Below are positions 1 through 64,000 of a stretch of DNA of 64,000 nucleotides, piece after piece. The DNA is from Symbiobacterium thermophilum (GTDB lineage Bacteria; Bacillota; Sulfobacillia; DYFQ01). The notes below the pieces were generated by a model. That model was not told where the DNA came from. It ran no database searches and saw only the letters and a program-made list of their open reading frames with translations. A program made the position numbers and the translations under genes. Positions within the stretch are counted from its first letter, which is position 1. Each line of letters starts with the position of its first letter. Location: contig DYFQ01000006.1 of the NCBI GenBank assembly GCA_020725105.1, positions 2,392 through 66,391 of the forward strand. Direction: 5' to 3'.

Positions 1-732
1 GATGAAGAACTGAGACACCAGGTTGGCGACGACCACGTCCCAGGGCCCGCCGGCGGCGCCGGGCTCGGCGAGCCAGGTCACCAGGTCGGCCCTGACGATC
101 TTGACGGTACCCGCCACACCGTTTCTGGCCACGTTTTCTTTCGCCGCCGCCACCGCCTCAGGCTCAACGTCGACGGCCGTGACGGCCGCCGCCCCCAGCC
201 GCGCCGCCGCCACGGCCAGGATGCCCGAACCGGTGCCGGCGTCAAGCACCCGGCTGCCGCCTAGGGCGCTTCGCTCCAGCGCCTCCAGGGCCAGCCGGGT
301 GGTGGGGTGCAGCCCGGTGCCAAACGCCGTGCCGGGGTCGATGACCACCACCAGGTCGTCGGGGCCGGCCGTAGCCTCGGGCAGCGGGAGGTGCCAGGGC
401 GGGGTCACCACCAGGCGGCGCCCGACGCGAGCCGGCTGGAAGTGGGCCCTGCAGGCCTCGACCCAGTCGGTCTCCGGCACCGGGCGAACGGTGAGCACGA
501 CCGCGCCCGGGTCCAGGCCAGCGTCCCGCAGCCCCTCGAGGCCTTGCCTCAACCGCTCCAGCCGTCCGCCCAGCCGGTCGTCCACCGGCCAGTAGACCAC
601 CAGCCCCGGCCGGGGCCCACGGTCGTCCTCGGCGACCCCGCCGGCGCCAAGCTCCCACAAGAGCGCCGTCGCGGCTTCCACCGCCTCCGCGGCCACCTCG
701 ACCCGGACCTCGGCCCACTTCACGGCAGGCAT
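1..732 (-). CDS. prmA: Ribosomal protein L11 methyltransferase PrmA; start at 732, 3' end runs off the window
   Basis: Minus-strand translation from ATG (rc at 730-732) gives MPAVKWAEVRVEV...; the SAM motif VLDAGTGSGILAVAA is at ~190-250; it sits 4 nt after the dnaJ stop as in the dnaJ-prmA operon. No stop before position 1, so it is absent from the ORF track. Confidence 0.8.
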   Translation of the reverse strand, partial: MPAVKWAEVRVEVAAEAVEAATALLWELGAGGVAEDDRGPRPGLVVYWPVDDRLGGRLERLRQGLEGLRDAGLDPGAVVLTVRPVPETDWVEACRAHFQPARVGRRLVVTPPWHLPLPEATAGPDDLVVVIDPGTAFGTGLHPTTRLALEALERSALGGSRVLDAGTGSGILAVAAARLGAAAVTAVDVEPEAVAAAKENVARNGVAGTVKIVRADLVTWLAEPGAAGGPWDVVVANLVSQFFI

Positions 733-735
733 GGA

Positions 736-1887
736 TCAACGGTCGGAGAAGGCGTCGCGGACCCGGCCAAAGATGCTGCGGCCCCCGCCGTCGACCACCT
801 CGCCGGCCAGCCGGGCGTACTCCTGCAAGAGTTCCCGCTGGCGGGCGGTGAGCCGCCGGGGGACGTTCACCTTGACCCGGACCCGCAGGTCCCCCCGGCC
901 CCGGCGGCGGAGGTCGGGGACCCCCAGGCCCTTGAGGGTGAAGACGCTGCCGGGCTGGGTCCCCTCGGGCACCTGCAGGGACACCTTGGCGTCCAGGGTC
1001 GGCACCTGCACCTCGGCACCGAGGGCCGCCTGGGCAAGTCCGATCTCCACCTCGCACCAGAGGTCGTTGCCTTCCCGCCGGAAGACGGGGTGGGGTTCCA
1101 CCCGGACGACGACGTAGAGGTCGCCCGGCGGCCCCCCGAGGGTTCCCGCCTCTCCCTCCCCGGCCAGCCGGAGGCGGTGACCGGTGTCGACGCCCGCCGG
1201 GACACTCACCGTCAGCCGGCGGGTCCGGCGGACCCGGCCGGCGCCCCGGCAGGTGGGACACGGCGACTCGACGACGGTACCGGCACCCCCGCACCGCTCG
1301 CAGGTCCGGATATTGACGAACCGGCCGAACACCGTGCTCTGTGTGGTCTGAACCTGGCCGGTCCCCCGGCACACCGGGCAGGCCACCGGGCGGGTGCCGG
1401 GCCGCGCCCCCGAGCCCCGGCAGTCGGGACAGGTCTCCACCCGCGGCAGTTCGATGACCCGGTCGGCGCCGCGGGCCGCCTCCTCCAGGCTGACGGACAC
1501 CTCGACCTGAAGGTCGGCCCCGGCCTGAGCCCTGGGCCTCCCGGCGGCGCGGCGCCCGGTGCCGCCGAAGAACGCGTCAAAGATGTCGTCGAGACCCTGG
1601 AAGGGATCGAAGCCGCCGAAGGGACCGGCGCCGGGCCCGGCTGGCCCTCCGGCCCGCGGGTCGAAGGCGGCGTGACCGAACTGGTCGTACCGGGCGCGCT
1701 TTTCCGGGTCGGAGAGCACCTGATAGGCCTCGGACACCGCCTTGAACTTCTCCTCGGCGGTGGGGTCGCCCGGGTTGGCGTCCGGGTGCAACTGGCGCGC
1801 CAGCCGCCGGTAGGCCTGCTTGATCTCTTCTTGCGAGGCACCGCGAGGTACGCCCAGCACCTGGTAGTAGTCACGCTTCTCCGCCAA
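736..1887 (-). CDS. dnaJ: Chaperone DnaJ (type I: J domain, G/F region, four CxxCxGxG zinc-finger repeats)
   Basis: ORF 736..2010; contains [10 protein letters not shown]...[35 protein letters not shown]. Likely start is TTG at ~1887, preceded by GGGAGCGGAG (MAEKRDYY...). Confidence 0.9.
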
Positions 1888-2050
1888 TTGGACTCCGCTC
1901 CCTCGGCCGCCGGCGTCGTCGGCGCCGGCGCCGTCCTTCCCCTTCGCCGCGCTGCCCGGCGACTCCCTCACGGGAATGAAAACGGAGGACACGCCCTCTC
2001 CGGCGTTCATCCTCCGCAGGTCTTCAGCCCGGGGCGGCAGGCCGCGGCGG

Positions 2051-3085
2051 TCAGCTCCCGACCGCCCGGGTCAGCAGCTCCGACAAGCTGTCAGCCACGT
2101 GCTTGACGAAGGGGACCACCCGGCGATAGGGCATCCGGGTCGGGCCGAGCACCGCCACGCGCCCGCCCGCCCGGTCGCCGATGCTGAAGGAACCCGCCAC
2201 CACGCTGCAGCCGTGAAGCGCTTCATGGGGGTGCTCCTGGCCGATGGTCACCTCCACGCCGGCGGACTCACGCCGGGCCAGCAACTCCCGGACCAGCCGC
2301 TCCTGCTCCAGCAGGGCCAGCAGCGCCCGGGCCCGCTGCACGTCGCGAAACTCCGGTTGACCGAGGAGGTTGGCGGCGCCTCCGAGGTAGACCCGCTCCT
2401 CTCCACCAGGCTCCAGGTCCTGCGCCAGGAGCGCCTCGGCCTGTTCCAGGAGGGGGTGTAACCTGGGTACCTCCCGGTCGAGCACCCTGAGGGCCCGCCG
2501 CACGTCGCCGCCGGGAGCGTGGCCGCCGAGATGCCGGGAAAGTAGCCGTTCCAGGGGCTCGAGTTCCGCCTCGTCAAACGCGGGCGGCAGCTCGACCACG
2601 TGGGAGATGACGAACCCGGCGTCGGTGACCATGACGAGCAGGGCCCGCCGGAGGCCAAGGGGCGCCAGCCGCACCGCCCGGATCCGCGTCGCCTCGAGCT
2701 GGGGCCCGACAACCATCGCCAGGCAAGCGGTGGCGTCGGCCAGGAGCCGGGCCGTCAGCTGCACCAGCCCCTGCACTTCCCGGATGCGTTCGGCCAGGGC
2801 CCTTCTGAGCCGCCTCACCTCGGCCGGGGCGAGCGGCTCCGCCTCCATCAGCTCGTCAACGTAAAAGCGGTAGCCCTTGTCGGAGGGCACCCGGCCAGCC
2901 GAGGTGTGCGGCTGTTCCAGGTAGCCCATGGCCTCCAGTTCGCCCATCTCGTTGCGGATGGTGGCGGGGCTGACGTCAAGGGCGGACCGCTCGGCCACCC
3001 GCCGGGAACCCACGGGCTCAGCCGTCGCCACGAACTCCTCGACGATCACGCGCAATACCCGCCGCTTGCGTAGATCCAGCTCCAT
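2051..3085 (-). CDS. hrcA: Heat-inducible transcription repressor HrcA
   Basis: 344 aa starting [19 protein letters not shown], typical HrcA; a perfect CIRCE operator lies just upstream. Confidence 0.9.
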
Positions 3086-3112
3086 CGCGCGCCGCCTCTT
3101 CTTCGCGTCCCG

Positions 3113-3139
3113 TTAGCACTCCCAAGCGGTGAGTGCTAA
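3113..3139 (-). promoter_or_regulatory. CIRCE operator (HrcA binding site) TTAGCACTC-N9-GAGTGCTAA
   Basis: Exact inverted repeat ttagcactc ccaagcggt gagtgctaa, 28-54 nt upstream of the hrcA start. Confidence 0.9.
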
Positions 3140-3271
3140 CCACCTACCGTAGACGATAGCACGGGACCCCTTGAGTGTCAACGCTGGCCTGGAAGGACGA
3201 GCCAGCTATCCGCAGGTTCCCGCCTGCGGCCGGAGGTATACTATCGTTCGCCGCAAGAGGAGGTCCGGCCC

Positions 3272-4018
3272 ATGGACCGTACCGGTTCCCACCGCCCCAC
3301 GTGGCTGGCGGCCGCAACCGTGGCCGCGGGCGGCCTGCTGGCCGCCGTCGTGGTGGGCGCGGTGCTCCGCCAGGTCCGGTTCCACACCGCCCGGGACCCG
3401 CTCGCCAGGTGGGACCGAGAGGTCTTTGACCGGGTGCGGGTCTCGATCGACCCGCCGCTGACCGGCGTCATGCGCGTCATCAGCTGGCTGGGCTCCTTCT
3501 GGGTCATGCTGGCGGCCGGACTGCCGGCCGTGAGGGTCTCCTGGCGGCGGCGCAAGTGGTCCGAGGCCCTGGGCTGGCTGGTGACCATCGTCGGCGCCGG
3601 GCTGCTGAACCAGCTCTACAAGGCCGTGTACCGGCGGCCGCGGCCGCCGGTTCCCGATCCCCTCGTCCGGGCGGGAGGCTGGAGCTACCCGAGCGGCCAC
3701 GCCATGGTGTCGGCGGCGGTGTACGGAATCACCGCGTATCTGTGGGCCAGGCTGGCCGGCGGAGGGCGCCTGAAGACGTCGGTCGTCTGGCTGCTCGCCG
3801 GGGCGCTGGTGGGGCTGGTGGGCCTGAGCCGGGTGTACCTGGGGGTGCACTACCCCAGCGACGTCCTGGCCGGCTGGCTGGCGGGCCTGGCCTGGCTGGC
3901 CGGCGCCGTGGGGCTGACCCGGCGGCTGAGGCGGCTCAGGCAGTCCCGGGCAAGCCAGCCCGCTCTCCAGCGGCAGGTCCTCACTCCGGCCCGCGGTCGG
4001 CGAGGAGCCTCGCGGTAG
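3272..4018 (+). CDS. PAP2-family membrane phosphatase (undecaprenyl-diphosphatase/phosphatidic acid phosphatase type)
   Basis: Motifs KAVYRRPRP, PSGHA and RVYLGVHYPSDV; multiple TM segments. Confidence 0.75.
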   Translation: MDRTGSHRPTWLAAATVAAGGLLAAVVVGAVLRQVRFHTARDPLARWDREVFDRVRVSIDPPLTGVMRVISWLGSFWVMLAAGLPAVRVSWRRRKWSEALGWLVTIVGAGLLNQLYKAVYRRPRPPVPDPLVRAGGWSYPSGHAMVSAAVYGITAYLWARLAGGGRLKTSVVWLLAGALVGLVGLSRVYLGVHYPSDVLAGWLAGLAWLAGAVGLTRRLRRLRQSRASQPALQRQVLTPARGRRGASR

Positions 4019-5264
4019 CGGCAGCCAGCACGTCCATGGTGGCCAGCACCTCCTCCAGGGTGTTCTCCGGCCCACCGACTTCCAGGAGCAGGAGCCGGGG
4101 CGAAAGGTGCTGGTTGTAGCGGAACGGCTTGAACAGTATCCCCCGCGAGATACCCGGCACCTGGTCTTCCAGCCGCCCGATGAGCTTGCGGGCCAGGGCC
4201 CAGTTCTCGCGCCAGTTGGGCTGCGGCTGGGCGCCGTTGCCCTGGCCGACGACGATGGCCACCCGTGCCAGGACCCGCCCGTCCGCCGCGGTCAGCGTCG
4301 AGGCCGACCGCGGGATGGCGTCCCGGTGGACGTCGTAGATCAGCCGCAGTTCGGGATGTTGCTGTAGCAGCGCCCGGACGGTCCTCTCCGAGCGGGCGTA
4401 TGACCCGCCGCGACCGTGAGGGGCGGAGTCGTGGGCGGTGGTCTCGTGCACAACCGCGACGCCAAAGCCCTCCCGGAGGCGGGTGGCCAGTTCGAGGCCG
4501 GCCCGGACGATGTTCAGGTTCTGGTCGTCGGTGAACGCCTGCTCCGCCCGGAGCCCACCCCGCAGCGCGGCGGCCCGGACCAGGTCGGGCACAAAGGACT
4601 CGCTGGTGTGGGTGTGAAAGATGGCCACCAGCGGCCCGCCGTGGCTGGCCGGCACGGGGGACGCGCCGGCCGGCTCACCGCCGGAGCCCGCGCCGTCGTC
4701 CCCTGAGGGCCCGGCCGGCGCCGGTTCGCCGTCAAGCCCGGACGACTCGGGGGCGGCCCGGTGCCCGTCGGCGCCGCCGCCCGACCCGTGCTCGTCCTCG
4801 CCCTCGAGCCAGCGGCCCGCGTCACGGGCAGTTTCCGCGGGGCCCGGCGACGTGGCCGTGACAGTGCCCGGCGGCAGGGCCTGCCCTCGGGCGCCGGCAG
4901 GCGGCTCGGGAGCCAGCACCAGCGGCGCCAGGACCACCCGTACGTAGCTGCGGGGGTCTGAGACGACGAGGCCGGTGGCCCATTCCATCACCCGGCGTTC
5001 CCAGGGCCCGCCCGCCGCCGGCAAAGACGCGGCGGCCGGGCGAACCGGCCCGCCAACCCCGAAGGGCGCCAGGCCGAGCCCCAGGACGGTCCGGTAGACC
5101 GCGGGGTCCAGCCGCCCGCCCCATTCCTCCAGCCAGGTCCGGGGACCCCCGGCCCGACCTGACCACGGGAGGGCGGCCACCCCGGCGATCATGAGCCCCA
5201 ATGCCAGAACGCCCCCCACCGCGTAAAGGGGCGCGCCCCGGCGGTGAGCCCGGCGGCGCGCCAT
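3981..5264 (-). CDS. spoIIP: Stage II sporulation protein P (SpoIIP, engulfment amidase/peptidase)
   Basis: VAIFHTHTSESFVPD motif, N-terminal TM segment. Start ATG ~5264 is preceded by GAAGGAGG; the track ORF extends to 5303. Confidence 0.8.
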   Translation of the reverse strand: MARRRAHRRGAPLYAVGGVLALGLMIAGVAALPWSGRAGGPRTWLEEWGGRLDPAVYRTVLGLGLAPFGVGGPVRPAAASLPAAGGPWERRVMEWATGLVVSDPRSYVRVVLAPLVLAPEPPAGARGQALPPGTVTATSPGPAETARDAGRWLEGEDEHGSGGGADGHRAAPESSGLDGEPAPAGPSGDDGAGSGGEPAGASPVPASHGGPLVAIFHTHTSESFVPDLVRAAALRGGLRAEQAFTDDQNLNIVRAGLELATRLREGFGVAVVHETTAHDSAPHGRGGSYARSERTVRALLQQHPELRLIYDVHRDAIPRSASTLTAADGRVLARVAIVVGQGNGAQPQPNWRENWALARKLIGRLEDQVPGISRGILFKPFRYNQHLSPRLLLLEVGGPENTLEEVLATMDVLAAATARLLADRGPE

Positions 5265-5369
5265 GCCATGGCCCTCCTTCGCTTCCCGGCAGCCGCCAGA
5301 CAAAAACAGGCGCCGGTGGGCTACCTTTTATCGGTATCCGCGGCGCCCCGGGATTAGAACGGGCCGGTT

Positions 5370-5702
5370 CTAGCGAAGCTCAGTGGGCACGACGGCGTCA
5401 ACGAGGCCGATGGCCAGCGCCGCCAGGAGCGCTCCCAGGATGGTGACGGTCATGGCGGGCACGAAGAACTGGGCCACCCAGATGACGACGGCCGCCGTCA
5501 GGAAGCCCAGCACGCCCCGGGCCTGTGGCGAGACCCTCCGTCCGAGCACGGCCTCCACCGCCCAGCCGATGACGGCGATGACCACCGCCGCCAGGAGCGC
5601 GTTGAGAAAGCCGCCAACCTGGAAGCCCGGCAGAATGAAGCTCAGAAACAGAAGGACCAGCGCGGAGACGATAAACCGGACGACAGCACCCAACCAGTTC
5701 AA
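5370..5702 (-). CDS. Small 4-TM membrane protein, phage-holin-4_2 / DUF360-like
   Basis: 110 aa, MNWLGAVVRFIVSALVLLFLSFILPGFQVGGFLNALLAAVVIAVIGW..., characteristic of the mycobacterial 4-TMS holin superfamily IV. Confidence 0.55.
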   Translation of the reverse strand: MNWLGAVVRFIVSALVLLFLSFILPGFQVGGFLNALLAAVVIAVIGWAVEAVLGRRVSPQARGVLGFLTAAVVIWVAQFFVPAMTVTILGALLAALAIGLVDAVVPTELR

Positions 5703-5988
5703 TGGGTCACCTCCTCGGCCCGGCCGCCCACCACGCGAGGGAGGCAGGGCGACGGATGATGGCCGGCGCCGCCCGCCGGGCCGGCGCGGTGCACGGCGGT
5801 TTCAGGGTTGCCGGAAGGCCCAGGGTTTATGCACCGCGGCCCGTGCCGGGCCCGGCCGGGCGCGCGACGGGCCGTGGCCTGCGGCCGGGCTCAGGCGTGG
5901 CGCCAGGCAGGCCCCGAGTCCCGTTGAATTTCCTGCCCGCCGGTGGTACACTTGTCGTTGTCCGGCAGGGTCGGGGGGTGATCCAGCA

Positions 5989-6291
5989 ATGGCCAAGCAG
6001 TCAGCGGAGAAGCGGGCTCGCCAGGCGCAGGGACGCCGGCTCCGGAACCGGTCATTCAGGTCGGCCGTGAAGAGCGCGGTGCGGAAGTTTGAAGCCGCCC
6101 TTGGCGGTGGCGACCAGGCCGCGGTGCTCCACGCCCTGACCCAGGCGGTGAGCACGGTCGACCGGGCCGCCCAGAAAGGCGCCATTCACCGCAACGTGGC
6201 CGCCCGCCACAAGTCCCGCCTCTTTACCAGATACCACAAGGCCTACCCGGTGAGGGACTTCGGGGCGCCGGCCGGGGAAGCGGCCGAATAG
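5989..6291 (+). CDS. rpsT: 30S ribosomal protein S20
   Basis: MAKQSAEKRARQAQGRRLRNRSFRSAVKSAVRKFEAAL...; only the last 100 codons of the 302-aa track ORF are real; a TTGAAT-17-TACACT promoter lies upstream. Confidence 0.85.
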   Translation: MAKQSAEKRARQAQGRRLRNRSFRSAVKSAVRKFEAALGGGDQAAVLHALTQAVSTVDRAAQKGAIHRNVAARHKSRLFTRYHKAYPVRDFGAPAGEAAE

Positions 6292-7405
6292 CGCGGGCGA
6301 GTTCTATGACCGCCAGTTCCAGGGCCAGTTCGGGTTCGAGCCGGCCCGTTTTTATTGCGAGGTCCGTACGGAGCAGCACGCCCAGGGCTTCCTCCAGCCG
6401 CTCGGCGGTGAAACGGGCCGCCTGCCGCCGCGCCTTCGAGCCGACGTAGGGATGGACCTTGAGGGCGCGGGCGAGGTCAGCGTCGGTGCGGTGGGTGGCG
6501 CCCAGCGCCAGGGCGCCCCAGATCAGCCGCACCTGCCGGGCCAGCATGAACAGGAGCATCAGGGGTTCGGCCGCCCGGTCGAGCAGCCGCCTGAGGTGGC
6601 GCAGGGCCTCGGCGGGTTCCCCCTGACCCACCGCGTCGACCAGGTTGAACACGCTGCTCTCACCGATGGAAGAGGCCACCGCCGCCACGTCGTCCGGGCC
6701 GATGGCGCGGGCGTCTCCCGCGTAGGCGACGAGCTTCTTGAGTTCGTGTCCCAGCCGGCCCAGGTCGGTTCCTGCCTCGGCCACCAGCGCCCCCACGGCG
6801 TCGGGATGGATTGTCTTCTGGTGGCGACGGGCCTGGCTTCTGACCCAGACGGCCGCGTCGGCGGCGCCAAAAGGTGTGCAGCGGTAGACCTTGCCCCGGC
6901 CGGCCACGGCCCGGACCAGTGCGGACCGGCCGTCCACGTCGTCGTCCCGCTGGTAAAGGCAGAGGCAGGCCCCCTCGGGCACCCCGCGGACCACCGCCAC
7001 CCAGTCCCGCTCACCGCCGGCCGCCTGGCCCGCCCCCGCCTGGCCCGCCCCCGCCTGGCGGGCGCTCTCGCCGGCCATGTCGGCGTCACCGTCCGGGGCC
7101 GCCTGGCCGGCGGTGCCGCCCCGGGACCGCAGGACTGGCAGGTCGCGCACCACCACCAGCCGGCCGGCCCCGAAGAAGGTGACGGTGCCCGCAAGCGCCG
7201 CCACCTGGCCGGGGTCGGCCGCCTCGCCCTCCACCACCGCCAGGCCGAAGGGGTCGCCGCCGGCCACCACCCGGCCGGCCAGTTCCCGCAAGAGGGTCTC
7301 ACGCAGGAACGCCTCGGAGCCGTAGATCAGGACCACGGGCGGGATCGGGTCTTGCCTGATGGAGACCAGGGCCCGCTCGAACTCTTTGAGCTTCACCCGC
7401 GCCAC
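6224..7405 (-). CDS. holA: DNA polymerase III subunit delta (HolA)
   Basis: MARVKLKEFERALVSIRQDPIPPVVLIYGSEAFLRE...; its 5' end overlaps the comEC 3' end (comEC-holA arrangement as in B. subtilis). Confidence 0.8.
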   Translation of the reverse strand: MARVKLKEFERALVSIRQDPIPPVVLIYGSEAFLRETLLRELAGRVVAGGDPFGLAVVEGEAADPGQVAALAGTVTFFGAGRLVVVRDLPVLRSRGGTAGQAAPDGDADMAGESARQAGAGQAGAGQAAGGERDWVAVVRGVPEGACLCLYQRDDDVDGRSALVRAVAGRGKVYRCTPFGAADAAVWVRSQARRHQKTIHPDAVGALVAEAGTDLGRLGHELKKLVAYAGDARAIGPDDVAAVASSIGESSVFNLVDAVGQGEPAEALRHLRRLLDRAAEPLMLLFMLARQVRLIWGALALGATHRTDADLARALKVHPYVGSKARRQAARFTAERLEEALGVLLRTDLAIKTGRLEPELALELAVIELARAIRPLPRPAPRSPSPGRPCGIW

Positions 7406-9926
7406 CTTCTCCGCCCGGATGGGTTCTCCGGGCCAGCGGCCGGAGCCTGCCGTGCGACCTCCCGGCTTCCCGGGCCCCCGTTGCCTCCGGTTCCAGGTCC
7501 ACGGTGAACCGCTCCCGGGAGCGCCAGGCGCTCACCGTGAGCCGCCGCCCGTCGGTGGCCAGGGTGACCGCGCCGTCGAGGTCGGTCCGGAGTACCCTGG
7601 CGCCGGCCGCCTCCAGCCGTCGCACCACGGCCGCGCTCGGGTGGCCGAAAGAATTGGCGCCCACCTGGATCACGGCGACCCGGGGCCGGACCGCCGCCAC
7701 CAGATCTTCGCCCGTGGCCGACGCGGCCCCGTGGTGGCCGACCTTCAACACCGTCGCCTGGAGGCCGGCGCCGGCGTGGCGGACCAGTTCGGCTTCGGCG
7801 GCTCCTTCCAGGTCTCCGGTCAAGAGAAAGCTGGCCCGGCCGTACTCGAGCCGGAGGACGAGGGAGTTGGCGTTCAGGTCCGAGCCGGCCGCGCTCAGCA
7901 GGGGCTCCGGAGGGTGCAGCACCTGAAGCCGCGCTCCCCGGCCCAGGTCGAAGCTGTCCCCCCGGCGGCCCACCACGAAGGGGACCGAGCGGTCCAGGGC
8001 CGCCCGGAGAATGGCCTCGTATGCCGGGATGGGGTTCGGCTGGCCGGAGTCCAGGATGGCGCCGACGCGGACCTGGCGGACCACGCTCACCAGACCGCCG
8101 ACGTGGTCTTCGTGGGGGTGGGAGAGCACCACCCAGGCCACCCGGCGGATCCCCCGCCGGCGAAGGTCGGGCAGGATCACCCGTTCCCCGTGGTCCCAGC
8201 CGGAAGCGCTGCCGCCGTCGATCAGGACCGCGCCGCGGGCCGGGGTCAGGACCAGTGCGGCGTCTCCCTGGCCGACGTCGTAAAAGACCACCTCCAGCGG
8301 CCGTGGAAAGACAATGGTAGCGAGCAGGGAAAGGAGCACGACCAGCGCGCCTGCGGCCAGGAGCCGGCGGGCGGCCCGTGCGTGGCGGGCGGGCACCCAG
8401 CCGAAGGCGACCGCCAGGCCCAGGAAGTAAAGGGCCACCCAGGCCGGCCGGGGGGTCGGCACGGCCAGCAGGGCGCCGGGAAGCCGGCCGATACCTTCGA
8501 CGGCGGCGAGCAGCAGGCCGAGGGCCGCCCGGTTGACCAGGTTGACCGCGGCGGCCAGCGGCAACCACACCAGACCCAGCAGTCCCGCCGCCCCGCCGCT
8601 CACCACCAGCCAGCCGGCCAGCGGGACGGCCACCAGGTTGGCCACCAGGCCGTAGGCGGGCAGGGCGTTGAAGTGCCAGGCGGCAAGCGGCGCCACAGCC
8701 ACTTCGGCGGCGGCCGTCGCCGCCGTCACTCCCAGCGGGGCCCGGGGCACGGCCGGTAGCCGGGCGGCCGCCAGCGCGCCCAGCGGGCCGGCCATGGTCG
8801 CGAGCCCGGCCGTGGCGGCAAACGAGAGCTGAAAGCCGGGTTCGTACAGGGCCAGCGGCTCCCAGGCCAGGATGGCCAGGGCCGCCGCGGCCAGCGCGGT
8901 CCAGAAGTCGCGCCGGCGGCGCGCGACCCCGGCCACCAGCGCCAGGCCGCCCATGACCGAGGCCCGCACCACCGAGGCGTCTCCCTCGGCCAGGAGCGCG
9001 TAGAAGGCGATGATGGCCAGGCCGGCCGGGACCGTGACGCCCGCCGGCACCCGGAGGGCCCGCATCGCCAGCGTGGCACTGAGGATGACGAAGGCCACGT
9101 TGGAGCCGGATACCGCCAGCAGGTGAAAGACCCCCGTCACCCGGAAGGCCTCGCGGGTGGGGGCGGGAATCGCGTCCGTGGTGCCGTAGAGCAGCCCTTC
9201 CAGCACCGCGGCGTGGACCGGCGGGAGCGTCTCGCGGTAGACCCGGCCCAGCGCCAGCCGGACCGACGCCGCCGCTCCCTGCGGGCCGGCCGGCGCCCGC
9301 CCGGCCCGTTCCACGTCGGCTTCTCTCGCCAGAAGAATGCCGCGGATGCCGCGGCGGGCAAGGTGGGCCCGGGCGTCGAACTCGCCGGGGTTGCCGGGGC
9401 CCCGGGGGGTCTCCAGCCGGCCGGCGGCGCGGACCCGGTCGCCCGCCCGCCAGGCGGGGCCCGCGTGGTCATCGGGCCCGTTTTCCGCGGCCGCAGGCCG
9501 GTGGCCGGCCAGGCGCACCAGCACCCGGGGTTGGGCGAGCCGTGGGATGGACGCGCCGCCCACCTGCTCCACCCGGAGCACCAGCCGGTCCGGGCGGGAG
9601 TCCGGCTGCACGACGCCGGTGAGGATCACCCGCCGCCCGAGCCAGGAGCCCAGCGGTCCCGGCAGGGGTGCCAGGGCCTGGCCCGCCCGGATGCCCCCGG
9701 CGGCGCAGGAAAGCAGCAGGAGGAAGACGGCGCCCGGGACCGCGCTGCCCCGCCGCAGGCTCAGCCAGCCGGTGGCCGCCGCGCCCGCCACGGTAGCGGC
9801 CAGCAACGCCCCGAGGGGCACCGCGCCTCCATCGCCGAGACTGGGCCGGAGGGTGGCCACGAGCCAGACCCCCGCCGCGTACGCCAGGGTCAGGCTGGCC
9901 AGGGGCCGGTGCCACAACCCGTTCAT
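7299..9926 (-). CDS. comEC: DNA internalization competence protein ComEC/Rec2 (with metallo-beta-lactamase domain)
   Basis: Polytopic N-terminal region, competence domain and C-terminal VVLSHPHEDHVGGL MBL motif. Probable start is MNGLWHRPLASL at ~9926; the track ORF extends to 10022. Confidence 0.85.
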   Translation of the reverse strand: MNGLWHRPLASLTLAYAAGVWLVATLRPSLGDGGAVPLGALLAATVAGAAATGWLSLRRGSAVPGAVFLLLLSCAAGGIRAGQALAPLPGPLGSWLGRRVILTGVVQPDSRPDRLVLRVEQVGGASIPRLAQPRVLVRLAGHRPAAAENGPDDHAGPAWRAGDRVRAAGRLETPRGPGNPGEFDARAHLARRGIRGILLAREADVERAGRAPAGPQGAAASVRLALGRVYRETLPPVHAAVLEGLLYGTTDAIPAPTREAFRVTGVFHLLAVSGSNVAFVILSATLAMRALRVPAGVTVPAGLAIIAFYALLAEGDASVVRASVMGGLALVAGVARRRRDFWTALAAAALAILAWEPLALYEPGFQLSFAATAGLATMAGPLGALAAARLPAVPRAPLGVTAATAAAEVAVAPLAAWHFNALPAYGLVANLVAVPLAGWLVVSGGAAGLLGLVWLPLAAAVNLVNRAALGLLLAAVEGIGRLPGALLAVPTPRPAWVALYFLGLAVAFGWVPARHARAARRLLAAGALVVLLSLLATIVFPRPLEVVFYDVGQGDAALVLTPARGAVLIDGGSASGWDHGERVILPDLRRRGIRRVAWVVLSHPHEDHVGGLVSVVRQVRVGAILDSGQPNPIPAYEAILRAALDRSVPFVVGRRGDSFDLGRGARLQVLHPPEPLLSAAGSDLNANSLVLRLEYGRASFLLTGDLEGAAEAELVRHAGAGLQATVLKVGHHGAASATGEDLVAAVRPRVAVIQVGANSFGHPSAAVVRRLEAAGARVLRTDLDGAVTLATDGRRLTVSAWRSRERFTVDLEPEATGAREAGRSHGRLRPLARRTHPGGEGGAGEAQRVRAGPGLHQARPDPARGPDLRLRGVPA

Positions 9927-10099
9927 CCGCGGTTCCCCCCGGGGGCGGCCCGGTGTCCGGAGTTGCCGGCCCCGGGGCACGGTTCGGCGGCCGATTGCCA
10001 GTTCCTGCCAGCTCCGCCGCACGGCTCCCGGCCGGAAAACGGTAGGAATCCTTCAGGCAGGCGCGGAACCCGGTGGCTTGAAAGGAGGCCGTCGGCGGC

Positions 10100-10822
10100 A
10101 TGGCCCTGGTGGCGCTCATCGTCGGGCTCGCGCTGGGTTCCATCCCCACCGCCTGGCTCGCCGGCCGGGCCGGCGGCAGGAACGTGCTGGCCGAGGGCTC
10201 AGGCAACGTGGGCGCGGTCAACGTGGCCCGGACCGTGGGCGGCGGGCTTGGGCTGGCGCTGGGCCTGGCGACCGCCGGTCTCGACCTGGCCAAGGGCGCG
10301 GCCGCGGTGCTGCTGGCCCAGCGGCTCTCCGACGACCGGGCCGTCTGGTTCGTGGCGGCGCTGGCGGTGACCTTCGGTCACCAGCGGATGCTGTTCTTCC
10401 GCTTCCGCGCCGGCGGAAAGGGGCTCGCCACCTCGGCCGGCGCCGTGCTGGTGCTGGCTCCGGGGCTGGTCGGCCTGGTCGCGGCCATCATCGCCCTGGT
10501 GTGGATCCTCGTCCGCAACGTCTACGTGGGCGTGGTGGCCGGTTACTTCGCCGCGCCCATCATCCTGTTTCTCGCCCTGTCCGACCTCCAGTGGTTCGGA
10601 TTCAGCGCGGCGCTGGCGGCGATGGTGATCGCCCGTCACGTGCCCGACCTGAAGCGGTTCCTCGAAGCCCGCCTGGGGACCCCGGAGCCGGGGTTCGAGG
10701 CGGCACCCGAAGGGGGGGCGGCGCCCGAACCGGACCCGGTCGGGCCCAGCCCGGCGCCGGCAGCCGACCCCACGCCCGGCGAGCCGGACCGGCGGCCTCC
10801 GGCCGGCGGCGGTTCCGGCTAG
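10100..10822 (+). CDS. plsY: Glycerol-3-phosphate acyltransferase PlsY, with a Pro/Ala-rich C-terminal tail
   Basis: MALVALIVGLALGSIPTAWLAG...GSGNVGAVNVARTVG matches PlsY; divergent from comEC. Confidence 0.8.
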   Translation: MALVALIVGLALGSIPTAWLAGRAGGRNVLAEGSGNVGAVNVARTVGGGLGLALGLATAGLDLAKGAAAVLLAQRLSDDRAVWFVAALAVTFGHQRMLFFRFRAGGKGLATSAGAVLVLAPGLVGLVAAIIALVWILVRNVYVGVVAGYFAAPIILFLALSDLQWFGFSAALAAMVIARHVPDLKRFLEARLGTPEPGFEAAPEGGAAPEPDPVGPSPAPAADPTPGEPDRRPPAGGGSG

Positions 10823-12205
10823 CTAGGCCCGGACCCGGCGCTGGGCCGGGCCCCTCACCTTCCTGGTCACCCGCTCGCCGTCGTGGCTGAAGACGGTGAC
10901 CTTGTCACCCACGACGGTCTCCAGGTGGACCGGGCGGCCCCACAGCCGGTACACCGAGGGCAGGGTCCGCTCGGTGTACGTGGCGTCCAGTTCCCAGCCG
11001 TCGAAACAGTGGCGGAGATAGAGCTCGCCCGCCCGGTTGTAGTCGCCGTCCTCCACCACGATCACGGGATGGCCGCCGTTGGTCAGGCTCCTGACGATGC
11101 CGTCCCGCACCTGTTCCCAGGCGGTGGCCGAGACCTGCCACTGGTCGCCGACCTTGCGGTAGAGGTACAGGTCCAGTTCGGCCACGAGTTCGCGGGTCAG
11201 GTAGTTGCGGACCAGGGACACGTCGGTCTGGGTCTCGCGGACCTCCCACAGGTGGTCCGTACCGTAGCGCCGTTCGATGTCCTCGAGGAGCTTGAAGCCC
11301 AGGAGGTACGGGTTGAGCCGGTACCGGCCGCGTTGCAGGATGCCGGAGTGGAGCTTGGCGTACTCGACCGCCTCGGCGTCGGAGAGGTCGAGCCGGCGCA
11401 TGATGCGGGTGTGCGCCCAGGTGGCCCAGCCCTCGTTGCAGAGCTTGGTCTCGACCTGGGGCCAGAAGTACAGCATCTCGCCGCGCACGATGCCGACGAG
11501 GTCCCGCTGCCAGTCGTCGAGGTCGCGGGCGTGCTCGGCGATGAAGCGCAGGAGGTCCTTTTCGGGCCGCTCGGGAAGGCGCTTCGGGGCCGGGGGCGGG
11601 GGCTCCGGCGCCGGCTCCCCCAGGGTCAAGAGGTCTGCATAGGGAACGTCATCCTCCGGTGCGTGGCGCCCGCCGGACCTCGCCGCCGGGGCCGGCCCGT
11701 CGGGACGGGCGTAGGGGTCGATGTGCTCCTCGATGGCCAGCGCCGCGTCGAGGTACGTCTCAACCAGGTCCTTGCCGTACCGGAACTCGTAGCTCCGGAT
11801 GCGCTCGGCGGAGGCGGCCATGGTCTCCAGCATGAAGCGCGAGGTTCCCGCGAACCTGAAGTTGTGGCGGAAGAAGTCCGAGTGGCCGTAGACGTGGGCT
11901 GCCACCAGCTTCTGCTGAACCAGTGAGTTGCCCTCGAGCAAGAAGGCGTAGCAGGGGTCGGAGTTGATGACCAGTTCGTAGAGGCGCGAGAGGTTGTAGT
12001 CGTACTCGGTCTTCATCCGCCAGAAGGCCTTGCCCCGGCTCCAGTGCTGGAAGCGGGTGGGCATGCCGTAGGCCCCGATGGTGTACAGCACGTCGGCGGG
12101 GCAGATCTCGAACCGGACGGGGAAGCCGTCAAGTCCCAGGTCGCGGGCGACGCCGTCGATCTCGGCGATGGCCCGCTCCAGGCGGCCGGGCCCCCCGGGG
12201 CTCAC
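10823..12205 (-). CDS. spoVR: Stage V sporulation protein R (SpoVR family)
   Basis: 460 aa SpoVR-family sequence; third gene of the prkA-yhbH-spoVR cluster. Confidence 0.85.
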   Translation of the reverse strand: MSPGGPGRLERAIAEIDGVARDLGLDGFPVRFEICPADVLYTIGAYGMPTRFQHWSRGKAFWRMKTEYDYNLSRLYELVINSDPCYAFLLEGNSLVQQKLVAAHVYGHSDFFRHNFRFAGTSRFMLETMAASAERIRSYEFRYGKDLVETYLDAALAIEEHIDPYARPDGPAPAARSGGRHAPEDDVPYADLLTLGEPAPEPPPPAPKRLPERPEKDLLRFIAEHARDLDDWQRDLVGIVRGEMLYFWPQVETKLCNEGWATWAHTRIMRRLDLSDAEAVEYAKLHSGILQRGRYRLNPYLLGFKLLEDIERRYGTDHLWEVRETQTDVSLVRNYLTRELVAELDLYLYRKVGDQWQVSATAWEQVRDGIVRSLTNGGHPVIVVEDGDYNRAGELYLRHCFDGWELDATYTERTLPSVYRLWGRPVHLETVVGDKVTVFSHDGERVTRKVRGPAQRRVRA

Positions 12206-13371
12206 GCCGTTTGCCCCGGCTGGGCCGCCCCGCGGTCGGTGAAGAAGGCCCGCAGGGCCGGGTACACCTCCGACCGGTCCCGGATGACCACGCTGACAAA
12301 CCGCGGGTCCTTGACCTTCTGGTAAACGGACATCAGCGTCGAGCTGGACAGGTGGGCGTAGTGAGGGCTGACGATCTCCCCGTAACCCGCGGCGCTCGAC
12401 ACCTCGAGCAGTGCATGGATGAGTTCAACGCATCGGTCGTTGTCGGACGAGAGGTTGTCACCGTCGGAGAAGTGGAAGGGGTAGATGTTGAAATCCTCCG
12501 GTGGGAAGCGCTGGCCGATGATCTCCAGGGCCAGCCGGTACACCGACGAGCAGCGGGTCCCCCCCGACTCCCCCTTGGTGAAGAACTCCTGTTCCGTGAC
12601 TTCCCGGGCCTCGGTGTGGTGGGCCAGGAACACGATCTGGACGTTCTGGTACTTGGTCCTGAGAAACCGGACCATCCAGTAGAAGAAACTCCGGGCGATG
12701 TACTTCTCGAAGCTGCCCATCGAGCCCGAGGTGTCCATCATCGCCAGCACCGCGGCCTGCGACTCCCGCCGGATCTCCTCCTCCCAGGTGCGAAAGCGGA
12801 GGTCCTCGGGAGCCAGGGGCGTGAAGGAATTCCGGCCGGCCATGGCGTTCCTGCGGAGCGCCTCCAGGAGCGTGCGGCGCTTGTCCACGTTGGACATGAG
12901 GCCCGTCCGCCGGACGTCGCCAAAGCGCCAGGTGTCGGTGGGCAGGAGCGCCTCCTTCTTGCGCCGCAGGTTGGGCAGGCCCAGATCCTCGAAGATCAGT
13001 TCCTCCAGTTCCTCCAGGGTGACCTCGGTCTCGTAGTAGTCCACGCCCGGCTGCTCGCCGGCCCCGGGGCCCTGGCCAGGCCCCCGGCCCGCCCCGTCCC
13101 GGGCGATGATGTCGCCTACCTTTGACCCGCCCTGGCCCTGGCCGGCGTGCTCCCGCTGGCGGAAGTCGTACCTGAACCGGTACTCCTCCAGCGACCGGAT
13201 GGGGACCTTGAGCACCTTCTTGCCGTCGGACAGGATGATGGACTCCTCGGCCACGATGTCGGCGAGGTTCTTTCTGATGGCGTCCTTGATCTTTTCCTGG
13301 TGGCGCTGCTGGTCCAGCCGCCCTTTGCGGTAGAGCGACCAGTCCTCGTGGAAGACGGCGAAGCCGGCCAT
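12202..13371 (-). CDS. yhbH: YhbH-like sporulation protein (DUF444/UPF0229)
   Basis: MAGFAVFHEDWSLYRKGRLDQQRHQEKIKDAIRKNLADIV...; overlaps spoVR by 4 nt. Confidence 0.8.
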   Translation of the reverse strand: MAGFAVFHEDWSLYRKGRLDQQRHQEKIKDAIRKNLADIVAEESIILSDGKKVLKVPIRSLEEYRFRYDFRQREHAGQGQGGSKVGDIIARDGAGRGPGQGPGAGEQPGVDYYETEVTLEELEELIFEDLGLPNLRRKKEALLPTDTWRFGDVRRTGLMSNVDKRRTLLEALRRNAMAGRNSFTPLAPEDLRFRTWEEEIRRESQAAVLAMMDTSGSMGSFEKYIARSFFYWMVRFLRTKYQNVQIVFLAHHTEAREVTEQEFFTKGESGGTRCSSVYRLALEIIGQRFPPEDFNIYPFHFSDGDNLSSDNDRCVELIHALLEVSSAAGYGEIVSPHYAHLSSSTLMSVYQKVKDPRFVSVVIRDRSEVYPALRAFFTDRGAAQPGQTA

Positions 13372-13389
13372 GGCTCAAGCCCCCCGGGC

Positions 13390-15288
13390 CTAGCGTGAGA
13401 GCAGGGCCGAAGTGTACCTCAGCAGTTCGTTGGCGCAGACCTCGCAATGGCCGTAGTCGTCGATCAGGCGCCGGATGACCTCGTTGACCTTCTTCAGTTG
13501 CTCCGGGTCGGGCGTCTTGGTGGACGCGGTGATCCGGATGATGTCTTTGACGTCGGTGAAGAGCTTCTTCTCGATGGCTTCCCTCAGCCGTTCGTGGGTG
13601 GTGTAATCGAAGGTCTTGCCCCGGCGGGCGTGGGAGGAGATGCGGATGAGAATTTCCTCCCGGAAAGCCCGCTTCTGGTTTTCCGCCACTCCGATCTGCT
13701 CCTCGATGCAGCGCATGAGCTTCTCGTCGGGTTCCAGTTCCTCTCCGGTGACGGGATCGCGAACCCGGTGCTGGTTGCAGTAGGCCTCGATGTGATCCAG
13801 GTAGTTGTCAAACAGCGTTCTGGCCGACGACTCGAAGGAGTAGACAAAAGCTTTCTGCACTTCCTTCTTGGCCAGTTCGTCGTACTGGCGCCGGGCCTCG
13901 GCGATGAAGTTCAAGAGGCGCTCCCGGTCCTCGCGGGTGATGGAGGGGTGCTGGTCGAGCCCGTCCCTGAGCGCCCGGAGGATGTCCAGGGCGTTCATGC
14001 ACCTGATCTTCTCCTGGATGAGGGCGGAACTGATGCGGTTGATGACGTAGCGGGGGTCGACACCGGACATGCCCTCGTCCGGGTGCTCGGCCCTGAGTTC
14101 CTCCACGTCCTTTTGCTTGAACCCCTCCACGTCCTCGCCGTCGTAGAGCTTGAGCTTCTTCACCAGGTCCATCCCCTGGCGCCGGGACTCCTTGAGCCGG
14201 GTCAGGATGGAGAAGGTGGCCGCCGTCCGGAGCGCGTGGGGCGCGATGTGCACGTCGGTCAGGTCCGCCTGGCGGATGAGCTTCTCGTAGATCTTGACTT
14301 CCTCGGAGACCTTCAGGTTGTAGGGGATGGGCATCACCAGGATCCGCGACTGCAGCGCCTCGTTTCGCTTGTCCGCGATGAAGTTGCGGAACTCGGTCTC
14401 GTTGGTGTGGGCGATGACAACCTCGTCGGCGTAGATGAGGGCGAACCGGCCGGCCTTGAACTGCCCCTCCTGCGACAGGGTGAGCAGGTTGTAGAGGAAC
14501 TTCTGGTCGGCCTTCAACATCTCCACGAATTCCATGAGCCCCCGGTTGGCCCGGTTCAGTTCCCCGTCGAACCGGTAGGCGCGGGGGTCTGACTCCGAGC
14601 CGTACTCGGTGAGGGTGGAGAAATCGATGGAGCCGGTGAGATCGGTGATGTCCTGGCTCTTGGGGTCGGACGGCGAAAACGTGCCGATCCCGATCCGGTC
14701 CTGCTCCGAGAAGCAGATCCGGCGAACCTGGACCTCCCCGATGTTTCCCCCGTAGCGCTCCCGGAGCATGAGCCGACAGGAAGGGCACAGGTCACCCTCC
14801 ACGTAGATGCCGTACTGCTCCCGGAACTCCCGGCGAAGCCCGTGGGGCAAGAGGTGCAGCGGTTCCTCGAACATGGGGCAGCCGGCGATGGCGTAAACCG
14901 CCCCCTCGGGCGTCCGGGTGTACCGCTCCAGGCCGCGCTTCAGCAGGGTGACGATGGTGGACTTGCCGCCCGAGACCGGGCCCATCAGGAGCAGGATCCG
15001 CTTCCTGACGTCCAGGCGCTTGGCCGCGGCGTGGAAGTACTCCTCCACCAGCCGGTCCAGGGCCCGGTCGAGCCCGAAAAGCTCGCGGGCAAAGAAGTTG
15101 TAGCGCCTGGTCCCGTCCTCCAGGACCTCGACGCCCTCGGACACGACCATGTCGTAAATCCTGGCGTGGGCCAGGCGGGCCACCGCCGGGCGGCGGACCA
15201 CGATTTCCAGGTAATCCTCAAAGGTACCCTCCCAGCGGAGGCTCTCTTCTTCTCGGCGGTGTTGCTCTAGCCGTCTGAGAAACTCCAC
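13390..15288 (-). CDS. prkA: PrkA serine protein kinase (AAA+ ATPase domain)
   Basis: 632 aa; Walker A LLLMGPVSGGKST; GTG start preceded by GAGGAGG. Confidence 0.9.
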   Translation of the reverse strand: MEFLRRLEQHRREEESLRWEGTFEDYLEIVVRRPAVARLAHARIYDMVVSEGVEVLEDGTRRYNFFARELFGLDRALDRLVEEYFHAAAKRLDVRKRILLLMGPVSGGKSTIVTLLKRGLERYTRTPEGAVYAIAGCPMFEEPLHLLPHGLRREFREQYGIYVEGDLCPSCRLMLRERYGGNIGEVQVRRICFSEQDRIGIGTFSPSDPKSQDITDLTGSIDFSTLTEYGSESDPRAYRFDGELNRANRGLMEFVEMLKADQKFLYNLLTLSQEGQFKAGRFALIYADEVVIAHTNETEFRNFIADKRNEALQSRILVMPIPYNLKVSEEVKIYEKLIRQADLTDVHIAPHALRTAATFSILTRLKESRRQGMDLVKKLKLYDGEDVEGFKQKDVEELRAEHPDEGMSGVDPRYVINRISSALIQEKIRCMNALDILRALRDGLDQHPSITREDRERLLNFIAEARRQYDELAKKEVQKAFVYSFESSARTLFDNYLDHIEAYCNQHRVRDPVTGEELEPDEKLMRCIEEQIGVAENQKRAFREEILIRISSHARRGKTFDYTTHERLREAIEKKLFTDVKDIIRITASTKTPDPEQLKKVNEVIRRLIDDYGHCEVCANELLRYTSALLSR

Positions 15289-15524
15289 GGGGACCTCCTC
15301 CAGCGCCCGGGCCCCGGACGAGGCCGCTCGTTCACAGCTGCTGGCGAGTGGGTGTCACCATGTATATGGGCCGCGGCCGGCCGCAATCACCGTTTGGCCA
15401 GCCCAGGGCAGGTCCCAGGCTGGTGTAATTTAGCGTATGCCACAGGTCGGGGGGCGGACCGCCCGCAGGATCTCGACAGCCAGCGGCGCGGCCGTCGACC
15501 CCCCGCGGCCGGGGAGGATTCCAC

Positions 15525-15660
15525 CCCGGCGGTACGAATGGCGTCACCGTCGGCCTGGTCTTCCAGAACCCCGACAGCCAGATCGTGGCCACCATCGTCA
15601 CCTACGCCGTGGCCGTCCCGTGGAAGCGGGTCGCCGCGGCCAGGCCCAAGGCGGCCCGGG
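15525..15660 (+). pseudogene. Relic of an ECF-transporter ATPase (EcfA/CbiO) gene, Q-loop region only
   Basis: One plus-strand frame reads GTNGVTVGLVFQNPDSQIVATIV, a near-perfect match to the EcfA signature V-G-M/L-V-F-Q-N-P-D-N/S-Q. No intact flanking ORF; it lies inside the 408-nt prkA/comEA intergenic region. Confidence 0.35.
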
Positions 15661-15696
15661 TGTAGGACGGCGGGCGGGGGTCGGAAGCAAAAGGAG

Positions 15697-16515
15697 CTAG
15701 TGGACGGTGACGTACGGCCGCAACTCTTCCAGCTTCCGGTCACCGATCCCGGACACGCCCTTGAGGTCCTCGACGGCGCGGAAAGGTCCGTGGGCCTGCC
15801 GGTAGGCCACGATCCGCCGGGCCAGGGTGGAGCCGATACCGGGCAGGGTCTCCAGGAGCGCCTGGTCCGCGGTGTTCACGTTCACCCGCGGCGTCGCGGA
15901 GGGCGAACCGCCCGGGTCCACAGGGCCGGAGCGGCCCCAGGTCACCCCGGCGGTCTGGACCTCCTTGCGGGTGGGGATGGCGAGCTGTTGCCCGTCGGAG
16001 ACGGGGGCGGCCAGGTTGACCGCCTCGAGGGCCGCCTCGTCGGTAGGTCCGCCGGCCAGGGCGAGAGCGTCCACCGCCCGCCTGCCGGCCGCCAGCACGT
16101 AAACCCCCGGCCGCTGGACGGCGCCCACCACGTGCACCACCACAGCGCCCGCGGGCCGCACGTCGCCCGCGGGGTACGGCCCCTCGGCCACGGCCGCGTC
16201 CGGGCCGGCGTCTCCGGCGGCCGGGGCGCCACTGCCACTGCCGGTCCCGCCGGCCTCCGGCGGCCTGGCCACGGGGTCGGGTTCATCTTCCTCGCCCGCC
16301 CCGGGGCCGGGGCCGGCCCGTCGCGCCAGCCCGCCCAGTTGCAGGAGTAACCCCGCCGCCCGGTCGGCCGCGACGGAAAGGCCAGGCTCCTCTCCCACCT
16401 GGCGCCGGACCAGGCGGTCGGCCTCCACTGCCTGCCACCAGACCAGGCCTCCCCCGGCCAGGATGGCAGCCACGATCAGCAGGCCGAGCCAGCGCTCGAC
16501 CCGTCCCCACTCCAT
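15697..16515 (-). CDS. comEA: Competence protein ComEA (SLBB domain + tandem helix-hairpin-helix)
   Basis: N-terminal TM, SLBB-like GVYVLAAGRRAVDALALAGGP, C-terminal VNVNTADQALLETLPGIGSTLARRIVAYRQAHGPF. Confidence 0.8.
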   Translation of the reverse strand: MEWGRVERWLGLLIVAAILAGGGLVWWQAVEADRLVRRQVGEEPGLSVAADRAAGLLLQLGGLARRAGPGPGAGEEDEPDPVARPPEAGGTGSGSGAPAAGDAGPDAAVAEGPYPAGDVRPAGAVVVHVVGAVQRPGVYVLAAGRRAVDALALAGGPTDEAALEAVNLAAPVSDGQQLAIPTRKEVQTAGVTWGRSGPVDPGGSPSATPRVNVNTADQALLETLPGIGSTLARRIVAYRQAHGPFRAVEDLKGVSGIGDRKLEELRPYVTVH

Positions 16516-16601
16516 CCCGCCTCACCCCACCCGAAACGGGGTTCGGCGACTGGCAGGTATTTCCTGCGCGGTCGGGGCTACCGGAAGCTACGGTACCGCC
16601 G

Positions 16602-19115
16602 TCAGCGGGCGACCAGGTTTACCAGGCGGTCGGGTACCGTTACCACCTGGACCACGGACTTCCCGCGAAGGTAGGCTGAAACCCGCTCCCGCTCCCGGGC
16701 GAGCCGGACCAGGTCAGACTCGCTGGTCCCCGCGGCGACGGTCATCCGGTCGCGCACCCTGCCGTTCACCTGGATGACCACGGTGACCTCCTCGGCCCGG
16801 ACCAGGTCGGGGTCGGCCTGGGGCCAGGCCTGCCGGTGCGCGCTCTCGGTGTGCCCCAGGGCGGCCCAGGCCTCCTCGGCCAGGTGGGGCACGAACGGCG
16901 CCAGACAGCGCAACAGGATCTCCAGACCCTCCCGGAGCGCCGCCGGGTCCTGCCGGCCGGCCGGCACCCGCTCCCGGTAGTGATAGAGGGCGTTGGTCAT
17001 TTCCATGAGCGCCGAGACGGCGGTGTTGAAGTTGTACCGCTCGGCTATGTCGTTGGTGGCCTTGGCCAGGGCCCGGTGAACCTGCCGCCGCAGGGCCACG
17101 GTCTCCTCGCCGGCGCCGGGAGCGTCCGGGCCGGCGGGCGGTCCGGCAACCCCGGCGGCGGTCACGACGGGCCGGCAAGCCTGAACCAGGCGCCAGACCC
17201 GTTGCAGGTAGCGGTGCATGGGCTCCACGGCGTCCACCCCGGTGGCCGGCCAGTCCCAGCCCTGCTCGGGCGGGGCGGCAAACAGGATGAACAGCCGCAG
17301 CGCGTCAGCCCCGTATTTCTCGACGATCTCGTCGGGCGGGACCACGTTGCCCCGGGACTTGGACATCACCTGGCCCTCTTTGGTGACCATGCCCTGGGTC
17401 AGCAGGCGCCGGAACGGTTCCTGAAACCTGACCAGCCCCGCGTCGTGAAGCACCTTGACGAAGAACCGGCTGTACAGCAGGTGAAGCACCGCGTGCTCGA
17501 TGCCGCCGGTATACTGGTGGACCGGCATCCAGTAGCTCACCTCGGCCGGGTCAAACGGGCCGTCCATGGCTTTCGGCGAGCAGAACCTCAGGTAGTACCA
17601 GGACGAGTCCACGAAGGTGTCCATGGTGTCGGTCTCCCGGCGCGCCGGGCGGCCGCAGTGAGGGCACGAAGTCTGAACGAAGTCGGGGGCCGTCTCCAGC
17701 GGCGACATCCCGCGCGGCCGGATGTCCACCTCCGGCGGCAGCAGCACCGGCAGCCGGTCCTCAGGCACCGGCACCACCCCGCACTCCCGGCAGTAGACGA
17801 TGGGAATCGGGGCGCCCCAGTACCGCTGCCGCGACACCAGCCAGTCCCGGAGCCGGTAGCTGGTGGCCCGCCGGCCGAGCCCGTGACGCTCCAGGTAGTC
17901 GGCGACAGCCTCGCGGCCTGCGGCCGACGGCATGCCGTCAAAGGAACCGGAATTGACCATGATCCCCTCGCCGTCGTAGGCCTCGGTCATGGTTTCGGCG
18001 TCCAGGGTCACCCCGGGGGGCTGGATGACCACCCGCACCGGCAGGCCATACTGGCGGGCGAAGTCCAGGTCGCGCTGGTCGTGGGCGGGCACGGCCTGGA
18101 TGGCGCCGGTCCCGTACTCCATGAGCACGTAGTTGGCGACCCAGATGGGGATCGGCTCGCCGGTCATCGGGTTCGTGGCATAACCGCCGGTGAACACGCC
18201 TTCTTTGGCCACCTGATCACCGGCCCGCTCCTCGGCTCCCAGCCTGGCCGTGCGCTCGACAAACTCTTCCACCGCCGCTTCCTGGGCCGTTCCCTTCGCC
18301 AGCCGCAGCACAAGCGGATGTTCGGGCGCCAGTACCATGAAGGTGGCCCCGTAGACCGTGTCGTGCCGGGTGGTGAAGACGGTCAGGCGCTCATCGGTTC
18401 CCTGAACGGCAAAGTGGATCTCGGCCCCGTGGGACCGGCCGATCCAGTGCTCCTGCATGGCCCTGACCCGCTCGGGCCAGCCCTCCAGGAGCTTCAGGTC
18501 GTCCAGCAACCGGTCGGCGTAGGCGGTGATCCGGAAAAACCACTGTTCCAGGTCCTTCCTGGTCACGGGGGACTCGCAGCGCCAGCAGCGCCCGGCCACC
18601 ACCTGCTCGTTGGCCAGCACCGTCTGGCACTCGGGACACCAGTTGACGGGGGCCTGTTTTCTGTAGGCCAGCCCCCGGCGGTACAGGAACAAGAACAGCC
18701 ACTGGGTCCACCGGTAGTAGTCCGGCGACGAGCAGGTGACCTCCCGCTCCCAGTCGTAGGAGAAGCCCATTCGCTTGAGTTGCCGGCGCATGTTGGCGAT
18801 GTTGGCCTCGGTCCACCGGGCCGGGTGGACGCCCCGCTGGATGGCGGCGTTCTCGGCCGGCAGGCCGAAGGAGTCCCAGCCCATGGGGTGCAGCACGTTG
18901 TAACCCCGCATCCGGTAGAACCGGGCGATCACGTCGCCGATGGAATAGTTGCGGATGTGGCCCATGTGCAGGTCGCCGGAGGGATACGGGTACATCTCCA
19001 GGGCGTAGAAGGGGGGCCGCGTCGGGTCGACCTGGACCTGGTCCAGGCCGTCCGACTCCCATCGGGCCTGCCATCTGGTCTCGACTGCCTGGGGATCGTA
19101 GCGGTCCTCGGCCAT
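16602..19115 (-). CDS. leuS: Leucine--tRNA ligase
   Basis: Class I LeuS with HMGH and KMSKS motifs. True start is MAEDRYDPQAVETRWQ at ~19115; the track ORF extends over the leader and tRNA to 19289. Confidence 0.9.
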   Translation of the reverse strand: MAEDRYDPQAVETRWQARWESDGLDQVQVDPTRPPFYALEMYPYPSGDLHMGHIRNYSIGDVIARFYRMRGYNVLHPMGWDSFGLPAENAAIQRGVHPARWTEANIANMRRQLKRMGFSYDWEREVTCSSPDYYRWTQWLFLFLYRRGLAYRKQAPVNWCPECQTVLANEQVVAGRCWRCESPVTRKDLEQWFFRITAYADRLLDDLKLLEGWPERVRAMQEHWIGRSHGAEIHFAVQGTDERLTVFTTRHDTVYGATFMVLAPEHPLVLRLAKGTAQEAAVEEFVERTARLGAEERAGDQVAKEGVFTGGYATNPMTGEPIPIWVANYVLMEYGTGAIQAVPAHDQRDLDFARQYGLPVRVVIQPPGVTLDAETMTEAYDGEGIMVNSGSFDGMPSAAGREAVADYLERHGLGRRATSYRLRDWLVSRQRYWGAPIPIVYCRECGVVPVPEDRLPVLLPPEVDIRPRGMSPLETAPDFVQTSCPHCGRPARRETDTMDTFVDSSWYYLRFCSPKAMDGPFDPAEVSYWMPVHQYTGGIEHAVLHLLYSRFFVKVLHDAGLVRFQEPFRRLLTQGMVTKEGQVMSKSRGNVVPPDEIVEKYGADALRLFILFAAPPEQGWDWPATGVDAVEPMHRYLQRVWRLVQACRPVVTAAGVAGPPAGPDAPGAGEETVALRRQVHRALAKATNDIAERYNFNTAVSALMEMTNALYHYRERVPAGRQDPAALREGLEILLRCLAPFVPHLAEEAWAALGHTESAHRQAWPQADPDLVRAEEVTVVIQVNGRVRDRMTVAAGTSESDLVRLARERERVSAYLRGKSVVQVVTVPDRLVNLVAR

Positions 19116-19241
19116 CAACGCGATGCCTCCTCCGTGGCGGTGCACGGCTGCGAAAGGGCCAGCAAACGGAAGCGCCTCCCGCCCCGGCTGGGGACGGGAG
19201 GCTGCCCGCGGTACCACCCCGATTGATAAAGCCACCGTTAC
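19116..19241 (-). promoter_or_regulatory. T-box riboswitch 3' portion (T-box sequence plus terminator/antiterminator) in the leuS leader
   Basis: mRNA reads AAUCGGGGUGGUACCGCGGG (plus strand cgcggtaccacc at 19207-19218), followed by the hairpin CCUCCCGUCCCCAGCCGGGGCGGGAGG (19175-19202) and a U-containing tract. Only 22 nt separate it from the tRNA-Ala 3' end, so no Stem I fits between them. Confidence 0.6.
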
Positions 19242-19316
<75 letters not shown>

Positions 19317-19574
19317 GAGCGACCTTATCCGCTCGAACCCGCTAACGCCGGGCTGGGCGGCTGGCGCTACCGGGCCGTGACGACCCCTGGCGCCATCGGC
19401 TCGCGGGCGAGTTCAGCCCGACCGTCCCCACCGGCCTCGCACCTTCCGGCCGGCTCTCTTCGGGGGGATCCGGACCTACTGCTCCCGCGCATCGCCGTTG
19501 GTTTTCCGGCCCGCACCGGAGCCCGGCGGCATCCGCGCGCCAGTCCGGCTGGCCGGCTGGGTTTCCGGCAACTC

Positions 19575-19604
19575 ATTATAGGCGAGGCTTTTCTGGAGTG
19601 TCAA
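19575..19604 (-). promoter_or_regulatory. Sigma-A-type promoter TTGACA-18-TATAAT firing toward tRNA-Ala/leuS
   Basis: Minus strand reads cTTGACActccagaaaagcctcgccTATAATgag. The predicted TSS is ~250 nt upstream of the mature tRNA-Ala 5' end. Confidence 0.4.
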
Positions 19605-19641
19605 GGCAAGCCGGCCCGCCTGAAACGGCTGCCCGGAAGCG

Positions 19642-20004
19642 TCACGCCAGGTGTGCGGGACGCCCGGCCGGGCGGTTCCGTTCCCGGTCGATGTCGACGG
19701 TGACGGCGTCGCCCCACAACCGTTCGAGGGCGTAGAACTCGCGAGCCTGAGGCTGGAAGATGTGGGTCACGAGGCCACCGTAGTCCAGCACGACCCACGA
19801 TCCGGCGACGTAGCCTTCGCGGTGTCTCGGCTGGGCACCGGCCGCCGCCAGGCGCGCCTCGACCTCTTCGGCCACCGCCTGGACGTGCGGCCGCGAAACA
19901 CCGGTGCAGATGAGGAAGTAGTCGGTAACCAGGGTCACTTCATGCATGTCCAGCAGCACCACGTCCTGGGCTTTCCGGTCGATCACCGCCTCCACCGCCA
20001 GCAT
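19642..20004 (-). CDS. rsfS: Ribosomal silencing factor RsfS (Iojap family)
   Basis: LAVEAVIDRKAQDVVLLDMHEVTLVTDYFLICTGVSRPHVQAVAEEV is the canonical RsfS core. The start is uncertain: the track ORF extends to 20112 with a low-complexity N-terminus. Confidence 0.7.
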   Translation of the reverse strand: MLAVEAVIDRKAQDVVLLDMHEVTLVTDYFLICTGVSRPHVQAVAEEVEARLAAAGAQPRHREGYVAGSWVVLDYGGLVTHIFQPQAREFYALERLWGDAVTVDIDRERNRPAGRPAHLA

Positions 20005-20173
20005 GGCCAGGGCCCTGGGGGTCAACGGCAATAAAGGTTCGCCTCCTTCGCTGCGTGCCTCCCCCGTCGTCGAGGCCGGGCGACCGCCACCGCCCGGCCG
20101 TCCGATCTTCACCTCTTATTCTTCGCCGGACGCGACCGACTCCTGCCCCGCAAACGCCCCCCGCCGCGCCGCG

Positions 20174-21508
20174 TCAATTCTTACCAACGCCCAGCGTCGT
20201 GTCGGGCCCGACGATCACGGTCACGTCGGCCGAAGCGTCCTCGCCGGCCGCGTTCACGAGTTCGGCCGCCGACGCCACCTCCAGCACCGCCCGGCCGACC
20301 CGGCGAAGCTGGTCGCGGTCGCCGGTGTGGCCGATGACCTTGGTCGCCACGTAGTCCTGCCGTTCGGCGTTGGCCACCTGGACGACCTGGAAGCCGTAGG
20401 CCTCGAGCCGCGCCGCCATCTGGCCCCCCAGCCCCGGAATAGCTGTCCCGTTGAGCACCTGCACGCGGATCTGGGCGTTCTTCTCCCGGTCGATGCCGCG
20501 CAAGAGGGTGTCCACCACTTCCCGGGTGCCGTCCGGGTCGGCCACCCAGTAGCTGACCTGCTGGCCGCCCTCGTTGAGCCAGGCGTCGCGCCCGGGCACC
20601 ACCGCCATCTCGAGCCGGCCGTCGGCGTCGTCCACCTTGGTGGCCAGACGCACCATGCGCAGCATGTCCTTGGGTTCCAGGTTGGTGTCCACGTAAGGCA
20701 CCAGGTCGGCGATCATCTGGTGCAGCCGGAAGACGATCCGTAGCCGGTAGAGCCGGTCGACCACCGCCCGGATGAAGTTCTGCTGCCGCTGGACCCGGGC
20801 GATGTCACTGTCATTTCTGTAGCGGACGTACTGTAGCGCCTGATCTCCGTTGAGCAGCTGGCAGCCGGCCTTGAGATCGATGACCAGGTCCTGGGCGGGA
20901 TCCTCGTAGTACATGTCCTTCTCGACGCAGAGTTCCACGCCGCCCAGGGAATCCACCAGCCGGGCGAAGCCGGCGAAGTTGGTTCGCACGAAATAGTGCA
21001 GCCTGATTCCCAGGAACTTCTCGACGGTGGCCATGGCCAGGGCGGGCCCGCCGTAGGCGTGGGCGTGCCCGGCCTTCTGCCAGCCGTGGCCGGGAATGGC
21101 CACCCGCGTGTCGCGGGGAATGGAGACGAGACCAGCCTCCCGAGTCTCGGGGTCCATGGAGACCACGATGATCGTGTCGGTGCGGGAAGGACAGTCCCGC
21201 ACGTCCACGTCCAGTACCCGGCCGGTCTTGGGATCCTGGCACGCGTCGACGCCGAGAAAGAGAATGTTGATCCGCTCGTCGGGCCGGGGCTCCCCGACGG
21301 CGCCCGGCTCGTCCTGCCCGGGAAGGACGGTGTGAAATTCCCTCAGGGACGCCAGGAGGGTCGACACGTATACCGAACCGCCGAGGGCCACGACCAGCAG
21401 CACCGCGCCGACGGCCAGCACCAGTCCCCAGGCGCGGCGGCTCAGTCGCGGGCCGCGGCGAGGGGGTCGTCGCCGTCGAACGCTCGGCCTGGGTCGCCAG
21501 TCGGTCAA
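20174..21508 (-). CDS. LytR-CpsA-Psr (LCP) family cell-envelope protein
   Basis: N-terminal cytoplasmic Arg-rich tail plus TM, then LCP domain NILFLGVDA...RTDTIIVVSMDP. Confidence 0.8.
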   Translation of the reverse strand: MTDWRPRPSVRRRRPPRRGPRLSRRAWGLVLAVGAVLLVVALGGSVYVSTLLASLREFHTVLPGQDEPGAVGEPRPDERINILFLGVDACQDPKTGRVLDVDVRDCPSRTDTIIVVSMDPETREAGLVSIPRDTRVAIPGHGWQKAGHAHAYGGPALAMATVEKFLGIRLHYFVRTNFAGFARLVDSLGGVELCVEKDMYYEDPAQDLVIDLKAGCQLLNGDQALQYVRYRNDSDIARVQRQQNFIRAVVDRLYRLRIVFRLHQMIADLVPYVDTNLEPKDMLRMVRLATKVDDADGRLEMAVVPGRDAWLNEGGQQVSYWVADPDGTREVVDTLLRGIDREKNAQIRVQVLNGTAIPGLGGQMAARLEAYGFQVVQVANAERQDYVATKVIGHTGDRDQLRRVGRAVLEVASAAELVNAAGEDASADVTVIVGPDTTLGVGKN

Positions 21509-21676
21509 ACCCTGTATGCCTCCCGCGCCCTCACCGCCTGACTCGCGTTGGGCGGCGTGACCTCATGATAGCAGAGGGAAACCGCCGGGAGCAACAAACT
21601 CCCAGGTAAACATCAAGCCAGCGCGAGTCGCTCCCGCTCCGTTTAGACGGGCGCGGACAATCCCTGGTTCCCGCGG

Positions 21677-21934
21677 TCAGAACCTGGCCGGGCGTGGCCT
21701 GGCCTCGTTCACGACGAGCGGGCGGCCCTCGAGGGTCGTGCCGTTCATGGCAGCCACGGCCCGCTCGGCGTCGGCGTCTTCGACCTCCACAAATCCGAAG
21801 CCACGGGAGCGCCCGGTCTGCCGGTCGGTGATGATCCGGCAGCTCAGGACCTTCACGTGGGCGGCGAAGGCCCGGGCCAGCTCTTCCTCGGTGGTCGCCC
21901 AGGGCAGATTCCCCACGTACAGCGTCTTGGCCAC
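21677..21934 (-). CDS. RRM-domain RNA-binding protein
   Basis: 85 aa; RNP2 LYVGNLPW and RNP1 RGFGFVEV motifs. Confidence 0.7.
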   Translation of the reverse strand: MAKTLYVGNLPWATTEEELARAFAAHVKVLSCRIITDRQTGRSRGFGFVEVEDADAERAVAAMNGTTLEGRPLVVNEARPRPARF

Positions 21935-21973
21935 CTGGTCTCCTCCTCCCCGCGCTTGGTGTCGACAGGCGCT

Positions 21974-22585
21974 TCAAGCCCTGGCGTAGAGCCGGTGTTT
22001 CTGGATGTAAACCTCGACCGCCTCGGGTACCAGGTAGCGGATGGGTCTACCGTCCCGCACCCGCTGCCGGATGTCGGTGGAGGAGATGGCCACGCCGGGT
22101 ACTGCCACCCGGTGGAACCGGCGCCCGTGGCCCTGCTCCAGCCTGGCCACCCACTCCTGGAGCCGCCGGGCGGACGTTCCGGGGCGGGTCACGGCGATGA
22201 ACTGGCAGCTCTCCAGGAGCGCGTCGGACCGGTTCCAGGAGAAGATCTCCATGATGGCGTCGGCGCCGGTGACGAAGAAGATCTCCGCCTCGGGGCCATG
22301 TAGCTCCCGGAGCGCCGTGATGGTGTCCACCGTGTAGGAAGGTCCGGGCCGGTCCAGTTCGATCCGGGACACGTCGAACCTGGGGTTCGACGCCGTGGCC
22401 AGCAGCGTCATGGCGTAGCGGTGTTCGGCCGCGGTGACGGGTACTTCGGCCTTGTGGGGAGGCTGCCCGGCGGGGACGAACAGGATCCGGTCAAGGCCGA
22501 AACTTTCCCGCGCCGATTCGGCGGCCACCAGGTGGCCATAGTGAATCGGGTCGAAAGTTCCCCCCATCACGCCCAGGCGAGTCAT
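21974..22585 (-). CDS. nadD: Nicotinate-nucleotide adenylyltransferase NadD
   Basis: MTRLGVMGGTFDPIHYGHL... (H/T-x-G-H motif). The track ORF has a 26-aa upstream extension to 22663 that is probably not translated. Confidence 0.85.
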   Translation of the reverse strand: MTRLGVMGGTFDPIHYGHLVAAESARESFGLDRILFVPAGQPPHKAEVPVTAAEHRYAMTLLATASNPRFDVSRIELDRPGPSYTVDTITALRELHGPEAEIFFVTGADAIMEIFSWNRSDALLESCQFIAVTRPGTSARRLQEWVARLEQGHGRRFHRVAVPGVAISSTDIRQRVRDGRPIRYLVPEAVEVYIQKHRLYARA

Positions 22586-22722
22586 CGCCGCCGGTTTGTC
22601 CACCCCGGAGACCGTCCTCAGGCCGTTCGCCCCCACGAGCACCCCCTTTGCTTCGCTGGCCACCTGACGATTCCTGCTTTACCAGGCGCCCAGGGGACGG
22701 AGGGCTGGTTCTGGCCGGCCAG

Positions 22723-24006
22723 CTACGTCAACTCGAACTCGGCCCCCTCGACGCGAACAGTGTCGCCGGGTCCAGCCCCGGCTTCCCTGAGGGCACGCAG
22801 GGCTCCCATCCGGCCCAGGCGCTCCCTGAAGTAGGCCACGGCTTCCTCGTTCCCCCAGTCGATCCGGCGGGCCAGCCGTTCCACCCGCGGGCCTCGGAGC
22901 ACGAAGACCTCGCCGTCCCGCTCCACTTTAAACCCCGCCTGGTCGCGGGGCCGGGGCCGGTAAACCCGGCGGGCCGGCCCGGGTGGCGGCCCGGCGGCCG
23001 GTTCGGCAGGCAGGGTCTGGAGGAGGCCCGCGATCGCCTGGACGAGTTCGGGCAGCCCTTCCCCGGTCAGCGCCGAGACCGGCACCACGGCGCCATAGCC
23101 GCGCTGGGCCAGCCCCCGGCGGACCGTTTGCAGCCGGGCCCGGGCCTCCGGGAGGTCCAGCTTGTTGAGGGCGACGATGGCCGGGCGCCGGACCAGGTCC
23201 TGGCTGTAGGCCCGAAGCTCCGCGACCAGGGTTTCGAAGTCCTCGAGGGGATCGCGGCCTTCCAGGCCCGAGGTGTCGAGCACGTAGACGAGAACCCGCG
23301 TCCGCTCGACGTGGCGGAGAAACTCGTGTCCCAGTCCCGCCCCCTGGTGCGCGCCGGCGATGAGCCCGGGGATGTCGGCCAGGACAAAGCTCCGGCCGTC
23401 TCCGGCGCCCACCACCCCCAGGTAAGGGACCAGCGTGGTGAAGGGGTAATCGGCGATCTTGGGCCGGGCCGCGGACACCCGCGACAGAAGCGTCGACTTG
23501 CCGGCGTTGGGCAGGCCCACCAGCCCGGCGTCGGCCAGCACCCTGAGTTCGAGCCTGATCCAGCCCGCCTCACCCGGCTCGCCCCGCTCGGCAAAGCGGG
23601 GCACCCGGCGGGCGGCCGTGGCGAACCGGGCGTTGCCCCGCCCGCCGCGGCCGCCCTGGACCACCACCAGGGTCTGGCCCGGCTCGGTCAGGTCGCCGAG
23701 CACGTTGCCGGCGTCGTCGCGGACCAGGGTGCCCGGGGGCACCGGGATGACCAGGTCTTCACCGTTCTTGCCGTGCCGCCCCGAGCCCATGCCGTGCTGG
23801 CCCCGCCCGGCCTTGAAGTGGCGCTGGTAACGGAAATCGACCAGGGTGCGCAGACCTGGATCTACCCGCAGCACGACGGAGCCACCGTGGCCCCCGTCGC
23901 CGCCGTCGGGGCCCCCGCGGGGCACGAACTTCTCCCGGCGGAAGCTGACGCAGCCGTTTCCCCCTGCCCCGCCGCTGACGTGAATCCGGGCCGTGTCGAC
24001 GAACAT
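22723..24006 (-). CDS. obg: GTPase Obg/CgtA
   Basis: MFVDTARIHVSGGAGGNGCVSFRREKF (Obg fold), G-domain GLPNAGKSTLL, C-terminal OCT/TGS-like domain. Start at ~24006; the track ORF extends to 24114. Confidence 0.9.
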   Translation of the reverse strand: MFVDTARIHVSGGAGGNGCVSFRREKFVPRGGPDGGDGGHGGSVVLRVDPGLRTLVDFRYQRHFKAGRGQHGMGSGRHGKNGEDLVIPVPPGTLVRDDAGNVLGDLTEPGQTLVVVQGGRGGRGNARFATAARRVPRFAERGEPGEAGWIRLELRVLADAGLVGLPNAGKSTLLSRVSAARPKIADYPFTTLVPYLGVVGAGDGRSFVLADIPGLIAGAHQGAGLGHEFLRHVERTRVLVYVLDTSGLEGRDPLEDFETLVAELRAYSQDLVRRPAIVALNKLDLPEARARLQTVRRGLAQRGYGAVVPVSALTGEGLPELVQAIAGLLQTLPAEPAAGPPPGPARRVYRPRPRDQAGFKVERDGEVFVLRGPRVERLARRIDWGNEEAVAYFRERLGRMGALRALREAGAGPGDTVRVEGAEFELT

Positions 24007-24138
24007 GCCGTCCGGCCGGCCTCCCCCGCTCCGGACCCCGCGCCCGGGGACGCCAAAGCGGGCCCCGGAACCCTGGGGTCCGGAGCCCGCTTCACCTTGC
24101 ACGCCGTGAAGCACCGGAGTTGTCCGGCGCCGGGCCGC

Positions 24139-24408
24139 CTAACCGATGAGGGCGGGCTCCGGCCTCACGTTCACCTGCTTCTTGTCCTTGCCCAGCCGCT
24201 GAAAAGTCACGTAGCCGTCGGCGAGGGCGAAGAGGGTGTCGTCCCGCCCGCGTCCGACGTTCAGGCCGGGATGGACCCGGGTCCCCCGCTGCCGCACGAG
24301 AATGCTGCCGGCGGAGACGAACTGGCCGTCGAACCGCTTGGCGCCGAGCCGCTTGGAGCGGGAGTCCCGGCCGTTGCGGGTGCTGCCCTGTCCCTTCTTG
24401 TGTGCCAT
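24139..24408 (-). CDS. rpmA: 50S ribosomal protein L27, without the Firmicute N-terminal propeptide
   Basis: [31 protein letters not shown]... Confidence 0.9.
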
Positions 24409-24454
24409 CGGGCCACCTCCTCACCCGGTCCCGGGACTTCGGCCCCGGTTCCTG

Positions 24455-24766
24455 CTAGGCCTGAATGTTGTCGATCCTGACCCGGGTATAGCCTTGCCGG
24501 TGCCCGTAGCGGCGGCGGTAGTTGACCTTTGGCTTGTACTTGAGACCCCGGATCTTCTTGCCCCGCCCGTGCTCCAGCACGGTTCCCACCGCCCGGGCGC
24601 CGGGCACGACCGGATTGCCCACCGCCACCTTACCGTCCGCGCGCACCACCAGCACGCGATCGAACGCGACTTCCTGTCCGACGTCCGCGTCAAGCCGTTC
24701 CACGGTGATGACATCGCCGGCGGCCACCCGGTACTGCTTGCCGCCGGTTTCAACGATGGCGTACAT
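24455..24766 (-). CDS. rplU: 50S ribosomal protein L21
   Basis: [25 protein letters not shown]...; a 46-nt gap to rpmA with no Prp (ysxB) gene between. Confidence 0.9.
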
Positions 24767-24840
24767 GGGCGTCCCTTCCGTCCTCCGTAGCCGGGCCGTG
24801 CCCCCGGAGCGGGCCACACTGGCCGGCTCAGCAACACCTT

Positions 24841-24869
24841 ATGCTAGCACAGGACCGCAGCCCAGTCAA
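24841..24869 (-). promoter_or_regulatory. Putative sigma-A promoter (TTGACT-17-TAGCAT) for rplU-rpmA-obg; overlaps the rng stop codon
   Basis: Minus strand reads gaTTGACTgggctgcggtcctgtgcTAGCATaagg, ~70 nt upstream of the rplU start. Confidence 0.35.
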
Positions 24870-26589
24870 TCGACCGTGTCCCCGACCACGCGGGCCTTGG
24901 CGTAGGTGCGGTGGACCTTGGTGATCTCCACCTTCACCCGCTCGCCCACCAGCCTGGAGCCGCCTTCCACGTCCACCACGTAACCCTCGATGCGGGCAAT
25001 GCCGTCCCAGGTGTTGGCGACGTGGGGTTCTTCCACCTTGACCTCCACCACTTCGCCCTGGCGCACCGGGAGGGCCAGGCGCTCCACTTCCTCACGGGTA
25101 CCCAGCACCCTGACGCGGGTCTCCGCCAGGTGGCAGGCTTCGGAGCCCCGCACGTAAATGGTTTTCCCCGTTTCCCGCTCCAGTTCCCGCAGGTTGGCGC
25201 CGCCAGAGCCGATGACCAGCGCCGCCGGAGCCGGGTGCATCTCGATGAGCATGGCTTCCGCGTCGGAGTCGCGCAGGATGGCCCGGATCTCCCGGCGCAC
25301 CCGGTTGGCCACCGTCTCCTCCGACTGGACCTTGCCCTTGCCGTCACAGTACGGGCAAGGCTTCATGATCACGTCTTCCAGGCTCTGGCGGGCTTTCTTC
25401 CTGGTCATCTCCACCAGGCCCAGCTGGGTGATGCCCAGCACGTGACTGCGGACCCGGTCCCGGGCCAGATGGGCCTCGAGTTGCCGGACCACCTGGCGCC
25501 GGTGCCGCTCCGACTCCATGTCGATGAAGTCGATGACGATGATGCCCCCGATATCGCGCAGCCTCAACTGCCGGGCGATCTCCGCCGCCGCCTCCAGGTT
25601 GGTCCTGAGCACCGTGTCGGCCAGGTTGGTGGAACCCACGAACTTGCCCGTGTTCACGTCGATGACGGTGAGGGCCTCGGTCTGGTCGATGACCAGGAAG
25701 CCGCCGGACTTGAGCCAGACCCGGCGCTTGAGGGCCTTTTCCACCTCGCCCTCGATGCCGTGGGCCTCGAGCACCGGCCGCTGCCGGTTGGTGTAGAGTT
25801 GCACCCGGTCCTTCAGATCCGGGGCCATGTCGTCCAGCAGTTCAAGCACCCGGTCGTGCTCGGGCCGGGAGTCGATGACGAATCGGGTCACCTCGTCGTT
25901 GAAGCTGTCCCGCACCACCCGGTATACCAGCCCCAGGTCCTTGTGCAGCAGGTGCGGCGCCGGGTTGGAGCGAGCCCGGTTCTGGATCTTGGTCCAGAGC
26001 CGGGTGAGAAAGGCGACGTCCTGCTCCAGGGCGGCCGCGTCCTTGCCTTCGGCCACCGTCCGGACGATGAGGCCCATCCCATCGGGCTTGACCTGCTCGG
26101 CCAGGTGGCGCAGGCGGTCCCGCTCCCGGGCGTCCCCGATGCGGCGTGACACGCCCACGTAGTCGACGGTGGGCATCAGCACCAGGAACCGCCCGGGCAG
26201 GGTGAGCTGGGTGGTGATCCGGGCGCCCTTGGAACCGATGGCCTCCTTGGTGACCTGCACGATGACGTCCTGGTTGGGCTTGAGCACGTCCTTGATGGAG
26301 AGGCGGCGGGGGTCGATGTCGAGTTCCTCGTCGTCTTCATCGGCGCCGCGCTGGGGCAGGGCGTCGGTCACGTAGAGAAAGGCGTTGCGCTCCAGGCCGA
26401 TGTTGACGAAGGCGGCCTGCATGCCGGGGAGGACGTTTTCCACCTTGCCCTTGTAGATGTTGCCTACCGCGCGCTGGTGGACGGGCCGCTCGTACATGAG
26501 TTCGACCAGCACGCCGTCTTCCAGCACCGCAACGCGGGTCTCGCCCTGGTCCACGTTGACCAGGATCTCCCGCTGCAGCCGCTTGGCCA
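24866..26589 (-). CDS. rng: Ribonuclease G/E family endoribonuclease (Rng/CafA-like)
   Basis: MAKRLQREILVNVDQGETRVAVLEDGVLVELMYERP... (S1 domain, DNase-I-like catalytic domain). Start ATG ~26589 is preceded by CGAGGAGUGG; the track ORF over-extends to 26902. Confidence 0.85.
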
Positions 26590-26898
26590 TGAACTTGTCC
26601 ACTCCTCGAAAGGTCAAACCTCGTCTTGCGCGCCACTGCGGCGGACGCACGGCCTTTCGGCCGGCCTGGACGGCTCCGGCCCAAATCCAGGGCCGGGCGG
26701 TTCGCCGCCGGCGGGACAGCCGGCAAACGCTGTCCCCTGCATAACCTGGCTGTCGAAAGCTTTCACCGGGTAAACGCAGGCCGGCCTCATACCGCTCGAG
26801 GCCGGACCCGCCGACCCCTCGCTCCGGTTGCTTGAGCCCGCCTGCCGGGCCCGCTTTGCCGGCCGCCGGAGCGGGCGGCCGCAACCGTCGTTTCCGGT

Positions 26899-27927
26899 TC
26901 AAAGGTCACGCTTATTATACCGCCACGGGAACATGTTTTCCACCGGCCGCCGCTCACCGCGCGAGCACCGTCCCGGCCTGGCGGCGGCCTGGCGGCACCC
27001 GGGCGGGCGGCCCGGGCCCGAACCCAGCAGATCGCCGAGGGTCGGCCCGGCACCACCGGCCAGCGCCGCGAGAAGCTGTCCCTCGGTGAGCTGGCCCAGC
27101 AGGTGACCACGGCCGTCGGCCACCAGCACCACGTGGTAGGCGTCGGGGCTGAAGTGAACGAGACACTCGGCGACGCGAGCCGTGGCCGCCACGGCCAGGT
27201 GGCGGACGGGAAGGATCCCCCGCCGCGAAAGGACGTCGCCCTTGCGCAACAGCGCGTTGATCCGCCGGGCAATGACCATCCGCTCCTCCCGTCCCGCCCG
27301 GTAGAGAAAGGCCGCCGTCAGCCAGCCGTTCAACGCCAGGCCGGCCAGGACCGGGCGCCAGCCCGGGGGAGCCAGCCCGGGGAGGGCGGCCGCCGCGCAG
27401 CCGGTTGCGGCCGCCGCGAGCCCCCACGCCAGCCCCCGGCCCAGGCGGACCAGTCGCCGGGAGGCGCGGGCCAGGCCCAGCCGCCGCGAGGCCAGCCCCA
27501 GATATATCCGCCCGCCGTCCAGCGGCAAGGCGGGCAGCAGGTTGAAGGCGCCGAGCCCCAGGTTGGCCAGGACGGCCCAGTCCAGTAGCCCCCCTGGCGG
27601 CGACACGAGGCCGGCCCGGTTCAGCCCTGTCGCCGCCGCCGCCAGGCAGAAACTGAAGAGCGGGCCGGCCGCGGCCACAGCCGCCTCGGTACCGGGCTCG
27701 GCGCCCGCGTCGATCCGGGCAATCCCGCCGAAGGGGTACAGTTCCACCGACGCCACCCGGGCGCCGGCCACCCGGGCGGCGGCGGCGTGGGCCAGTTCGT
27801 GGAGGAACACACTGCCCAGCACCACCAGGGCCGGCCCGCCGAGGCCGGCGGCGGCCAGCAGGGCGACCCAGAGCACCAGCGCCGGGTGAATGCCGATGGG
27901 AAACCCCAGGCCAAGGAAGAGGCGCAC
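26899..27927 (-). CDS. Site-2 (M50) metalloprotease with C-terminal CBS-like region, SpoIVFB-like
   Basis: HELAHAAAAR (HExxH) and NLLPALPLDGGRI (LDG motif) in TM helices; sits downstream of an M23/LytM protein as in the spoIVFA-spoIVFB operon. Confidence 0.75.
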   Translation of the reverse strand: MRLFLGLGFPIGIHPALVLWVALLAAAGLGGPALVVLGSVFLHELAHAAAARVAGARVASVELYPFGGIARIDAGAEPGTEAAVAAAGPLFSFCLAAAATGLNRAGLVSPPGGLLDWAVLANLGLGAFNLLPALPLDGGRIYLGLASRRLGLARASRRLVRLGRGLAWGLAAAATGCAAAALPGLAPPGWRPVLAGLALNGWLTAAFLYRAGREERMVIARRINALLRKGDVLSRRGILPVRHLAVAATARVAECLVHFSPDAYHVVLVADGRGHLLGQLTEGQLLAALAGGAGPTLGDLLGSGPGRPPGCRQAAARPGRCSRGERRPVENMFPWRYNKRDL

Positions 27928-27929
27928 CC

Positions 27930-28724
27930 TCAGCGCTCCTCGCCGGCGACCTCGGGCCCCGGTAGCCAGGCCACGGGGTCCTGAGGCCGGCCCCGCAGCC
28001 GGACCTCGAAGTGGAGGTGGGGCCGGAGCGCGATGCCGGTGCGGCCGACGGTGCCCAGCACGTCGCCCTGCCGGACCGGCATCCCGGTCTCGACCAGGAC
28101 CTCGGCCAGGTGGGCGTAAAAGGTCGTCAGGGCCTCCCCGTGGTCCAGTTCCACCGTACGCCCGTAGCTCTGGCTCCTGGCCACCCGCAGGACCACGCCG
28201 TCCTTGACGGCCACGACCGGAGTCCCCTCGGGCGCGTCAAGGTCGATCCCGTCGTGGAAGGTCTCCGTCCTGAACACCGGGTGGATCCGGGGACCGTAGC
28301 CCGAGGTGACCACCCCGGTCACCGGCGCGATGAAGGTCGGGCGAACCGCCTCGCGGGCGCTTTCGGAGGCTTTTTCGCCGGCGTTAACCGCCGGCGCGGC
28401 CCACGCCCCGGCCAGACCCCGCCACGCGCGAACGGTCCGGCCGCGCCACCCGCCCCGGCCGTCCGTGACGGCGGCGGCCACCGCCCGGGCGGCGGCGGCC
28501 AGGTCGTAGGGCCGGTTCGCCGCCTCCAGCAGGTTCTGGGCCCGGGCACGGACGGCCGGGGCGGGACTGGCCCGCAGCTGGACCAGCAGCCCGAAGATGG
28601 CCAGGGCCGCCACCCACTGCCGGGCGCTCCGGGATCGGGCGAGGGCCTGCCACCACCCGCCCTCCCCGAGCCCGCGGCGGCCCGGTTTCGGCTGGGGCTT
28701 TCGGCGCCGCCACCGCCTGCCCAC
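27930..28724 (-). CDS. M23/LytM-domain membrane protein (SpoIVFA/SpoIIQ-like)
   Basis: N-terminal TM (WVAALAIFGLLVQL); LytM motifs FHDGIDLDAPEGTPV and HLHFEVRL. Confidence 0.75.
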   Translation of the reverse strand: MGRRWRRRKPQPKPGRRGLGEGGWWQALARSRSARQWVAALAIFGLLVQLRASPAPAVRARAQNLLEAANRPYDLAAAARAVAAAVTDGRGGWRGRTVRAWRGLAGAWAAPAVNAGEKASESAREAVRPTFIAPVTGVVTSGYGPRIHPVFRTETFHDGIDLDAPEGTPVVAVKDGVVLRVARSQSYGRTVELDHGEALTTFYAHLAEVLVETGMPVRQGDVLGTVGRTGIALRPHLHFEVRLRGRPQDPVAWLPGPEVAGEER

Positions 28725-28879
28725 GGGGCATCCTCCCGTTCCGGTAGGCCATGTATATGGGTGAAAGCGGAGGAGGTATGCTGCGCCGTGCCCCGCCCGG
28801 ACCGTCGCGGCTCCACCGCGACCGTTGTGGCTGAGCCACGGCCGTGGTAGAATCGAGCCGACAAGTTCATCTTGCGGGT

Positions 28880-28975
28880 ACCGCTAGGGGAGCGTTCGCT
28901 GAGAGAGCGGGGCTGGATGCCGCCGCTGACCCTCATGACCTGACCCGGGTAATGCCGGCGTAGGGAAGTGGGCCA
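28880..28975 (+). ncRNA. TPP (thiamine pyrophosphate) riboswitch, THI element
   Basis: ctaGGGGAGCgttcgCUGAGAgagcgg...ACCUGACCCGGGUAAUGCCGGCGUAGGGAAg matches the THI-box consensus (CUGAGA, ACCUGAUCUGGAUAAUGCCAGCGUAGGGAA); ~90 nt upstream of thiT. Confidence 0.85.
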
Positions 28976-29066
28976 CCCAGAACCACCGTCACGGCTGCCC
29001 CCGGCAGCCGTTCGTGTTCTCCCGGCCGGCGCCCCCTGCGCGTCACCCGTGCGGGAGGTATCCGAG

Positions 29067-29624
29067 TTGAGCAGGTTCAGCACCCGGGCCGTGGTGGAGG
29101 CCGGGGTCATGGTGGGCCTGGCCTTCGCCCTGTCCTTCGTGAAGGTGTTCCAGATGCCCCAGGGGGGCTCGGTCACCGCCGGCAGCATGATCCCCCTCTT
29201 GATCCTGGCCATCCGCCACGGGCCCGGGCTCGGCATCACGGCGGGGGTCGCCTACGGCTTGCTCGAGGCGATCCAGGACAGCTACGTGGTGCACCCGGCC
29301 CAGTTTCTGCTGGACTATCCGGTCGCCTTCGGGCTCCTGGGAGCGGCCGGCTGGTTTGGTCGGCTGCCAGCGGTCGGAAGCGCCGTGGGCATCGCCGGCC
29401 GCTTCGCGGCACATTTTCTCTCCGGGGTCATCTTTTTCGCCCAGTACGCCCCCGAGGGCGTCTCGCCCTGGGCGTACTCGGCCGTCTACAACGGAAGCTA
29501 CCTGCTGCCCGAACTGGTCATCAGCACCGTTGTCGTCTTCATCCTGGCCCGTACCCTTCTTGCCCGGCTGCCCGCCCCCTCGCCCGGGGCGTCGCCGGGA
29601 GCCTCCGGCGGGGCGGAAGCTTGA
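29067..29624 (+). CDS. thiT: Thiamine transporter ThiT (ECF-transporter S component)
   Basis: FQMPQGGSVTAGSMIPLLILA...HPAQFLLDYPVAFG...HFLSGVIFFAQYAPEG matches ThiT/YuaJ. Start inferred at TTG 29067 after GGGAGG; the track ORF starts at 28968. Confidence 0.8.
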   Translation: MSRFSTRAVVEAGVMVGLAFALSFVKVFQMPQGGSVTAGSMIPLLILAIRHGPGLGITAGVAYGLLEAIQDSYVVHPAQFLLDYPVAFGLLGAAGWFGRLPAVGSAVGIAGRFAAHFLSGVIFFAQYAPEGVSPWAYSAVYNGSYLLPELVISTVVVFILARTLLARLPAPSPGASPGASGGAEA

Positions 29625-30367
29625 GCGGTGGCGCGGTCATCGTGGTCGCTCATGGCCCCCTGGGACCCAGGGACCGCTACCGGCCGTGGCTGGCGCCGGG
29701 GGCCAGAGTGGTCGCGGCCGACGGAGGGGCCCACAACGCCCTTGCCCTGGGCCTTCAGCCTGACTGGGTCGTCGGCGACCTGGACTCTCTATCCGCGGTC
29801 GCCGGGACCCGGCTGCTCGAGGCTGGCGTCCCCTTCCGGCAACTCCCGCGGGCCAAGGACTGGACCGATCTAGAGGTCGCCCTCGAGGTGGCCCTCAGCC
29901 TGGCCCCGAGCCGCCTGGTCCTCGTGGCCGGCCTGGGCGGGCGCCTGGACCATACCCTGACCAACCTCCAGTTCTTGCCGGGCCTGGCCCGGCGCGGGCT
30001 GGACCCGGTGGCTCTCGGGCCGGCCGGCATCGTCCGGGTCGCCGTGGCGGGCCGGCCGGTCGGGGTGGAGGCTCGCCACGGCCGGCTGGTCTCCCTGGTG
30101 CCCCTGACCGGCCGGGTGACCGGGGTGCGGGCGACTGGCTTCAGGTGGCCGCTGGAGGGCGCCAGCCTGGCCTGGGGCCGGTCGCTGGGGGTCTCCAACG
30201 AACTGGTGGCCGCCGGGGGCCAGGTTGAGGTCGGACGGGGAGCCCTCCTGGTGATCCAGCCCTGGCCCGGCGGCGAAGGGGAGACGGAGGTGGCCTGGGC
30301 GGAAGAAGAAACGGCCGTGCCGTCAGAACTGGATCCGGTGCCGGCGCCGGTGAATGCCGAGGAGTAG
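29621..30367 (+). CDS. Thiamine pyrophosphokinase
   Basis: VVAADGGAH...VVGDLDS...DWTDLE...GGRLDHTLTNL are TPK catalytic and thiamine-binding motifs; overlaps thiT by 4 nt. Confidence 0.75.
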   Translation: MSGGAVIVVAHGPLGPRDRYRPWLAPGARVVAADGGAHNALALGLQPDWVVGDLDSLSAVAGTRLLEAGVPFRQLPRAKDWTDLEVALEVALSLAPSRLVLVAGLGGRLDHTLTNLQFLPGLARRGLDPVALGPAGIVRVAVAGRPVGVEARHGRLVSLVPLTGRVTGVRATGFRWPLEGASLAWGRSLGVSNELVAAGGQVEVGRGALLVIQPWPGGEGETEVAWAEEETAVPSELDPVPAPVNAEE

Positions 30368-31504
30368 TCCGACGGCCGCCGCCTTGGTGACCATGGAGGA
30401 ACCCCCATAGCTCATGAACGGCAGGGGGATCCCGGTGATGGGCATGATCCCCAGGGTCATGCCCACGTTGACCATGACCTGGAAGGCGAGCATCGACACG
30501 ATGCCCCCGGCCAGCAGGGTGCCCAGCCGGTCACGGGCCCTGGCGGCGATCCACAGCCCGCGCCACATGAACACGAAGTACAGGAGCAGGAGCAGGGCGG
30601 CGCCGGCGAAGCCCAGTTCCTCGCCGATGACCGAGAAGATGAAGTCCGTGTGCTGTTCGGGCAGAAAGTTCAGCTGGGTCTGGGTTCCCTGGAAGAGTCC
30701 CCTACCCCAGAGCCCGCCGGACCCGATGGCGATCTTGGACTGGGCCAGGTGGTAGCCCGCCCCCTGCAGGTCAAAGGAGGGGTCGGCGAAGACGATCAGC
30801 CGGTTGACCTGGTACTCGCGAAGGGGTAGCGGCACCAGCCCCAGCCGGGGCAGGTCGAGGAAAGCCCGGCCGGCCACCGCAACCCCGTACCGTAAGTACA
30901 GCAGGGTCAACCCGGCCGCTCCGCCAAGGGCGGCTCCGGCCAGGGCGGCCAGGGGCTTCCACGCCGCCCCGCTGAGAAACAGCACGCCGAAGACGATGCC
31001 CACGAAGACCATGGCTGTCCCCAGGTCCGGCTGGAGCAGGATGAGCGCCATGGGCAGCGCGACGTGCACAAAGGGCGGGATGAACTCGTAGAGCCGGCGG
31101 ATGGGCTCCTCGCGCCGGGCCAGCTGGCTGGCCAGGGTGAGGATGATGACCAGCTTGGCAAGCTCGGAAGGCTGAACGGGCACGGGGCCCAGCGTGAGCC
31201 AGCGCTCGGCACCCTTGGTCTGCTGCCCGACCAGGAGAACGGCCACCAGCAGGCCCAGGTTGGCCACGTAGAGGACGGTGGCCAGCCGGGCCAGTTCCTC
31301 GTAGTGGATGAGGGCGACGGCGATCATGACCGCCAGCCCCAGCCCGATCCACAGCAGTTGCCGCTTCAGGTAATAGGCCGGGTCGCCGTTGACGGGAGCC
31401 ATGTGGCTCGCGCTGTAGACCACCACGGCGCTGGTGGCCATGAGGGCCAGCGTCACGGCGATGAGCAGGTAGTCCAGGTTTCGCCAGAACCGCCGGGCGG
31501 TCAA
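30323..31504 (-). CDS. rodA: Rod shape-determining protein RodA (SEDS family)
   Basis: MTARRFWRNLDYLLIAVTLALMATSAVVVYSAS...; 10-TM SEDS protein directly after minE. Confidence 0.85.
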   Translation of the reverse strand: MTARRFWRNLDYLLIAVTLALMATSAVVVYSASHMAPVNGDPAYYLKRQLLWIGLGLAVMIAVALIHYEELARLATVLYVANLGLLVAVLLVGQQTKGAERWLTLGPVPVQPSELAKLVIILTLASQLARREEPIRRLYEFIPPFVHVALPMALILLQPDLGTAMVFVGIVFGVLFLSGAAWKPLAALAGAALGGAAGLTLLYLRYGVAVAGRAFLDLPRLGLVPLPLREYQVNRLIVFADPSFDLQGAGYHLAQSKIAIGSGGLWGRGLFQGTQTQLNFLPEQHTDFIFSVIGEELGFAGAALLLLLYFVFMWRGLWIAARARDRLGTLLAGGIVSMLAFQVMVNVGMTLGIMPITGIPLPFMSYGGSSMVTKAAAVGLLLGIHRRRHRIQF

Positions 31505-31960
31505 GGTCTGCTCCTTTCCAGCCGCCGGACGGGAACGGTGACCACCAGGTTGACGGCGCCCCGGCGGCTACCCAGCTCGACCTGGAGCCCCGGCTCGCCT
31601 ACGTCCACGTACCGGGACGCCACCGCCAGCAGATCGGCTTTCAAGCTCTCCAGCAGCACGGGCGCCATGGCCGCCCTGTCGTAGGCGACCACCATCCGGA
31701 GCCGCCTGGCGGCCACCGTGGCCGAGCGGCCCGCCCGTCCCCCGACCCAGGCCAGGAAAGCGGCCCTCTTCCGGGTGCCCCGCGGGCCTGCCCGGCGTTC
31801 CCGCGACCGGCGCCAGAGACCGGGTCCCCGGGCAAGGCCGGCAGCGGCCCGGGCCAGGTACGCCGTGATCCGCGCCAGGCGGGTCCTGGTCCGCGCCAGG
31901 CGTGCCGCCAGCCGCCATCCGGCAAGCCGGTCGCGCACCGCCCGCCACAAGGGTACCACC
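31501..31960 (-). CDS. minE: Cell division topological specificity factor MinE; conserved core 31501-31780, start uncertain
   Basis: RKRAAFLAWVGG...ARRLRMVVAYDRAAMAPVLLESLKADLLAVASRYVDVGEPGLQVELGSRRGAVNLVVTVPV aligns with E. coli MinE (LDFFLSRKK...ERLQIIVAERR...DILEVICKYVQID). No ATG/GTG/TTG near the expected start; GTG codons only occur immediately after the minD stop. Confidence 0.6.
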
Positions 31961-32764
31961 TCAGCCTGCTCCCAGACCCAGGACCCGGCGCAGCCGGCTC
32001 CAGAAGCCGGGCGGGGCGGTCTCGGCCAGGGGGACCGCCTCACCGGCCAGCCGCCGGGAGATGTCCCGCATGGCCTGGGCGGCCGGGGAGTCCTGTCGCA
32101 TGATGGCCGGCTCGCCCCGGTTGGTGGCGATGACGACCCGCTCGTCCTCGGGCACGAACCCCAGCAGGTCCACCGCCAGGATGTCCACCACGTCGTCGAC
32201 GTCCATCATCTCGCCGCGGCGCACCAGGTCGGTGCGGACCCGGTTCACGACCAGCCGCGGCTCGCCCAGCCCCTCGGCCTCCAAGAGCCCGATGATCCGG
32301 TCGGCGTCGCGGACCGCGGCCACGTCGGGCGTGGTGACGATGACCGCCGCGTCGGCGCCGGCCACCGCGTTCCGAAACCCCTGCTCAATCCCGGCCGGGC
32401 TGTCGATGAGGACGACGTCGAACTCCTGCTTGAGTTCCTTGCACAGCCGCTCCATCTGCTCCGGGCTGACGGCGCTCTTGTCCTTGGTCTGGGCCGCGGG
32501 CAGAAGGTGCAGTCCCTCGAAGCGCTTGTCCTTGATCAGGGCCTGCTTCAGTCGGCAAAAGCCGTCGACCACGTCGACGATGTCGAAGACGATGCGGTTT
32601 TCCAGCCCCAGCACCACGTCGAGGTTGCGCAGGCCGATGTCGGCGTCCACCAGGACGGTCCGCTTGCCCAGCAAGGCAAGGCCGGTGCCCAGATTCGCCG
32701 TCAGGGTGGTCTTGCCCACGCCCCCCTTGCCCGAAGTGATGACGATCGCCGTGGGGCCATCCAT
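31961..32764 (-). CDS. minD: Septum site-determining ATPase MinD
   Basis: MDGPTAIVITSGKGGVGKTTLTANLG (deviant Walker A). Confidence 0.9.
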   Translation of the reverse strand: MDGPTAIVITSGKGGVGKTTLTANLGTGLALLGKRTVLVDADIGLRNLDVVLGLENRIVFDIVDVVDGFCRLKQALIKDKRFEGLHLLPAAQTKDKSAVSPEQMERLCKELKQEFDVVLIDSPAGIEQGFRNAVAGADAAVIVTTPDVAAVRDADRIIGLLEAEGLGEPRLVVNRVRTDLVRRGEMMDVDDVVDILAVDLLGFVPEDERVVIATNRGEPAIMRQDSPAAQAMRDISRRLAGEAVPLAETAPPGFWSRLRRVLGLGAG

Positions 32765-32787
32765 GGCTTCCGTCTCCTCTCCAGGCG

Positions 32788-33315
32788 CTACCCGCCCCCG
32801 CCCGGCGGGGCCGGGAAGGGCTCGATGACCACCATGCCGTCGCGAAGCCTGGCGATCTCAGGCCCTTGGGCCGCCGAGCGGCGGTCGGCGTCGGGAGCGC
32901 CACCCGGCCTGTCGGGTGACCGGGCCACGGTCGGGCCTATCCGAAGCTGCGTCGCCTGCAGGCGGTGGGCGTAGACCACCGCGCCGGGCGTGTCCATGGC
33001 GCCCGCGTGGGCCAGCCCGCGCAGGGCGCCCACGACGATCACGTCGCCCCCCGCCACGACCCGGGCCCCGGCGTTGACATCCCCCAGCACCACCACGTTG
33101 CCCGGGTACCGCACTTCCTGACCGCAACGGAGCGTCTTTCTGACCAGCAGGGTGCGTTCGTCCGCCCACGCCGCCTCGAACGTGCCCGCCTGTCCGGCCG
33201 CCTGCCCGGTCCGGGACGCCCCCGCGGACGGAGTCCCGCCAGCCTCGCCGGCGTCCCCGGGCGGTCTCGCTCCCGCCGGCTGCCGACGCCTGGACCGCAC
33301 CACCCTGAGGTTCAA
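32788..33315 (-). CDS. minC: Septum site-determining protein MinC; only the C-terminal beta-helix domain is recognisable
   Basis: GQEVRYPGNVVVLGDVNAGARVVAGGDVIVVGALRGLAHAG is the MinC C-terminal domain; the preceding 70 aa are low-complexity. Confidence 0.7.
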   Translation of the reverse strand: MNLRVVRSRRRQPAGARPPGDAGEAGGTPSAGASRTGQAAGQAGTFEAAWADERTLLVRKTLRCGQEVRYPGNVVVLGDVNAGARVVAGGDVIVVGALRGLAHAGAMDTPGAVVYAHRLQATQLRIGPTVARSPDRPGGAPDADRRSAAQGPEIARLRDGMVVIEPFPAPPGGGG

Positions 33316-33462
33316 GTCTCCCGGCCCCCCCGGCTCGGCTTTCGCGGGTCAGGCTGGGCTTCCTTCCACCGCAGCCCGGGACGCGGCCACTTTCGCCCGC
33401 CACCAGCCGGCAACGTTCGCCCGGCCCGACGAACAGGGTCGAGGCCGGCCGAGCCCTGTCGC

Positions 33463-35472
33463 TCAATCCCCCGCCGGCTCGGCAGGAACCTCCACCGGGG
33501 TTACGGGTTGCTCCTCGGCACCGGTTACCGGCTCCCGCAGCCCGAAATACTGAACCAGCACCTCGCGGGCCACCGGCGCCGCCGCGAAGCTGCCGGCCAC
33601 GCCGTGCTCGACCACAACCGCGACGGCGATCTCGGGGTTTTCGAAGGGGGCAAAAGCCACGAACCAGGAGTGTGGCTGCTCTTCCTTGCCGGTGTCGGGG
33701 TCCAGCCGGCCGGCCTGGGCGGTACCGGTCTTGCCGGCCACCTTGACGGGGAAATCCCAGAACAGGTGGGCGGCGGTGCCTGACCCCTCCCGCCCGCCAG
33801 GCTCCATCGCCGCCCGGAGCATCCCCCGGCGGACCTCTTCCAGGACGTCGGGCCGGACGCCGGCCGTGCCCATCACCTCGGGGCCGAACTCGGCGACCAC
33901 CTCACCGCCGGGCCTGACGATTCGCTGGACCAGGTAAGGCCGGTACCGGGTGCCCCCGTTGGCGATGGTAGCCGTGTAGATCGCCATCTGCAGCGCCGAG
34001 TAGTCGTTGAAGCCCTGGCCGATGCCCAGGTTGGCGATCTCCGAGGGGTACCAGCGGGGGTCCGGGTGCCCGAAGCGGGCCTTCGCTCCCTCGTAGGGCA
34101 TGATCCCGACCGCCTCGCCCGGCAACTGGAAACCGGTGGGAATCCCCAGTCCAAAGGCGCTTGCCCAGTCGCCGAAGGGGTCGACCCGCCGCCACTCCCG
34201 GCCGGTGACGGGGTCTCTCGACAGGCGCCGGGCCATCTCGTAGAAGAAGACGTTACACGACACCTTGATGGCCTGCTGGACGTCGACCGGCCCGTGCCCG
34301 TCCTCCTTCCAGTCCCGTTTGCGGTCGCCGGGAACCAGGTAGAAGCCGGGGCAGCTCACCGTCTGCCCGCGCCCGATCAGGCCCTCTTCAAGTGCCGCCG
34401 CGGCCATCACCAGCTTGAAGGTGGAGCCCACCGGGTAGGTGCCGCCCCAGGCCCGCGGGAGCATGGGCCGGAGGGGGTCGCGCTCCAGGGACCTGTAGTA
34501 CTCGGCCCGCTGGTCGGAAACCAGAAGGTTTGGGTCGAACCCGGGAACCGACGCCATGGCCAGCACGGCGCCGGTGCGGACGTCCAGGGCCACCACGGCG
34601 CCGGCCCGGGCGTTGGGCGACCGGTACTTGGGGTTGGGGTGCTCCTGAAGCTTGACAAGAATGTCCCGGAGGGCGGCTTCGGCCACCTGCTGTAGCGCCG
34701 CGTCCAGGGTCAGCACCAGGTCGTGGCCGGGTACCGGGTCCTCCTGGCCTTGCTCCTCGACCAGGCGGCCGCGGGCGTCCACCACCACCCGCCGGGCGCC
34801 CTTCTCGCCTCGCAGGTGCTCGTCGAAGACGCCCTCGATCCCCGACTGCCCGATCACGTCGCCCATCCGGTAGCCGCCCTGGCGGTAGCGGGGCAGTTCC
34901 AGCTGGGCCCGGCTGATCTCGCCCAGAAAGCCGATGACGTGGGCGGCGGACGCGCCGTAAAGGTAGTCGCGGACGGGCTGGACCTCGACGAAGACCCCGG
35001 GGAGTTCGAGCTTTCGCTCCTCGATGAGGGTGTGCAGCCGGGGATCGATGTCGGTCCGGAGCCTGACCGGCTCGAAGAGACGGCCCTCGGCCGCCTGCTG
35101 GTCGATCCGGGCCCTGATCTCCTCGGGGGTCATGTCCAGCAGCGGCGCCAGTCGCTGGATGAGGGGCTCCAGTTCCGCCCGGTTGTGCTTCAGCACCAGC
35201 AGCGACACGTGCCAGGCCGGCCGGGTCGTCACCAGCACCCGGCCGGTCCGGTCATACATGGTGCCCCGGGGCGCCAGGAGGGGGTACAGGCGGACGGAGT
35301 TGACCTCCGCCCGGCGCTGGAAGTACTGCTGCTGCGCGATCTGCAGCCTCGCCAGCCGGCCGACCAGCACCAGGAACATGAGGGCCAGCACCCCGGAAAA
35401 GAAGGCCAGACGCCGGTTCGGCCGCTCTTCCCCGGTCCTGGGCCGGATGCCGACCGTCAGATCTCCAGCCAC
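33463..35472 (-). CDS. mrdA: Penicillin-binding protein 2 (class B transpeptidase, MrdA/SpoVD-like)
   Basis: 669 aa; N-terminal TM, PBP dimerisation domain, transpeptidase STFK and KTGTA motifs. Confidence 0.85.
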   Translation of the reverse strand: MAGDLTVGIRPRTGEERPNRRLAFFSGVLALMFLVLVGRLARLQIAQQQYFQRRAEVNSVRLYPLLAPRGTMYDRTGRVLVTTRPAWHVSLLVLKHNRAELEPLIQRLAPLLDMTPEEIRARIDQQAAEGRLFEPVRLRTDIDPRLHTLIEERKLELPGVFVEVQPVRDYLYGASAAHVIGFLGEISRAQLELPRYRQGGYRMGDVIGQSGIEGVFDEHLRGEKGARRVVVDARGRLVEEQGQEDPVPGHDLVLTLDAALQQVAEAALRDILVKLQEHPNPKYRSPNARAGAVVALDVRTGAVLAMASVPGFDPNLLVSDQRAEYYRSLERDPLRPMLPRAWGGTYPVGSTFKLVMAAAALEEGLIGRGQTVSCPGFYLVPGDRKRDWKEDGHGPVDVQQAIKVSCNVFFYEMARRLSRDPVTGREWRRVDPFGDWASAFGLGIPTGFQLPGEAVGIMPYEGAKARFGHPDPRWYPSEIANLGIGQGFNDYSALQMAIYTATIANGGTRYRPYLVQRIVRPGGEVVAEFGPEVMGTAGVRPDVLEEVRRGMLRAAMEPGGREGSGTAAHLFWDFPVKVAGKTGTAQAGRLDPDTGKEEQPHSWFVAFAPFENPEIAVAVVVEHGVAGSFAAAPVAREVLVQYFGLREPVTGAEEQPVTPVEVPAEPAGD

Positions 35473-35493
35473 CGGCAGGTCTCCCGTTCCCGG

Positions 35494-35979
35494 CTAATCG
35501 GCCGCCGCCTGCTCCTGGTGCCGCCTGACGCTGGCGGCAATCCGGTAGGCCAGCGGGGAAAAAGCGGCGGTGTACAGGGCGGTCGGGAGCACGTTCTCCG
35601 TCAGCGCCCAGACCGGTCTGAGGACGGGAACCGGCCCCAGGCCGCGCAGGGCCAGGTAGACCAGGCTTTCTCCCGCGGCGGCGGCCATGAAGACCACACC
35701 TATCGGTACCAGCAGGTTTTCCTTGAAGACCCGGGTTTCCACCAAGCCGGCCCCCCACGCCACCAGGCCCTTGGTGGCCAGGTGCAACCCGATGAACTGG
35801 CCGAACGCCAGGTCTTGCAGGGCGCCGGCCACCACGCCGGCCCACAGGCCCTCGCGGCGCCCGAACACCAGCGCCCACCCTACCGCCAGCACGAGCAACA
35901 GGTCGGGAACGACTCCCCGGACGGCCATGGCCGGAGCGGCGGTGGTCTGCAGCACCAGGGTGATCAGGGCCAGCCCCAC
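35494..35979 (-). CDS. mreD: Rod shape-determining protein MreD
   Basis: 161-aa polytopic membrane protein directly after mreC. Confidence 0.8.
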   Translation of the reverse strand: MGLALITLVLQTTAAPAMAVRGVVPDLLLVLAVGWALVFGRREGLWAGVVAGALQDLAFGQFIGLHLATKGLVAWGAGLVETRVFKENLLVPIGVVFMAAAAGESLVYLALRGLGPVPVLRPVWALTENVLPTALYTAAFSPLAYRIAASVRRHQEQAAAD

Positions 35980-36010
35980 AAGGAGGAGCCACCGCTCTTT
36001 CAGGTCCGCG

Positions 36011-36865
36011 TCACCGCCCCTCGGCGTCGGGGAAGTCTGCCAGCGGCTGCCAGCTCACTATGATCAGGACCTCCGTCAGCCGGGCCAGGTCGACAGCCGG
36101 GCGCACGGCGGCGAACCTGACCAGTCCCAGGTGCTCCCGCTCCACCCACGTGACCTCCCCGATGATGAGCCCGGGCGGAAACAGGCCGCCCAGTCCCGAG
36201 GTGACCACCCTGTCGCCCACCGTCACCCGGGCGTCCCGGGAAAACAGGCGAAGCTGCAACTCGTCGGGACGGCCCGGGGCTCCCAGCACCACGCCGGCGT
36301 CCCGGGAGGACTGGATCAGGGCGCCAACTGCCGAGTCGGGATCGGTGAGCAGGAGGACCGTGGCGGTTCGGGCCGAAACCCGGACCACCCGGCCCACCAG
36401 CCGGCCCGCCGCCACCACCGGCATGTCCTTTTTCACCCCGTGGAGCGTGCCCTTGTTGACGGCCAGCCGGTTGAACCAGTTGTCCGGGTTGCGGTAGATG
36501 ACCTCGGCGGCCACGAACTGGTGCTCTCCCCGCTGGGCGAAGCCAAGGAACTCTCGCAGCCGGTGGTTCTCGGCCAGAACCTCCTCCCACTCGGCCTCCA
36601 GGGCGGTCAGGCGTTCCACCTCGGCCCGCAGCCGCGCGTTCTCCGCCAGCAGCGACCGGTACTCGGCTACCAGCCTGGTTCCCGCCTGGATCCGGCTCAC
36701 CACCTCGGACGCCCAGCGCTGGGCGGGGGCCAGGGCGTCCAGGAACCAGGCCTCCAGGCTGGTGAGGCGGTCGCGTTCCCGTGCCGTGAGGCTTGCCAGG
36801 AGCACCACGGCGACCACCGTGACCGCGGAGACCAGGGGCTTCTTGTACCGGGCCAGCACGGACAC
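36011..36865 (-). CDS. mreC: Rod shape-determining protein MreC
   Basis: N-terminal TM plus coiled coil (ENARLRAEVERLTALEAE), C-terminal beta domains. Confidence 0.85.
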   Translation of the reverse strand: MSVLARYKKPLVSAVTVVAVVLLASLTARERDRLTSLEAWFLDALAPAQRWASEVVSRIQAGTRLVAEYRSLLAENARLRAEVERLTALEAEWEEVLAENHRLREFLGFAQRGEHQFVAAEVIYRNPDNWFNRLAVNKGTLHGVKKDMPVVAAGRLVGRVVRVSARTATVLLLTDPDSAVGALIQSSRDAGVVLGAPGRPDELQLRLFSRDARVTVGDRVVTSGLGGLFPPGLIIGEVTWVEREHLGLVRFAAVRPAVDLARLTEVLIIVSWQPLADFPDAEGR

Positions 36866-36928
36866 GCTCTCACCGTCTCTCGGCGACGCGCGGTCCGGCC
36901 GGTGGCCGGGCCCCGGGTTGCCCGGGGC

Positions 36929-37969
36929 TCAGCCGGCCCGGCGAGGGGTGACCAGAATGCGGCGCAGGCTGTCGATTTCCTCCAGCACCTTGCCGGTCCC
37001 CCGGACCACGCACAGAAGCGGCTCCTCCGTCAGCACCACCGGCATACCCGTCTCCTGGCTGACCAGACGGTCCAGCCCGCGCAAGAGCGACCCGCCGCCG
37101 GTCATCACGACCCCCCGGTCCATGATGTCGGCCGCAAGTTCGGGCGGAGTCCGCTCCAGGCACACCCGGATGGCTTCCACGATGGCGGCCACGGGCTCCG
37201 AAAGGGCCCGCTGGATCTCGTCGGCGGTCACCCGCAGCGTCTTGGGTAACCCGGAAACCAGGTCGCGGCCGCGAACGTCCATGCCCCCGTCCTTGTCGTC
37301 CACGGGATAGGCGGAGCCGATCTGGATCTTTATCTGCTCGGCGGTGCGCTCACCGATAGCCAGGTTGTAGGTGCGCTTTACGTAGTTGACGATGGCCTCG
37401 TCCATCTCGTCGCCGGCCACCCGGATGGAGCGGCTGGTGACGATGCCACCCAGGGAGATCACGGCCACCTCCGAGGTGCCGCCGCCGATGTCCACGATGA
37501 GGTTGCCGGTGGGCTCGTGCACCGGCAGGCCGGCGCCGATGGCCGCGGCCATCGGCTCTTCGATCAGATACGCCTCGCGGGCTCCGGCCTGCAGGGTTGC
37601 GTCGATGACGGCCCGCTTCTCCACCTCGGTGATGCCGGTGGGCACGGCCACCACCACCCGCGGCCGTACCAGGGTCCGGCGGGCGTGGGCCTTGGCGATG
37701 AAGTGTTTCAGCATGGTCTGGGTGACCTCGAAGTCGGCGATGACGCCGTCCTTCATCGGGCGGATGGCGATGATGTTGCCCGGGGTCCGGCCGATCATCA
37801 GCTTGGCCTCGTCCCCCACCGCCAGCACCTGCCGGGTCTCCCGCTGCAGGGCCACCACCGAAGGCTCCTGGAGGACGATGCCCCGGCCCTTGACATAGAC
37901 GAGGGTATTGGCCGTTCCCAGGTCCACCCCCATGTCGCGGGAGATGTACCCGTAGATGAACCCCAGCAT
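36929..37969 (-). CDS. mreB: Rod shape-determining actin homologue MreB
   Basis: [29 protein letters not shown]...; the track ORF extends to 37999. Confidence 0.9.
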
Positions 37970-38042
37970 GACCTGTCTCCTTTCCCGATGGCCCGGCACC
38001 CGCGCGGCCGGGCGCCCCGGGAATCCCGCCCGCGACCTCTGG

Positions 38043-38744
38043 CTAGCCGATCCCCTGCTCGCGAAAGCTCACGTAGCGGTTATCCCCGATGATGATGTGG
38101 TCCAGCACCTCGATGCCCATCAGCTTGCCGACCTCCGTCAGCCGCCGGGTGACCTCCAGGTCTTCCCGGCTCGGGGTCGGATCCCCGCTGGGATGATTGT
38201 GGGCCAGGATGATGGCGGCGGCCGACCGCCGGATGGCCCGCTTGAAAACCTCCCGGGGATGGACGATGGACGAGGCAAGCCCGCCCACGCTCACCGTCTC
38301 AACACCCAGCACCTGGTGTTTGGCGTTCAGCAGCACCACCCGGAACTGTTCCTGGTCAAGGTAGCGCATGTCCTCCATGAGCAGGCTGCCCGCGTCCCGG
38401 GGCGACCTGATGGCCGACCGATCGGCCGCGGTTCCGGCCAGCCGCCGGCCGAGCTCGAGGGCGGCTTTCAACCTGGCCGCCTTGGCCGGGCCCACCCCCG
38501 GCACCTGGGCCAGTTCCGCCAGGGACAGTTCCGCGAGCCGGCGCAGCCCGCCCGAACCGGCGCCGTCTCCCTGCAAGAGTAGCCGGGAAAGGTCCACCGC
38601 CGTCTCCCCGCGCCGGCCGGTGCCCAGGAGCACGGCCACCAGTTCCGCGTCGGACAGGGCCTGCGCCCCGTGTCTGGCCATCCGTTCCCGTGGCCGGTCG
38701 TCGGCGGGTAGCTGTTTCAAGGTGGGTCGGTACCGCAGCGGCAC
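38043..38744 (-). CDS. radC: RadC-like JAB-domain protein
   Basis: [35 protein letters not shown] (HhH) and [18 protein letters not shown] (JAMM motif). Start uncertain: the track ORF extends to 38822, start assumed near GTG ~38744. Confidence 0.8.
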
Positions 38745-38840
38745 GCCGCCACCTCCTCCAGAGACCGGGCGGCCACCTGCCTTGCGGGCCTGGCCGCCAG
38801 CCGGCGCCCAGGCCGGACCCACCCTCAGGCCAGCACGGCG

Positions 38841-39420
38841 CTAGCCGAACACCCTCACTCCGAACTCCGACAGAAGGTCCGCCAGGCGGGCCAGGGGCAG
38901 GCCCACCACGTTGAAGTAGTCACCCTCGATCCGCCGGACGAAGACGGCGGCCCGCCCCTGGACCGCGTAAGCTCCCGCCTTGTCCAGAGCCTCTCCGGTG
39001 TCCAGGTACCCCTCCAGGTCGTCGGGGGCGATGGCCCCCATGACCACCCGGGTGGCTTCGACGGCCTGGGCCTCCCGGCCGCTCGCGGGATCCAGCACCA
39101 CCACGCCGGTGTAGACCCAATGGTCTCGTCCAGCCAATCTTCGCAGCATGGACGCTGCCTCCTGCCGGTCAGCGGGCTTGCCCAGGATTTCCCGATCCAC
39201 CACCACGATGGTGTCGGCGGCCACCACCAGGGCGTCCGGCACCCGGGGCGCCACCGCCATGGCCTTCCGGCGGGCCAGCGAAAGCGCAATGGCCTCGGGA
39301 GGCCCGTCCATGCCCGCCAGGTCCTCCGGGACGTCGGGCGCGATCACCTCGAACACGAGCCCCAACTGGCTCAGCAGTTCCTGCCGCCGGGGCGACGACG
39401 AGGCCAGGACCAGCCGCCGG
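38841..39420 (-). CDS. maf: Maf-like nucleoside triphosphate pyrophosphatase
   Basis: LVLASSSPRRQELLSQLGL...; start uncertain, the track ORF extends to 39539. Confidence 0.8.
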
Positions 39421-39513
39421 AACCCGAAATGGCCGGCCGCCAGGGCGCCGCTGGAAGAACTGGCATGATCAGGATGACCCACGGGAGCAGGCCTTATGCA
39501 GCCCGCAGGCCGG

Positions 39514-40509
39514 TCACCGCAGGACCTCCGGGAGGGCAATGTAAAGTTCCACCCCCGTCATGAACGCCTGGTAACCCTGGCGTTCCGCCGCCGCCGGCCG
39601 GGGCAGTCCGGCCGCCACGGCGGCTTCCAGGCTGGCCTGTCCCGCCCGCAGGTGGCCGGCAAGCTGCTCCAGGCGCCTGGCGGCGTCCAGGAGGGCCGGC
39701 GGCGGCGAGGCCACGTCCTGCAGGGCCTCCAGCGCCGAGCGGGTCTGGGTCTCGAGGGCGCCCAGCGCTTCGGCCGCCTGGGCCAGCCGGGTCCGGCCGG
39801 CGTCGGCGGTGAGGCGGCCCCGGTGGTAGTCCAGCCAGAACCCGTCCTGGCCCTGCAGGGCCAGCCATGCAGCTTCCCACGCCGCCTCGAGGGCGCGAAC
39901 GGCCGGTGCCGGGCCGGTCAGCCGGACCGGGCCCGGGTTGAGCAAGAGCCGCGCCACGAAGTTCTCGTACCCCTGGCGGCTGAGGGCGGCGGAGATGCCG
40001 CGGGTCCAGTCCTCGTCCCCGGAGTAGGCGGCGCGGATCTTGAACGGGGGACCCGGCAGCACCACGGCGGCCGTACCGCTTGTGTCGAGCCGCGCCCGGA
40101 GGGATTCGGCGTTGGACAGCTGGGAGAAGACTCCCAGCTGAACCGCGTACCAGGTGGCGGCGGGCAGCGAAACGGTGACTGACTCCGTCGCCGGCGGCGC
40201 CGCTGGAGGCTGGGAGGTGGCGGGCGCGGGCTGGGCGGCCGGCGGCTCGGTGGCCGGAGGCTGGGCCGTCGAGGGCGGCTCGGTGGCCGGGCCGGCATCG
40301 CCGCCGGTCCCTTCCGGGGCGGGGGTCACCAGGGACGGCAGGTCCCGGTCGCGCGCCCCGGCCAGCAGCACGGCCATGAAGTACCGGCCCAGGAGGGAGC
40401 CGACCACGAAGGCCAGCAGAGACAGGAAGAGCACGGTGGCCCAGAGGGCCAGCCGGCCCTGCCCCTTGACTCGCTTTCTCTTGCGCGAACGCCGGGTGAT
40501 GACCGGCAC
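39514..40509 (-). CDS. Membrane-anchored SPOR-domain protein with Pro/Ala/Thr-rich linker
   Basis: N-terminal TM (LALWATVLFLSLLAFVVGSLL), linker PATEPPSTAQPPATEPPAAQPAPATSQPPAAPPATE, SPOR domain WYAVQLGVFSQLSNAESLRARL. Confidence 0.6.
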   Translation of the reverse strand: MPVITRRSRKRKRVKGQGRLALWATVLFLSLLAFVVGSLLGRYFMAVLLAGARDRDLPSLVTPAPEGTGGDAGPATEPPSTAQPPATEPPAAQPAPATSQPPAAPPATESVTVSLPAATWYAVQLGVFSQLSNAESLRARLDTSGTAAVVLPGPPFKIRAAYSGDEDWTRGISAALSRQGYENFVARLLLNPGPVRLTGPAPAVRALEAAWEAAWLALQGQDGFWLDYHRGRLTADAGRTRLAQAAEALGALETQTRSALEALQDVASPPPALLDAARRLEQLAGHLRAGQASLEAAVAAGLPRPAAAERQGYQAFMTGVELYIALPEVLR

Positions 40510-40570
40510 GGCGCCAACCCTCCCGCCCGAGACGGGGCCCGAGATTCCTCACGGCCCACCGATCAGCCGC

Positions 40571-40981
40571 TCAGTCCGCCTGAACGGTCGCCAGTTCCCG
40601 CCCGGCGGCGTCCACGAAGACAAAGCGCCAGGGGGGCTTCCCGAGCCGGGCCCGGTCGACGCAGACGGCGTCCCGGGGCGCCGTGAGCACCATGATCACC
40701 ATCTCGTCGGGCCCGGGGTCACGAAAGGACAGTTCAACCCGGCATCCATCCGGCTGCCGCCGCACCGCCTCGATGCGCACGGCGTAGCCTCCGGACGGGC
40801 ACTCGCCCCGGGCCACGTCGAGCACCACGTAACGGCCAAGGTCCACCGGCGGGGGATCCGCAAAGGCCCCGGACCATTCCCCGGGGCCGGTGATCACCCG
40901 GTAGGCCGGGGTGTAAGGCGCCCGGGGAGTGGCCCGGGCCAGGCCCGGGTCCCTGAAGAAGGGTAGCGCTGCCTGGTCCAT
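40571..40981 (-). CDS. PrcB_C-domain family protein (protease complex subunit PrcB-like)
   Basis: 136 aa; GECPSGGYAVRIEAV resembles the PrcB_C P-T-G-G-Y signature. Assignment from memory of the family, moderate at best. Confidence 0.4.
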   Translation of the reverse strand: MDQAALPFFRDPGLARATPRAPYTPAYRVITGPGEWSGAFADPPPVDLGRYVVLDVARGECPSGGYAVRIEAVRRQPDGCRVELSFRDPGPDEMVIMVLTAPRDAVCVDRARLGKPPWRFVFVDAAGRELATVQAD

Positions 40982-41012
40982 GCCACTGCCTCCCTGCTTC
41001 GGCGCCCCGCGG

Positions 41013-42347
41013 TCAGAACTCCGGCGACACCGCTGCCTGGTCGGTGCCCAGGCGCTCCCGGAGCCACGGACGGGCCTCCCCGACCAGGTAGAGCGAGCCC
41101 GTGATACACAGCAATTCGCCGCGGCCCAGCCCGTCGAGCCCGCGCTCCAGCGCCTCGCCCACCGTCGGGGCCACCAGCACTTCGCCCCGGGTGTGGTTTC
41201 GCGCCAGCGCCGCCAGGGCCTCGGGAGCCATGGCCCGGGGACCGGGGGGCCGCGTGCAGACCACCCGGCCGGCCAGCGGGGCCAGGACCTTGACGATACC
41301 CGCGGCGTCCTTGTCGGCCAGGACGCCCAGGACCAGCACCAGCCGGGTCCAGGGGAAGAGGTCCTCGAGCGCGCGGGCCAGGGTCGCGGCCGCGGCCGGG
41401 TTGTGGGCGCCGTCGATCACGGCCATCGGGTTCCAGCTCATCACTTCCAGCCGGCCCGGCCAGCGGACTTCCTGCAGCCCGGCGCGGATGGCCGTCTCCC
41501 CGAGGTCCAGGCCCCGGGAGGAGAGCGCCTGGCAGGCGCAGATGGCGGCGGCGGCGTTCTGCTGCTGGTGCCGGCCGAGCAGGTACACGTACACGTTTTC
41601 CAGCCTCCCCAGCGGCCCCTCGAAGTGGATGATGGAACCGTGGTAGGAGGCGGACCGCTCCTCGAAGCGGTACTCCCGGTCCAGGCGAAAGAGGCGGTTC
41701 CCCTGTTCCCGCGCCACCGACTCGACAACGGCCAGGGCGTCCGGATCGGTGGCGCTGGTGACGGTCACGCCACCCGGCTTGATGATCCCGGCCTTCTCCC
41801 CGGCTATCTCGCCGACGGTCTGACCAAGCCGGTCGGTGTGGTCCAGGGCGACCTGGGTGATGACGGACGCCAGAGGGTCGGCCACCACGTTGGTGGCGTC
41901 GTACCGGCCGCCAAGCCCCACCTCGAGCACGACCACGTCCACGGCCTGGCGGGCAAAGTACAGAAACGCCACGGCGGTGATGAGTTCGAACTCGGTGGGC
42001 GACTCCTCCCCGGCGGCCACCATGGCCTCGACCGCCGGCCGGACCTCCGACACCAGCCTCGCCAGATCAGGCTGGGCGATGAACTGCCGGTTGACCTGGA
42101 TCCGCTCGCGGAAGTCTTCGACGTAGGGTGAGATGTAAAGCCCGGTGCGCAGCCCCGCGGCCTGGAAGATGGACGCCAGCATGGCGGAGACGGAGCCCTT
42201 GCCGTTGGTCCCGCCGACGTGGACGACCCTCAGCCCGTCGTGGGGCCGGCCAAGCCGGTCAAGCAGCGACCTGACCCGTTCCAGGCCCAGCCGGACCCCG
42301 AACCGCTGAAAGCCGTGGATGTAGGCCAGAGCTTCCCTGTATTCCAC
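41013..42347 (-). CDS. folC: Bifunctional folylpolyglutamate synthase/dihydrofolate synthase FolC
   Basis: YREALAYIHGFQRFGVRLGLERV...HVGGTNGKGS (Mur-ligase P-loop). Start inferred at GTG ~42347 after GGGAGG; the 221-aa upstream extension of the track ORF is rejected. Confidence 0.85.
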   Translation of the reverse strand: MEYREALAYIHGFQRFGVRLGLERVRSLLDRLGRPHDGLRVVHVGGTNGKGSVSAMLASIFQAAGLRTGLYISPYVEDFRERIQVNRQFIAQPDLARLVSEVRPAVEAMVAAGEESPTEFELITAVAFLYFARQAVDVVVLEVGLGGRYDATNVVADPLASVITQVALDHTDRLGQTVGEIAGEKAGIIKPGGVTVTSATDPDALAVVESVAREQGNRLFRLDREYRFEERSASYHGSIIHFEGPLGRLENVYVYLLGRHQQQNAAAAICACQALSSRGLDLGETAIRAGLQEVRWPGRLEVMSWNPMAVIDGAHNPAAAATLARALEDLFPWTRLVLVLGVLADKDAAGIVKVLAPLAGRVVCTRPPGPRAMAPEALAALARNHTRGEVLVAPTVGEALERGLDGLGRGELLCITGSLYLVGEARPWLRERLGTDQAAVSPEF

Positions 42348-42564
42348 TGCCAGCCTCCCGCCCGCCGTGCCCGTCTGCCCTCCCTTTCCCCGGCGCGGCG
42401 CGGTTTCCCTGTCCCCGGCGCGGCGCGGTTTCCCCGTCGCCGGGGGGCTTGACGGCACGGCCACCCTTCTTGATCCAAGCTTTATCCTGCCGCCACCCCT
42501 CCTGAACGGGACAGGGCTACGATGCCCCCGGAACGACCAATGGCACGGAAGGAGTGAAGACGTC

Positions 42565-43122
42565 ATGCAGAGCTTCAAGGCAGTCCGGACCCGTGTCGTC
42601 GTGGCGGTGGTCGCCGTTCTGGCGGTGGCCCTGGCGGCCGGGCCGGCCCTGGCCGCCGGCTGGGGCCGCGGGATGGCGTGGGGCGGCACCGGCCGCACCG
42701 GCATCCCGGCCCAGCGGCCGATGGCGCCGATGATGGGTACGCAGGCCATGCTGGGCCTCGACACCGTGGCCAAACTGCTGGGCGAGGACCCCGCCACCAT
42801 CGCCGCCGAGCGGCAGGGCGGCAAGTCCCTGGCCGAGATCGCCGCGGCCCGGGGCGTCAGCGAGGAAGCGCTGGTCCAGGCGCTCCTGGACGCCCACCGG
42901 GCGGCCCTTGACGCCGCCGCGGCGGCCGGCCGGATCACCCGGGAGCAGGCCGACGCCATGCTCGGGGTAATGGGGGAGCGCATCGCCCAGGCGATCCACC
43001 GGACCGACACCGGCCCCTTCGGGCGCGGTTTCGGGCGCGGAGCGGGCCTCGGCCGGGGTGCGCGTCACGGGGTCTGCCCCTTCAGCAATACCCCGCCGGC
43101 CTCGGACGCGACGAACCAGTAA
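42565..43122 (+). CDS. Secreted hypothetical protein (signal peptide; possible DUF2680/YckD-like helical domain; Gly-Arg C-terminal repeat)
   Basis: ATG 42565 after GGAAGGAG; signal peptide MQSFKAVRTRVVVAVVAVLAVALAAGPALAAG; GRITREQADAML resembles the DUF2680 'GxITxEQAD' motif; C-terminal GRGFGRGAGLGRGARHG. Confidence 0.5.
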   Translation: MQSFKAVRTRVVVAVVAVLAVALAAGPALAAGWGRGMAWGGTGRTGIPAQRPMAPMMGTQAMLGLDTVAKLLGEDPATIAAERQGGKSLAEIAAARGVSEEALVQALLDAHRAALDAAAAAGRITREQADAMLGVMGERIAQAIHRTDTGPFGRGFGRGAGLGRGARHGVCPFSNTPPASDATNQ

Positions 43123-43192
43123 CGGCAATGCGTGACGGCCGGCAGTAAACGGGTTGACCAGGTCCCAGGGGAGGCGCGGCGGCCCGGGCATC

Positions 43193-45904
43193 CTAATCCC
43201 GGAGCCCGGCCAGCCGCGCCTTCAGCCGCTGGACGAGTTCCTCCGCCTCCGCCGCCTTCTGCTCCTCACGCCGCACCACTTCTTCCGGGGCGCGCGAGCG
43301 GAACATGGGGTCCCCCAGCCGCTGGCGGGCCCGGGCGAGGGTCGTGGCGGCCGCGGCCAGATCCTTCTCCAGCCGGGCGATCTCCCGGTCGAGGTCCACC
43401 AGACCCGCCAGGGGGAGGTAGATCTCGCAGCCGGGAACCACCGCCGCCAGGGCCTGGGGCGGTGGCCCCTGCCCGGGCCTGGCTGCCGACAGGTCCAGCC
43501 GGCCGGCGGCGGCGAGGCGCGCCACGTAGTCGCGGGCCCCGTCGAGCACCGCCAGGGCCTCCGGCGACGTCGCCCGCAGGACGGCATAGGCCCGCCGGGT
43601 CGGGGGCAGGTTCACCTCGGAGCGGAGGTTTCTGAGGGCCCTCGTGACCGCCATGACCAGTTCCATCCGGCTCTCGGCCTCGGCGTCGGCCAGCGCCGCG
43701 TCCGGGGCGGGCCACGGCGCCAGGGCCAGGGTTTCTCGATCCCCTCGCCGGCGCGGCAGCCGCTGCCAGACGTCCTCCGACAGAAACGGCATGAAGGGGT
43801 GCAGGAGCCGCATGGTCCCCTCCATGACCTGCCAGAGGGTCTGCTGCGCCACCCGGCGCGCGGCCGGGCCGTCACCGTAGAGCCTGGCCTTGGCAAGCTC
43901 GATGTACCAGTCGCAGAGCTCGGACCAGACGAAGTCGTAGAGCACGCGGGCGGCCTCGCCAAGTTCGAACCGGTCCAGCAGCCGGGTGACCTCGCCGGCG
44001 GCCCGCCGGTAGCGGGAGAGAATCCAGCGGTCGGCCAGTTCCAGCCCGTCCGGTCGCGCCTCGCCCGCCGCCGCCTCGCCCGGCCCGGAGGGCTCGAAGT
44101 CGGCCAGGTTCTGCAGGGTGAACCGGGCGGCGTTCCAGATCTTGTTGGCGAAATTCCGGGCGCCCTCGATCTTCTCGCTCGAGTAACGCATGTCGTTGCC
44201 CGGCGTGTTCCCGGTGATGAGCGACCACCGGAGGGTGTCGGCCCCCACCGCCTCGATGATCTCCAGCGGGTCCATGGCGTTGCCCCGGGACTTGGACATC
44301 TTGCGGCCCTCGGCGTCCCGGATGAGCCCGTGGAGGAACACCGTCCGGAAGGGCACCTCCCTCATGAACTCCAGGCCCATGAACATCATCCGCGCCACCC
44401 AGAAGAACAGGATGTCGTAACCGGTCACCAGCACCGAGGTGGGATAGAACACCTCCAGGTCCCGGGTGCGCTCGGGCCAGCCCAGAGTGGAGAAGGGCCA
44501 CAGCGCCGAGGAAAACCAGGTGTCGAGCACGTCGGGGTCCTGCACCAGGTCCCCTGAGCCGCACTCGGCGCAGGCGGCGGGGGCTTCGGTGTCCACCGTC
44601 AGGTGGCCGGCCTGGCAGGTCCAGGCGGGGATGCGGTGGCCCCACCACAGCTGCCGCGACACCGGCCAGTCCCGGATGTTCTCCAGCCAGTGGAAGTACA
44701 CTTTTTCGAAGCGCTCGGGGACGATCCGGGTCCGGCCGTCCCGCACGGCGGCCATGGCCGGCTCGGCCAGGGGCCGCGTCTTCACGAACCACTGGCGGGA
44801 CACCAGCGGCTCCACCACCGTCTCGCAGCGGTAGCAGTGGCCCACCGCGTGCCGGTGGGGCTCCACCTTCTCGAGATGGCCCTCGGCCTGGAGTTGCCGC
44901 ACCAGGGCTTCCCGGCAGGCGTGGCGGTCCAGGCCCGCGTACGGCCCGGCCTCGGCCGTCATCCTGGCGTCCTCGTCGATGGCCTTCACCAGGCCCAGGC
45001 CGTGCCGGCGGCCCAGTTCGAAGTCGTCGGGGTCGTGGGCCGGGGTCACCTTCACCGCGCCGGTGCCGAACTCCCGGTCCACCCACGGGTCGGCGACGAT
45101 GGGCAGCCGCCGCCCCAGCACCGGCAGGAGGGCGGTGCGGCCCACCTGGTCCCGGTACCGCGGGTCGTCGGGGTGCACCGCCACGCCGGTGTCCCCCAGC
45201 ATGGTCTCGGGGCGGGTGGTGGCCACGGAGATGGAGCCGCCGCCCTCCACCGGGTAACGGACGGTGTAGAGCTTGCCGTCGTGCTCCTCGTGCTCCACCT
45301 CGAGATCGGCCAGGGTGGTCCGGCAGCGGGGGCACCAGTTGACGATGTACTCGCCCCGGTAGATGAGGCCGCGCCGGTAGAGGTGGACAAACACCTCCCG
45401 CACCGCCCGGGAGCGGGGCTCGTCAAGGGTGAAGGCGGTGCGGGACCAGTCGCACGAGGCCCCCAGCCGCTTCAGCTGGCCCAGGATGGTCGCCTCGTAC
45501 TCATCCTTCCAGGCCCACACCCGCTCCAGAAACCGCTCCCGGCCCAGTTCCTGCCGGTTCAGGCCCTCCTCGGCCAGGCGCTTCTCCACCACGTACTGGG
45601 TAGCGATGCCGGCGTGGTCGGTGCCGGGCAGCCACAGGGTCTCGTAGCCCTGCATCCGCCGCCAGCGGATTAGGACGTCCTGAATGGTGTTGTCGAGCGC
45701 GTGCCCCATGTGCAGCGACCCGGTGACGTTGGGCGGTGGGATCACGATGCAGTAGGGTTCCCGGCCGGACTCGGGATCAGCCCGGAAGGTGTCCGATTCC
45801 AGCCAGTGCCGGGTCCACCGCTCCTCCGCCGCCCGGAAGTCGTAAGTGGGCGGGAGGTCGGCCGGATCCGGCCGGTCCGGAGACCGGGCCGCTCGGGACG
45901 ACAT
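43193..45904 (-). CDS. valS: Valine--tRNA ligase
   Basis: 903 aa; PPPNVTGSLHMGHAL (HIGH), KMSKS, C-terminal coiled coil. Confidence 0.95.
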   Translation of the reverse strand: MSSRAARSPDRPDPADLPPTYDFRAAEERWTRHWLESDTFRADPESGREPYCIVIPPPNVTGSLHMGHALDNTIQDVLIRWRRMQGYETLWLPGTDHAGIATQYVVEKRLAEEGLNRQELGRERFLERVWAWKDEYEATILGQLKRLGASCDWSRTAFTLDEPRSRAVREVFVHLYRRGLIYRGEYIVNWCPRCRTTLADLEVEHEEHDGKLYTVRYPVEGGGSISVATTRPETMLGDTGVAVHPDDPRYRDQVGRTALLPVLGRRLPIVADPWVDREFGTGAVKVTPAHDPDDFELGRRHGLGLVKAIDEDARMTAEAGPYAGLDRHACREALVRQLQAEGHLEKVEPHRHAVGHCYRCETVVEPLVSRQWFVKTRPLAEPAMAAVRDGRTRIVPERFEKVYFHWLENIRDWPVSRQLWWGHRIPAWTCQAGHLTVDTEAPAACAECGSGDLVQDPDVLDTWFSSALWPFSTLGWPERTRDLEVFYPTSVLVTGYDILFFWVARMMFMGLEFMREVPFRTVFLHGLIRDAEGRKMSKSRGNAMDPLEIIEAVGADTLRWSLITGNTPGNDMRYSSEKIEGARNFANKIWNAARFTLQNLADFEPSGPGEAAAGEARPDGLELADRWILSRYRRAAGEVTRLLDRFELGEAARVLYDFVWSELCDWYIELAKARLYGDGPAARRVAQQTLWQVMEGTMRLLHPFMPFLSEDVWQRLPRRRGDRETLALAPWPAPDAALADAEAESRMELVMAVTRALRNLRSEVNLPPTRRAYAVLRATSPEALAVLDGARDYVARLAAAGRLDLSAARPGQGPPPQALAAVVPGCEIYLPLAGLVDLDREIARLEKDLAAAATTLARARQRLGDPMFRSRAPEEVVRREEQKAAEAEELVQRLKARLAGLRD

Positions 45905-46235
45905 GCCGGATCACCTCCACAAAAGCTTGCGGGGGCTCTGCCCGCTGGAAACTCGAACGTCCCCTCGCCCAAAGGGCGAAAGGGGACGTCTTTCGCGGTA
46001 CCACCTTTGTTCCTGGTCCGTGCCCCGCCAGGGGGCGGACCCGGCCCTCGGCGCGCCGCTAACGGGGCGCGGACCGGCCGAGCCTGACAGCCCTTCAGCC
46101 CGGCGGCTCGGGGGCGACCTTCGGCGGTAGTACCCCGGGGAACCTTGCAGCCGGTGAGTTCCCCTCGCTGGGAGGCCTGGGCCGCCTACTCCTCCCCGTC
46201 GTCGCCGCGCGACGGCCCATGCGAGCACGGGCCGT
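45905..46235 (-). ncRNA. T-box riboswitch leader of valS
   Basis: mRNA reads AACAAAGGUGGUACCGCGAAAGAC (plus strand cgcggtaccacc at 45993-46004), followed by the terminator GACGUCCCCUUUCGCCCUUUGGGCGAGGGGACGUU (45955-45990); K-turn-like GGAGGAGUAGG upstream. Confidence 0.7.
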
Positions 46236-46250
46236 GAATGAAGTTACCAC

Positions 46251-46279
46251 GATTTTAGCCCGGGGTCGGGGCGGTGTCA
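46251..46279 (-). promoter_or_regulatory. Sigma-A promoter TTGACA-17-TAAAAT for the valS T-box leader
   Basis: Minus strand reads gggTTGACAccgccccgaccccgggcTAAAATcg. Confidence 0.45.
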
Positions 46280-46400
46280 ACCCGGCCAACCCGGCAGCGG
46301 TACCCAGACCGGCCAGAAGTAGTCAAGGCACGGCGGCAGGAGACCCTCCGGAGGTCACGAATGCTTGACCGCTGCGCTCTAGAGAGGAGGACTTGCACGA

Positions 46401-47498
46401 GTGAAAAGGTACAGGCGTTTGGGGACGCTGGTGGCACTGGGCCTGGCAGCGCTGCTGGTGCTCTCGGGCTGCCGGCCGGCGGCGGAGGCCCCTCCGCCCG
46501 CGGGCGAGGCGCCGGCACCCAAGCTCAGGGTCGGCATCGTATACGACGTGGGTGGCCGCGGAGACCTTTCCTTCAACGACATGGCCTACGCCGGGCTGGA
46601 GCGGGCCCAGCGGGAGTTCGGGGACCGGATCGAGACCAGGGACCTGGAACCCGCCGCGGGCGGCGAGAACCGCGAGGAGCTCTTGCGCCTGCTGGCCAGC
46701 GAAGGCTACGACCTGATCTTCGGCATCGGCTTTCTGTTCACCGACAGCATCGAACGGGTGGCCAAGGAGTTCCCCAACGTCAAGTTCGGCCTGGTGGACG
46801 GCTTCATCGCCGACCTCGGACCCCAGTCCAACGTGGTCTGCCTGCTCTTCAACGAGCACGAGGGCTCGTTCCTGGTGGGCGCCGCGGCGGCGCTGAAGTC
46901 CAAGACGGGCAAGGTCGGCTTCGTCGGCGGGATGCGGATCCCCCTCATCGAGAAGTTCGAGGCGGGTTACATCGCCGGCGCCAAGTACGTGAACCCGGCC
47001 ATCGAGGTCTTCTCCGACTACGCCGGCACCACCGGCGAGGCCTTCCGCGACCCGGTGAAAGGCCGTGAACTGGCCCTGTCCCACTACGACCGCGGGGCCG
47101 ACATCATCTACCACGCCTCGGGCGGGACCGGCATCGGCGTCTTCGAGGCGGCGGTGGAGAAGAACAAGCTGGCCATCGGGGTCGACGCCGACCAGTCGCT
47201 GACGGTCAAGCCTGATCAGCGGGCCCACATCCTGACCAGCATGATGAAGCGGGTGGACGTGTCGGTCTACGAGACCATCAAGGCGCTGGTGGAACAGCGC
47301 TTTGAGGGCGGTTACCGCAACTTCGGCCTGGCCGACGACGGTGTGGGCTACGCCGAGAATCAGTACAACCGGGACACGATCGCCGACATCAAGCCCGAAC
47401 TGGAGCGACTGAAGCAGAAGATCGTGGCCGGGGAGATCAAGGTGCCCTCCAGCCGCAAGGAACTGGAGGCCTTCCTCGAGACCCTGCCAACCCGCTAA
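46401..47498 (+). CDS. BMP-family (PnrA/Med-like) ABC transporter substrate-binding lipoprotein, nucleoside-type
   Basis: GTG start after GAGAGGAGG; lipobox LVLSGC; BMP-family fold. Confidence 0.85.
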   Translation: MKRYRRLGTLVALGLAALLVLSGCRPAAEAPPPAGEAPAPKLRVGIVYDVGGRGDLSFNDMAYAGLERAQREFGDRIETRDLEPAAGGENREELLRLLASEGYDLIFGIGFLFTDSIERVAKEFPNVKFGLVDGFIADLGPQSNVVCLLFNEHEGSFLVGAAAALKSKTGKVGFVGGMRIPLIEKFEAGYIAGAKYVNPAIEVFSDYAGTTGEAFRDPVKGRELALSHYDRGADIIYHASGGTGIGVFEAAVEKNKLAIGVDADQSLTVKPDQRAHILTSMMKRVDVSVYETIKALVEQRFEGGYRNFGLADDGVGYAENQYNRDTIADIKPELERLKQKIVAGEIKVPSSRKELEAFLETLPTR

Positions 47499-47621
47499 CG
47501 GTGGACGCGGCAAAGGGGTGGGGATCCCGGCGGCTCCCACCCTTGCCGTGTTTTGCCGCCTGAGGTGCCGGGGCCGGGTGACCGGCCCCGGCCGCGCGGG
47601 CCGGAGGGATCAGGTGGCGGC

Positions 47622-49163
47622 TTGAACGAGTTCTTGCTTGAACTGCGGGGCATCACCAAGCGCTTTCCGGGTGTCGTGGCCAACGACGACATCCACCTCC
47701 GGGTGCGCCGGGGGGAGATCCACGCCGTCGTCGGCGAAAACGGGGCCGGCAAGTCCACCCTGATGAAGATCCTCTACGGCCTCTACCAGCCCGACGAGGG
47801 CCAGATCCTGCTGCACGGAGCCCCGACCGCCATCCCCCACCCCCGGGCCGCGCTGGGGCTCGGGATCGGCATGGTGCACCAGCACTTCATGCTGATCCCC
47901 CGGTTCACCGTGGCCGAGAACGTGGTCCTGGGCTCCGAGCGGGCCGCCTGGGGCATCCTTCACCCCCGCCGGGCCGAGGCGGAGGTGGCGGCGCTCTGCC
48001 GCCGGTACGGGCTGGCCCTGGATCCCGCGGCCGAGGTGGGCGGCCTCTCCGTAGGGGAGCAGCAACGGGTCGAGATCCTCAAGGTGCTCTACCGGGGGGC
48101 CGGACTCCTCATCCTGGACGAGCCCACGGCGGTGCTGGCCCCTCAGGAGGTCGCCGAACTCTTCGCCAACCTGCGCCGCCTCAAGGAGCAGGGCAAGACC
48201 ATCATCTTCATCAGCCACAAGCTCCAGGAGGTCCTGGAGATCGCCGACCAGATCACGGTGCTGCGCCGGGGCAGGGTGGTCGGCAGCGTGCCGGCGGCCG
48301 GAACCACCCGGGCCGGGCTGGCCGAGATGATGGTGGGTCGCCCCGTGCTCCTGGAACTCCAGCGTCCCGACACGACCCCCGGCGAGGTCCGCCTGGCCGC
48401 CGAGGGACTGTCGGTGGCCGGCAGCCGGGGCCGGCCCGCCGTTCGCGGGGTGTCGTTTTCCGTGCGGGCCGGCGAGATCTACGGCCTCGCCGGCGTGGAA
48501 GGCAACGGCCAGAGTGAGCTCTCCGAAGCCCTGGTGGGCCTGCGGCCCATCACCGCCGGGCGCCTGCTGATCGCCGGGCGCGACGCCACCGGCCTGTCCC
48601 CCCGGGAGGTGCGCCTGCTGGGCGTGGCCCACATCCCCGAGGACCGTCACCGGCGCGGCCTGGTGCTGCCCATGGAGGTCTACGAAAACATGATCCTGGG
48701 CCACCACTTCCGGCCGGTCTTCAACCGGGGCCCGCTGCTGGCGGCGGCGGAAGCCAGGGCCTTTGCCGCCGAGCGGGTGAAGAAGTACGACGTCCGGGTC
48801 CCGTCGGTCCGCACCCCGGCCCTGGCGCTTTCCGGCGGCAACCAGCAGAAGGCGGTGGTCGCCCGGGAGTTCAGCTTCGAGCCGCGGGTGCTGGTGGCGG
48901 CCCAGCCCACCCGGGGGCTGGACATCGGGGCTACCGAGTTCGTCGGGCAGGAACTGCTCCGGGCCAAGGAGCGGGGCATGGCCGTGGTGCTGGTGTCGTC
49001 GGACCTGGACGAGGTGCTGGCCCTGGCCGACCGCGTCGGGGTCATGTATAACGGCGAACTGGTGGCCGAGTTCAGGGCCGGCGAGGTCACCCTGGCCGAA
49101 CTGGGCCTGTACATGACGGGCGCCCGGCGGCAAGCGGAGCCGGGAGGTGAGCCGGCGCCGTGA
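47622..49163 (+). CDS. ABC transporter ATP-binding protein with duplicated ATPase domains (nucleoside/sugar type)
   Basis: Two Walker A motifs (GENGAGKST; GVEGNGQSE-type) and LSGGNQQK signature; start inferred at TTG 47622 after GGAGGGA; the track ORF starts at 47553. Confidence 0.85.
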   Translation: MNEFLLELRGITKRFPGVVANDDIHLRVRRGEIHAVVGENGAGKSTLMKILYGLYQPDEGQILLHGAPTAIPHPRAALGLGIGMVHQHFMLIPRFTVAENVVLGSERAAWGILHPRRAEAEVAALCRRYGLALDPAAEVGGLSVGEQQRVEILKVLYRGAGLLILDEPTAVLAPQEVAELFANLRRLKEQGKTIIFISHKLQEVLEIADQITVLRRGRVVGSVPAAGTTRAGLAEMMVGRPVLLELQRPDTTPGEVRLAAEGLSVAGSRGRPAVRGVSFSVRAGEIYGLAGVEGNGQSELSEALVGLRPITAGRLLIAGRDATGLSPREVRLLGVAHIPEDRHRRGLVLPMEVYENMILGHHFRPVFNRGPLLAAAEARAFAAERVKKYDVRVPSVRTPALALSGGNQQKAVVAREFSFEPRVLVAAQPTRGLDIGATEFVGQELLRAKERGMAVVLVSSDLDEVLALADRVGVMYNGELVAEFRAGEVTLAELGLYMTGARRQAEPGGEPAP

Positions 49164-50383
49164 AGCCAGCCGCCGGCCGGCGCCTGAAGCCGGGTTTGAG
49201 ACCGGGCCTGAGCCCGCGCTGGCGCCTGTGGCTGTTGCAGGTTTTGGCGCCGCTTCTGGCCATCCTCTTCGGGGCCCTGGTGGCCTCGGTCATCATCCTT
49301 TTCATCGGCAAGGACCCGCTGGCGGTCTACGGCCTCATGCTCCGCTTCAGCCTGACCCGCCCCGACAGCATCGCCTCCATCCTGTTCAAGGCGACGCCGC
49401 TCATCTTCGCCGGCCTGGCGGTGGCCATGAGCTTCCGGGCCGCGCTGTGGAACATCGGGGTGGAGGGCCAGTACTACGTCGGCGCCCTCTGCGCCGCCCT
49501 GGTGGCCTTCGGGGTAAAGGGTCTGCCGGTCGTGGTTCACCTGCCCCTCACCCTGCTGGCGGCGGTGGCCGGCGGCATGGCCTGGGCGCTGTTGCCCATC
49601 GTGCTGAAGCTGCGGCGGGGGGCCCACGAGGTCATCACCACCATCATGATGAACCACATCGCCGCCGCCGTGCTCCTGTACCTGCTGGCCGATGTCTTGC
49701 GGGACCCGGCGCAGGCGGGGACGCCCCGGGTCAGGACGCCGGTGTTCGAGCCGACGGCCCTGGTCCCGTCGCTCCGGCCGCTCCTGGACGCCGTCGGCTT
49801 CCGGATCCCCGGTTACTCCAGCCTGAACTGGCTGTTGCCCGCCGGGTTGCTCCTGGCCGGCCTGCTGTACCTCTTTCTCACCCGCACCCGCTTCGGCTAC
49901 GAGGTGCGGGCGGTGGCCCTGAACCCGGACGCGGCCGAGGCGGCCGGCATCCGCATCGCCCGGGTACAGTTCCTGATGTTTCTTTTGAGCGGCGGTATCG
50001 CCGGGCTGGTAGGGCTCAACGACGTGCTGGGCTTCTTCGGCTACCTGGACATCGACTTCCCCAAGGGGCTCGGTTTCCTGGGCATCTCGGTGGCGCTCCT
50101 GGCCAAGAACAACCCGCTGGGCGTCATCCTGGCCGCGCTGCTCATCGGCTTTCTTGACCGGGGCGCCCAGGGCGTGCAGGTCTTCGCCGGGGTGCCGCGG
50201 GAGGTCATCACCATCCTGCAGGCGGTGATCATCCTGGCCATCGTGGTGGCCTACGAACTCCTCACCCGCTACGTCCGGGTCCTCCGCAAGCGGGAGGCGG
50301 AACGGGCGGCGCCGCCCGCCGCGCCGTCCGGGACGCTTGCCGCGGCTGCGCCCGGCGGCCCGGGTCCGGGGGGTGGCGGTTGA
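49160..50383 (+). CDS. ABC transporter permease (BMP-system, first)
   Basis: Polytopic; overlaps the ATPase stop (GTGA). Confidence 0.85.
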   Translation: MKPAAGRRLKPGLRPGLSPRWRLWLLQVLAPLLAILFGALVASVIILFIGKDPLAVYGLMLRFSLTRPDSIASILFKATPLIFAGLAVAMSFRAALWNIGVEGQYYVGALCAALVAFGVKGLPVVVHLPLTLLAAVAGGMAWALLPIVLKLRRGAHEVITTIMMNHIAAAVLLYLLADVLRDPAQAGTPRVRTPVFEPTALVPSLRPLLDAVGFRIPGYSSLNWLLPAGLLLAGLLYLFLTRTRFGYEVRAVALNPDAAEAAGIRIARVQFLMFLLSGGIAGLVGLNDVLGFFGYLDIDFPKGLGFLGISVALLAKNNPLGVILAALLIGFLDRGAQGVQVFAGVPREVITILQAVIILAIVVAYELLTRYVRVLRKREAERAAPPAAPSGTLAAAAPGGPGPGGGG

Positions 50384-51315
50384 TGGAGACGCTGGCGTCC
50401 CTCTTCAGCCTGGCGCTCCTGGCGTCGGCCGTCCGGCTGACGGTGCCCGTCCTCCTGGCCGCCCTGGGGGCCGTCTTCTCCGAGCGCGGCGGGGTCATCA
50501 ACATCGGCCTCGAAGGCATCATGATCATGGGCACCTTCTTCGGCGCCGTGGGCACCTACTACGGGGGCCCGGTGGTGGGGCTTCTGGCGGCCGTCGCGGC
50601 CGGTGTCGTCTTCTCCGCCGTCCACGGCCTGCTGGCCATCACCTTACGGGTGGACCAGATCATCAGCGGCGTGGTCCTGAACATGCTGGCCGTCGGGCTG
50701 GCCAGGTTTCTCAACATCATGCTCTTCGGCGTGGCCACCCAGTCCCCGGGCATCCGTGGCTTCACCCCGCTGAGCATCCCGGTGCTCCGCGACATCCCGG
50801 CGCTCAAGCCCATCGCCGCCGGCATCTCACCCCTCATCCCGCTGGCGCTGGCGCTCGTGGTCGCGGGCCACTGGGTGCTGGTGCGCACCACTTTCGGGCT
50901 CCGGCTCAGGGCGGTGGGCGAGAACCCGCTGGCCGCCGACACGGTGGGCGTCAACGTGTTTCTCATGCGCTACCTCGGCGTGCTCATCAGCGGCGCCCTG
51001 GCGGGGATGGCCGGCGCCTACCTCTCCATCGAGCAGGGTCGGGGTTACCTGGAGGGAATGACCCAGGGCCGCGGCTTCATCGCCCTGGCCGCCATGATCT
51101 TCGGCAACTGGTGGCCGGTGGGCGCCCTGGGCGCCTCGGCGCTGTTCGGCTACTTCGACGCCCTGAGCCTCCGGGTGGTGGCCCTGAACGTGCCCTACCA
51201 GTTCCTGAACGTGCTCCCCCACATCGTGACCATCCTGGTGCTGGCGGGCTTCGTGCGCCGGGCCCGGCCACCGGCCGCCGACGGGATCCCCTACGCCAAA
51301 GAGGAGCAAGGATGA
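50380..51315 (+). CDS. ABC transporter permease (BMP-system, second)
   Basis: Polytopic; ATGA overlap with the preceding gene. Confidence 0.85.
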   Translation: MMETLASLFSLALLASAVRLTVPVLLAALGAVFSERGGVINIGLEGIMIMGTFFGAVGTYYGGPVVGLLAAVAAGVVFSAVHGLLAITLRVDQIISGVVLNMLAVGLARFLNIMLFGVATQSPGIRGFTPLSIPVLRDIPALKPIAAGISPLIPLALALVVAGHWVLVRTTFGLRLRAVGENPLAADTVGVNVFLMRYLGVLISGALAGMAGAYLSIEQGRGYLEGMTQGRGFIALAAMIFGNWWPVGALGASALFGYFDALSLRVVALNVPYQFLNVLPHIVTILVLAGFVRRARPPAADGIPYAKEEQG

Positions 51316-52226
51316 CTTCCGGCACCGTGGTGGTGGTGGGCGGGGCCGGCGTGGACGTCAAGGCCTCGCCGGCCGGCGCCCTGGCGCGGGCCACCTCCAA
51401 CCCGGGGCGGGTGCGGCTTTCGGCCGGCGGCGCCGCCCGGAACGTGGCCGAGAACCTGGCCCGCCTGGGCGAGCGAGTGAAGCTGGTGGCGGCCGTGGGC
51501 GACGACCCCCTCGCCGACCTGGTGCTGGGGCCGACGGCGGCGGCCGGGGTCGACGTGACCGGCGTCCGCAGGGTAGCCGCTCCCACCGGGGTTTACGCGG
51601 CCGTGCTGGCCGGCGGCGAACTGGAGGTGGCCGTGGCCCAGCAGGGAGCCGCCGAGGCCCTCACCCCGGCTGATCTGAGCCGCGAGGCGGCCACCCTGCG
51701 GGATGCCGCCTGCGTGGTTCTGGACGCCAACCTGTTGCCGGAAACGGCCTCCGAGGCCGCCCGGCTGGCCAGAGGCGTCCCCCTGTGCCTGTTGCCGACG
51801 TCAGCCGCCAAAGCGCCCCGGCTGGCGCCGCTTCTGCCCCTGGCCGGCCTCTGCGTCCTGAGCGCCCGTGAGGCGGCCGTCCTGACGGGCCAGCCGGCGG
51901 CCGGTGACTCCGATCGGGGCCTGGCGGTGGCGCGGGCCGTGGCCCGGCTGGGTGCCCGGGCCGTCGTCCTCACGCTGGGCCCGGCGGGCCTGGGCTGGTG
52001 GTCGGAGGCGGGCGGCTGGTGGCAGGCCGCCTTGCCCGCCCGGGTGGTGGACGCGACCGGGGCGGGCGACGCCGCGGCGGCGGCAGCCGTCTGGGCCTGG
52101 CGGCGGAAGCTGGAGCCCCCCCGGGTGCTGCGCCTGGCGGCGGCGGCCGCGGCCCTCACCGTTGCGTCGGAGGAAACGGTGGCGCCCCAGCTTGGACCGG
52201 AGGTGCTGGAGGCCCATGGCCGCTGA
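51312..52226 (+). CDS. psuK: PfkB-family carbohydrate kinase, probable pseudouridine kinase
   Basis: MTSGTVVVVGGAGVDV..., GGAARNVA and DATGAGDA motifs of the ribokinase family; ATGA overlap with the permease stop; directly followed by psuG. Confidence 0.7.
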   Translation: MTSGTVVVVGGAGVDVKASPAGALARATSNPGRVRLSAGGAARNVAENLARLGERVKLVAAVGDDPLADLVLGPTAAAGVDVTGVRRVAAPTGVYAAVLAGGELEVAVAQQGAAEALTPADLSREAATLRDAACVVLDANLLPETASEAARLARGVPLCLLPTSAAKAPRLAPLLPLAGLCVLSAREAAVLTGQPAAGDSDRGLAVARAVARLGARAVVLTLGPAGLGWWSEAGGWWQAALPARVVDATGAGDAAAAAAVWAWRRKLEPPRVLRLAAAAAALTVASEETVAPQLGPEVLEAHGR

Positions 52227-53136
52227 CCGGATGAGAACTCCCTTCAAGCTCGCCGAACCGGTGCGCCAGGCCTTGGCCGCCGGCCGGCCCGTCGTGGCCC
52301 TGGAGTCGGCGGTGGTCTCCCACGGGCTGCCTCACCCGGTGAGCCTTGACGCCGCGGCGCGGCTGGAGGCGGCGGTACGGGCGGCGGGAGCCGTACCCGC
52401 CACCGTGGCCGTGCTGGCCGGTGAGCTCGTGGTCGGCGCCTCCCCGGAGGAACTGGCCCGGCTGGTCGAACCCGGCGCCGTGAAGCTCGCGGCGCGGGAC
52501 CTGCCGGCGGCCGTGGTCCGCCGGCTCACCGGCGGCACCACCGTCTCGGCCACCCTGGCCGCGGCCGAAGGGGCGGGCATCGCGGTGCTGGCCACCGGCG
52601 GCATCGGCGGGGTGCACCTGGGCGCCGAGGTCACCGGCGACGTCTCGCCGGACCTGGTGGAGCTTTCCCGCCGGGCGGTGGCCGTCGTGTGCTCGGGAGC
52701 CAAAGCGGTGTGTGACGCCGGCCGGACCCTGGAGTATCTGGAGACGCTGGGCGTTCCGGTGGTCGGGGTCGGCACCGGCCGCTTTCCCTGCTTCTACGCC
52801 GCCGACAGCGGTTATGCGGTGCCGTTCACGGCGAGCGGCCCCGACGAAGTGGCCCGCTGGATCCGGGCCCTGCGCCGGCTGGGGGAGCGGCGGGGGTTGC
52901 TGGTGGTCCACCCGGTGCCGGCGCGGGCGGCCCTGGACCCGGGAACCGTTCGGGCGGCGGTGGGCCAGGCCCGGCGGGAGGCCGAGGCACGAGGAGTGGC
53001 CGGCAAAGACCTGACCCCGTACCTGCTGGCCGCCCTGAACCGGCTGACGGCCGGAAAGACCCTCGAAACCAACCTGGCGCTCCTGGAGGCCAACGCGGCG
53101 CTGGCGGGACGGATCGCGACTGCCCTGGCCGGCTAG
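52216..53136 (+). CDS. psuG: Pseudouridine-5'-phosphate glycosidase (IndA/YeiN family)
   Basis: PVVALESAVVSHGLPHP...AVPATVAVLAG...ATGGIGGVHLGAE...VVCSGAKAVCDAGRTLEYLETLGVPVVG aligns closely with E. coli YeiN. Confidence 0.9.
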   Translation: MAADRMRTPFKLAEPVRQALAAGRPVVALESAVVSHGLPHPVSLDAAARLEAAVRAAGAVPATVAVLAGELVVGASPEELARLVEPGAVKLAARDLPAAVVRRLTGGTTVSATLAAAEGAGIAVLATGGIGGVHLGAEVTGDVSPDLVELSRRAVAVVCSGAKAVCDAGRTLEYLETLGVPVVGVGTGRFPCFYAADSGYAVPFTASGPDEVARWIRALRRLGERRGLLVVHPVPARAALDPGTVRAAVGQARREAEARGVAGKDLTPYLLAALNRLTAGKTLETNLALLEANAALAGRIATALAG

Positions 53137-53723
53137 CCGCCCTGCTCCAGGACGGCTTCGCCGCTTCGAGCCCGGCCGCCGGTCCCCGCTTCCAGGCGCG
53201 CCCGGTACGCGTCGCGATTCAGTGACATCAGGATCAGGTCCGGTTGGGCAGCCTGCGCCGGCCGCCGCCGCCCCAGGCGGAGCACGGCGGTCTTACGAAA
53301 GCCACACTTCTCGTAGCAGCGAATCGCCCGCGCGTTGTCGGCGTAGACCCGGAGGTAGAGGTGGCGGAGGCCAAGCCGCCCAAAGGCGTAGGGCAACACG
53401 GCCTGGACGGCGGCGGTGCCGTAACCCTTCCCCCAGTAGACCCGCTCGCCGATGCAGACCGTCAGCTCGGCCAGTCCCTGTCGCCACGCGATATGGTGGA
53501 GTTCCACCGTACCGATGAGCGAGCCGTCGGGCGTCTCGATGGCCAGGGCCCGGTGGTTGAGCCCGGCACGCACCCGGCGGAACCAGTCCACCAGGCTCCA
53601 CCGGGTGGGGAACTTCTTCCCCATCCACCTGATTATCTCGCCGTCCTCGTCCCAGCGCACGACCGCCTGGAGGTCCGACCTGTCCAGGGGCCGCAGGACC
53701 ACCCGGGTCCCGTTGGACTCCAC
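53133..53723 (-). CDS. GNAT-family N-acetyltransferase (RimJ/RimL-like)
   Basis: 196 aa; acetyl-CoA-binding motif A (RLGLRHLYLRVYADNARAIRCYEKCGF). Confidence 0.75.
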   Translation of the reverse strand: MESNGTRVVLRPLDRSDLQAVVRWDEDGEIIRWMGKKFPTRWSLVDWFRRVRAGLNHRALAIETPDGSLIGTVELHHIAWRQGLAELTVCIGERVYWGKGYGTAAVQAVLPYAFGRLGLRHLYLRVYADNARAIRCYEKCGFRKTAVLRLGRRRPAQAAQPDLILMSLNRDAYRARLEAGTGGRARSGEAVLEQGG

Positions 53724-53843
53724 CGCCGACGCCCCTCATCAACCCGGCGCCCCGGAGCAGGCCCCCGGGGCGGCGGGTTGTCGATGGCCCACCTATTCGC
53801 TGGGCCCGGTGGCGGACCCTGGTGGGAATTGGAGGAATCGGGC

Positions 53844-54878
53844 TCAGGCGGTCTGCCGGGCCAGCCTGGCCGAGAGCAACCCGTGCCGCTCCAGCGCGGC
53901 GTCCACGATCCACAGGACCAGGTCCTCGTAGGCCACGCCGCCCACCTGGGCCATGCGGGGCAGGTCCGAATACCCCGGGCAGAGACCGGGCAACGGGTTG
54001 ATCTCCAGGACGTAGGGGTTGCCCGCCGCGTCAAGGCGGATGTCGACCCGCCCCACGTCGTAGCAGCGGATGGCGCGGTAGGCGGCGATGGCCAGTCGCT
54101 CCAGGCGCCCGGCCAGTTCGGCCGGGATGTCGGCCGGGCAGGCAAAGTAGTCCCAGGTGTCCCATTCCTGCTTGAACCGGTAGGAGTAAACTGCCCCGTG
54201 TTCCGGGTCGGGGACCCGGTCGAAGAGCACCTCCAGGATGGGAAACACGTGGTAGTCGCGGTTGCCCAGGACGCCCACGGTGAACTCCCGCCCGGGCAGG
54301 AACTCCTCGACCAGGGCGGGCCCCCCATAGCTCGCGTGAAGCCACTCCACCTGGGCCACCAGTTCCCGCTTGTCCCGGACCACCGACGCCGGGGTGACAC
54401 CCATGCTGGAGCCCTCCCGGGCCGGCTTGACAAACAGCGGGAACCTGAGGCTCCGCCTGAGGACGATGGGATCACCCGGGTAGAAGGTCTGCCCGCGGGG
54501 CACCGGCACCCCCTCGGCCGCCCACACCCGCTTGGCCATGGGCTTGTCAAGGGCCAGGGCCAGGGTGAGCGGGCCCGAGCCGGTGTAGGGTATGCCCAGC
54601 ATCTCCAGGATGGCGGGCACGTGAGACTCGCGGGACTCGCCCCGGAGCCCCTCGGCCAGGTTGAAGACCAGGTCGGGCCGGAGCCGGCGCAGCCGCGGGT
54701 AGAGTTCCTCGTCGGCCTCCAGCCGCGTGACGGCGTACCCGGCGCCGGTAAGCGCGTCGGCCACCGCGCAAATGGTGCGGGGCGAGTCGTACTCGGCGTA
54801 GCGGTCCGGAGGTTCGTCCTCCTCGGCGGCGGCCTCCGGCTTCAAGTTGAAGACAAGGCCGATGTGGGTGCGCTTCAA
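53844..54878 (-). CDS. ATP-grasp enzyme of the D-alanine--D-alanine ligase family, with atypical N-terminus
   Basis: Ddl_C-like core (FPLFVKPAREGSSMGV...LVEEFLPGREFTVGVLGN...YVLEINPLPGL) but the N-terminus lacks the canonical Ddl GGxSxE motif. TTG start; a 159-nt leader follows a TTGACA-16-TAAAAT promoter (55045-55072). Confidence 0.7.
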   Translation of the reverse strand: MKRTHIGLVFNLKPEAAAEEDEPPDRYAEYDSPRTICAVADALTGAGYAVTRLEADEELYPRLRRLRPDLVFNLAEGLRGESRESHVPAILEMLGIPYTGSGPLTLALALDKPMAKRVWAAEGVPVPRGQTFYPGDPIVLRRSLRFPLFVKPAREGSSMGVTPASVVRDKRELVAQVEWLHASYGGPALVEEFLPGREFTVGVLGNRDYHVFPILEVLFDRVPDPEHGAVYSYRFKQEWDTWDYFACPADIPAELAGRLERLAIAAYRAIRCYDVGRVDIRLDAAGNPYVLEINPLPGLCPGYSDLPRMAQVGGVAYEDLVLWIVDAALERHGLLSARLARQTA

Positions 54879-55111
54879 GGGATCGGTTCTCCTTCCTCTC
54901 AGGAACTGGGGACCGGGACTACGGCACCGCTACCCGGGTGCCTCGGGTCGAGTGGTTCACCTGACCCTTCCCTGTCCCATCGCCTCCCTCATCGAGGTGG
55001 AAACCGATCCGCCGCGCAGGAGTCCATTGTTCCCTGGCTGGCTCCTATTTTACTCCGCCACAAACCCCTGTCAATCGGCCAAACGGCCGTTGATCCCGAT
55101 ACAAGAACCGG

Positions 55112-56071
55112 TCAACCGGCGCCATCCTGGCGACAGCGGCCCATGACCCCTCGCAGGACCGCCCCGTCCACGTTGCCTCCCGTCAGGACCACTGCCACCC
55201 GCCGGCCGGAAAATGCCCGGCCCGCCTCGAGCAGGGCCGCCACGCCCACGGCTCCCGACCCCTCGACCACCAGCCGCTCCCGTTCCAGGCACCAGACCAT
55301 GGCCCGGGCGATGGCCGGTTCCGAAACCGTCCACACGCCGTCCAGCCAGGCGCGGCAGCGCTCGAAACTGGAGCGGCTCGTCCGGCCGGCCAGCCCGTCG
55401 GCGAGGCTGGGGCCGATGGGGACCTCCACGAAGCGCCCGGCGCCGAAAGAAGCGGCCATCGGCGCCGAGGCCTCGGGCTGCACGCCGATGACCCGGACGC
55501 CGGGCCTCGCCTCCTTCACGGCCATGGCCACGCCCGCGGCCAGGCCGCCGCCGCCCACCGGCACCACGACGTCGTCGACCTCGGGCCAGTCCTCGGCCAG
55601 TTCCAGGCCGACGGTCCCCTGGCCCTCGCCGACCCGCGGGTCGTCAAAGGCGTGCACGAAAAGGGCTTTCGTCTGGCTGGCCAGCTCCAGCGCGGCGTCC
55701 TCCGCCTCGTCGTAGGTGGCGCCACGTTCCACGACCCGGGCTCCCAGGCGACGGGTGGCCTCCACCTTGCCCCGGCTGGCTCCCGTGGGGACCATCAGCG
55801 TGGCCTCGAAGCCAAGGCCCCTTGCGGCGTGGGCCACGCCCAGCGCGTGATTGCCGGCCGAAGCCGCCACCAGGCCGACCCCCCTCGCCGCGGGACCGAG
55901 GCTCAGCAGAAAGTTGTACGCCCCCCGCACCTTGAAAGAGCGGGTCACCTGCCAGCACTCGAGCTTCAGCGCGACCTCTGCGCCGGTGGCCTCGCTCAGA
56001 GCCGGCGAGGGCACCAGCGGCGTGCGGCGGACAAAGGGGCGGATCCGGCGGGCCGCAGCCGTTGCCGCCAC
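55112..56071 (-). CDS. PLP-dependent fold-type II enzyme, threonine/serine dehydratase-like
   Basis: Lys motif SFKVRGAYN, glycine-rich PVGGGGLAAGVA. Start inferred at GTG ~56071; the track ORF extends to 56173. Confidence 0.75.
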   Translation of the reverse strand: MAATAAARRIRPFVRRTPLVPSPALSEATGAEVALKLECWQVTRSFKVRGAYNFLLSLGPAARGVGLVAASAGNHALGVAHAARGLGFEATLMVPTGASRGKVEATRRLGARVVERGATYDEAEDAALELASQTKALFVHAFDDPRVGEGQGTVGLELAEDWPEVDDVVVPVGGGGLAAGVAMAVKEARPGVRVIGVQPEASAPMAASFGAGRFVEVPIGPSLADGLAGRTSRSSFERCRAWLDGVWTVSEPAIARAMVWCLERERLVVEGSGAVGVAALLEAGRAFSGRRVAVVLTGGNVDGAVLRGVMGRCRQDGAG

Positions 56072-56127
56072 GATCGGGTGTCGCAGGTGGCCGGTCTTGA
56101 AAGAGTCACGAGCTTCCGCGTGCTTCT

Positions 56128-58077
56128 TCACAGCTCTTGTGCCTCGATTACGCTTGCCTGATGCAAGCGCCACCAGGCGCTCTCCAGGCCCAGCGACTGC
56201 AGACGGGGCAGCCGCTGCAGCCCGGTTGCGGGATCCCAGCCCTGCAGAGCATAGTACTTCGTCAGCATCGCATCGAAAGCGTCCCGGTCGATCCGGCAGC
56301 CGGAGAAGATGCCCCCGCTGACCGGCACGCTCATCACCCGTTCGGGCAGGTAATCGTCGCGTCGACTCATACGACCATGCAAAGTGTTGAACGCTCTCTC
56401 CACGTTGACAATGCGATGGCCGATAGTGAGCAGCTCACCTTCGCTCAGCTCAGCAGTGCCCGTGGCCTTCAGCAACCGGCACAGGTTGCCGGGGTCGGCA
56501 AGAGCTACATCGTACCAACCATAGACCAGATAGCAAAGGCCCAAGCAATCTATGACAGCCTTGTAGGCGTCAAACCAGTACACCAGACGCTCTTTACCGG
56601 TGTACGCTGTCGGATCTCCCGCCGCAGGACAGCCGAAGAGCGATGCTCCCGCTTCGGCGGACAGCTGACGGTTCTCCGTTTGCGGGCTGCCCCCCAGGTG
56701 CCCGCCGCCACGGGTGCTTACCGCGACTCCTAGCGCCCAGGCCCGGTGAGACCGCAGGGCCTGTTCGTTGATGCCGACACCCTTCACGTGCATGGCGGCC
56801 TTCACCGCCGCGCCGCCAACCTGTTGTGCGGCCAGGGAGACGCCTTCCGCCAGCAGATCCCCCAGTCCTTCCCGGTGCGCTATCTGCCGGACCAGTTTCA
56901 GAGCCTGCCTGCTGTCGCCAAAGCGGACCGTTGACCCCCGCCAGGTGTGGGCGGAAAGCCAGCCGTGCTCGAATCCTTCCATGGCCCATGCTACGGTTGC
57001 GGAGGTGCCATCAACGTCAAGACCTAGCGCGTTGCAGGCCGCGTGGACTTCAAGGATGGCCCGCCGGTCGCAGACGTCCCAGTTCGGGCCAAAGCCCCGC
57101 ACTGAATTGGCGTGCATCCCCTCGCACAGGCGCCCGTTCGGCAACCGGTACAGGTGAAGGCACCTGATGAAACAGCCCGGGCAACCGGTCCTACCCACCT
57201 CGTACTCGGCTTTGAAGGCAGTCTCGCTGATTAACCGGTTCTTTTGGACCGGCCAGTATTCGTCCTGAAGGTTCCGAACCGATGCGGGCGCCCCGCCGCT
57301 CCACCCTCCCGCTGCCGCCATGCCGTGCGTCCCAGCGCGCCGGAGAACAGAGGCCGCCTCGGAGGCTTTTAGCTTCCAGACTAGCCGCCGCGCCAGCTCG
57401 AGAAAGTCGGAACTCGGGGCCGAGTTGGGTGAGGACGGGGGAGCGGCGATGGCTTTCAGGTTCTTGGCTCCAAGAATGGCACCAACTCCCCCCCACGCCG
57501 CCGCGTGCGAACCGTCCACCATCAAGCAGGCAATCCTCACCAGATTCTCCCCGGCCGGACCGATGGATCCTATGCTCAGTGCGGGTTCACCGTAACGTTG
57601 CCTGAGCGCCTCCTCGGTTTCCCAGGTCGACAGACCCCACAGCCACCCGGCTGGAAGAATGTGGACGCCCTCTTGATCAACATGAAGATACACGGGACGC
57701 TGGGCCTGCCCCGTGATCACCAAAGCGTCGAGCCCGGCCCCGCGCAGCGCCCCGGCCAGACCGCCACCTGCTGAGGAATAGCTGATGCCGTTAGACAGAA
57801 GATTCTTCGTGCCCACGCTAAGCCGGCACGCAGCGGGGACCCGGGACCCTGCAACTGCTCCAGGAGCCACGACGACTACGTTGTCCGGAGCCAGGGGGTT
57901 CACCGATGGACTGACTCGGTCCCAGATAAACCAGCTGGCCAGGCCTCGGCCGCCAAGCCAGGTGCAGCGGTCATGCGACCGGGTGATTTCTACGGATCGG
58001 TGGGACAGGTCCACCCATGCAACGGTGACTGGAGCCGCTCCCGACGCGCCCAACCCCCTTGCCACCGGCCGAGCCAC
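56128..58077 (-). CDS. Aldehyde:ferredoxin oxidoreductase (AOR) family tungsto/molybdo-pterin enzyme
   Basis: AOR N-terminal domain (LGGRGLASWFIW..., NPLAPDNVVVVAPGAVAGS) and [4Fe-4S] ligand motif GRTGCPGCFIRC, 649 aa. GTG start 8 nt after the upstream permease stop. Lower GC than the flanking DNA. Confidence 0.8.
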   Translation of the reverse strand: MARPVARGLGASGAAPVTVAWVDLSHRSVEITRSHDRCTWLGGRGLASWFIWDRVSPSVNPLAPDNVVVVAPGAVAGSRVPAACRLSVGTKNLLSNGISYSSAGGGLAGALRGAGLDALVITGQAQRPVYLHVDQEGVHILPAGWLWGLSTWETEEALRQRYGEPALSIGSIGPAGENLVRIACLMVDGSHAAAWGGVGAILGAKNLKAIAAPPSSPNSAPSSDFLELARRLVWKLKASEAASVLRRAGTHGMAAAGGWSGGAPASVRNLQDEYWPVQKNRLISETAFKAEYEVGRTGCPGCFIRCLHLYRLPNGRLCEGMHANSVRGFGPNWDVCDRRAILEVHAACNALGLDVDGTSATVAWAMEGFEHGWLSAHTWRGSTVRFGDSRQALKLVRQIAHREGLGDLLAEGVSLAAQQVGGAAVKAAMHVKGVGINEQALRSHRAWALGVAVSTRGGGHLGGSPQTENRQLSAEAGASLFGCPAAGDPTAYTGKERLVYWFDAYKAVIDCLGLCYLVYGWYDVALADPGNLCRLLKATGTAELSEGELLTIGHRIVNVERAFNTLHGRMSRRDDYLPERVMSVPVSGGIFSGCRIDRDAFDAMLTKYYALQGWDPATGLQRLPRLQSLGLESAWWRLHQASVIEAQEL

Positions 58078-58085
58078 AGGCGGGT

Positions 58086-59024
58086 CTACGCCCTTGCCTC
58101 CCGATCATAGGGCTTGAGGAGAGCCTGCGGTGCCTGAGCGCCACGGTAGGCTCGGATGGCCACCAGCACGACGAACACGTAGGGCAACATCAGCATGAAC
58201 TGGGGAGGGACGGTCTGGATGGTCAGTCCCAGCCGGTATTGCAGGGCGTCAACGTAGCCAAACAGCCACGCCCCCATCAGCGTACCAAACGGCACCCAGC
58301 GGCCCAGTATCACCAGCATCAACGAGATCCAACCGCGACCGCCCACCATGCCCTCGCTGTAAGTACCGGTTAGCATCATGGGAAGCAGCGCTCCGGCCAC
58401 TCCGATCAACATACCGCCTATCATTAGGCAGGCGTAGCGAAGCCTTGTAACGGGGATGCCAAGGGAGTCCGCACACCGTGGGTTCTCACCGGTCGCTCTG
58501 ACTCGTAACCCGATGGTGGTATGAAACAGGAACAGGTGCATGATGGCAACAACACCGATGACCACGTAGGACGGGGCCGGCACTCGGAAAAGCCAGCGGC
58601 CAACTATGGGGAGCTCGCTCAGGACTGGCACCTCAACGGCCGGAAAGGTGGCAATCATCGGGGGCAGGAAGCGCAGTCCGATGACCATCCGGTACAGCAG
58701 CGACGAGAGGCCGGTGCCCAGTATGAACAAGGCGAGGCCAATCGTCAGCTGCGGGGCATGGAGCGTAATCGCCGCGTAACCAAGGACAAGCCCGAGAATT
58801 GCCGCTGCCAGGGCTGCCGCCACCAGCCCAAACAGCTTGGCACCGGTAACGTATGCGACCAGGAAGCCAACCACCGCTCCTAAAGCCATCATGCCTTCGA
58901 TGGAAACGTTCAGGATGCCGGAGCGTTGGATCAGAAGTTCGCCCTGGGCCGCCAATACCAGAGGCGTTGCTACAAACACCATCTGGCGGAGCACTTCAGG
59001 GTCAAAGAAGAACTGCCACCCCAT
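58086..59024 (-). CDS. ABC transporter permease (second BMP-type system)
   Basis: 312-aa polytopic protein homologous to the 50380..51315 permease; GC ~60%. Confidence 0.8.
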   Translation of the reverse strand: MGWQFFFDPEVLRQMVFVATPLVLAAQGELLIQRSGILNVSIEGMMALGAVVGFLVAYVTGAKLFGLVAAALAAAILGLVLGYAAITLHAPQLTIGLALFILGTGLSSLLYRMVIGLRFLPPMIATFPAVEVPVLSELPIVGRWLFRVPAPSYVVIGVVAIMHLFLFHTTIGLRVRATGENPRCADSLGIPVTRLRYACLMIGGMLIGVAGALLPMMLTGTYSEGMVGGRGWISLMLVILGRWVPFGTLMGAWLFGYVDALQYRLGLTIQTVPPQFMLMLPYVFVVLVAIRAYRGAQAPQALLKPYDREARA

Positions 59025-59055
59025 GCATGTCCTCTCCTGTGGCCGGGGGCCGGAG

Positions 59056-60063
59056 TCAGATCACGTAACGTTCCCTGCGAGCTCGCAGAGCCTCAACGAC
59101 CATGATGACGATGACCACGAGCGCCTGGACGAGGAAGACGGCGCTAGCCGGGAATCCCACCGTTCGTTGCAGAGAGTCGGATCCAGCGACCAGCACGGCA
59201 AAAGCAAAACTGACTGGGATCAACACCAACGGGTGGTAGCGCGCCAGAACGGCTACCAGGATTCCCATGAACCCATACCCGGGCGTCAAGCCCACGAGCA
59301 ACCTCTCATGGACTCCTGCCACCTCGATTGCCCCGGCCAGGCCCGACAGGCCCCCACCAAGGGTCAGGGCGATCAGCTGGACGCGTGTAACCCCAATCCC
59401 AGCGATGAGCGCGGCTCGGGCATTGGCACCGACCGCGCGCATCTCGTAACCAGGAACGGTGCGATAAAGCAACCCCCAAGTGAGCACGGCGACGGCACAG
59501 GCTAGCAGCACTCCGGTATGGGCACCGCCCCTCGTGATGAGCATTGGCAAGGCAGCGGTACGGGGAATGGGGTACGTGATCGCCTCACCGGCCGTCGGGT
59601 CGTTCCATGGCCCGGTGCACAAGAATTCCACGAGGTAAGCCGCCACGAAGTTTAGCATGACGGTGGTAAAGATCTCACTGACGCCCCAGGCGGCACGCAG
59701 TACCCCTGCGATAAGCACAAATGCGGCACCGGCCATCGCTCCGCCCGCCAGCACCAGCGGTACCATTTGCCAGGCGGGTAGCCCGGCCGGTGCCAGGCTA
59801 AGGCCGATGCCCGTTGCCAGTACACCGCCCACGTAGATCTGACCATCCATGCCGATATTTGCGAGCCCGACTTGACGGCTGAGTGAAAAGGTTATCGCTA
59901 CCAAGAGCAACGGTGTCATACGGTTCAGGGTCTGGGCAAACCCACCGATGCTACCCAGGGAGTCGTTGAGTGCCGTCTTGTATGCAACCCAGGGATCGTG
60001 GCGAAGGATGGCGATGACCAGCGTGTTTATGGCCAGTGCCGCTGCGAGAGCCGCAACATACAT
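59056..60063 (-). CDS. ABC transporter permease (second BMP-type system)
   Basis: Polytopic. Start assumed at MYVAALAAAL (~60063); the Cys/His-rich 40-aa extension of the track ORF to 60183 is probably not real. Confidence 0.7.
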   Translation of the reverse strand: MYVAALAAALAINTLVIAILRHDPWVAYKTALNDSLGSIGGFAQTLNRMTPLLLVAITFSLSRQVGLANIGMDGQIYVGGVLATGIGLSLAPAGLPAWQMVPLVLAGGAMAGAAFVLIAGVLRAAWGVSEIFTTVMLNFVAAYLVEFLCTGPWNDPTAGEAITYPIPRTAALPMLITRGGAHTGVLLACAVAVLTWGLLYRTVPGYEMRAVGANARAALIAGIGVTRVQLIALTLGGGLSGLAGAIEVAGVHERLLVGLTPGYGFMGILVAVLARYHPLVLIPVSFAFAVLVAGSDSLQRTVGFPASAVFLVQALVVIVIMVVEALRARRERYVI

Positions 60064-60151
60064 CCCGATGCTCAACTGCCTGGTCACGCGTTGCCCCGAT
60101 GGGCGCCGGGAGTTCACGTGTTGCACCTGAACGCACCTGCAATCTGTGTGA

Positions 60152-61768
60152 TCATGCAGCTGAACCCAGCATTGCCTCGCCAATGGAGTAACGGTCGTAG
60201 CCAGGTCCGTCGAACTCAGCTACCGTTTGGCCCCGATGCAGCACCACGATGTGATGACACAGGCCGATGAGCTCGTCAAGATCCTCAGACACCAGTAACA
60301 CTGCCCCACCGCGACCGACCACCGACCGTAGCTGCTGGTGAACATGTTGGACGGCCCGTACGTCCAAGCCCCGGGAGGGGTTAAGCGCCACTACTACCGG
60401 CTCAGCTCGGATCCGGCAAGTTTCAACGGCTCTTGCCAGAATCAGTTTTTGGATGTTACCGCCGGAAAGGTAGGTTGACGGGATCAGCGGATGCGGAGCC
60501 CGTACGGCATGCTGCTCAATGGCATTTCGTCCCAGCTGCATGGCGCGAGCAAAGTCGTACCAGACGTTCGGAAACAGGTGCCGATGCAGGCCCAGGACCA
60601 CCGTCTCCGCCAGGGTCATCCCGGGGAGAATGCCGTCCCGCACCCGGTCTTCGGGTACCAGGACCAGGCCTCGGTCCAGCCGGTCACGGATGGGCAACTT
60701 TGTGATGTCCACGCCAGACAATCTGATGCGCCCAGCCGCGACAGGCAGTAGTCCCACCAGTAGTTCCGCCAGCTCCCGCTGACCGCTCCCTGCCACGCCG
60801 GCCACACCGACGATCTCGCCCGCACGCAGCCGAAAGCTGATGCCTTGAAGCCGTAGCCGGTTGTGGGTACCTACTGTGCTGGTTTCTTCCACCTCCAACA
60901 GCACGGGAGCGTCCGGTGCCGGCGGGGCGGGCCTGGCGGTCTCCAGTAGCTTGGTGGCTGCCGCCGGCGGCTCGCCCATCATCCATTGAACCAGGAGTTC
61001 CTCGGTACCGCCGGCTGCAGGCAGGCTGGCAACCACACGCCCGCCCCGCATCACTGTCAGGCGGTCGCCGACTCGAAGCGCGTCCCGGAGTTTGTGGGTG
61101 ACGAGCAGGATGGCCAGCCCACTGGCGGCCAACCGCTGAAGCGTGACAAGAAGTGTGTCCACTTCCTGCGGAGTGAGAAAGGTCGTTGGTTCATCGAGGA
61201 TGAGGATGCGAGCCCGGCGGTACAACATCTTTAGAATCTCAACTTTTTGCTGCAAACCGACGGGCAGGTCCCTGACTCGGGCGTCGATGTCCACCTCAAC
61301 CCCATGCTCACTGGCCAGCTGACGTACGGCCTGGTGACACCGACGCCGCGTCAGTGCGAACCGGCCACCTTCTGCACCGAGGACGACGTTTTCCCAAACG
61401 CTGAGGTTGTCCACCAGCTCAAAGTGCTGATGTACCATGGTCACGCCAAGCTTGAGGGCATCCGCCGGTGTTCTGACGGCAAACTGCTGGCCATTCACCA
61501 GCACTTCTCCCTGGTCCGGGCGGTAAAGGCCGGCGAGGACACACATCAGCGACGTCTTCCCGGCGCCGTTCTCACCCAGAACGACGTGAATCTCGCCCGG
61601 ATATACGTCCAGCGAAGCCCCAGCTAGTGCCTGGATGGACCCAAAACGCTTCCAGACGTTTACCAGCCGGACAAGGGGTTGTTTTGTGATTGGGCTACCT
61701 CCCCCGAACTTGAGTTCACACCGGAGCTGGTCCGGGCACTGGTAATCTCTCGCCGGATCAGGAAACAT
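60152..61768 (-). CDS. ABC transporter ATP-binding protein with duplicated ATPase domains (second BMP-type system)
   Basis: Two Walker A motifs (GENGAGKTSL; GVAGSGQRE) and LSGGNIQK signature; N-terminal start uncertain, with no good RBS-start pair and an IS relic immediately upstream. Confidence 0.8.
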   Translation of the reverse strand: MFPDPARDYQCPDQLRCELKFGGGSPITKQPLVRLVNVWKRFGSIQALAGASLDVYPGEIHVVLGENGAGKTSLMCVLAGLYRPDQGEVLVNGQQFAVRTPADALKLGVTMVHQHFELVDNLSVWENVVLGAEGGRFALTRRRCHQAVRQLASEHGVEVDIDARVRDLPVGLQQKVEILKMLYRRARILILDEPTTFLTPQEVDTLLVTLQRLAASGLAILLVTHKLRDALRVGDRLTVMRGGRVVASLPAAGGTEELLVQWMMGEPPAAATKLLETARPAPPAPDAPVLLEVEETSTVGTHNRLRLQGISFRLRAGEIVGVAGVAGSGQRELAELLVGLLPVAAGRIRLSGVDITKLPIRDRLDRGLVLVPEDRVRDGILPGMTLAETVVLGLHRHLFPNVWYDFARAMQLGRNAIEQHAVRAPHPLIPSTYLSGGNIQKLILARAVETCRIRAEPVVVALNPSRGLDVRAVQHVHQQLRSVVGRGGAVLLVSEDLDELIGLCHHIVVLHRGQTVAEFDGPGYDRYSIGEAMLGSAA

Positions 61769-61774
61769 GTCTTA

Positions 61775-62345
61775 CGCGGCCGGCCAGGGTCTCGGATGTC
61801 TCCCCCCATCAGGTCTGGCGGGTGCTCAGACGGCACGGCATCCACCTCAGACGCGGAAGGAGTTGGTGCGTGAGCACTGATCCCGAGTTCACTTCGAAGG
61901 CGGCGGACATCGTCGGCCTCTACCTGGACCCGCCAAGCAACGCAGTGGTCTTGTGCGTGGACGAAAAGCCGCGCATCCAGGCGCTGGAACGGGCCCAGGG
62001 CTGGCTGAGGCTGCCTGATGGCCGGGCGCTGACCGGCTTCAGCCACCATTACCAGAGACACGGGACCACCACCCTGTTTGCCGCCCTGGACGTGGCCACC
62101 GGGCTGGTGAAGACGGCCACTTCAAGCGCCGGCGGCGCCGGGAGTTTTTGGACTTCATGAACGACGTGGTCGCCGACTACCCTGAGCGGGAGATCCACGT
62201 CATCCTGGATAACCTCAACACCCACAAGCCCAAGCGGGACCGTTGGCTCCGCGGATCGGCCGATTGACGCCTACAACGCCGAGGCGGCGCCCTTTGAATG
62301 GCGCAAGCCGGTCGTGTGCCCTACAAGGCCTGCGACGAAAGTGCG
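61775..62345 (+). mobile_element. Degraded IS630-family transposase gene (pseudogene; N-terminal HTH missing, frameshifted, C-terminus decayed)
   Basis: VWRVLRRHGIHLRRGRSWCVSTDPEFTSKAADIVGLYLDPPSNAVVLCVDEKPRIQALERAQ...HHYQRHGTTTLFAALDVATG, then after a frameshift MNDVVADYPEREIHVILDNLNTHKPKRDRWL are the diagnostic IS630/Tc1-mariner DDE segments. It sits between the SBP and ATPase genes of the island transporter. Confidence 0.7.
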
Positions 62346-62365
62346 CTGACTTATGCAACTAAGCA

Positions 62366-63388
62366 CTAGTCGCGAATCTCGTCAGTGATCTCGGGGAGTT
62401 GGATGGCACCGGACGCAACTTGCTCGAAGATCAGCTGGACCCGACTGGCCGTCTCGGGCGAGACGTTCTGGATGGCTGCCAGGGCCATACCGTTGCCCGG
62501 CCGCATCTCCTCGTAACCACCCCGTGTGCCGGCCAAGATCTGCCCGAGCACCTTCTTGTAGGGGACGGCAAAGTCCAGCAGTAACGAGGTGGTAAAATTG
62601 TTCGGAGCCAGGTTCGCCTTGTCCGTGTAAAAGGTAGTGAGCAGGACGGGTGTCTCCTTGGCGGCCTCGATGACGCCGTAGGCGCCCAGGTTCACGATGA
62701 GGATGATAAAGTCGACGCCCGTCCCGATCTGCGCCTCAGCCGCCTGGCGAGCCTTGACCGGGTCGTTCTGGTCACCCACGAAGGTGTAGACCACTTCAGC
62801 GTTGGGATTCAGTTCCCTGACAGCCTGTTTGATGGCGTTGATGGACGCAACGAAGTCCGGTAGCCGAATACCGACGACGACGCCAATCTTGTTGGACTTG
62901 GTAGCCAGCGCGGCCAGGGCGCCCAAGCCATAGAAGCCCTGATAAAACTTGCGCCCTATGTTCCAAACGTTGGAAGGCAGGTCCGGCAGGGGGCCGCTTG
63001 ACTCGGCAATGAACGTGACGTCAGGGAACATGGGGGCGAGCTTACGGACGGTCGTCACGTATTGCCCACCGTGGAACGCCACTATAGTGTATCCGTCGTT
63101 GATAAAACCCCGTGCCACCCTCTCGGCATCTGCCGGCGGTACCTGCTCCTGGTACTTGGCGGTCACGCCGAATTGTCGCTCCAACTCCAGCAGGGCCAGG
63201 TAACCCACGAAATTGTAATCGGCGTCCTGAACTGTTCCAGGCAGGATCATGGCCAGCTTCGGTTTGGGCTGCTCAGCCGGCGCGGGCTCGGCTGCCTTGC
63301 CGGCCGGTTTGCTAACGCAACCACTCAGGAATAACGCCGCAACCAGTACGAGGCCGAACATTTTTCGAAGTGCCGCCGGCGTGCACAT
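62366..63388 (-). CDS. BMP-family ABC transporter substrate-binding lipoprotein (second system)
   Basis: Lipobox ALFLSGC; BMP/Med fold. Start probably the second ATG (MCTPAALRKMFGLV) after GGGAGG; the track ORF starts at 63403. Confidence 0.8.
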   Translation of the reverse strand: MCTPAALRKMFGLVLVAALFLSGCVSKPAGKAAEPAPAEQPKPKLAMILPGTVQDADYNFVGYLALLELERQFGVTAKYQEQVPPADAERVARGFINDGYTIVAFHGGQYVTTVRKLAPMFPDVTFIAESSGPLPDLPSNVWNIGRKFYQGFYGLGALAALATKSNKIGVVVGIRLPDFVASINAIKQAVRELNPNAEVVYTFVGDQNDPVKARQAAEAQIGTGVDFIILIVNLGAYGVIEAAKETPVLLTTFYTDKANLAPNNFTTSLLLDFAVPYKKVLGQILAGTRGGYEEMRPGNGMALAAIQNVSPETASRVQLIFEQVASGAIQLPEITDEIRD

Positions 63389-63674
63389 ATTGCAACCTCC
63401 CATACTGGCGGAACCAGCGCACCGATCACCGCAAACTTATATACGGCCCCTTGTCCGAAGTGTTCCCCGGCTCACACATGTGGTTACAGCGTTTGATGCT
63501 CTATGAGCACAGTCCTTTGGGAACGTCTTCTAAAATTGAGGGCGTGTGTTTGTAAAATGTGTCCGACTGCGCTCTGCCCGGGACAGGCCTTCGGCTGACC
63601 CAAATACCTGCGGGGTGCCGATGAAGGCCAGGCGTGACTGGTGGTTGCCGGCCCGACAGTAGTGGAAAGGCGTT

Positions 63675-64000
63675 CTAGCCCCGATGCCTGTGGAAGAAGC
63701 GGCTCATCCGGCCAAGTGCCTCCTCCAGCCGGTCGGTGTCGTAGCCGAAGCCCAGCCGGAAGTGCCCCTCCTGCTCGAAGCAGGAGCCGGGAATGGTGAG
63801 GACCCCTTCCTCCTCGATGAGCCGGTGGCAGAACTCCTCGGAGGGGAGGTCCAGGTGGTAGCGGGGAAAGCAAACCACACCGGCCCGAGGCGGAACGTAG
63901 GAGACGAACGCCTGGTGCTCGCGGACCCAGCCGTCGAAGATCCGGAAGTTGGTCCTGGCCAGCCGCAGGCTGCGATCCATCACTCGCTCGTGGTGGGTCA
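63675..64000 (-). CDS. PLP-dependent aminotransferase (class I/II), C-terminal fragment; gene continues beyond the window end
   Basis: C-terminal FEQEGHFRLGFGYDTDRLEEALGRMSRFF is typical of class-I aminotransferase C-termini; the frame stays open to position 64000; GC returns to >70%. Confidence 0.55.
   Translation of the reverse strand, partial: THHERVMDRSLRLARTNFRIFDGWVREHQAFVSYVPPRAGVVCFPRYHLDLPSEEFCHRLIEEEGVLTIPGSCFEQEGHFRLGFGYDTDRLEEALGRMSRFFHRHRG

Follow-up and report, generated by a model that had tools for sequence, protein, structure and literature searches.

Five genes lie on the minus strand near the right-hand end of the DNA analysed here (64,000 nt, referred to as the window) and are bordered by native genes on both sides (Table 1). 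Pfam assignments for all five agreed with the original prediction of a BMP-family substrate-binding protein (SBP), a fused ATPase, two permeases and an AOR-family oxidoreductase, the last of which contains the predicted GCPGCFIRC motif. The expected 8-nt gap between the permease stop codon and the AOR gene is also present; the description of the genes as tightly spaced applies to this junction but not to the SBP and ATPase genes, which are separated by 597 nt filled by an IS630-type remnant. The SBP open reading frame extends to 63403, a Shine-Dalgarno sequence (GGGAGG) is located 7 nt ahead of its second ATG, and the protein carries an L-S-G-C lipobox. The start of permease 1 corresponds to Met41 of the longest open reading frame (reaching 60183), with the NCBIfam alignment beginning at residue 42 and the JGI gene call giving 335 aa. 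For the ATPase, the alignment to the NCBIfam model starts at residue 32, and the true start is probably ∼25–30 codons 3′ of the ATG at 61768. The spacer in front of the SBP gene has a GC content of 56.8% and not the ∼50% claimed earlier, and searches of it for Rfam riboswitches and, on the minus strand, for a sigma-70 consensus gave no match. As had been claimed, no tungstate-uptake or pterin-synthesis genes were found among the ∼45 open reading frames scanned in the window, and genes for xanthine dehydrogenase (XDH), YgfK, amidohydrolases or ferredoxin were also missing from this set, which does not cover the rest of the genome.

Table 1. Features of the low-GC cassette and its borders (window positions; GC3, GC content at third codon positions)
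Feature	Position	Strand	GC3	Basis or remark
Terminator-like hairpin at PALP gene end	55107..55120	-		Consensus match only
Native PLP-dependent serine/threonine-dehydratase-like gene (PALP), left flank	55112..56131	-	0.86	PF00291 277.6 bits
Single-subunit AOR/WOR-family oxidoreductase, 649 aa, 'His-Ala-Asn' clade	56128..58077	-	0.72	AFOR_N 206 bits, AFOR_C 277 bits
Permease 2 (BPD_transp_2), 312 aa	58086..59024	-	0.73	PF02653 119.8 bits
Permease 1 (BPD_transp_2), 335 aa	59056..60063	-	0.71	PF02653 90 bits
Fused double ABC ATPase	60152..61768	-	0.68	Two PF00005 stretches
Decayed IS630-type transposase remnant, frameshifted and truncated	61769..62365	+		PF13358 DDE_3 36.5 bits, cut-off 28.6
BMP-family substrate-binding lipoprotein, 340 aa	62366..63388	-	0.76	PF02608 102.8 bits, cut-off 24.1; start at second ATG
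Right border spacer, presumed promoter/operator region of the cassette	63404..63674			271 nt between native aminotransferase stop and SBP gene, GC 0.568
Native class I/II aminotransferase, 3′ end, right flank	63675..64000	-	0.89	Right-hand return to native composition

The drop in GC content predicted at 56.1–63.7 kb was evident both in 500-nt windows, in which total GC is 0.58–0.66 from ∼56.0 kb to the end of the window and 0.69–0.79 in the 8 kb before, and in GC3, which was used as the decisive measure. Within the island (∼56.13–63.67 kb) GC3 is 0.68–0.76, compared with 0.896 ± 0.018 for a reference set of 20 native genes (minimum 0.87), i.e. ∼7–12 SD under the native mean. The composition is not indistinguishable from that of the flanks, as would have been required to refute the prediction, since both flanks have a GC3 of 0.86–0.93; the upper values come from the aminotransferase, EngB and Lon genes past the window end (0.91–0.93), the full aminotransferase gene, followed by EngB and Lon, being located on a sister contig (L064/L071). 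This deviation, the sharp borders and the internal IS remnant bear out the proposed horizontal acquisition. The host belongs to Bacillota, as judged from the relatives of its ValRS and from its sporulation and cell-shape genes. Another low-GC stretch at 11–15 kb (prkA/yhbH/spoVR) was considered as foreign DNA and ruled out, because its GC3 stays at 0.88–0.92, so the low GC there reflects amino-acid composition. Native DNA of odd composition can be given hardly any weight as an explanation of the island, which is set apart from this second region by its composition alone. The same holds for an assembly chimera, although the source is a metagenome assembly: the junctions are real, as both are contained in an independent assembly that differs from positions 55,605–64,000 at 2 of 8,396 nt (99.976% identity). 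The right junction, from the aminotransferase through the SBP gene to the IS, is also present in two further sequencing runs.

At the left border, an in-frame GTG of the PALP gene (56131–56129) overlaps the TGA of the AOR gene (56130–56128), forming a GTGA junction, an indication that the cassette has become part of a transcription unit of the host. The native PALP gene lies outside the acquired DNA, but it probably shares a transcript with the AOR gene, and translation of the two is probably coupled. Its product scores below every NCBIfam cut-off, with the diaminopropionate ammonia-lyase model reaching only 62.7 bits. The transcription unit likely ends at the hairpin listed in Table 1, the sole terminator-like one on the minus strand in 54.8–64.0 kb; the assignment rests on a consensus match, and the total number of matches was not above shuffled expectation. 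Co-transcription of the cassette genes is inferred.

The IS630-type remnant is antisense to the operon and runs under the 5′ end of the annotated ATPase open reading frame. Its three-frame translation includes '...VLCVDEKP...' and '...HVILDNLNTHKPKRD...', and two Logan contigs terminate within it, as expected of a repeated element. Because of this position, with the SBP gene cut off from the other four and the ATPase start covered, it could impair expression. It is therefore conceivable that the cassette is decaying and non-functional in this host, with genes that are not expressed or an enzyme that lacks its metal; the window contains no genes for tungstate/molybdate uptake or pterin synthesis, and the island has no regulator gene, whereas GntR-type regulators accompany homologous loci. 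With only the importer and AOR genes and no pathway or cofactor genes in 64 kb, the module may be of no use to the host. However, decay is confined to the IS itself, and all five open reading frames are intact and full length relative to family models. The AOR enzyme retains every one of the ∼80 clade-invariant residues, and the GC3 of the island, well over the total GC of most homologous loci (0.39–0.63), fits long residence under selection. The GTGA overlap also speaks for integration, and the absence of cofactor genes rests on 64 kb of the genome only. Decay is accordingly regarded as improbable.

The overall layout of the importer (lipoprotein SBP, fused ATPase and two BPD_transp_2 permeases) resembles that of PnrA/TmpC-type purine-nucleoside importers. 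A genuine example of that type is found in the same window: a second, native BMP transporter at 46.4–51.3 kb, adjoining PsuG, whose SBP scores 251 bits with PF02608, compared with only 103 bits for the island SBP (25% identity between the two). Among solved structures, the island SBP is most closely related to AtzT (PDB 6pi5, E 8e-25), 4p98, 7x0r and 3s99 (E 4e-14), and the nucleoside binder PnrA (2fqw) is a much weaker match (E 8e-4). AtzT binds guanine at 0.11 µM and the Brucella BMP protein 3S99 is an adenine-bound structure; the ligands of these two proteins are free bases (guanine, adenine, 2-hydroxyatrazine) and not nucleosides (PMC6834077). The island SBP keeps their stacking Tyr45 and a pocket Asn. 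At most ligand contacts it departs from AtzT (Ser97 to Gly, Glu165 to Asp, Asn169 to Ser, Trp194 to Gln and Asn218 to Ile), and the pocket is also unlike the pattern common to most other AOR-linked SBPs. The ligand is thus unlikely to be simply guanine. Of the expected nucleoside importer, BMP-type uptake stands, but as inferred ligand a nucleobase-type heterocycle is favoured over a nucleoside.

The best solved-structure match of the oxidoreductase is Pyrococcus furiosus AOR (PDB 1AOR; E 1.5e-84, 34.8% identity), with which, as with other Class I single-subunit WORs, it shares the AFOR_N/AFOR_C architecture. The absence of a partner-subunit gene also matches the Class I, ferredoxin-dependent layout (PMC13328260). 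The four [4Fe-4S] cysteines (C299, C302, C306 and C515), the pterin/Mg-binding residues (R85, D354 and D510) and the counterparts of Thr243 and His448 (T250 and H460) are all retained, and the four cysteines and the equivalents of Arg76, Asp343, Asp489, Thr243 and His448 are invariant in the clade. In contrast, the catalytic shell is altered: N324, Q439, H322, A323 and H191 replace Glu313, Tyr427, Glu311, Tyr312 and Arg182 of the P. furiosus enzyme, and Tyr452 is lost. These changes are shared by the clade, in which Glu313 is replaced by Asn in 23/23 and 120/120 sequences, Tyr427 by Gln in 21/23 and Glu311 by His in 22/23. The closest non-self relative of the island enzyme is 51% identical, and the score with the NCBIfam AOR equivalog (160 bits, cut-off 868) is low. 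The clade is a distinct and uncharacterised one, without a biochemical datum for any member. Second-shell residues (Glu313, Tyr427, Glu311 and Tyr312) define aldehyde-oxidising members of the family (PMC12096430, PMC13328260). As the clade lacks the Glu313/Tyr427 pair of those enzymes, a new substrate specificity, suggested in the original prediction, is likely, as far as can be judged from residues alone. A precedent is provided by BamB (class II benzoyl-CoA reductase) and YdhV, in which the aldehyde second shell is lost and other chemistry, e.g. aromatic ring reduction, is found (PMC12096430). However, a conserved cysteine specific to the clade, which might have provided the extra metal ligand, is missing, no BamC/YdhY-type Fe-S partner gene accompanies the island AOR, and the alignment with BamB covers only the N-terminal domain.

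Members of the AOR clade adjoin a transporter gene in ∼31 of 34 informative loci from Chloroflexota, Bacillota and Synergistota, with no transporter at only three. The partner is a BMP-ABC system in ∼17 loci, an NCS2 protein (xanthine/uracil-permease superfamily) in ∼10, a TAXI-TRAP system in three and an MFS protein in one, so the type of transporter varies between lineages while its adjacency to AOR is retained. Locus L003 reproduces the co-oriented Bmp-ATPase-permease-permease-AOR order of the island, with identities of 61/56/57/58/50%. The minimal unit, seen in the window and in Lutispora, consists of the transporter and AOR only. The proposal that the BMP-AOR pairing is functional is supported by the L003 gene order and the recurrence of BMP-ABC loci. 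The role usually assigned to Class I WORs is aldehyde detoxification (PMC13328260), but such a generic role, or fortuitous adjacency, is scarcely credible for a pairing that is found in three phyla and involves four transporter types not homologous to one another. No description of the reaction of a transporter-AOR module was found within the searchable literature, and for characterised WORs a link to nucleobase-type transporters and purine-catabolic genes, as observed for this clade, has not been reported. The altered catalytic residues, unlike those of any relative studied so far, and the recurring pairing point to an undescribed enzyme function.

In other organisms, the genomic home of the clade is anaerobic purine/ureide catabolism, its loci often carrying XDH-type, YgfK, SsnA/HyuA/YgeY-like and AllFGH genes. 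L003 contains a YgfK equivalog, a three-subunit XDH, a cytosine-deaminase-type amidohydrolase, AllF/AllG and a cyclase; L067 contains a YgeY-family M20 peptidase, two D-hydantoinases, an SsnA-like protein and an OTCase-like protein; and XDH, AllFGH, cyclase and NCS2 permease genes are found at L004, L021 and L070. In the 2,8-dioxopurine and allantoin/oxamate routes, such genes account for the hydrolytic and redox steps (bioRxiv 10.1101/2025.05.19.654654, 10.1101/2025.04.24.650524; PMC11326118). In E. coli and Clostridium, the 2,8-dioxopurine (reductive uric-acid) cluster comprises XdhD/DOPDH, YgfK, SsnA, HyuA, YgeW, YgeY and YgeX, with AllFGH forming the oxamate branch, and the BMP-AOR or NCS2-AOR cassettes lie amid corresponding genes, including those for carbamoyltransferases. 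AOR/WOR enzymes and BMP transporters are absent from both published descriptions, and none of the pathway genes is present in the window. The earlier association of BMP importers with XDH-type enzymes holds insofar as XDH is frequent at AOR-clade loci, but not as an alternative to AOR: L003 and L070 have XDH-type enzymes, and L003 also YgfK, so AOR would there be an extra step and not an obvious replacement.

The best overall explanation, with a probability of about 0.62, is that a deep-branching, high-GC, spore-forming Bacillota genome has horizontally acquired a five-gene module for nucleobase uptake and ferredoxin-linked redox chemistry that stems from anaerobic purine/N-heterocycle catabolism. 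The lipoprotein SBP and ABC translocator would bring in an N-heterocycle of the nucleobase type, either a purine base or something closely analogous. The AOR/WOR enzyme, a single-subunit cytoplasmic protein inferred to be encoded on the same transcript and predicted to contain one [4Fe-4S] cluster besides a W- or Mo-bis-pyranopterin, would then move two electrons between a low-potential carrier, presumed to be ferredoxin, and the imported compound or a direct derivative. The original prediction had the enzyme acting oxidatively on the import or its aldehyde derivative; action on the import remains favoured, and oxidation or reduction is not decided. The preferred putative reaction is (de)hydroxylation or reduction of an oxopurine ring carbon over generic aldehyde oxidation, but the gene neighbourhood cannot fix it.

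The enzyme might instead catalyse classical carboxylate/aldehyde interconversion and leave the ring untouched, its substrate being a heteroaromatic acid or aldehyde taken up by the importer, or else a small compound released from ureides, for example glyoxylate, oxalate or oxamate. Aldehyde/acid conversions are the only well-established reactions of the family outside BamB and ASOR (PMC12096430), and the enzyme keeps the fold, the cofactor ligands and both Thr243 and His448. At some loci the BMP or NCS2 transporter gives way to TAXI-TRAP or aromatic-acid-type MFS transporters, usually carboxylate carriers, together with an HMGL-like enzyme, and nearby AllFGH, AllD-like and oxalate-type CoA-transferase genes make or use C2 acids. 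This reading is a serious one but still unlikely, because throughout the clade other residues stand in place of Glu313, the proposed general base, and Tyr427, which positions the aldehyde, and a single Tyr-to-Trp change is found in WOR4, which shows no aldehyde activity (PMC12096430). The minimal transporter-AOR unit also favours an imported compound over a late intermediate, as in the uptake and redox module preferred here. Besides a composition like that of the flanks, separate transcription of the AOR and transporter genes, or placement of the SBP with a known non-nucleoside ligand whose catabolism involves AOR enzymes, would have refuted the original prediction; none of the three was met, co-transcription itself being inferred. 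At one further locus (L069), a clade member adjoins a TupA-like protein and MoeA, MobB and ThiS/ThiF genes, i.e. a cofactor context.

We read the low-GC block between ∼56.13 and ∼63.67 kb (the island) as an acquired module for nucleobase uptake and redox conversion whose enzyme belongs to an uncharacterised, purine-linked clade of the AOR family, and assign this reading a probability of about 0.6. In the sliding-window analysis, GC content was 0.58–0.66 from ∼56.0 kb to the window end, against 0.69–0.79 in the preceding 8 kb; over the whole window it averages about 0.70–0.77, except for one further dip at 11–15 kb. The GC3 of confident native genes was 0.896 ± 0.018 (n = 20, minimum 0.87), and the island genes had values of 0.72 (AOR), 0.73 and 0.71 (permeases), 0.68 (ATPase) and 0.76 (SBP). 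On the left, the PALP gene (a native serine/threonine-dehydratase-like gene downstream of the AOR) has a GC3 of 0.86, and the partial aminotransferase gene on the right has 0.89; on a sister contig that reaches past the window end, GC3 is 0.91–0.93 for the aminotransferase, EngB and Lon genes. The dip at 11–15 kb corresponds to prkA/yhbH/spoVR and is easily mistaken for an island, but it was ruled out as a second one, as its GC3 is native and its low GC is due to amino-acid content. Since GC3 tells the two dips apart, the block is a real island of ∼7.5 kb with sharp borders, and the low-GC segment of the original prediction is confirmed. An independent JGI contig differed from window positions 55,605–64,000 by 2 mismatches in 8,396 nt, and the aminotransferase–SBP junction was also present in two unrelated sequencing runs; the recurrence of the same junctions in independent assemblies rules out an assembly chimera. 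The tests for island membership that were met are the distinct composition with sharp borders and a mobility remnant (IS630-type, DDE_3). The island did not pass the test for direct repeats at its flanks, a tRNA target or an integrase, with no integrase among the window ORFs and only 14–25-nt, chance-level matches as flanking direct or inverted repeats. Judged by composition and the mobility remnant, and with no close host relative for comparison, the block is putatively assigned as horizontally acquired. In this genome, the importer and the enzyme would then travel jointly as a minimal mobile unit.

The transport genes of the island satisfy the definition of a BMP (PnrA-like) importer: a single operon encodes a lipobox-bearing PF02608 SBP, a fused ATPase and a pair of BPD_transp_2 permeases. 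The likely start of the SBP is the second ATG, which is preceded by GGGAGG. The gene content first read from the sequence was borne out, as were the cysteine motif of the AOR and the 8-nt gap between the stop of the second permease and the AOR gene; minor numerical and structural points needed correcting, among them the tight spacing ascribed to all of the genes, as 597 nt separate the SBP and ATPase genes. This gap, inside the operon, is occupied by the IS630-type transposase remnant, which is frameshifted and truncated (its plus-strand translation reads '...HVILDNLNTHKPKRD...') and underlies the annotated first 25–30 codons of the ATPase ORF. Two independent short-read contigs end within this remnant, as expected for a repeated element, which suggests that further copies exist in the genome or community. 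At the downstream end, the TGA stop of the AOR shares bases with a GTG read in the same frame as the PALP gene, so that a GTGA junction is formed, and the sole minus-strand terminator-like hairpin is located after the PALP gene. From this overlap and the position of the hairpin, it follows that the acquired genes are probably co-transcribed with the host gene; the foreign AOR gene appears, from the junction, to be translationally coupled to it. No minus-strand promoter consensus was found upstream of the SBP gene in a promoter/terminator scan whose match counts were not above shuffled expectation, and no Rfam riboswitch match was found there at E ≤ 1 (55–64 kb scanned).

Features of the window and of the loci used for comparison. 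Positions refer to the window unless another contig is named.
Feature	Position	Strand	Evidence or content
prkA/yhbH (DUF444)/spoVR	10823–15354	−	overall GC 0.64–0.67; GC3 0.88–0.92
ORF of 191 aa	24215–24790	+	GC3 0.78
Native BMP-type ABC importer	46,383–51,315	+	SBP PF02608, 251 bits; ATPase; two permeases; GC3 ∼0.9
Native importer with PsuG-type gene	46383–53136	+	
PALP gene	55112–56131	−	
AOR–PALP junction	56128–56131	−	GTGA
AOR-family protein	island	−	AFOR_N and AFOR_C; motif GCPGCFIRC
Two BPD_transp_2 permeases	island	−	Pfam
ABC ATPase, fused, two domains	island	−	Pfam
IS630-type transposase remnant	61769–62365	+	PF13358, 36.5 bits (cut-off 28.6)
BMP-family SBP	island	−	PF02608; lipobox LSGC in translation
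Aminotransferase	L064 (sister contig) 3009–4142; 3′ end = window 63675–64000		
AOR paralogues, Anaerolineae	L065 2193–4319, 10001–11890		
AOR paralogues, Anaerolineae	L067 10001–11902, 18022–19908		
Neighbours at L003			AllF/AllG; PF04199 cyclase; cytosine-deaminase-subfamily amidohydrolase; three-subunit XDH-type enzyme; uracil-permease-like NCS2
Neighbours at L067			YgeY-family M20 hydrolase; UbiD-family decarboxylase; SsnA-like and TRZ/ATZ amidohydrolases; two D-hydantoinases above cut-off; OTCase-like carbamoyltransferase; GntR regulator
L004, L021, L070			AllH/F/G, cyclase, XDH, AOR, NCS2 permeases; L004 also AllD-like dehydrogenase
L069			AOR adjoins MoeA, MobB, ThiS/ThiF, TupA-like ABC system

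The window carries valS, folC, maf, radC, mreBCD, PBP2, minCD, rodA, obg, leuS and comEA/EC, together with holA, rpsT, spoIIP, spoVR, prkA, hrcA and dnaJ. Its ValRS is at most 67% identical to any other database entry, and the named neighbours are Thermaerobacter, Limnochordia, Calderihabitans and Moorella-type Bacillota. This gene set and the ValRS relatives point to a deep-branching, high-GC, spore-forming member of the Bacillota as the host. An ORF of 191 residues with native-like codon composition matched no Pfam family. The native BMP-type importer is followed by a gene for an Indigoidine_A/PsuG-type pseudouridine-5′-phosphate glycosidase and looks like a classical nucleoside-type system; its SBP shares only 25% identity with that of the island. 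On either side of the island lies a PLP-dependent gene (aminotransferase and PALP, respectively, on the right and left); we regard this as coincidence. The aminotransferase upstream of the island scored best against GntC, capreomycidine-synthase-type PLP enzymes and PRK07324, all below cut-off, and is therefore left as an unclassified PLP enzyme. The PALP gene was considered as a YgeX-like diaminopropionate ammonia-lyase that would complete a purine pathway and was rejected, as it scored 62.7 bits against a cut-off of 276 and as no PALP gene recurs beside the AOR at other loci.

The island enzyme matched PF02730 (206.3 bits) and PF01314 (276.7 bits), each over the full length, which meets the test for the AOR/WOR superfamily. 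All of its PDB matches (9/9) were members of this family, the best solved structure being the Pyrococcus furiosus aldehyde:ferredoxin oxidoreductase (PfAOR; E = 1.5e-84, 34.8% identity). The best non-self relatives, only 41–51% identical, belong to Clostridia (Lutispora), Synergistota (Aminivibrio), Syntrophomonadaceae and Anaerolineae. In a neighbour-joining tree, the window AOR has a long branch and is basal to the half of the clade that holds Bacillota and Synergistota, nearest to the enzyme of the homologous locus L003. When the window AOR was aligned with 22 clade members, PfAOR, 9MQX and the Aromatoleum AOR, the [4Fe-4S] cysteines C299, C302, C306 and C515 (PfAOR C288, C291, C295 and C494) and the pterin/Mg residues R85, D354, D510 and A192 (PfAOR R76, D343, D489 and A183) were found to be kept and invariant in the 23 clade members; the cluster positions read CCCC in 120/120 sequences. 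Thr243 and His448 of PfAOR are retained as T250 and H460. As far as profile matches and conserved ligands can tell, the island protein is a bona fide AOR/WOR-family member. Its catalytic shell is changed at Glu313, replaced by Asn (N324; 23/23), Tyr427 by Gln (Q439; 21/23), Glu311 by His (22/23), and Tyr312 by Ala and Arg182 by His (21/23); Tyr452 is also lost. We refer to the enzymes with H322, A323 and N324 in place of Glu311, Tyr312 and Glu313 as the His-Ala-Asn clade. The changes at Glu313 and Tyr427 agree in two MAFFT alignments and in the phmmer pairwise alignment, and a third MAFFT alignment (120 best matches) gave the same signature, with Asn at the Glu313 position in 120/120 of the best database matches and the exact eight-residue signature in 108/120.

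Thr243, Glu313, Tyr427 and His448 form the conserved second shell of aldehyde-oxidising members, and BamB and YdhV, which are without those residues, carry out other chemistry (PMC12096430, PMC13328260). With Glu313 and Tyr427 lost, the second-shell test for an aldehyde-oxidising AOR sensu stricto (PfAOR, FOR, GOR type) is not met, and neither is the NCBIfam AOR equivalog NF007354 (160.1 bits against a cut-off of 868, with the N-terminal domain alone matched). By its predicted active-site residues, the island AOR thus lacks what defines an ordinary aldehyde oxidoreductase. BamB and YdhV possess an extra conserved Cys metal ligand (BamB C322, YdhV C336) and an Fe-S partner subunit, whereas no such subunit is encoded in the island and no Cys is conserved specifically in the clade. 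Apart from the four cluster ligands, only C184 and C348 are conserved, and canonical AORs have these two as well; C318 varies across the clade. For want of a clade-specific Cys, a mechanism like that of BamB, with Cys as a metal ligand, was ruled out, without a direct C-terminal alignment to BamB.

Among solved structures, the island SBP comes closest to AtzT (E = 8e-25) and to 3S99, a Brucella protein with adenine bound, and the nucleoside binder PnrA was matched only at E = 8e-4. Purified AtzT contained guanine (KD 0.11 µM), and its further ligands include adenine and 2-hydroxyatrazine (PMC6834077). Of the AtzT pocket, the island SBP keeps the stacking Tyr45 and one Asn, whereas Ser97, Glu165, Asn169, Trp194 and Asn218 are all changed, and the SBPs of the window and L003 form their own pocket subtype among AOR-linked SBPs. 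The importer ligand is inferred, in the absence of binding data, to be a free nucleobase-type heterocycle other than guanine itself. Vitamin B6 or pyridoxal was also considered as a substrate, an idea that arose from the best NCBIfam matches and the two flanking PLP enzymes. The 'putative B6 ABC transporter' models NF047927-30 gave 68.9, 422.7, 163.4 and 177.4 bits (cut-offs of 400, 670, 465 and 400). Matches of 80–102 bits to the same B6 model were obtained for every AOR-linked SBP and for the native, PnrA-like SBP, so the label marks no more than general resemblance within the BMP family; as the scores are far below cut-off and both flanking PLP genes are native in composition, this substrate was ruled out.

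The pairing of importer and enzyme was followed across genomes by a clade-alignment scan with one genome per species, which gave 58 loci, and metagenome contigs were added. Neighbouring genes were mapped by tblastn, ORF clustering and Pfam/NCBIfam, and the pairing counts were limited to loci with usable flanks whose AOR has the signature. The AOR–BMP pairing sought in other genomes does recur: the four-gene BMP-ABC set lies directly beside the AOR, mostly co-oriented, at ∼17 loci (Anaerolineae, Syntrophomonadaceae, the window and L003), and L003 has the full five-gene order of SBP, ATPase, two permeases and AOR (61, 56, 57, 58 and 50% identity, respectively). One or two NCS2 nucleobase:cation symporters, which belong to the xanthine/uracil-permease superfamily and replace the BMP system, are present at ∼10 AOR loci (Lutispora and other Clostridia, Synergistaceae and L070). 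TAXI-TRAP was found at 3 AOR loci, an MFS transporter at 1 and no transporter at 3. Some loci are near-identical pairs, so that fewer independent cases exist than these counts suggest. That non-homologous transporters interchange while the adjacency to the AOR persists in three phyla indicates functional coupling. The enzyme fold and the transporter family were already known; their conserved partnership has no description in the literature covered.

Several of these loci also contain purine/ureide catabolic genes (table), and L003 includes the start of a YgfK equivalog (646 bits across the first 364 residues). The 2,8-dioxopurine (reductive uric-acid) pathway consists of XdhD, YgfK, SsnA, HyuA, YgeW, YgeY and YgeX, and AllFGH is an oxamic transcarbamylase (bioRxiv 10.1101/2025.05.19.654654, 10.1101/2025.04.24.650524; PMC11326118). 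No equivalents of XdhD/DOPDH, YgfK, SsnA, HyuA, YgeW, YgeY or YgeX are present in the window, so the test for a 2,8-dioxopurine cluster is not met there. Neither an AOR/WOR enzyme nor a BMP transporter is mentioned in the two papers on this pathway; conversely, purines, nucleobases and permeases are unmentioned in the 2025 AOR/WOR review and the 2026 WOR classification. The full-text literature searched, with Schut et al. (2021, PNAS) not covered, yielded no paper tying AOR/WOR enzymes to purines, nucleobases or these transporters. Evidence on cofactor and metal is only indirect, namely the TupA-like system and MoeA/MobB beside one clade member (L069); no gene for tungstate/molybdate uptake or pterin-cofactor synthesis was found among the ∼45 window ORFs scanned, as originally stated for tungstate and the pterin cofactor. 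The lack of cofactor genes in view and the IS remnant speak for a module that may be poorly expressed or cofactor-starved in this host, although all ORFs are intact and every clade-invariant AOR residue is kept.

In the proposed mechanism, the SBP would capture a purine-like base, the ABC system would import it, and the AOR would exchange two electrons between ferredoxin and the imported compound. The favoured form of this last step is action on the ring, either as ring-carbon (de)hydroxylation with water as the oxygen source or as ring reduction. It is favoured because the clade has lost both the general base and the tyrosine that positions the aldehyde, because the minimal recurring unit is a transporter plus an enzyme (window, Lutispora) and because BamB provides a precedent for ring chemistry in the family. 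That the His-Ala-Asn clade is a W- (or Mo-) pterin enzyme acting on the purine ring itself nevertheless remains a tentative and, taken alone, doubtful proposal. Within it, the enzyme may be a ferredoxin-dependent oxopurine reductase/hydroxylase (urate or xanthine (de)hydroxylation), or ring reduction may open a route into anaerobic purine degradation that needs no selenium, or add a new step to it. The main rival, in which the enzyme interconverts acids and aldehydes in the classical way with a heteroaromatic acid or aldehyde, or a C2 product, as its substrate, draws support from the TAXI-TRAP and MFS contexts and has the loss of the aldehyde-oxidising residues to account for; we consider it unlikely. 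The original interpretation of a possibly new AOR substrate specificity is supported and sharpened, in that a new substrate class is now likely, with a distinctive active site and a conserved partnership.

A physiological role is known for only 5 of the 92 recognised WOR/AOR clades (PMC13328260), and a concrete, testable function can now be offered for one orphan clade, which is defined here by a rebuilt active site and occurs beside nucleobase transporters in three phyla and within purine/ureide catabolic loci. The anaerobic purine pathways worked out in 2025 use selenium-dependent molybdenum hydroxylases and a flavoenzyme, with no tungsten-type enzyme, and the setting of the clade points to a redox step of anoxic purine turnover that has gone unrecognised, or to a substitute for the selenium enzymes there. 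If the clade does act on the purine ring, this would be the first role of the AOR family in nucleobase metabolism and, with BamB and ASOR as the only predecessors, a third type of reaction in the family that is not aldehyde chemistry, carried by a portable two-part module of a ring-acting enzyme and a dedicated nucleobase importer. Lutispora saccharofermentans and Aminivibrio pyruvatiphilus are cultured carriers, which makes the hypothesis directly testable.

Three variant arrangements were observed within the wider family. In Anaerolineae L065, L067 and L024, the BMP transporter lies between two AOR-family paralogues, one with the His-Ala-Asn signature and the other with a near-canonical Glu-Tyr-Glu and His or Gln at the Tyr427 position, which hints at two sequential pterin-dependent steps. 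A distant sub-branch (40–41% identity) carries the signature R-T-H-T-N-Q-H-L and comprises L025, L031, L041, L053, L054 and the Bathyarchaeia loci L043 and L045. A ferredoxin-like gene of ∼98 aa lies directly upstream of the AOR in L025, L031, L053, L054 and the Bathyarchaeia loci and is absent in L041; classical TRAP DctP/DctM genes adjoin the AOR at the bacterial loci of this sub-branch, L041 included. It may represent a Class II-like variant with a different substrate. Finally, an Anaerolineales sub-branch with the signature H-T-H-A-N-G-H-R (L026, L028, L032, L034 and L048) has Gly for Gln at the Tyr427 position; its loci lack an adjacent transporter and lie near housekeeping genes such as glmS, and it may have diverged in function.
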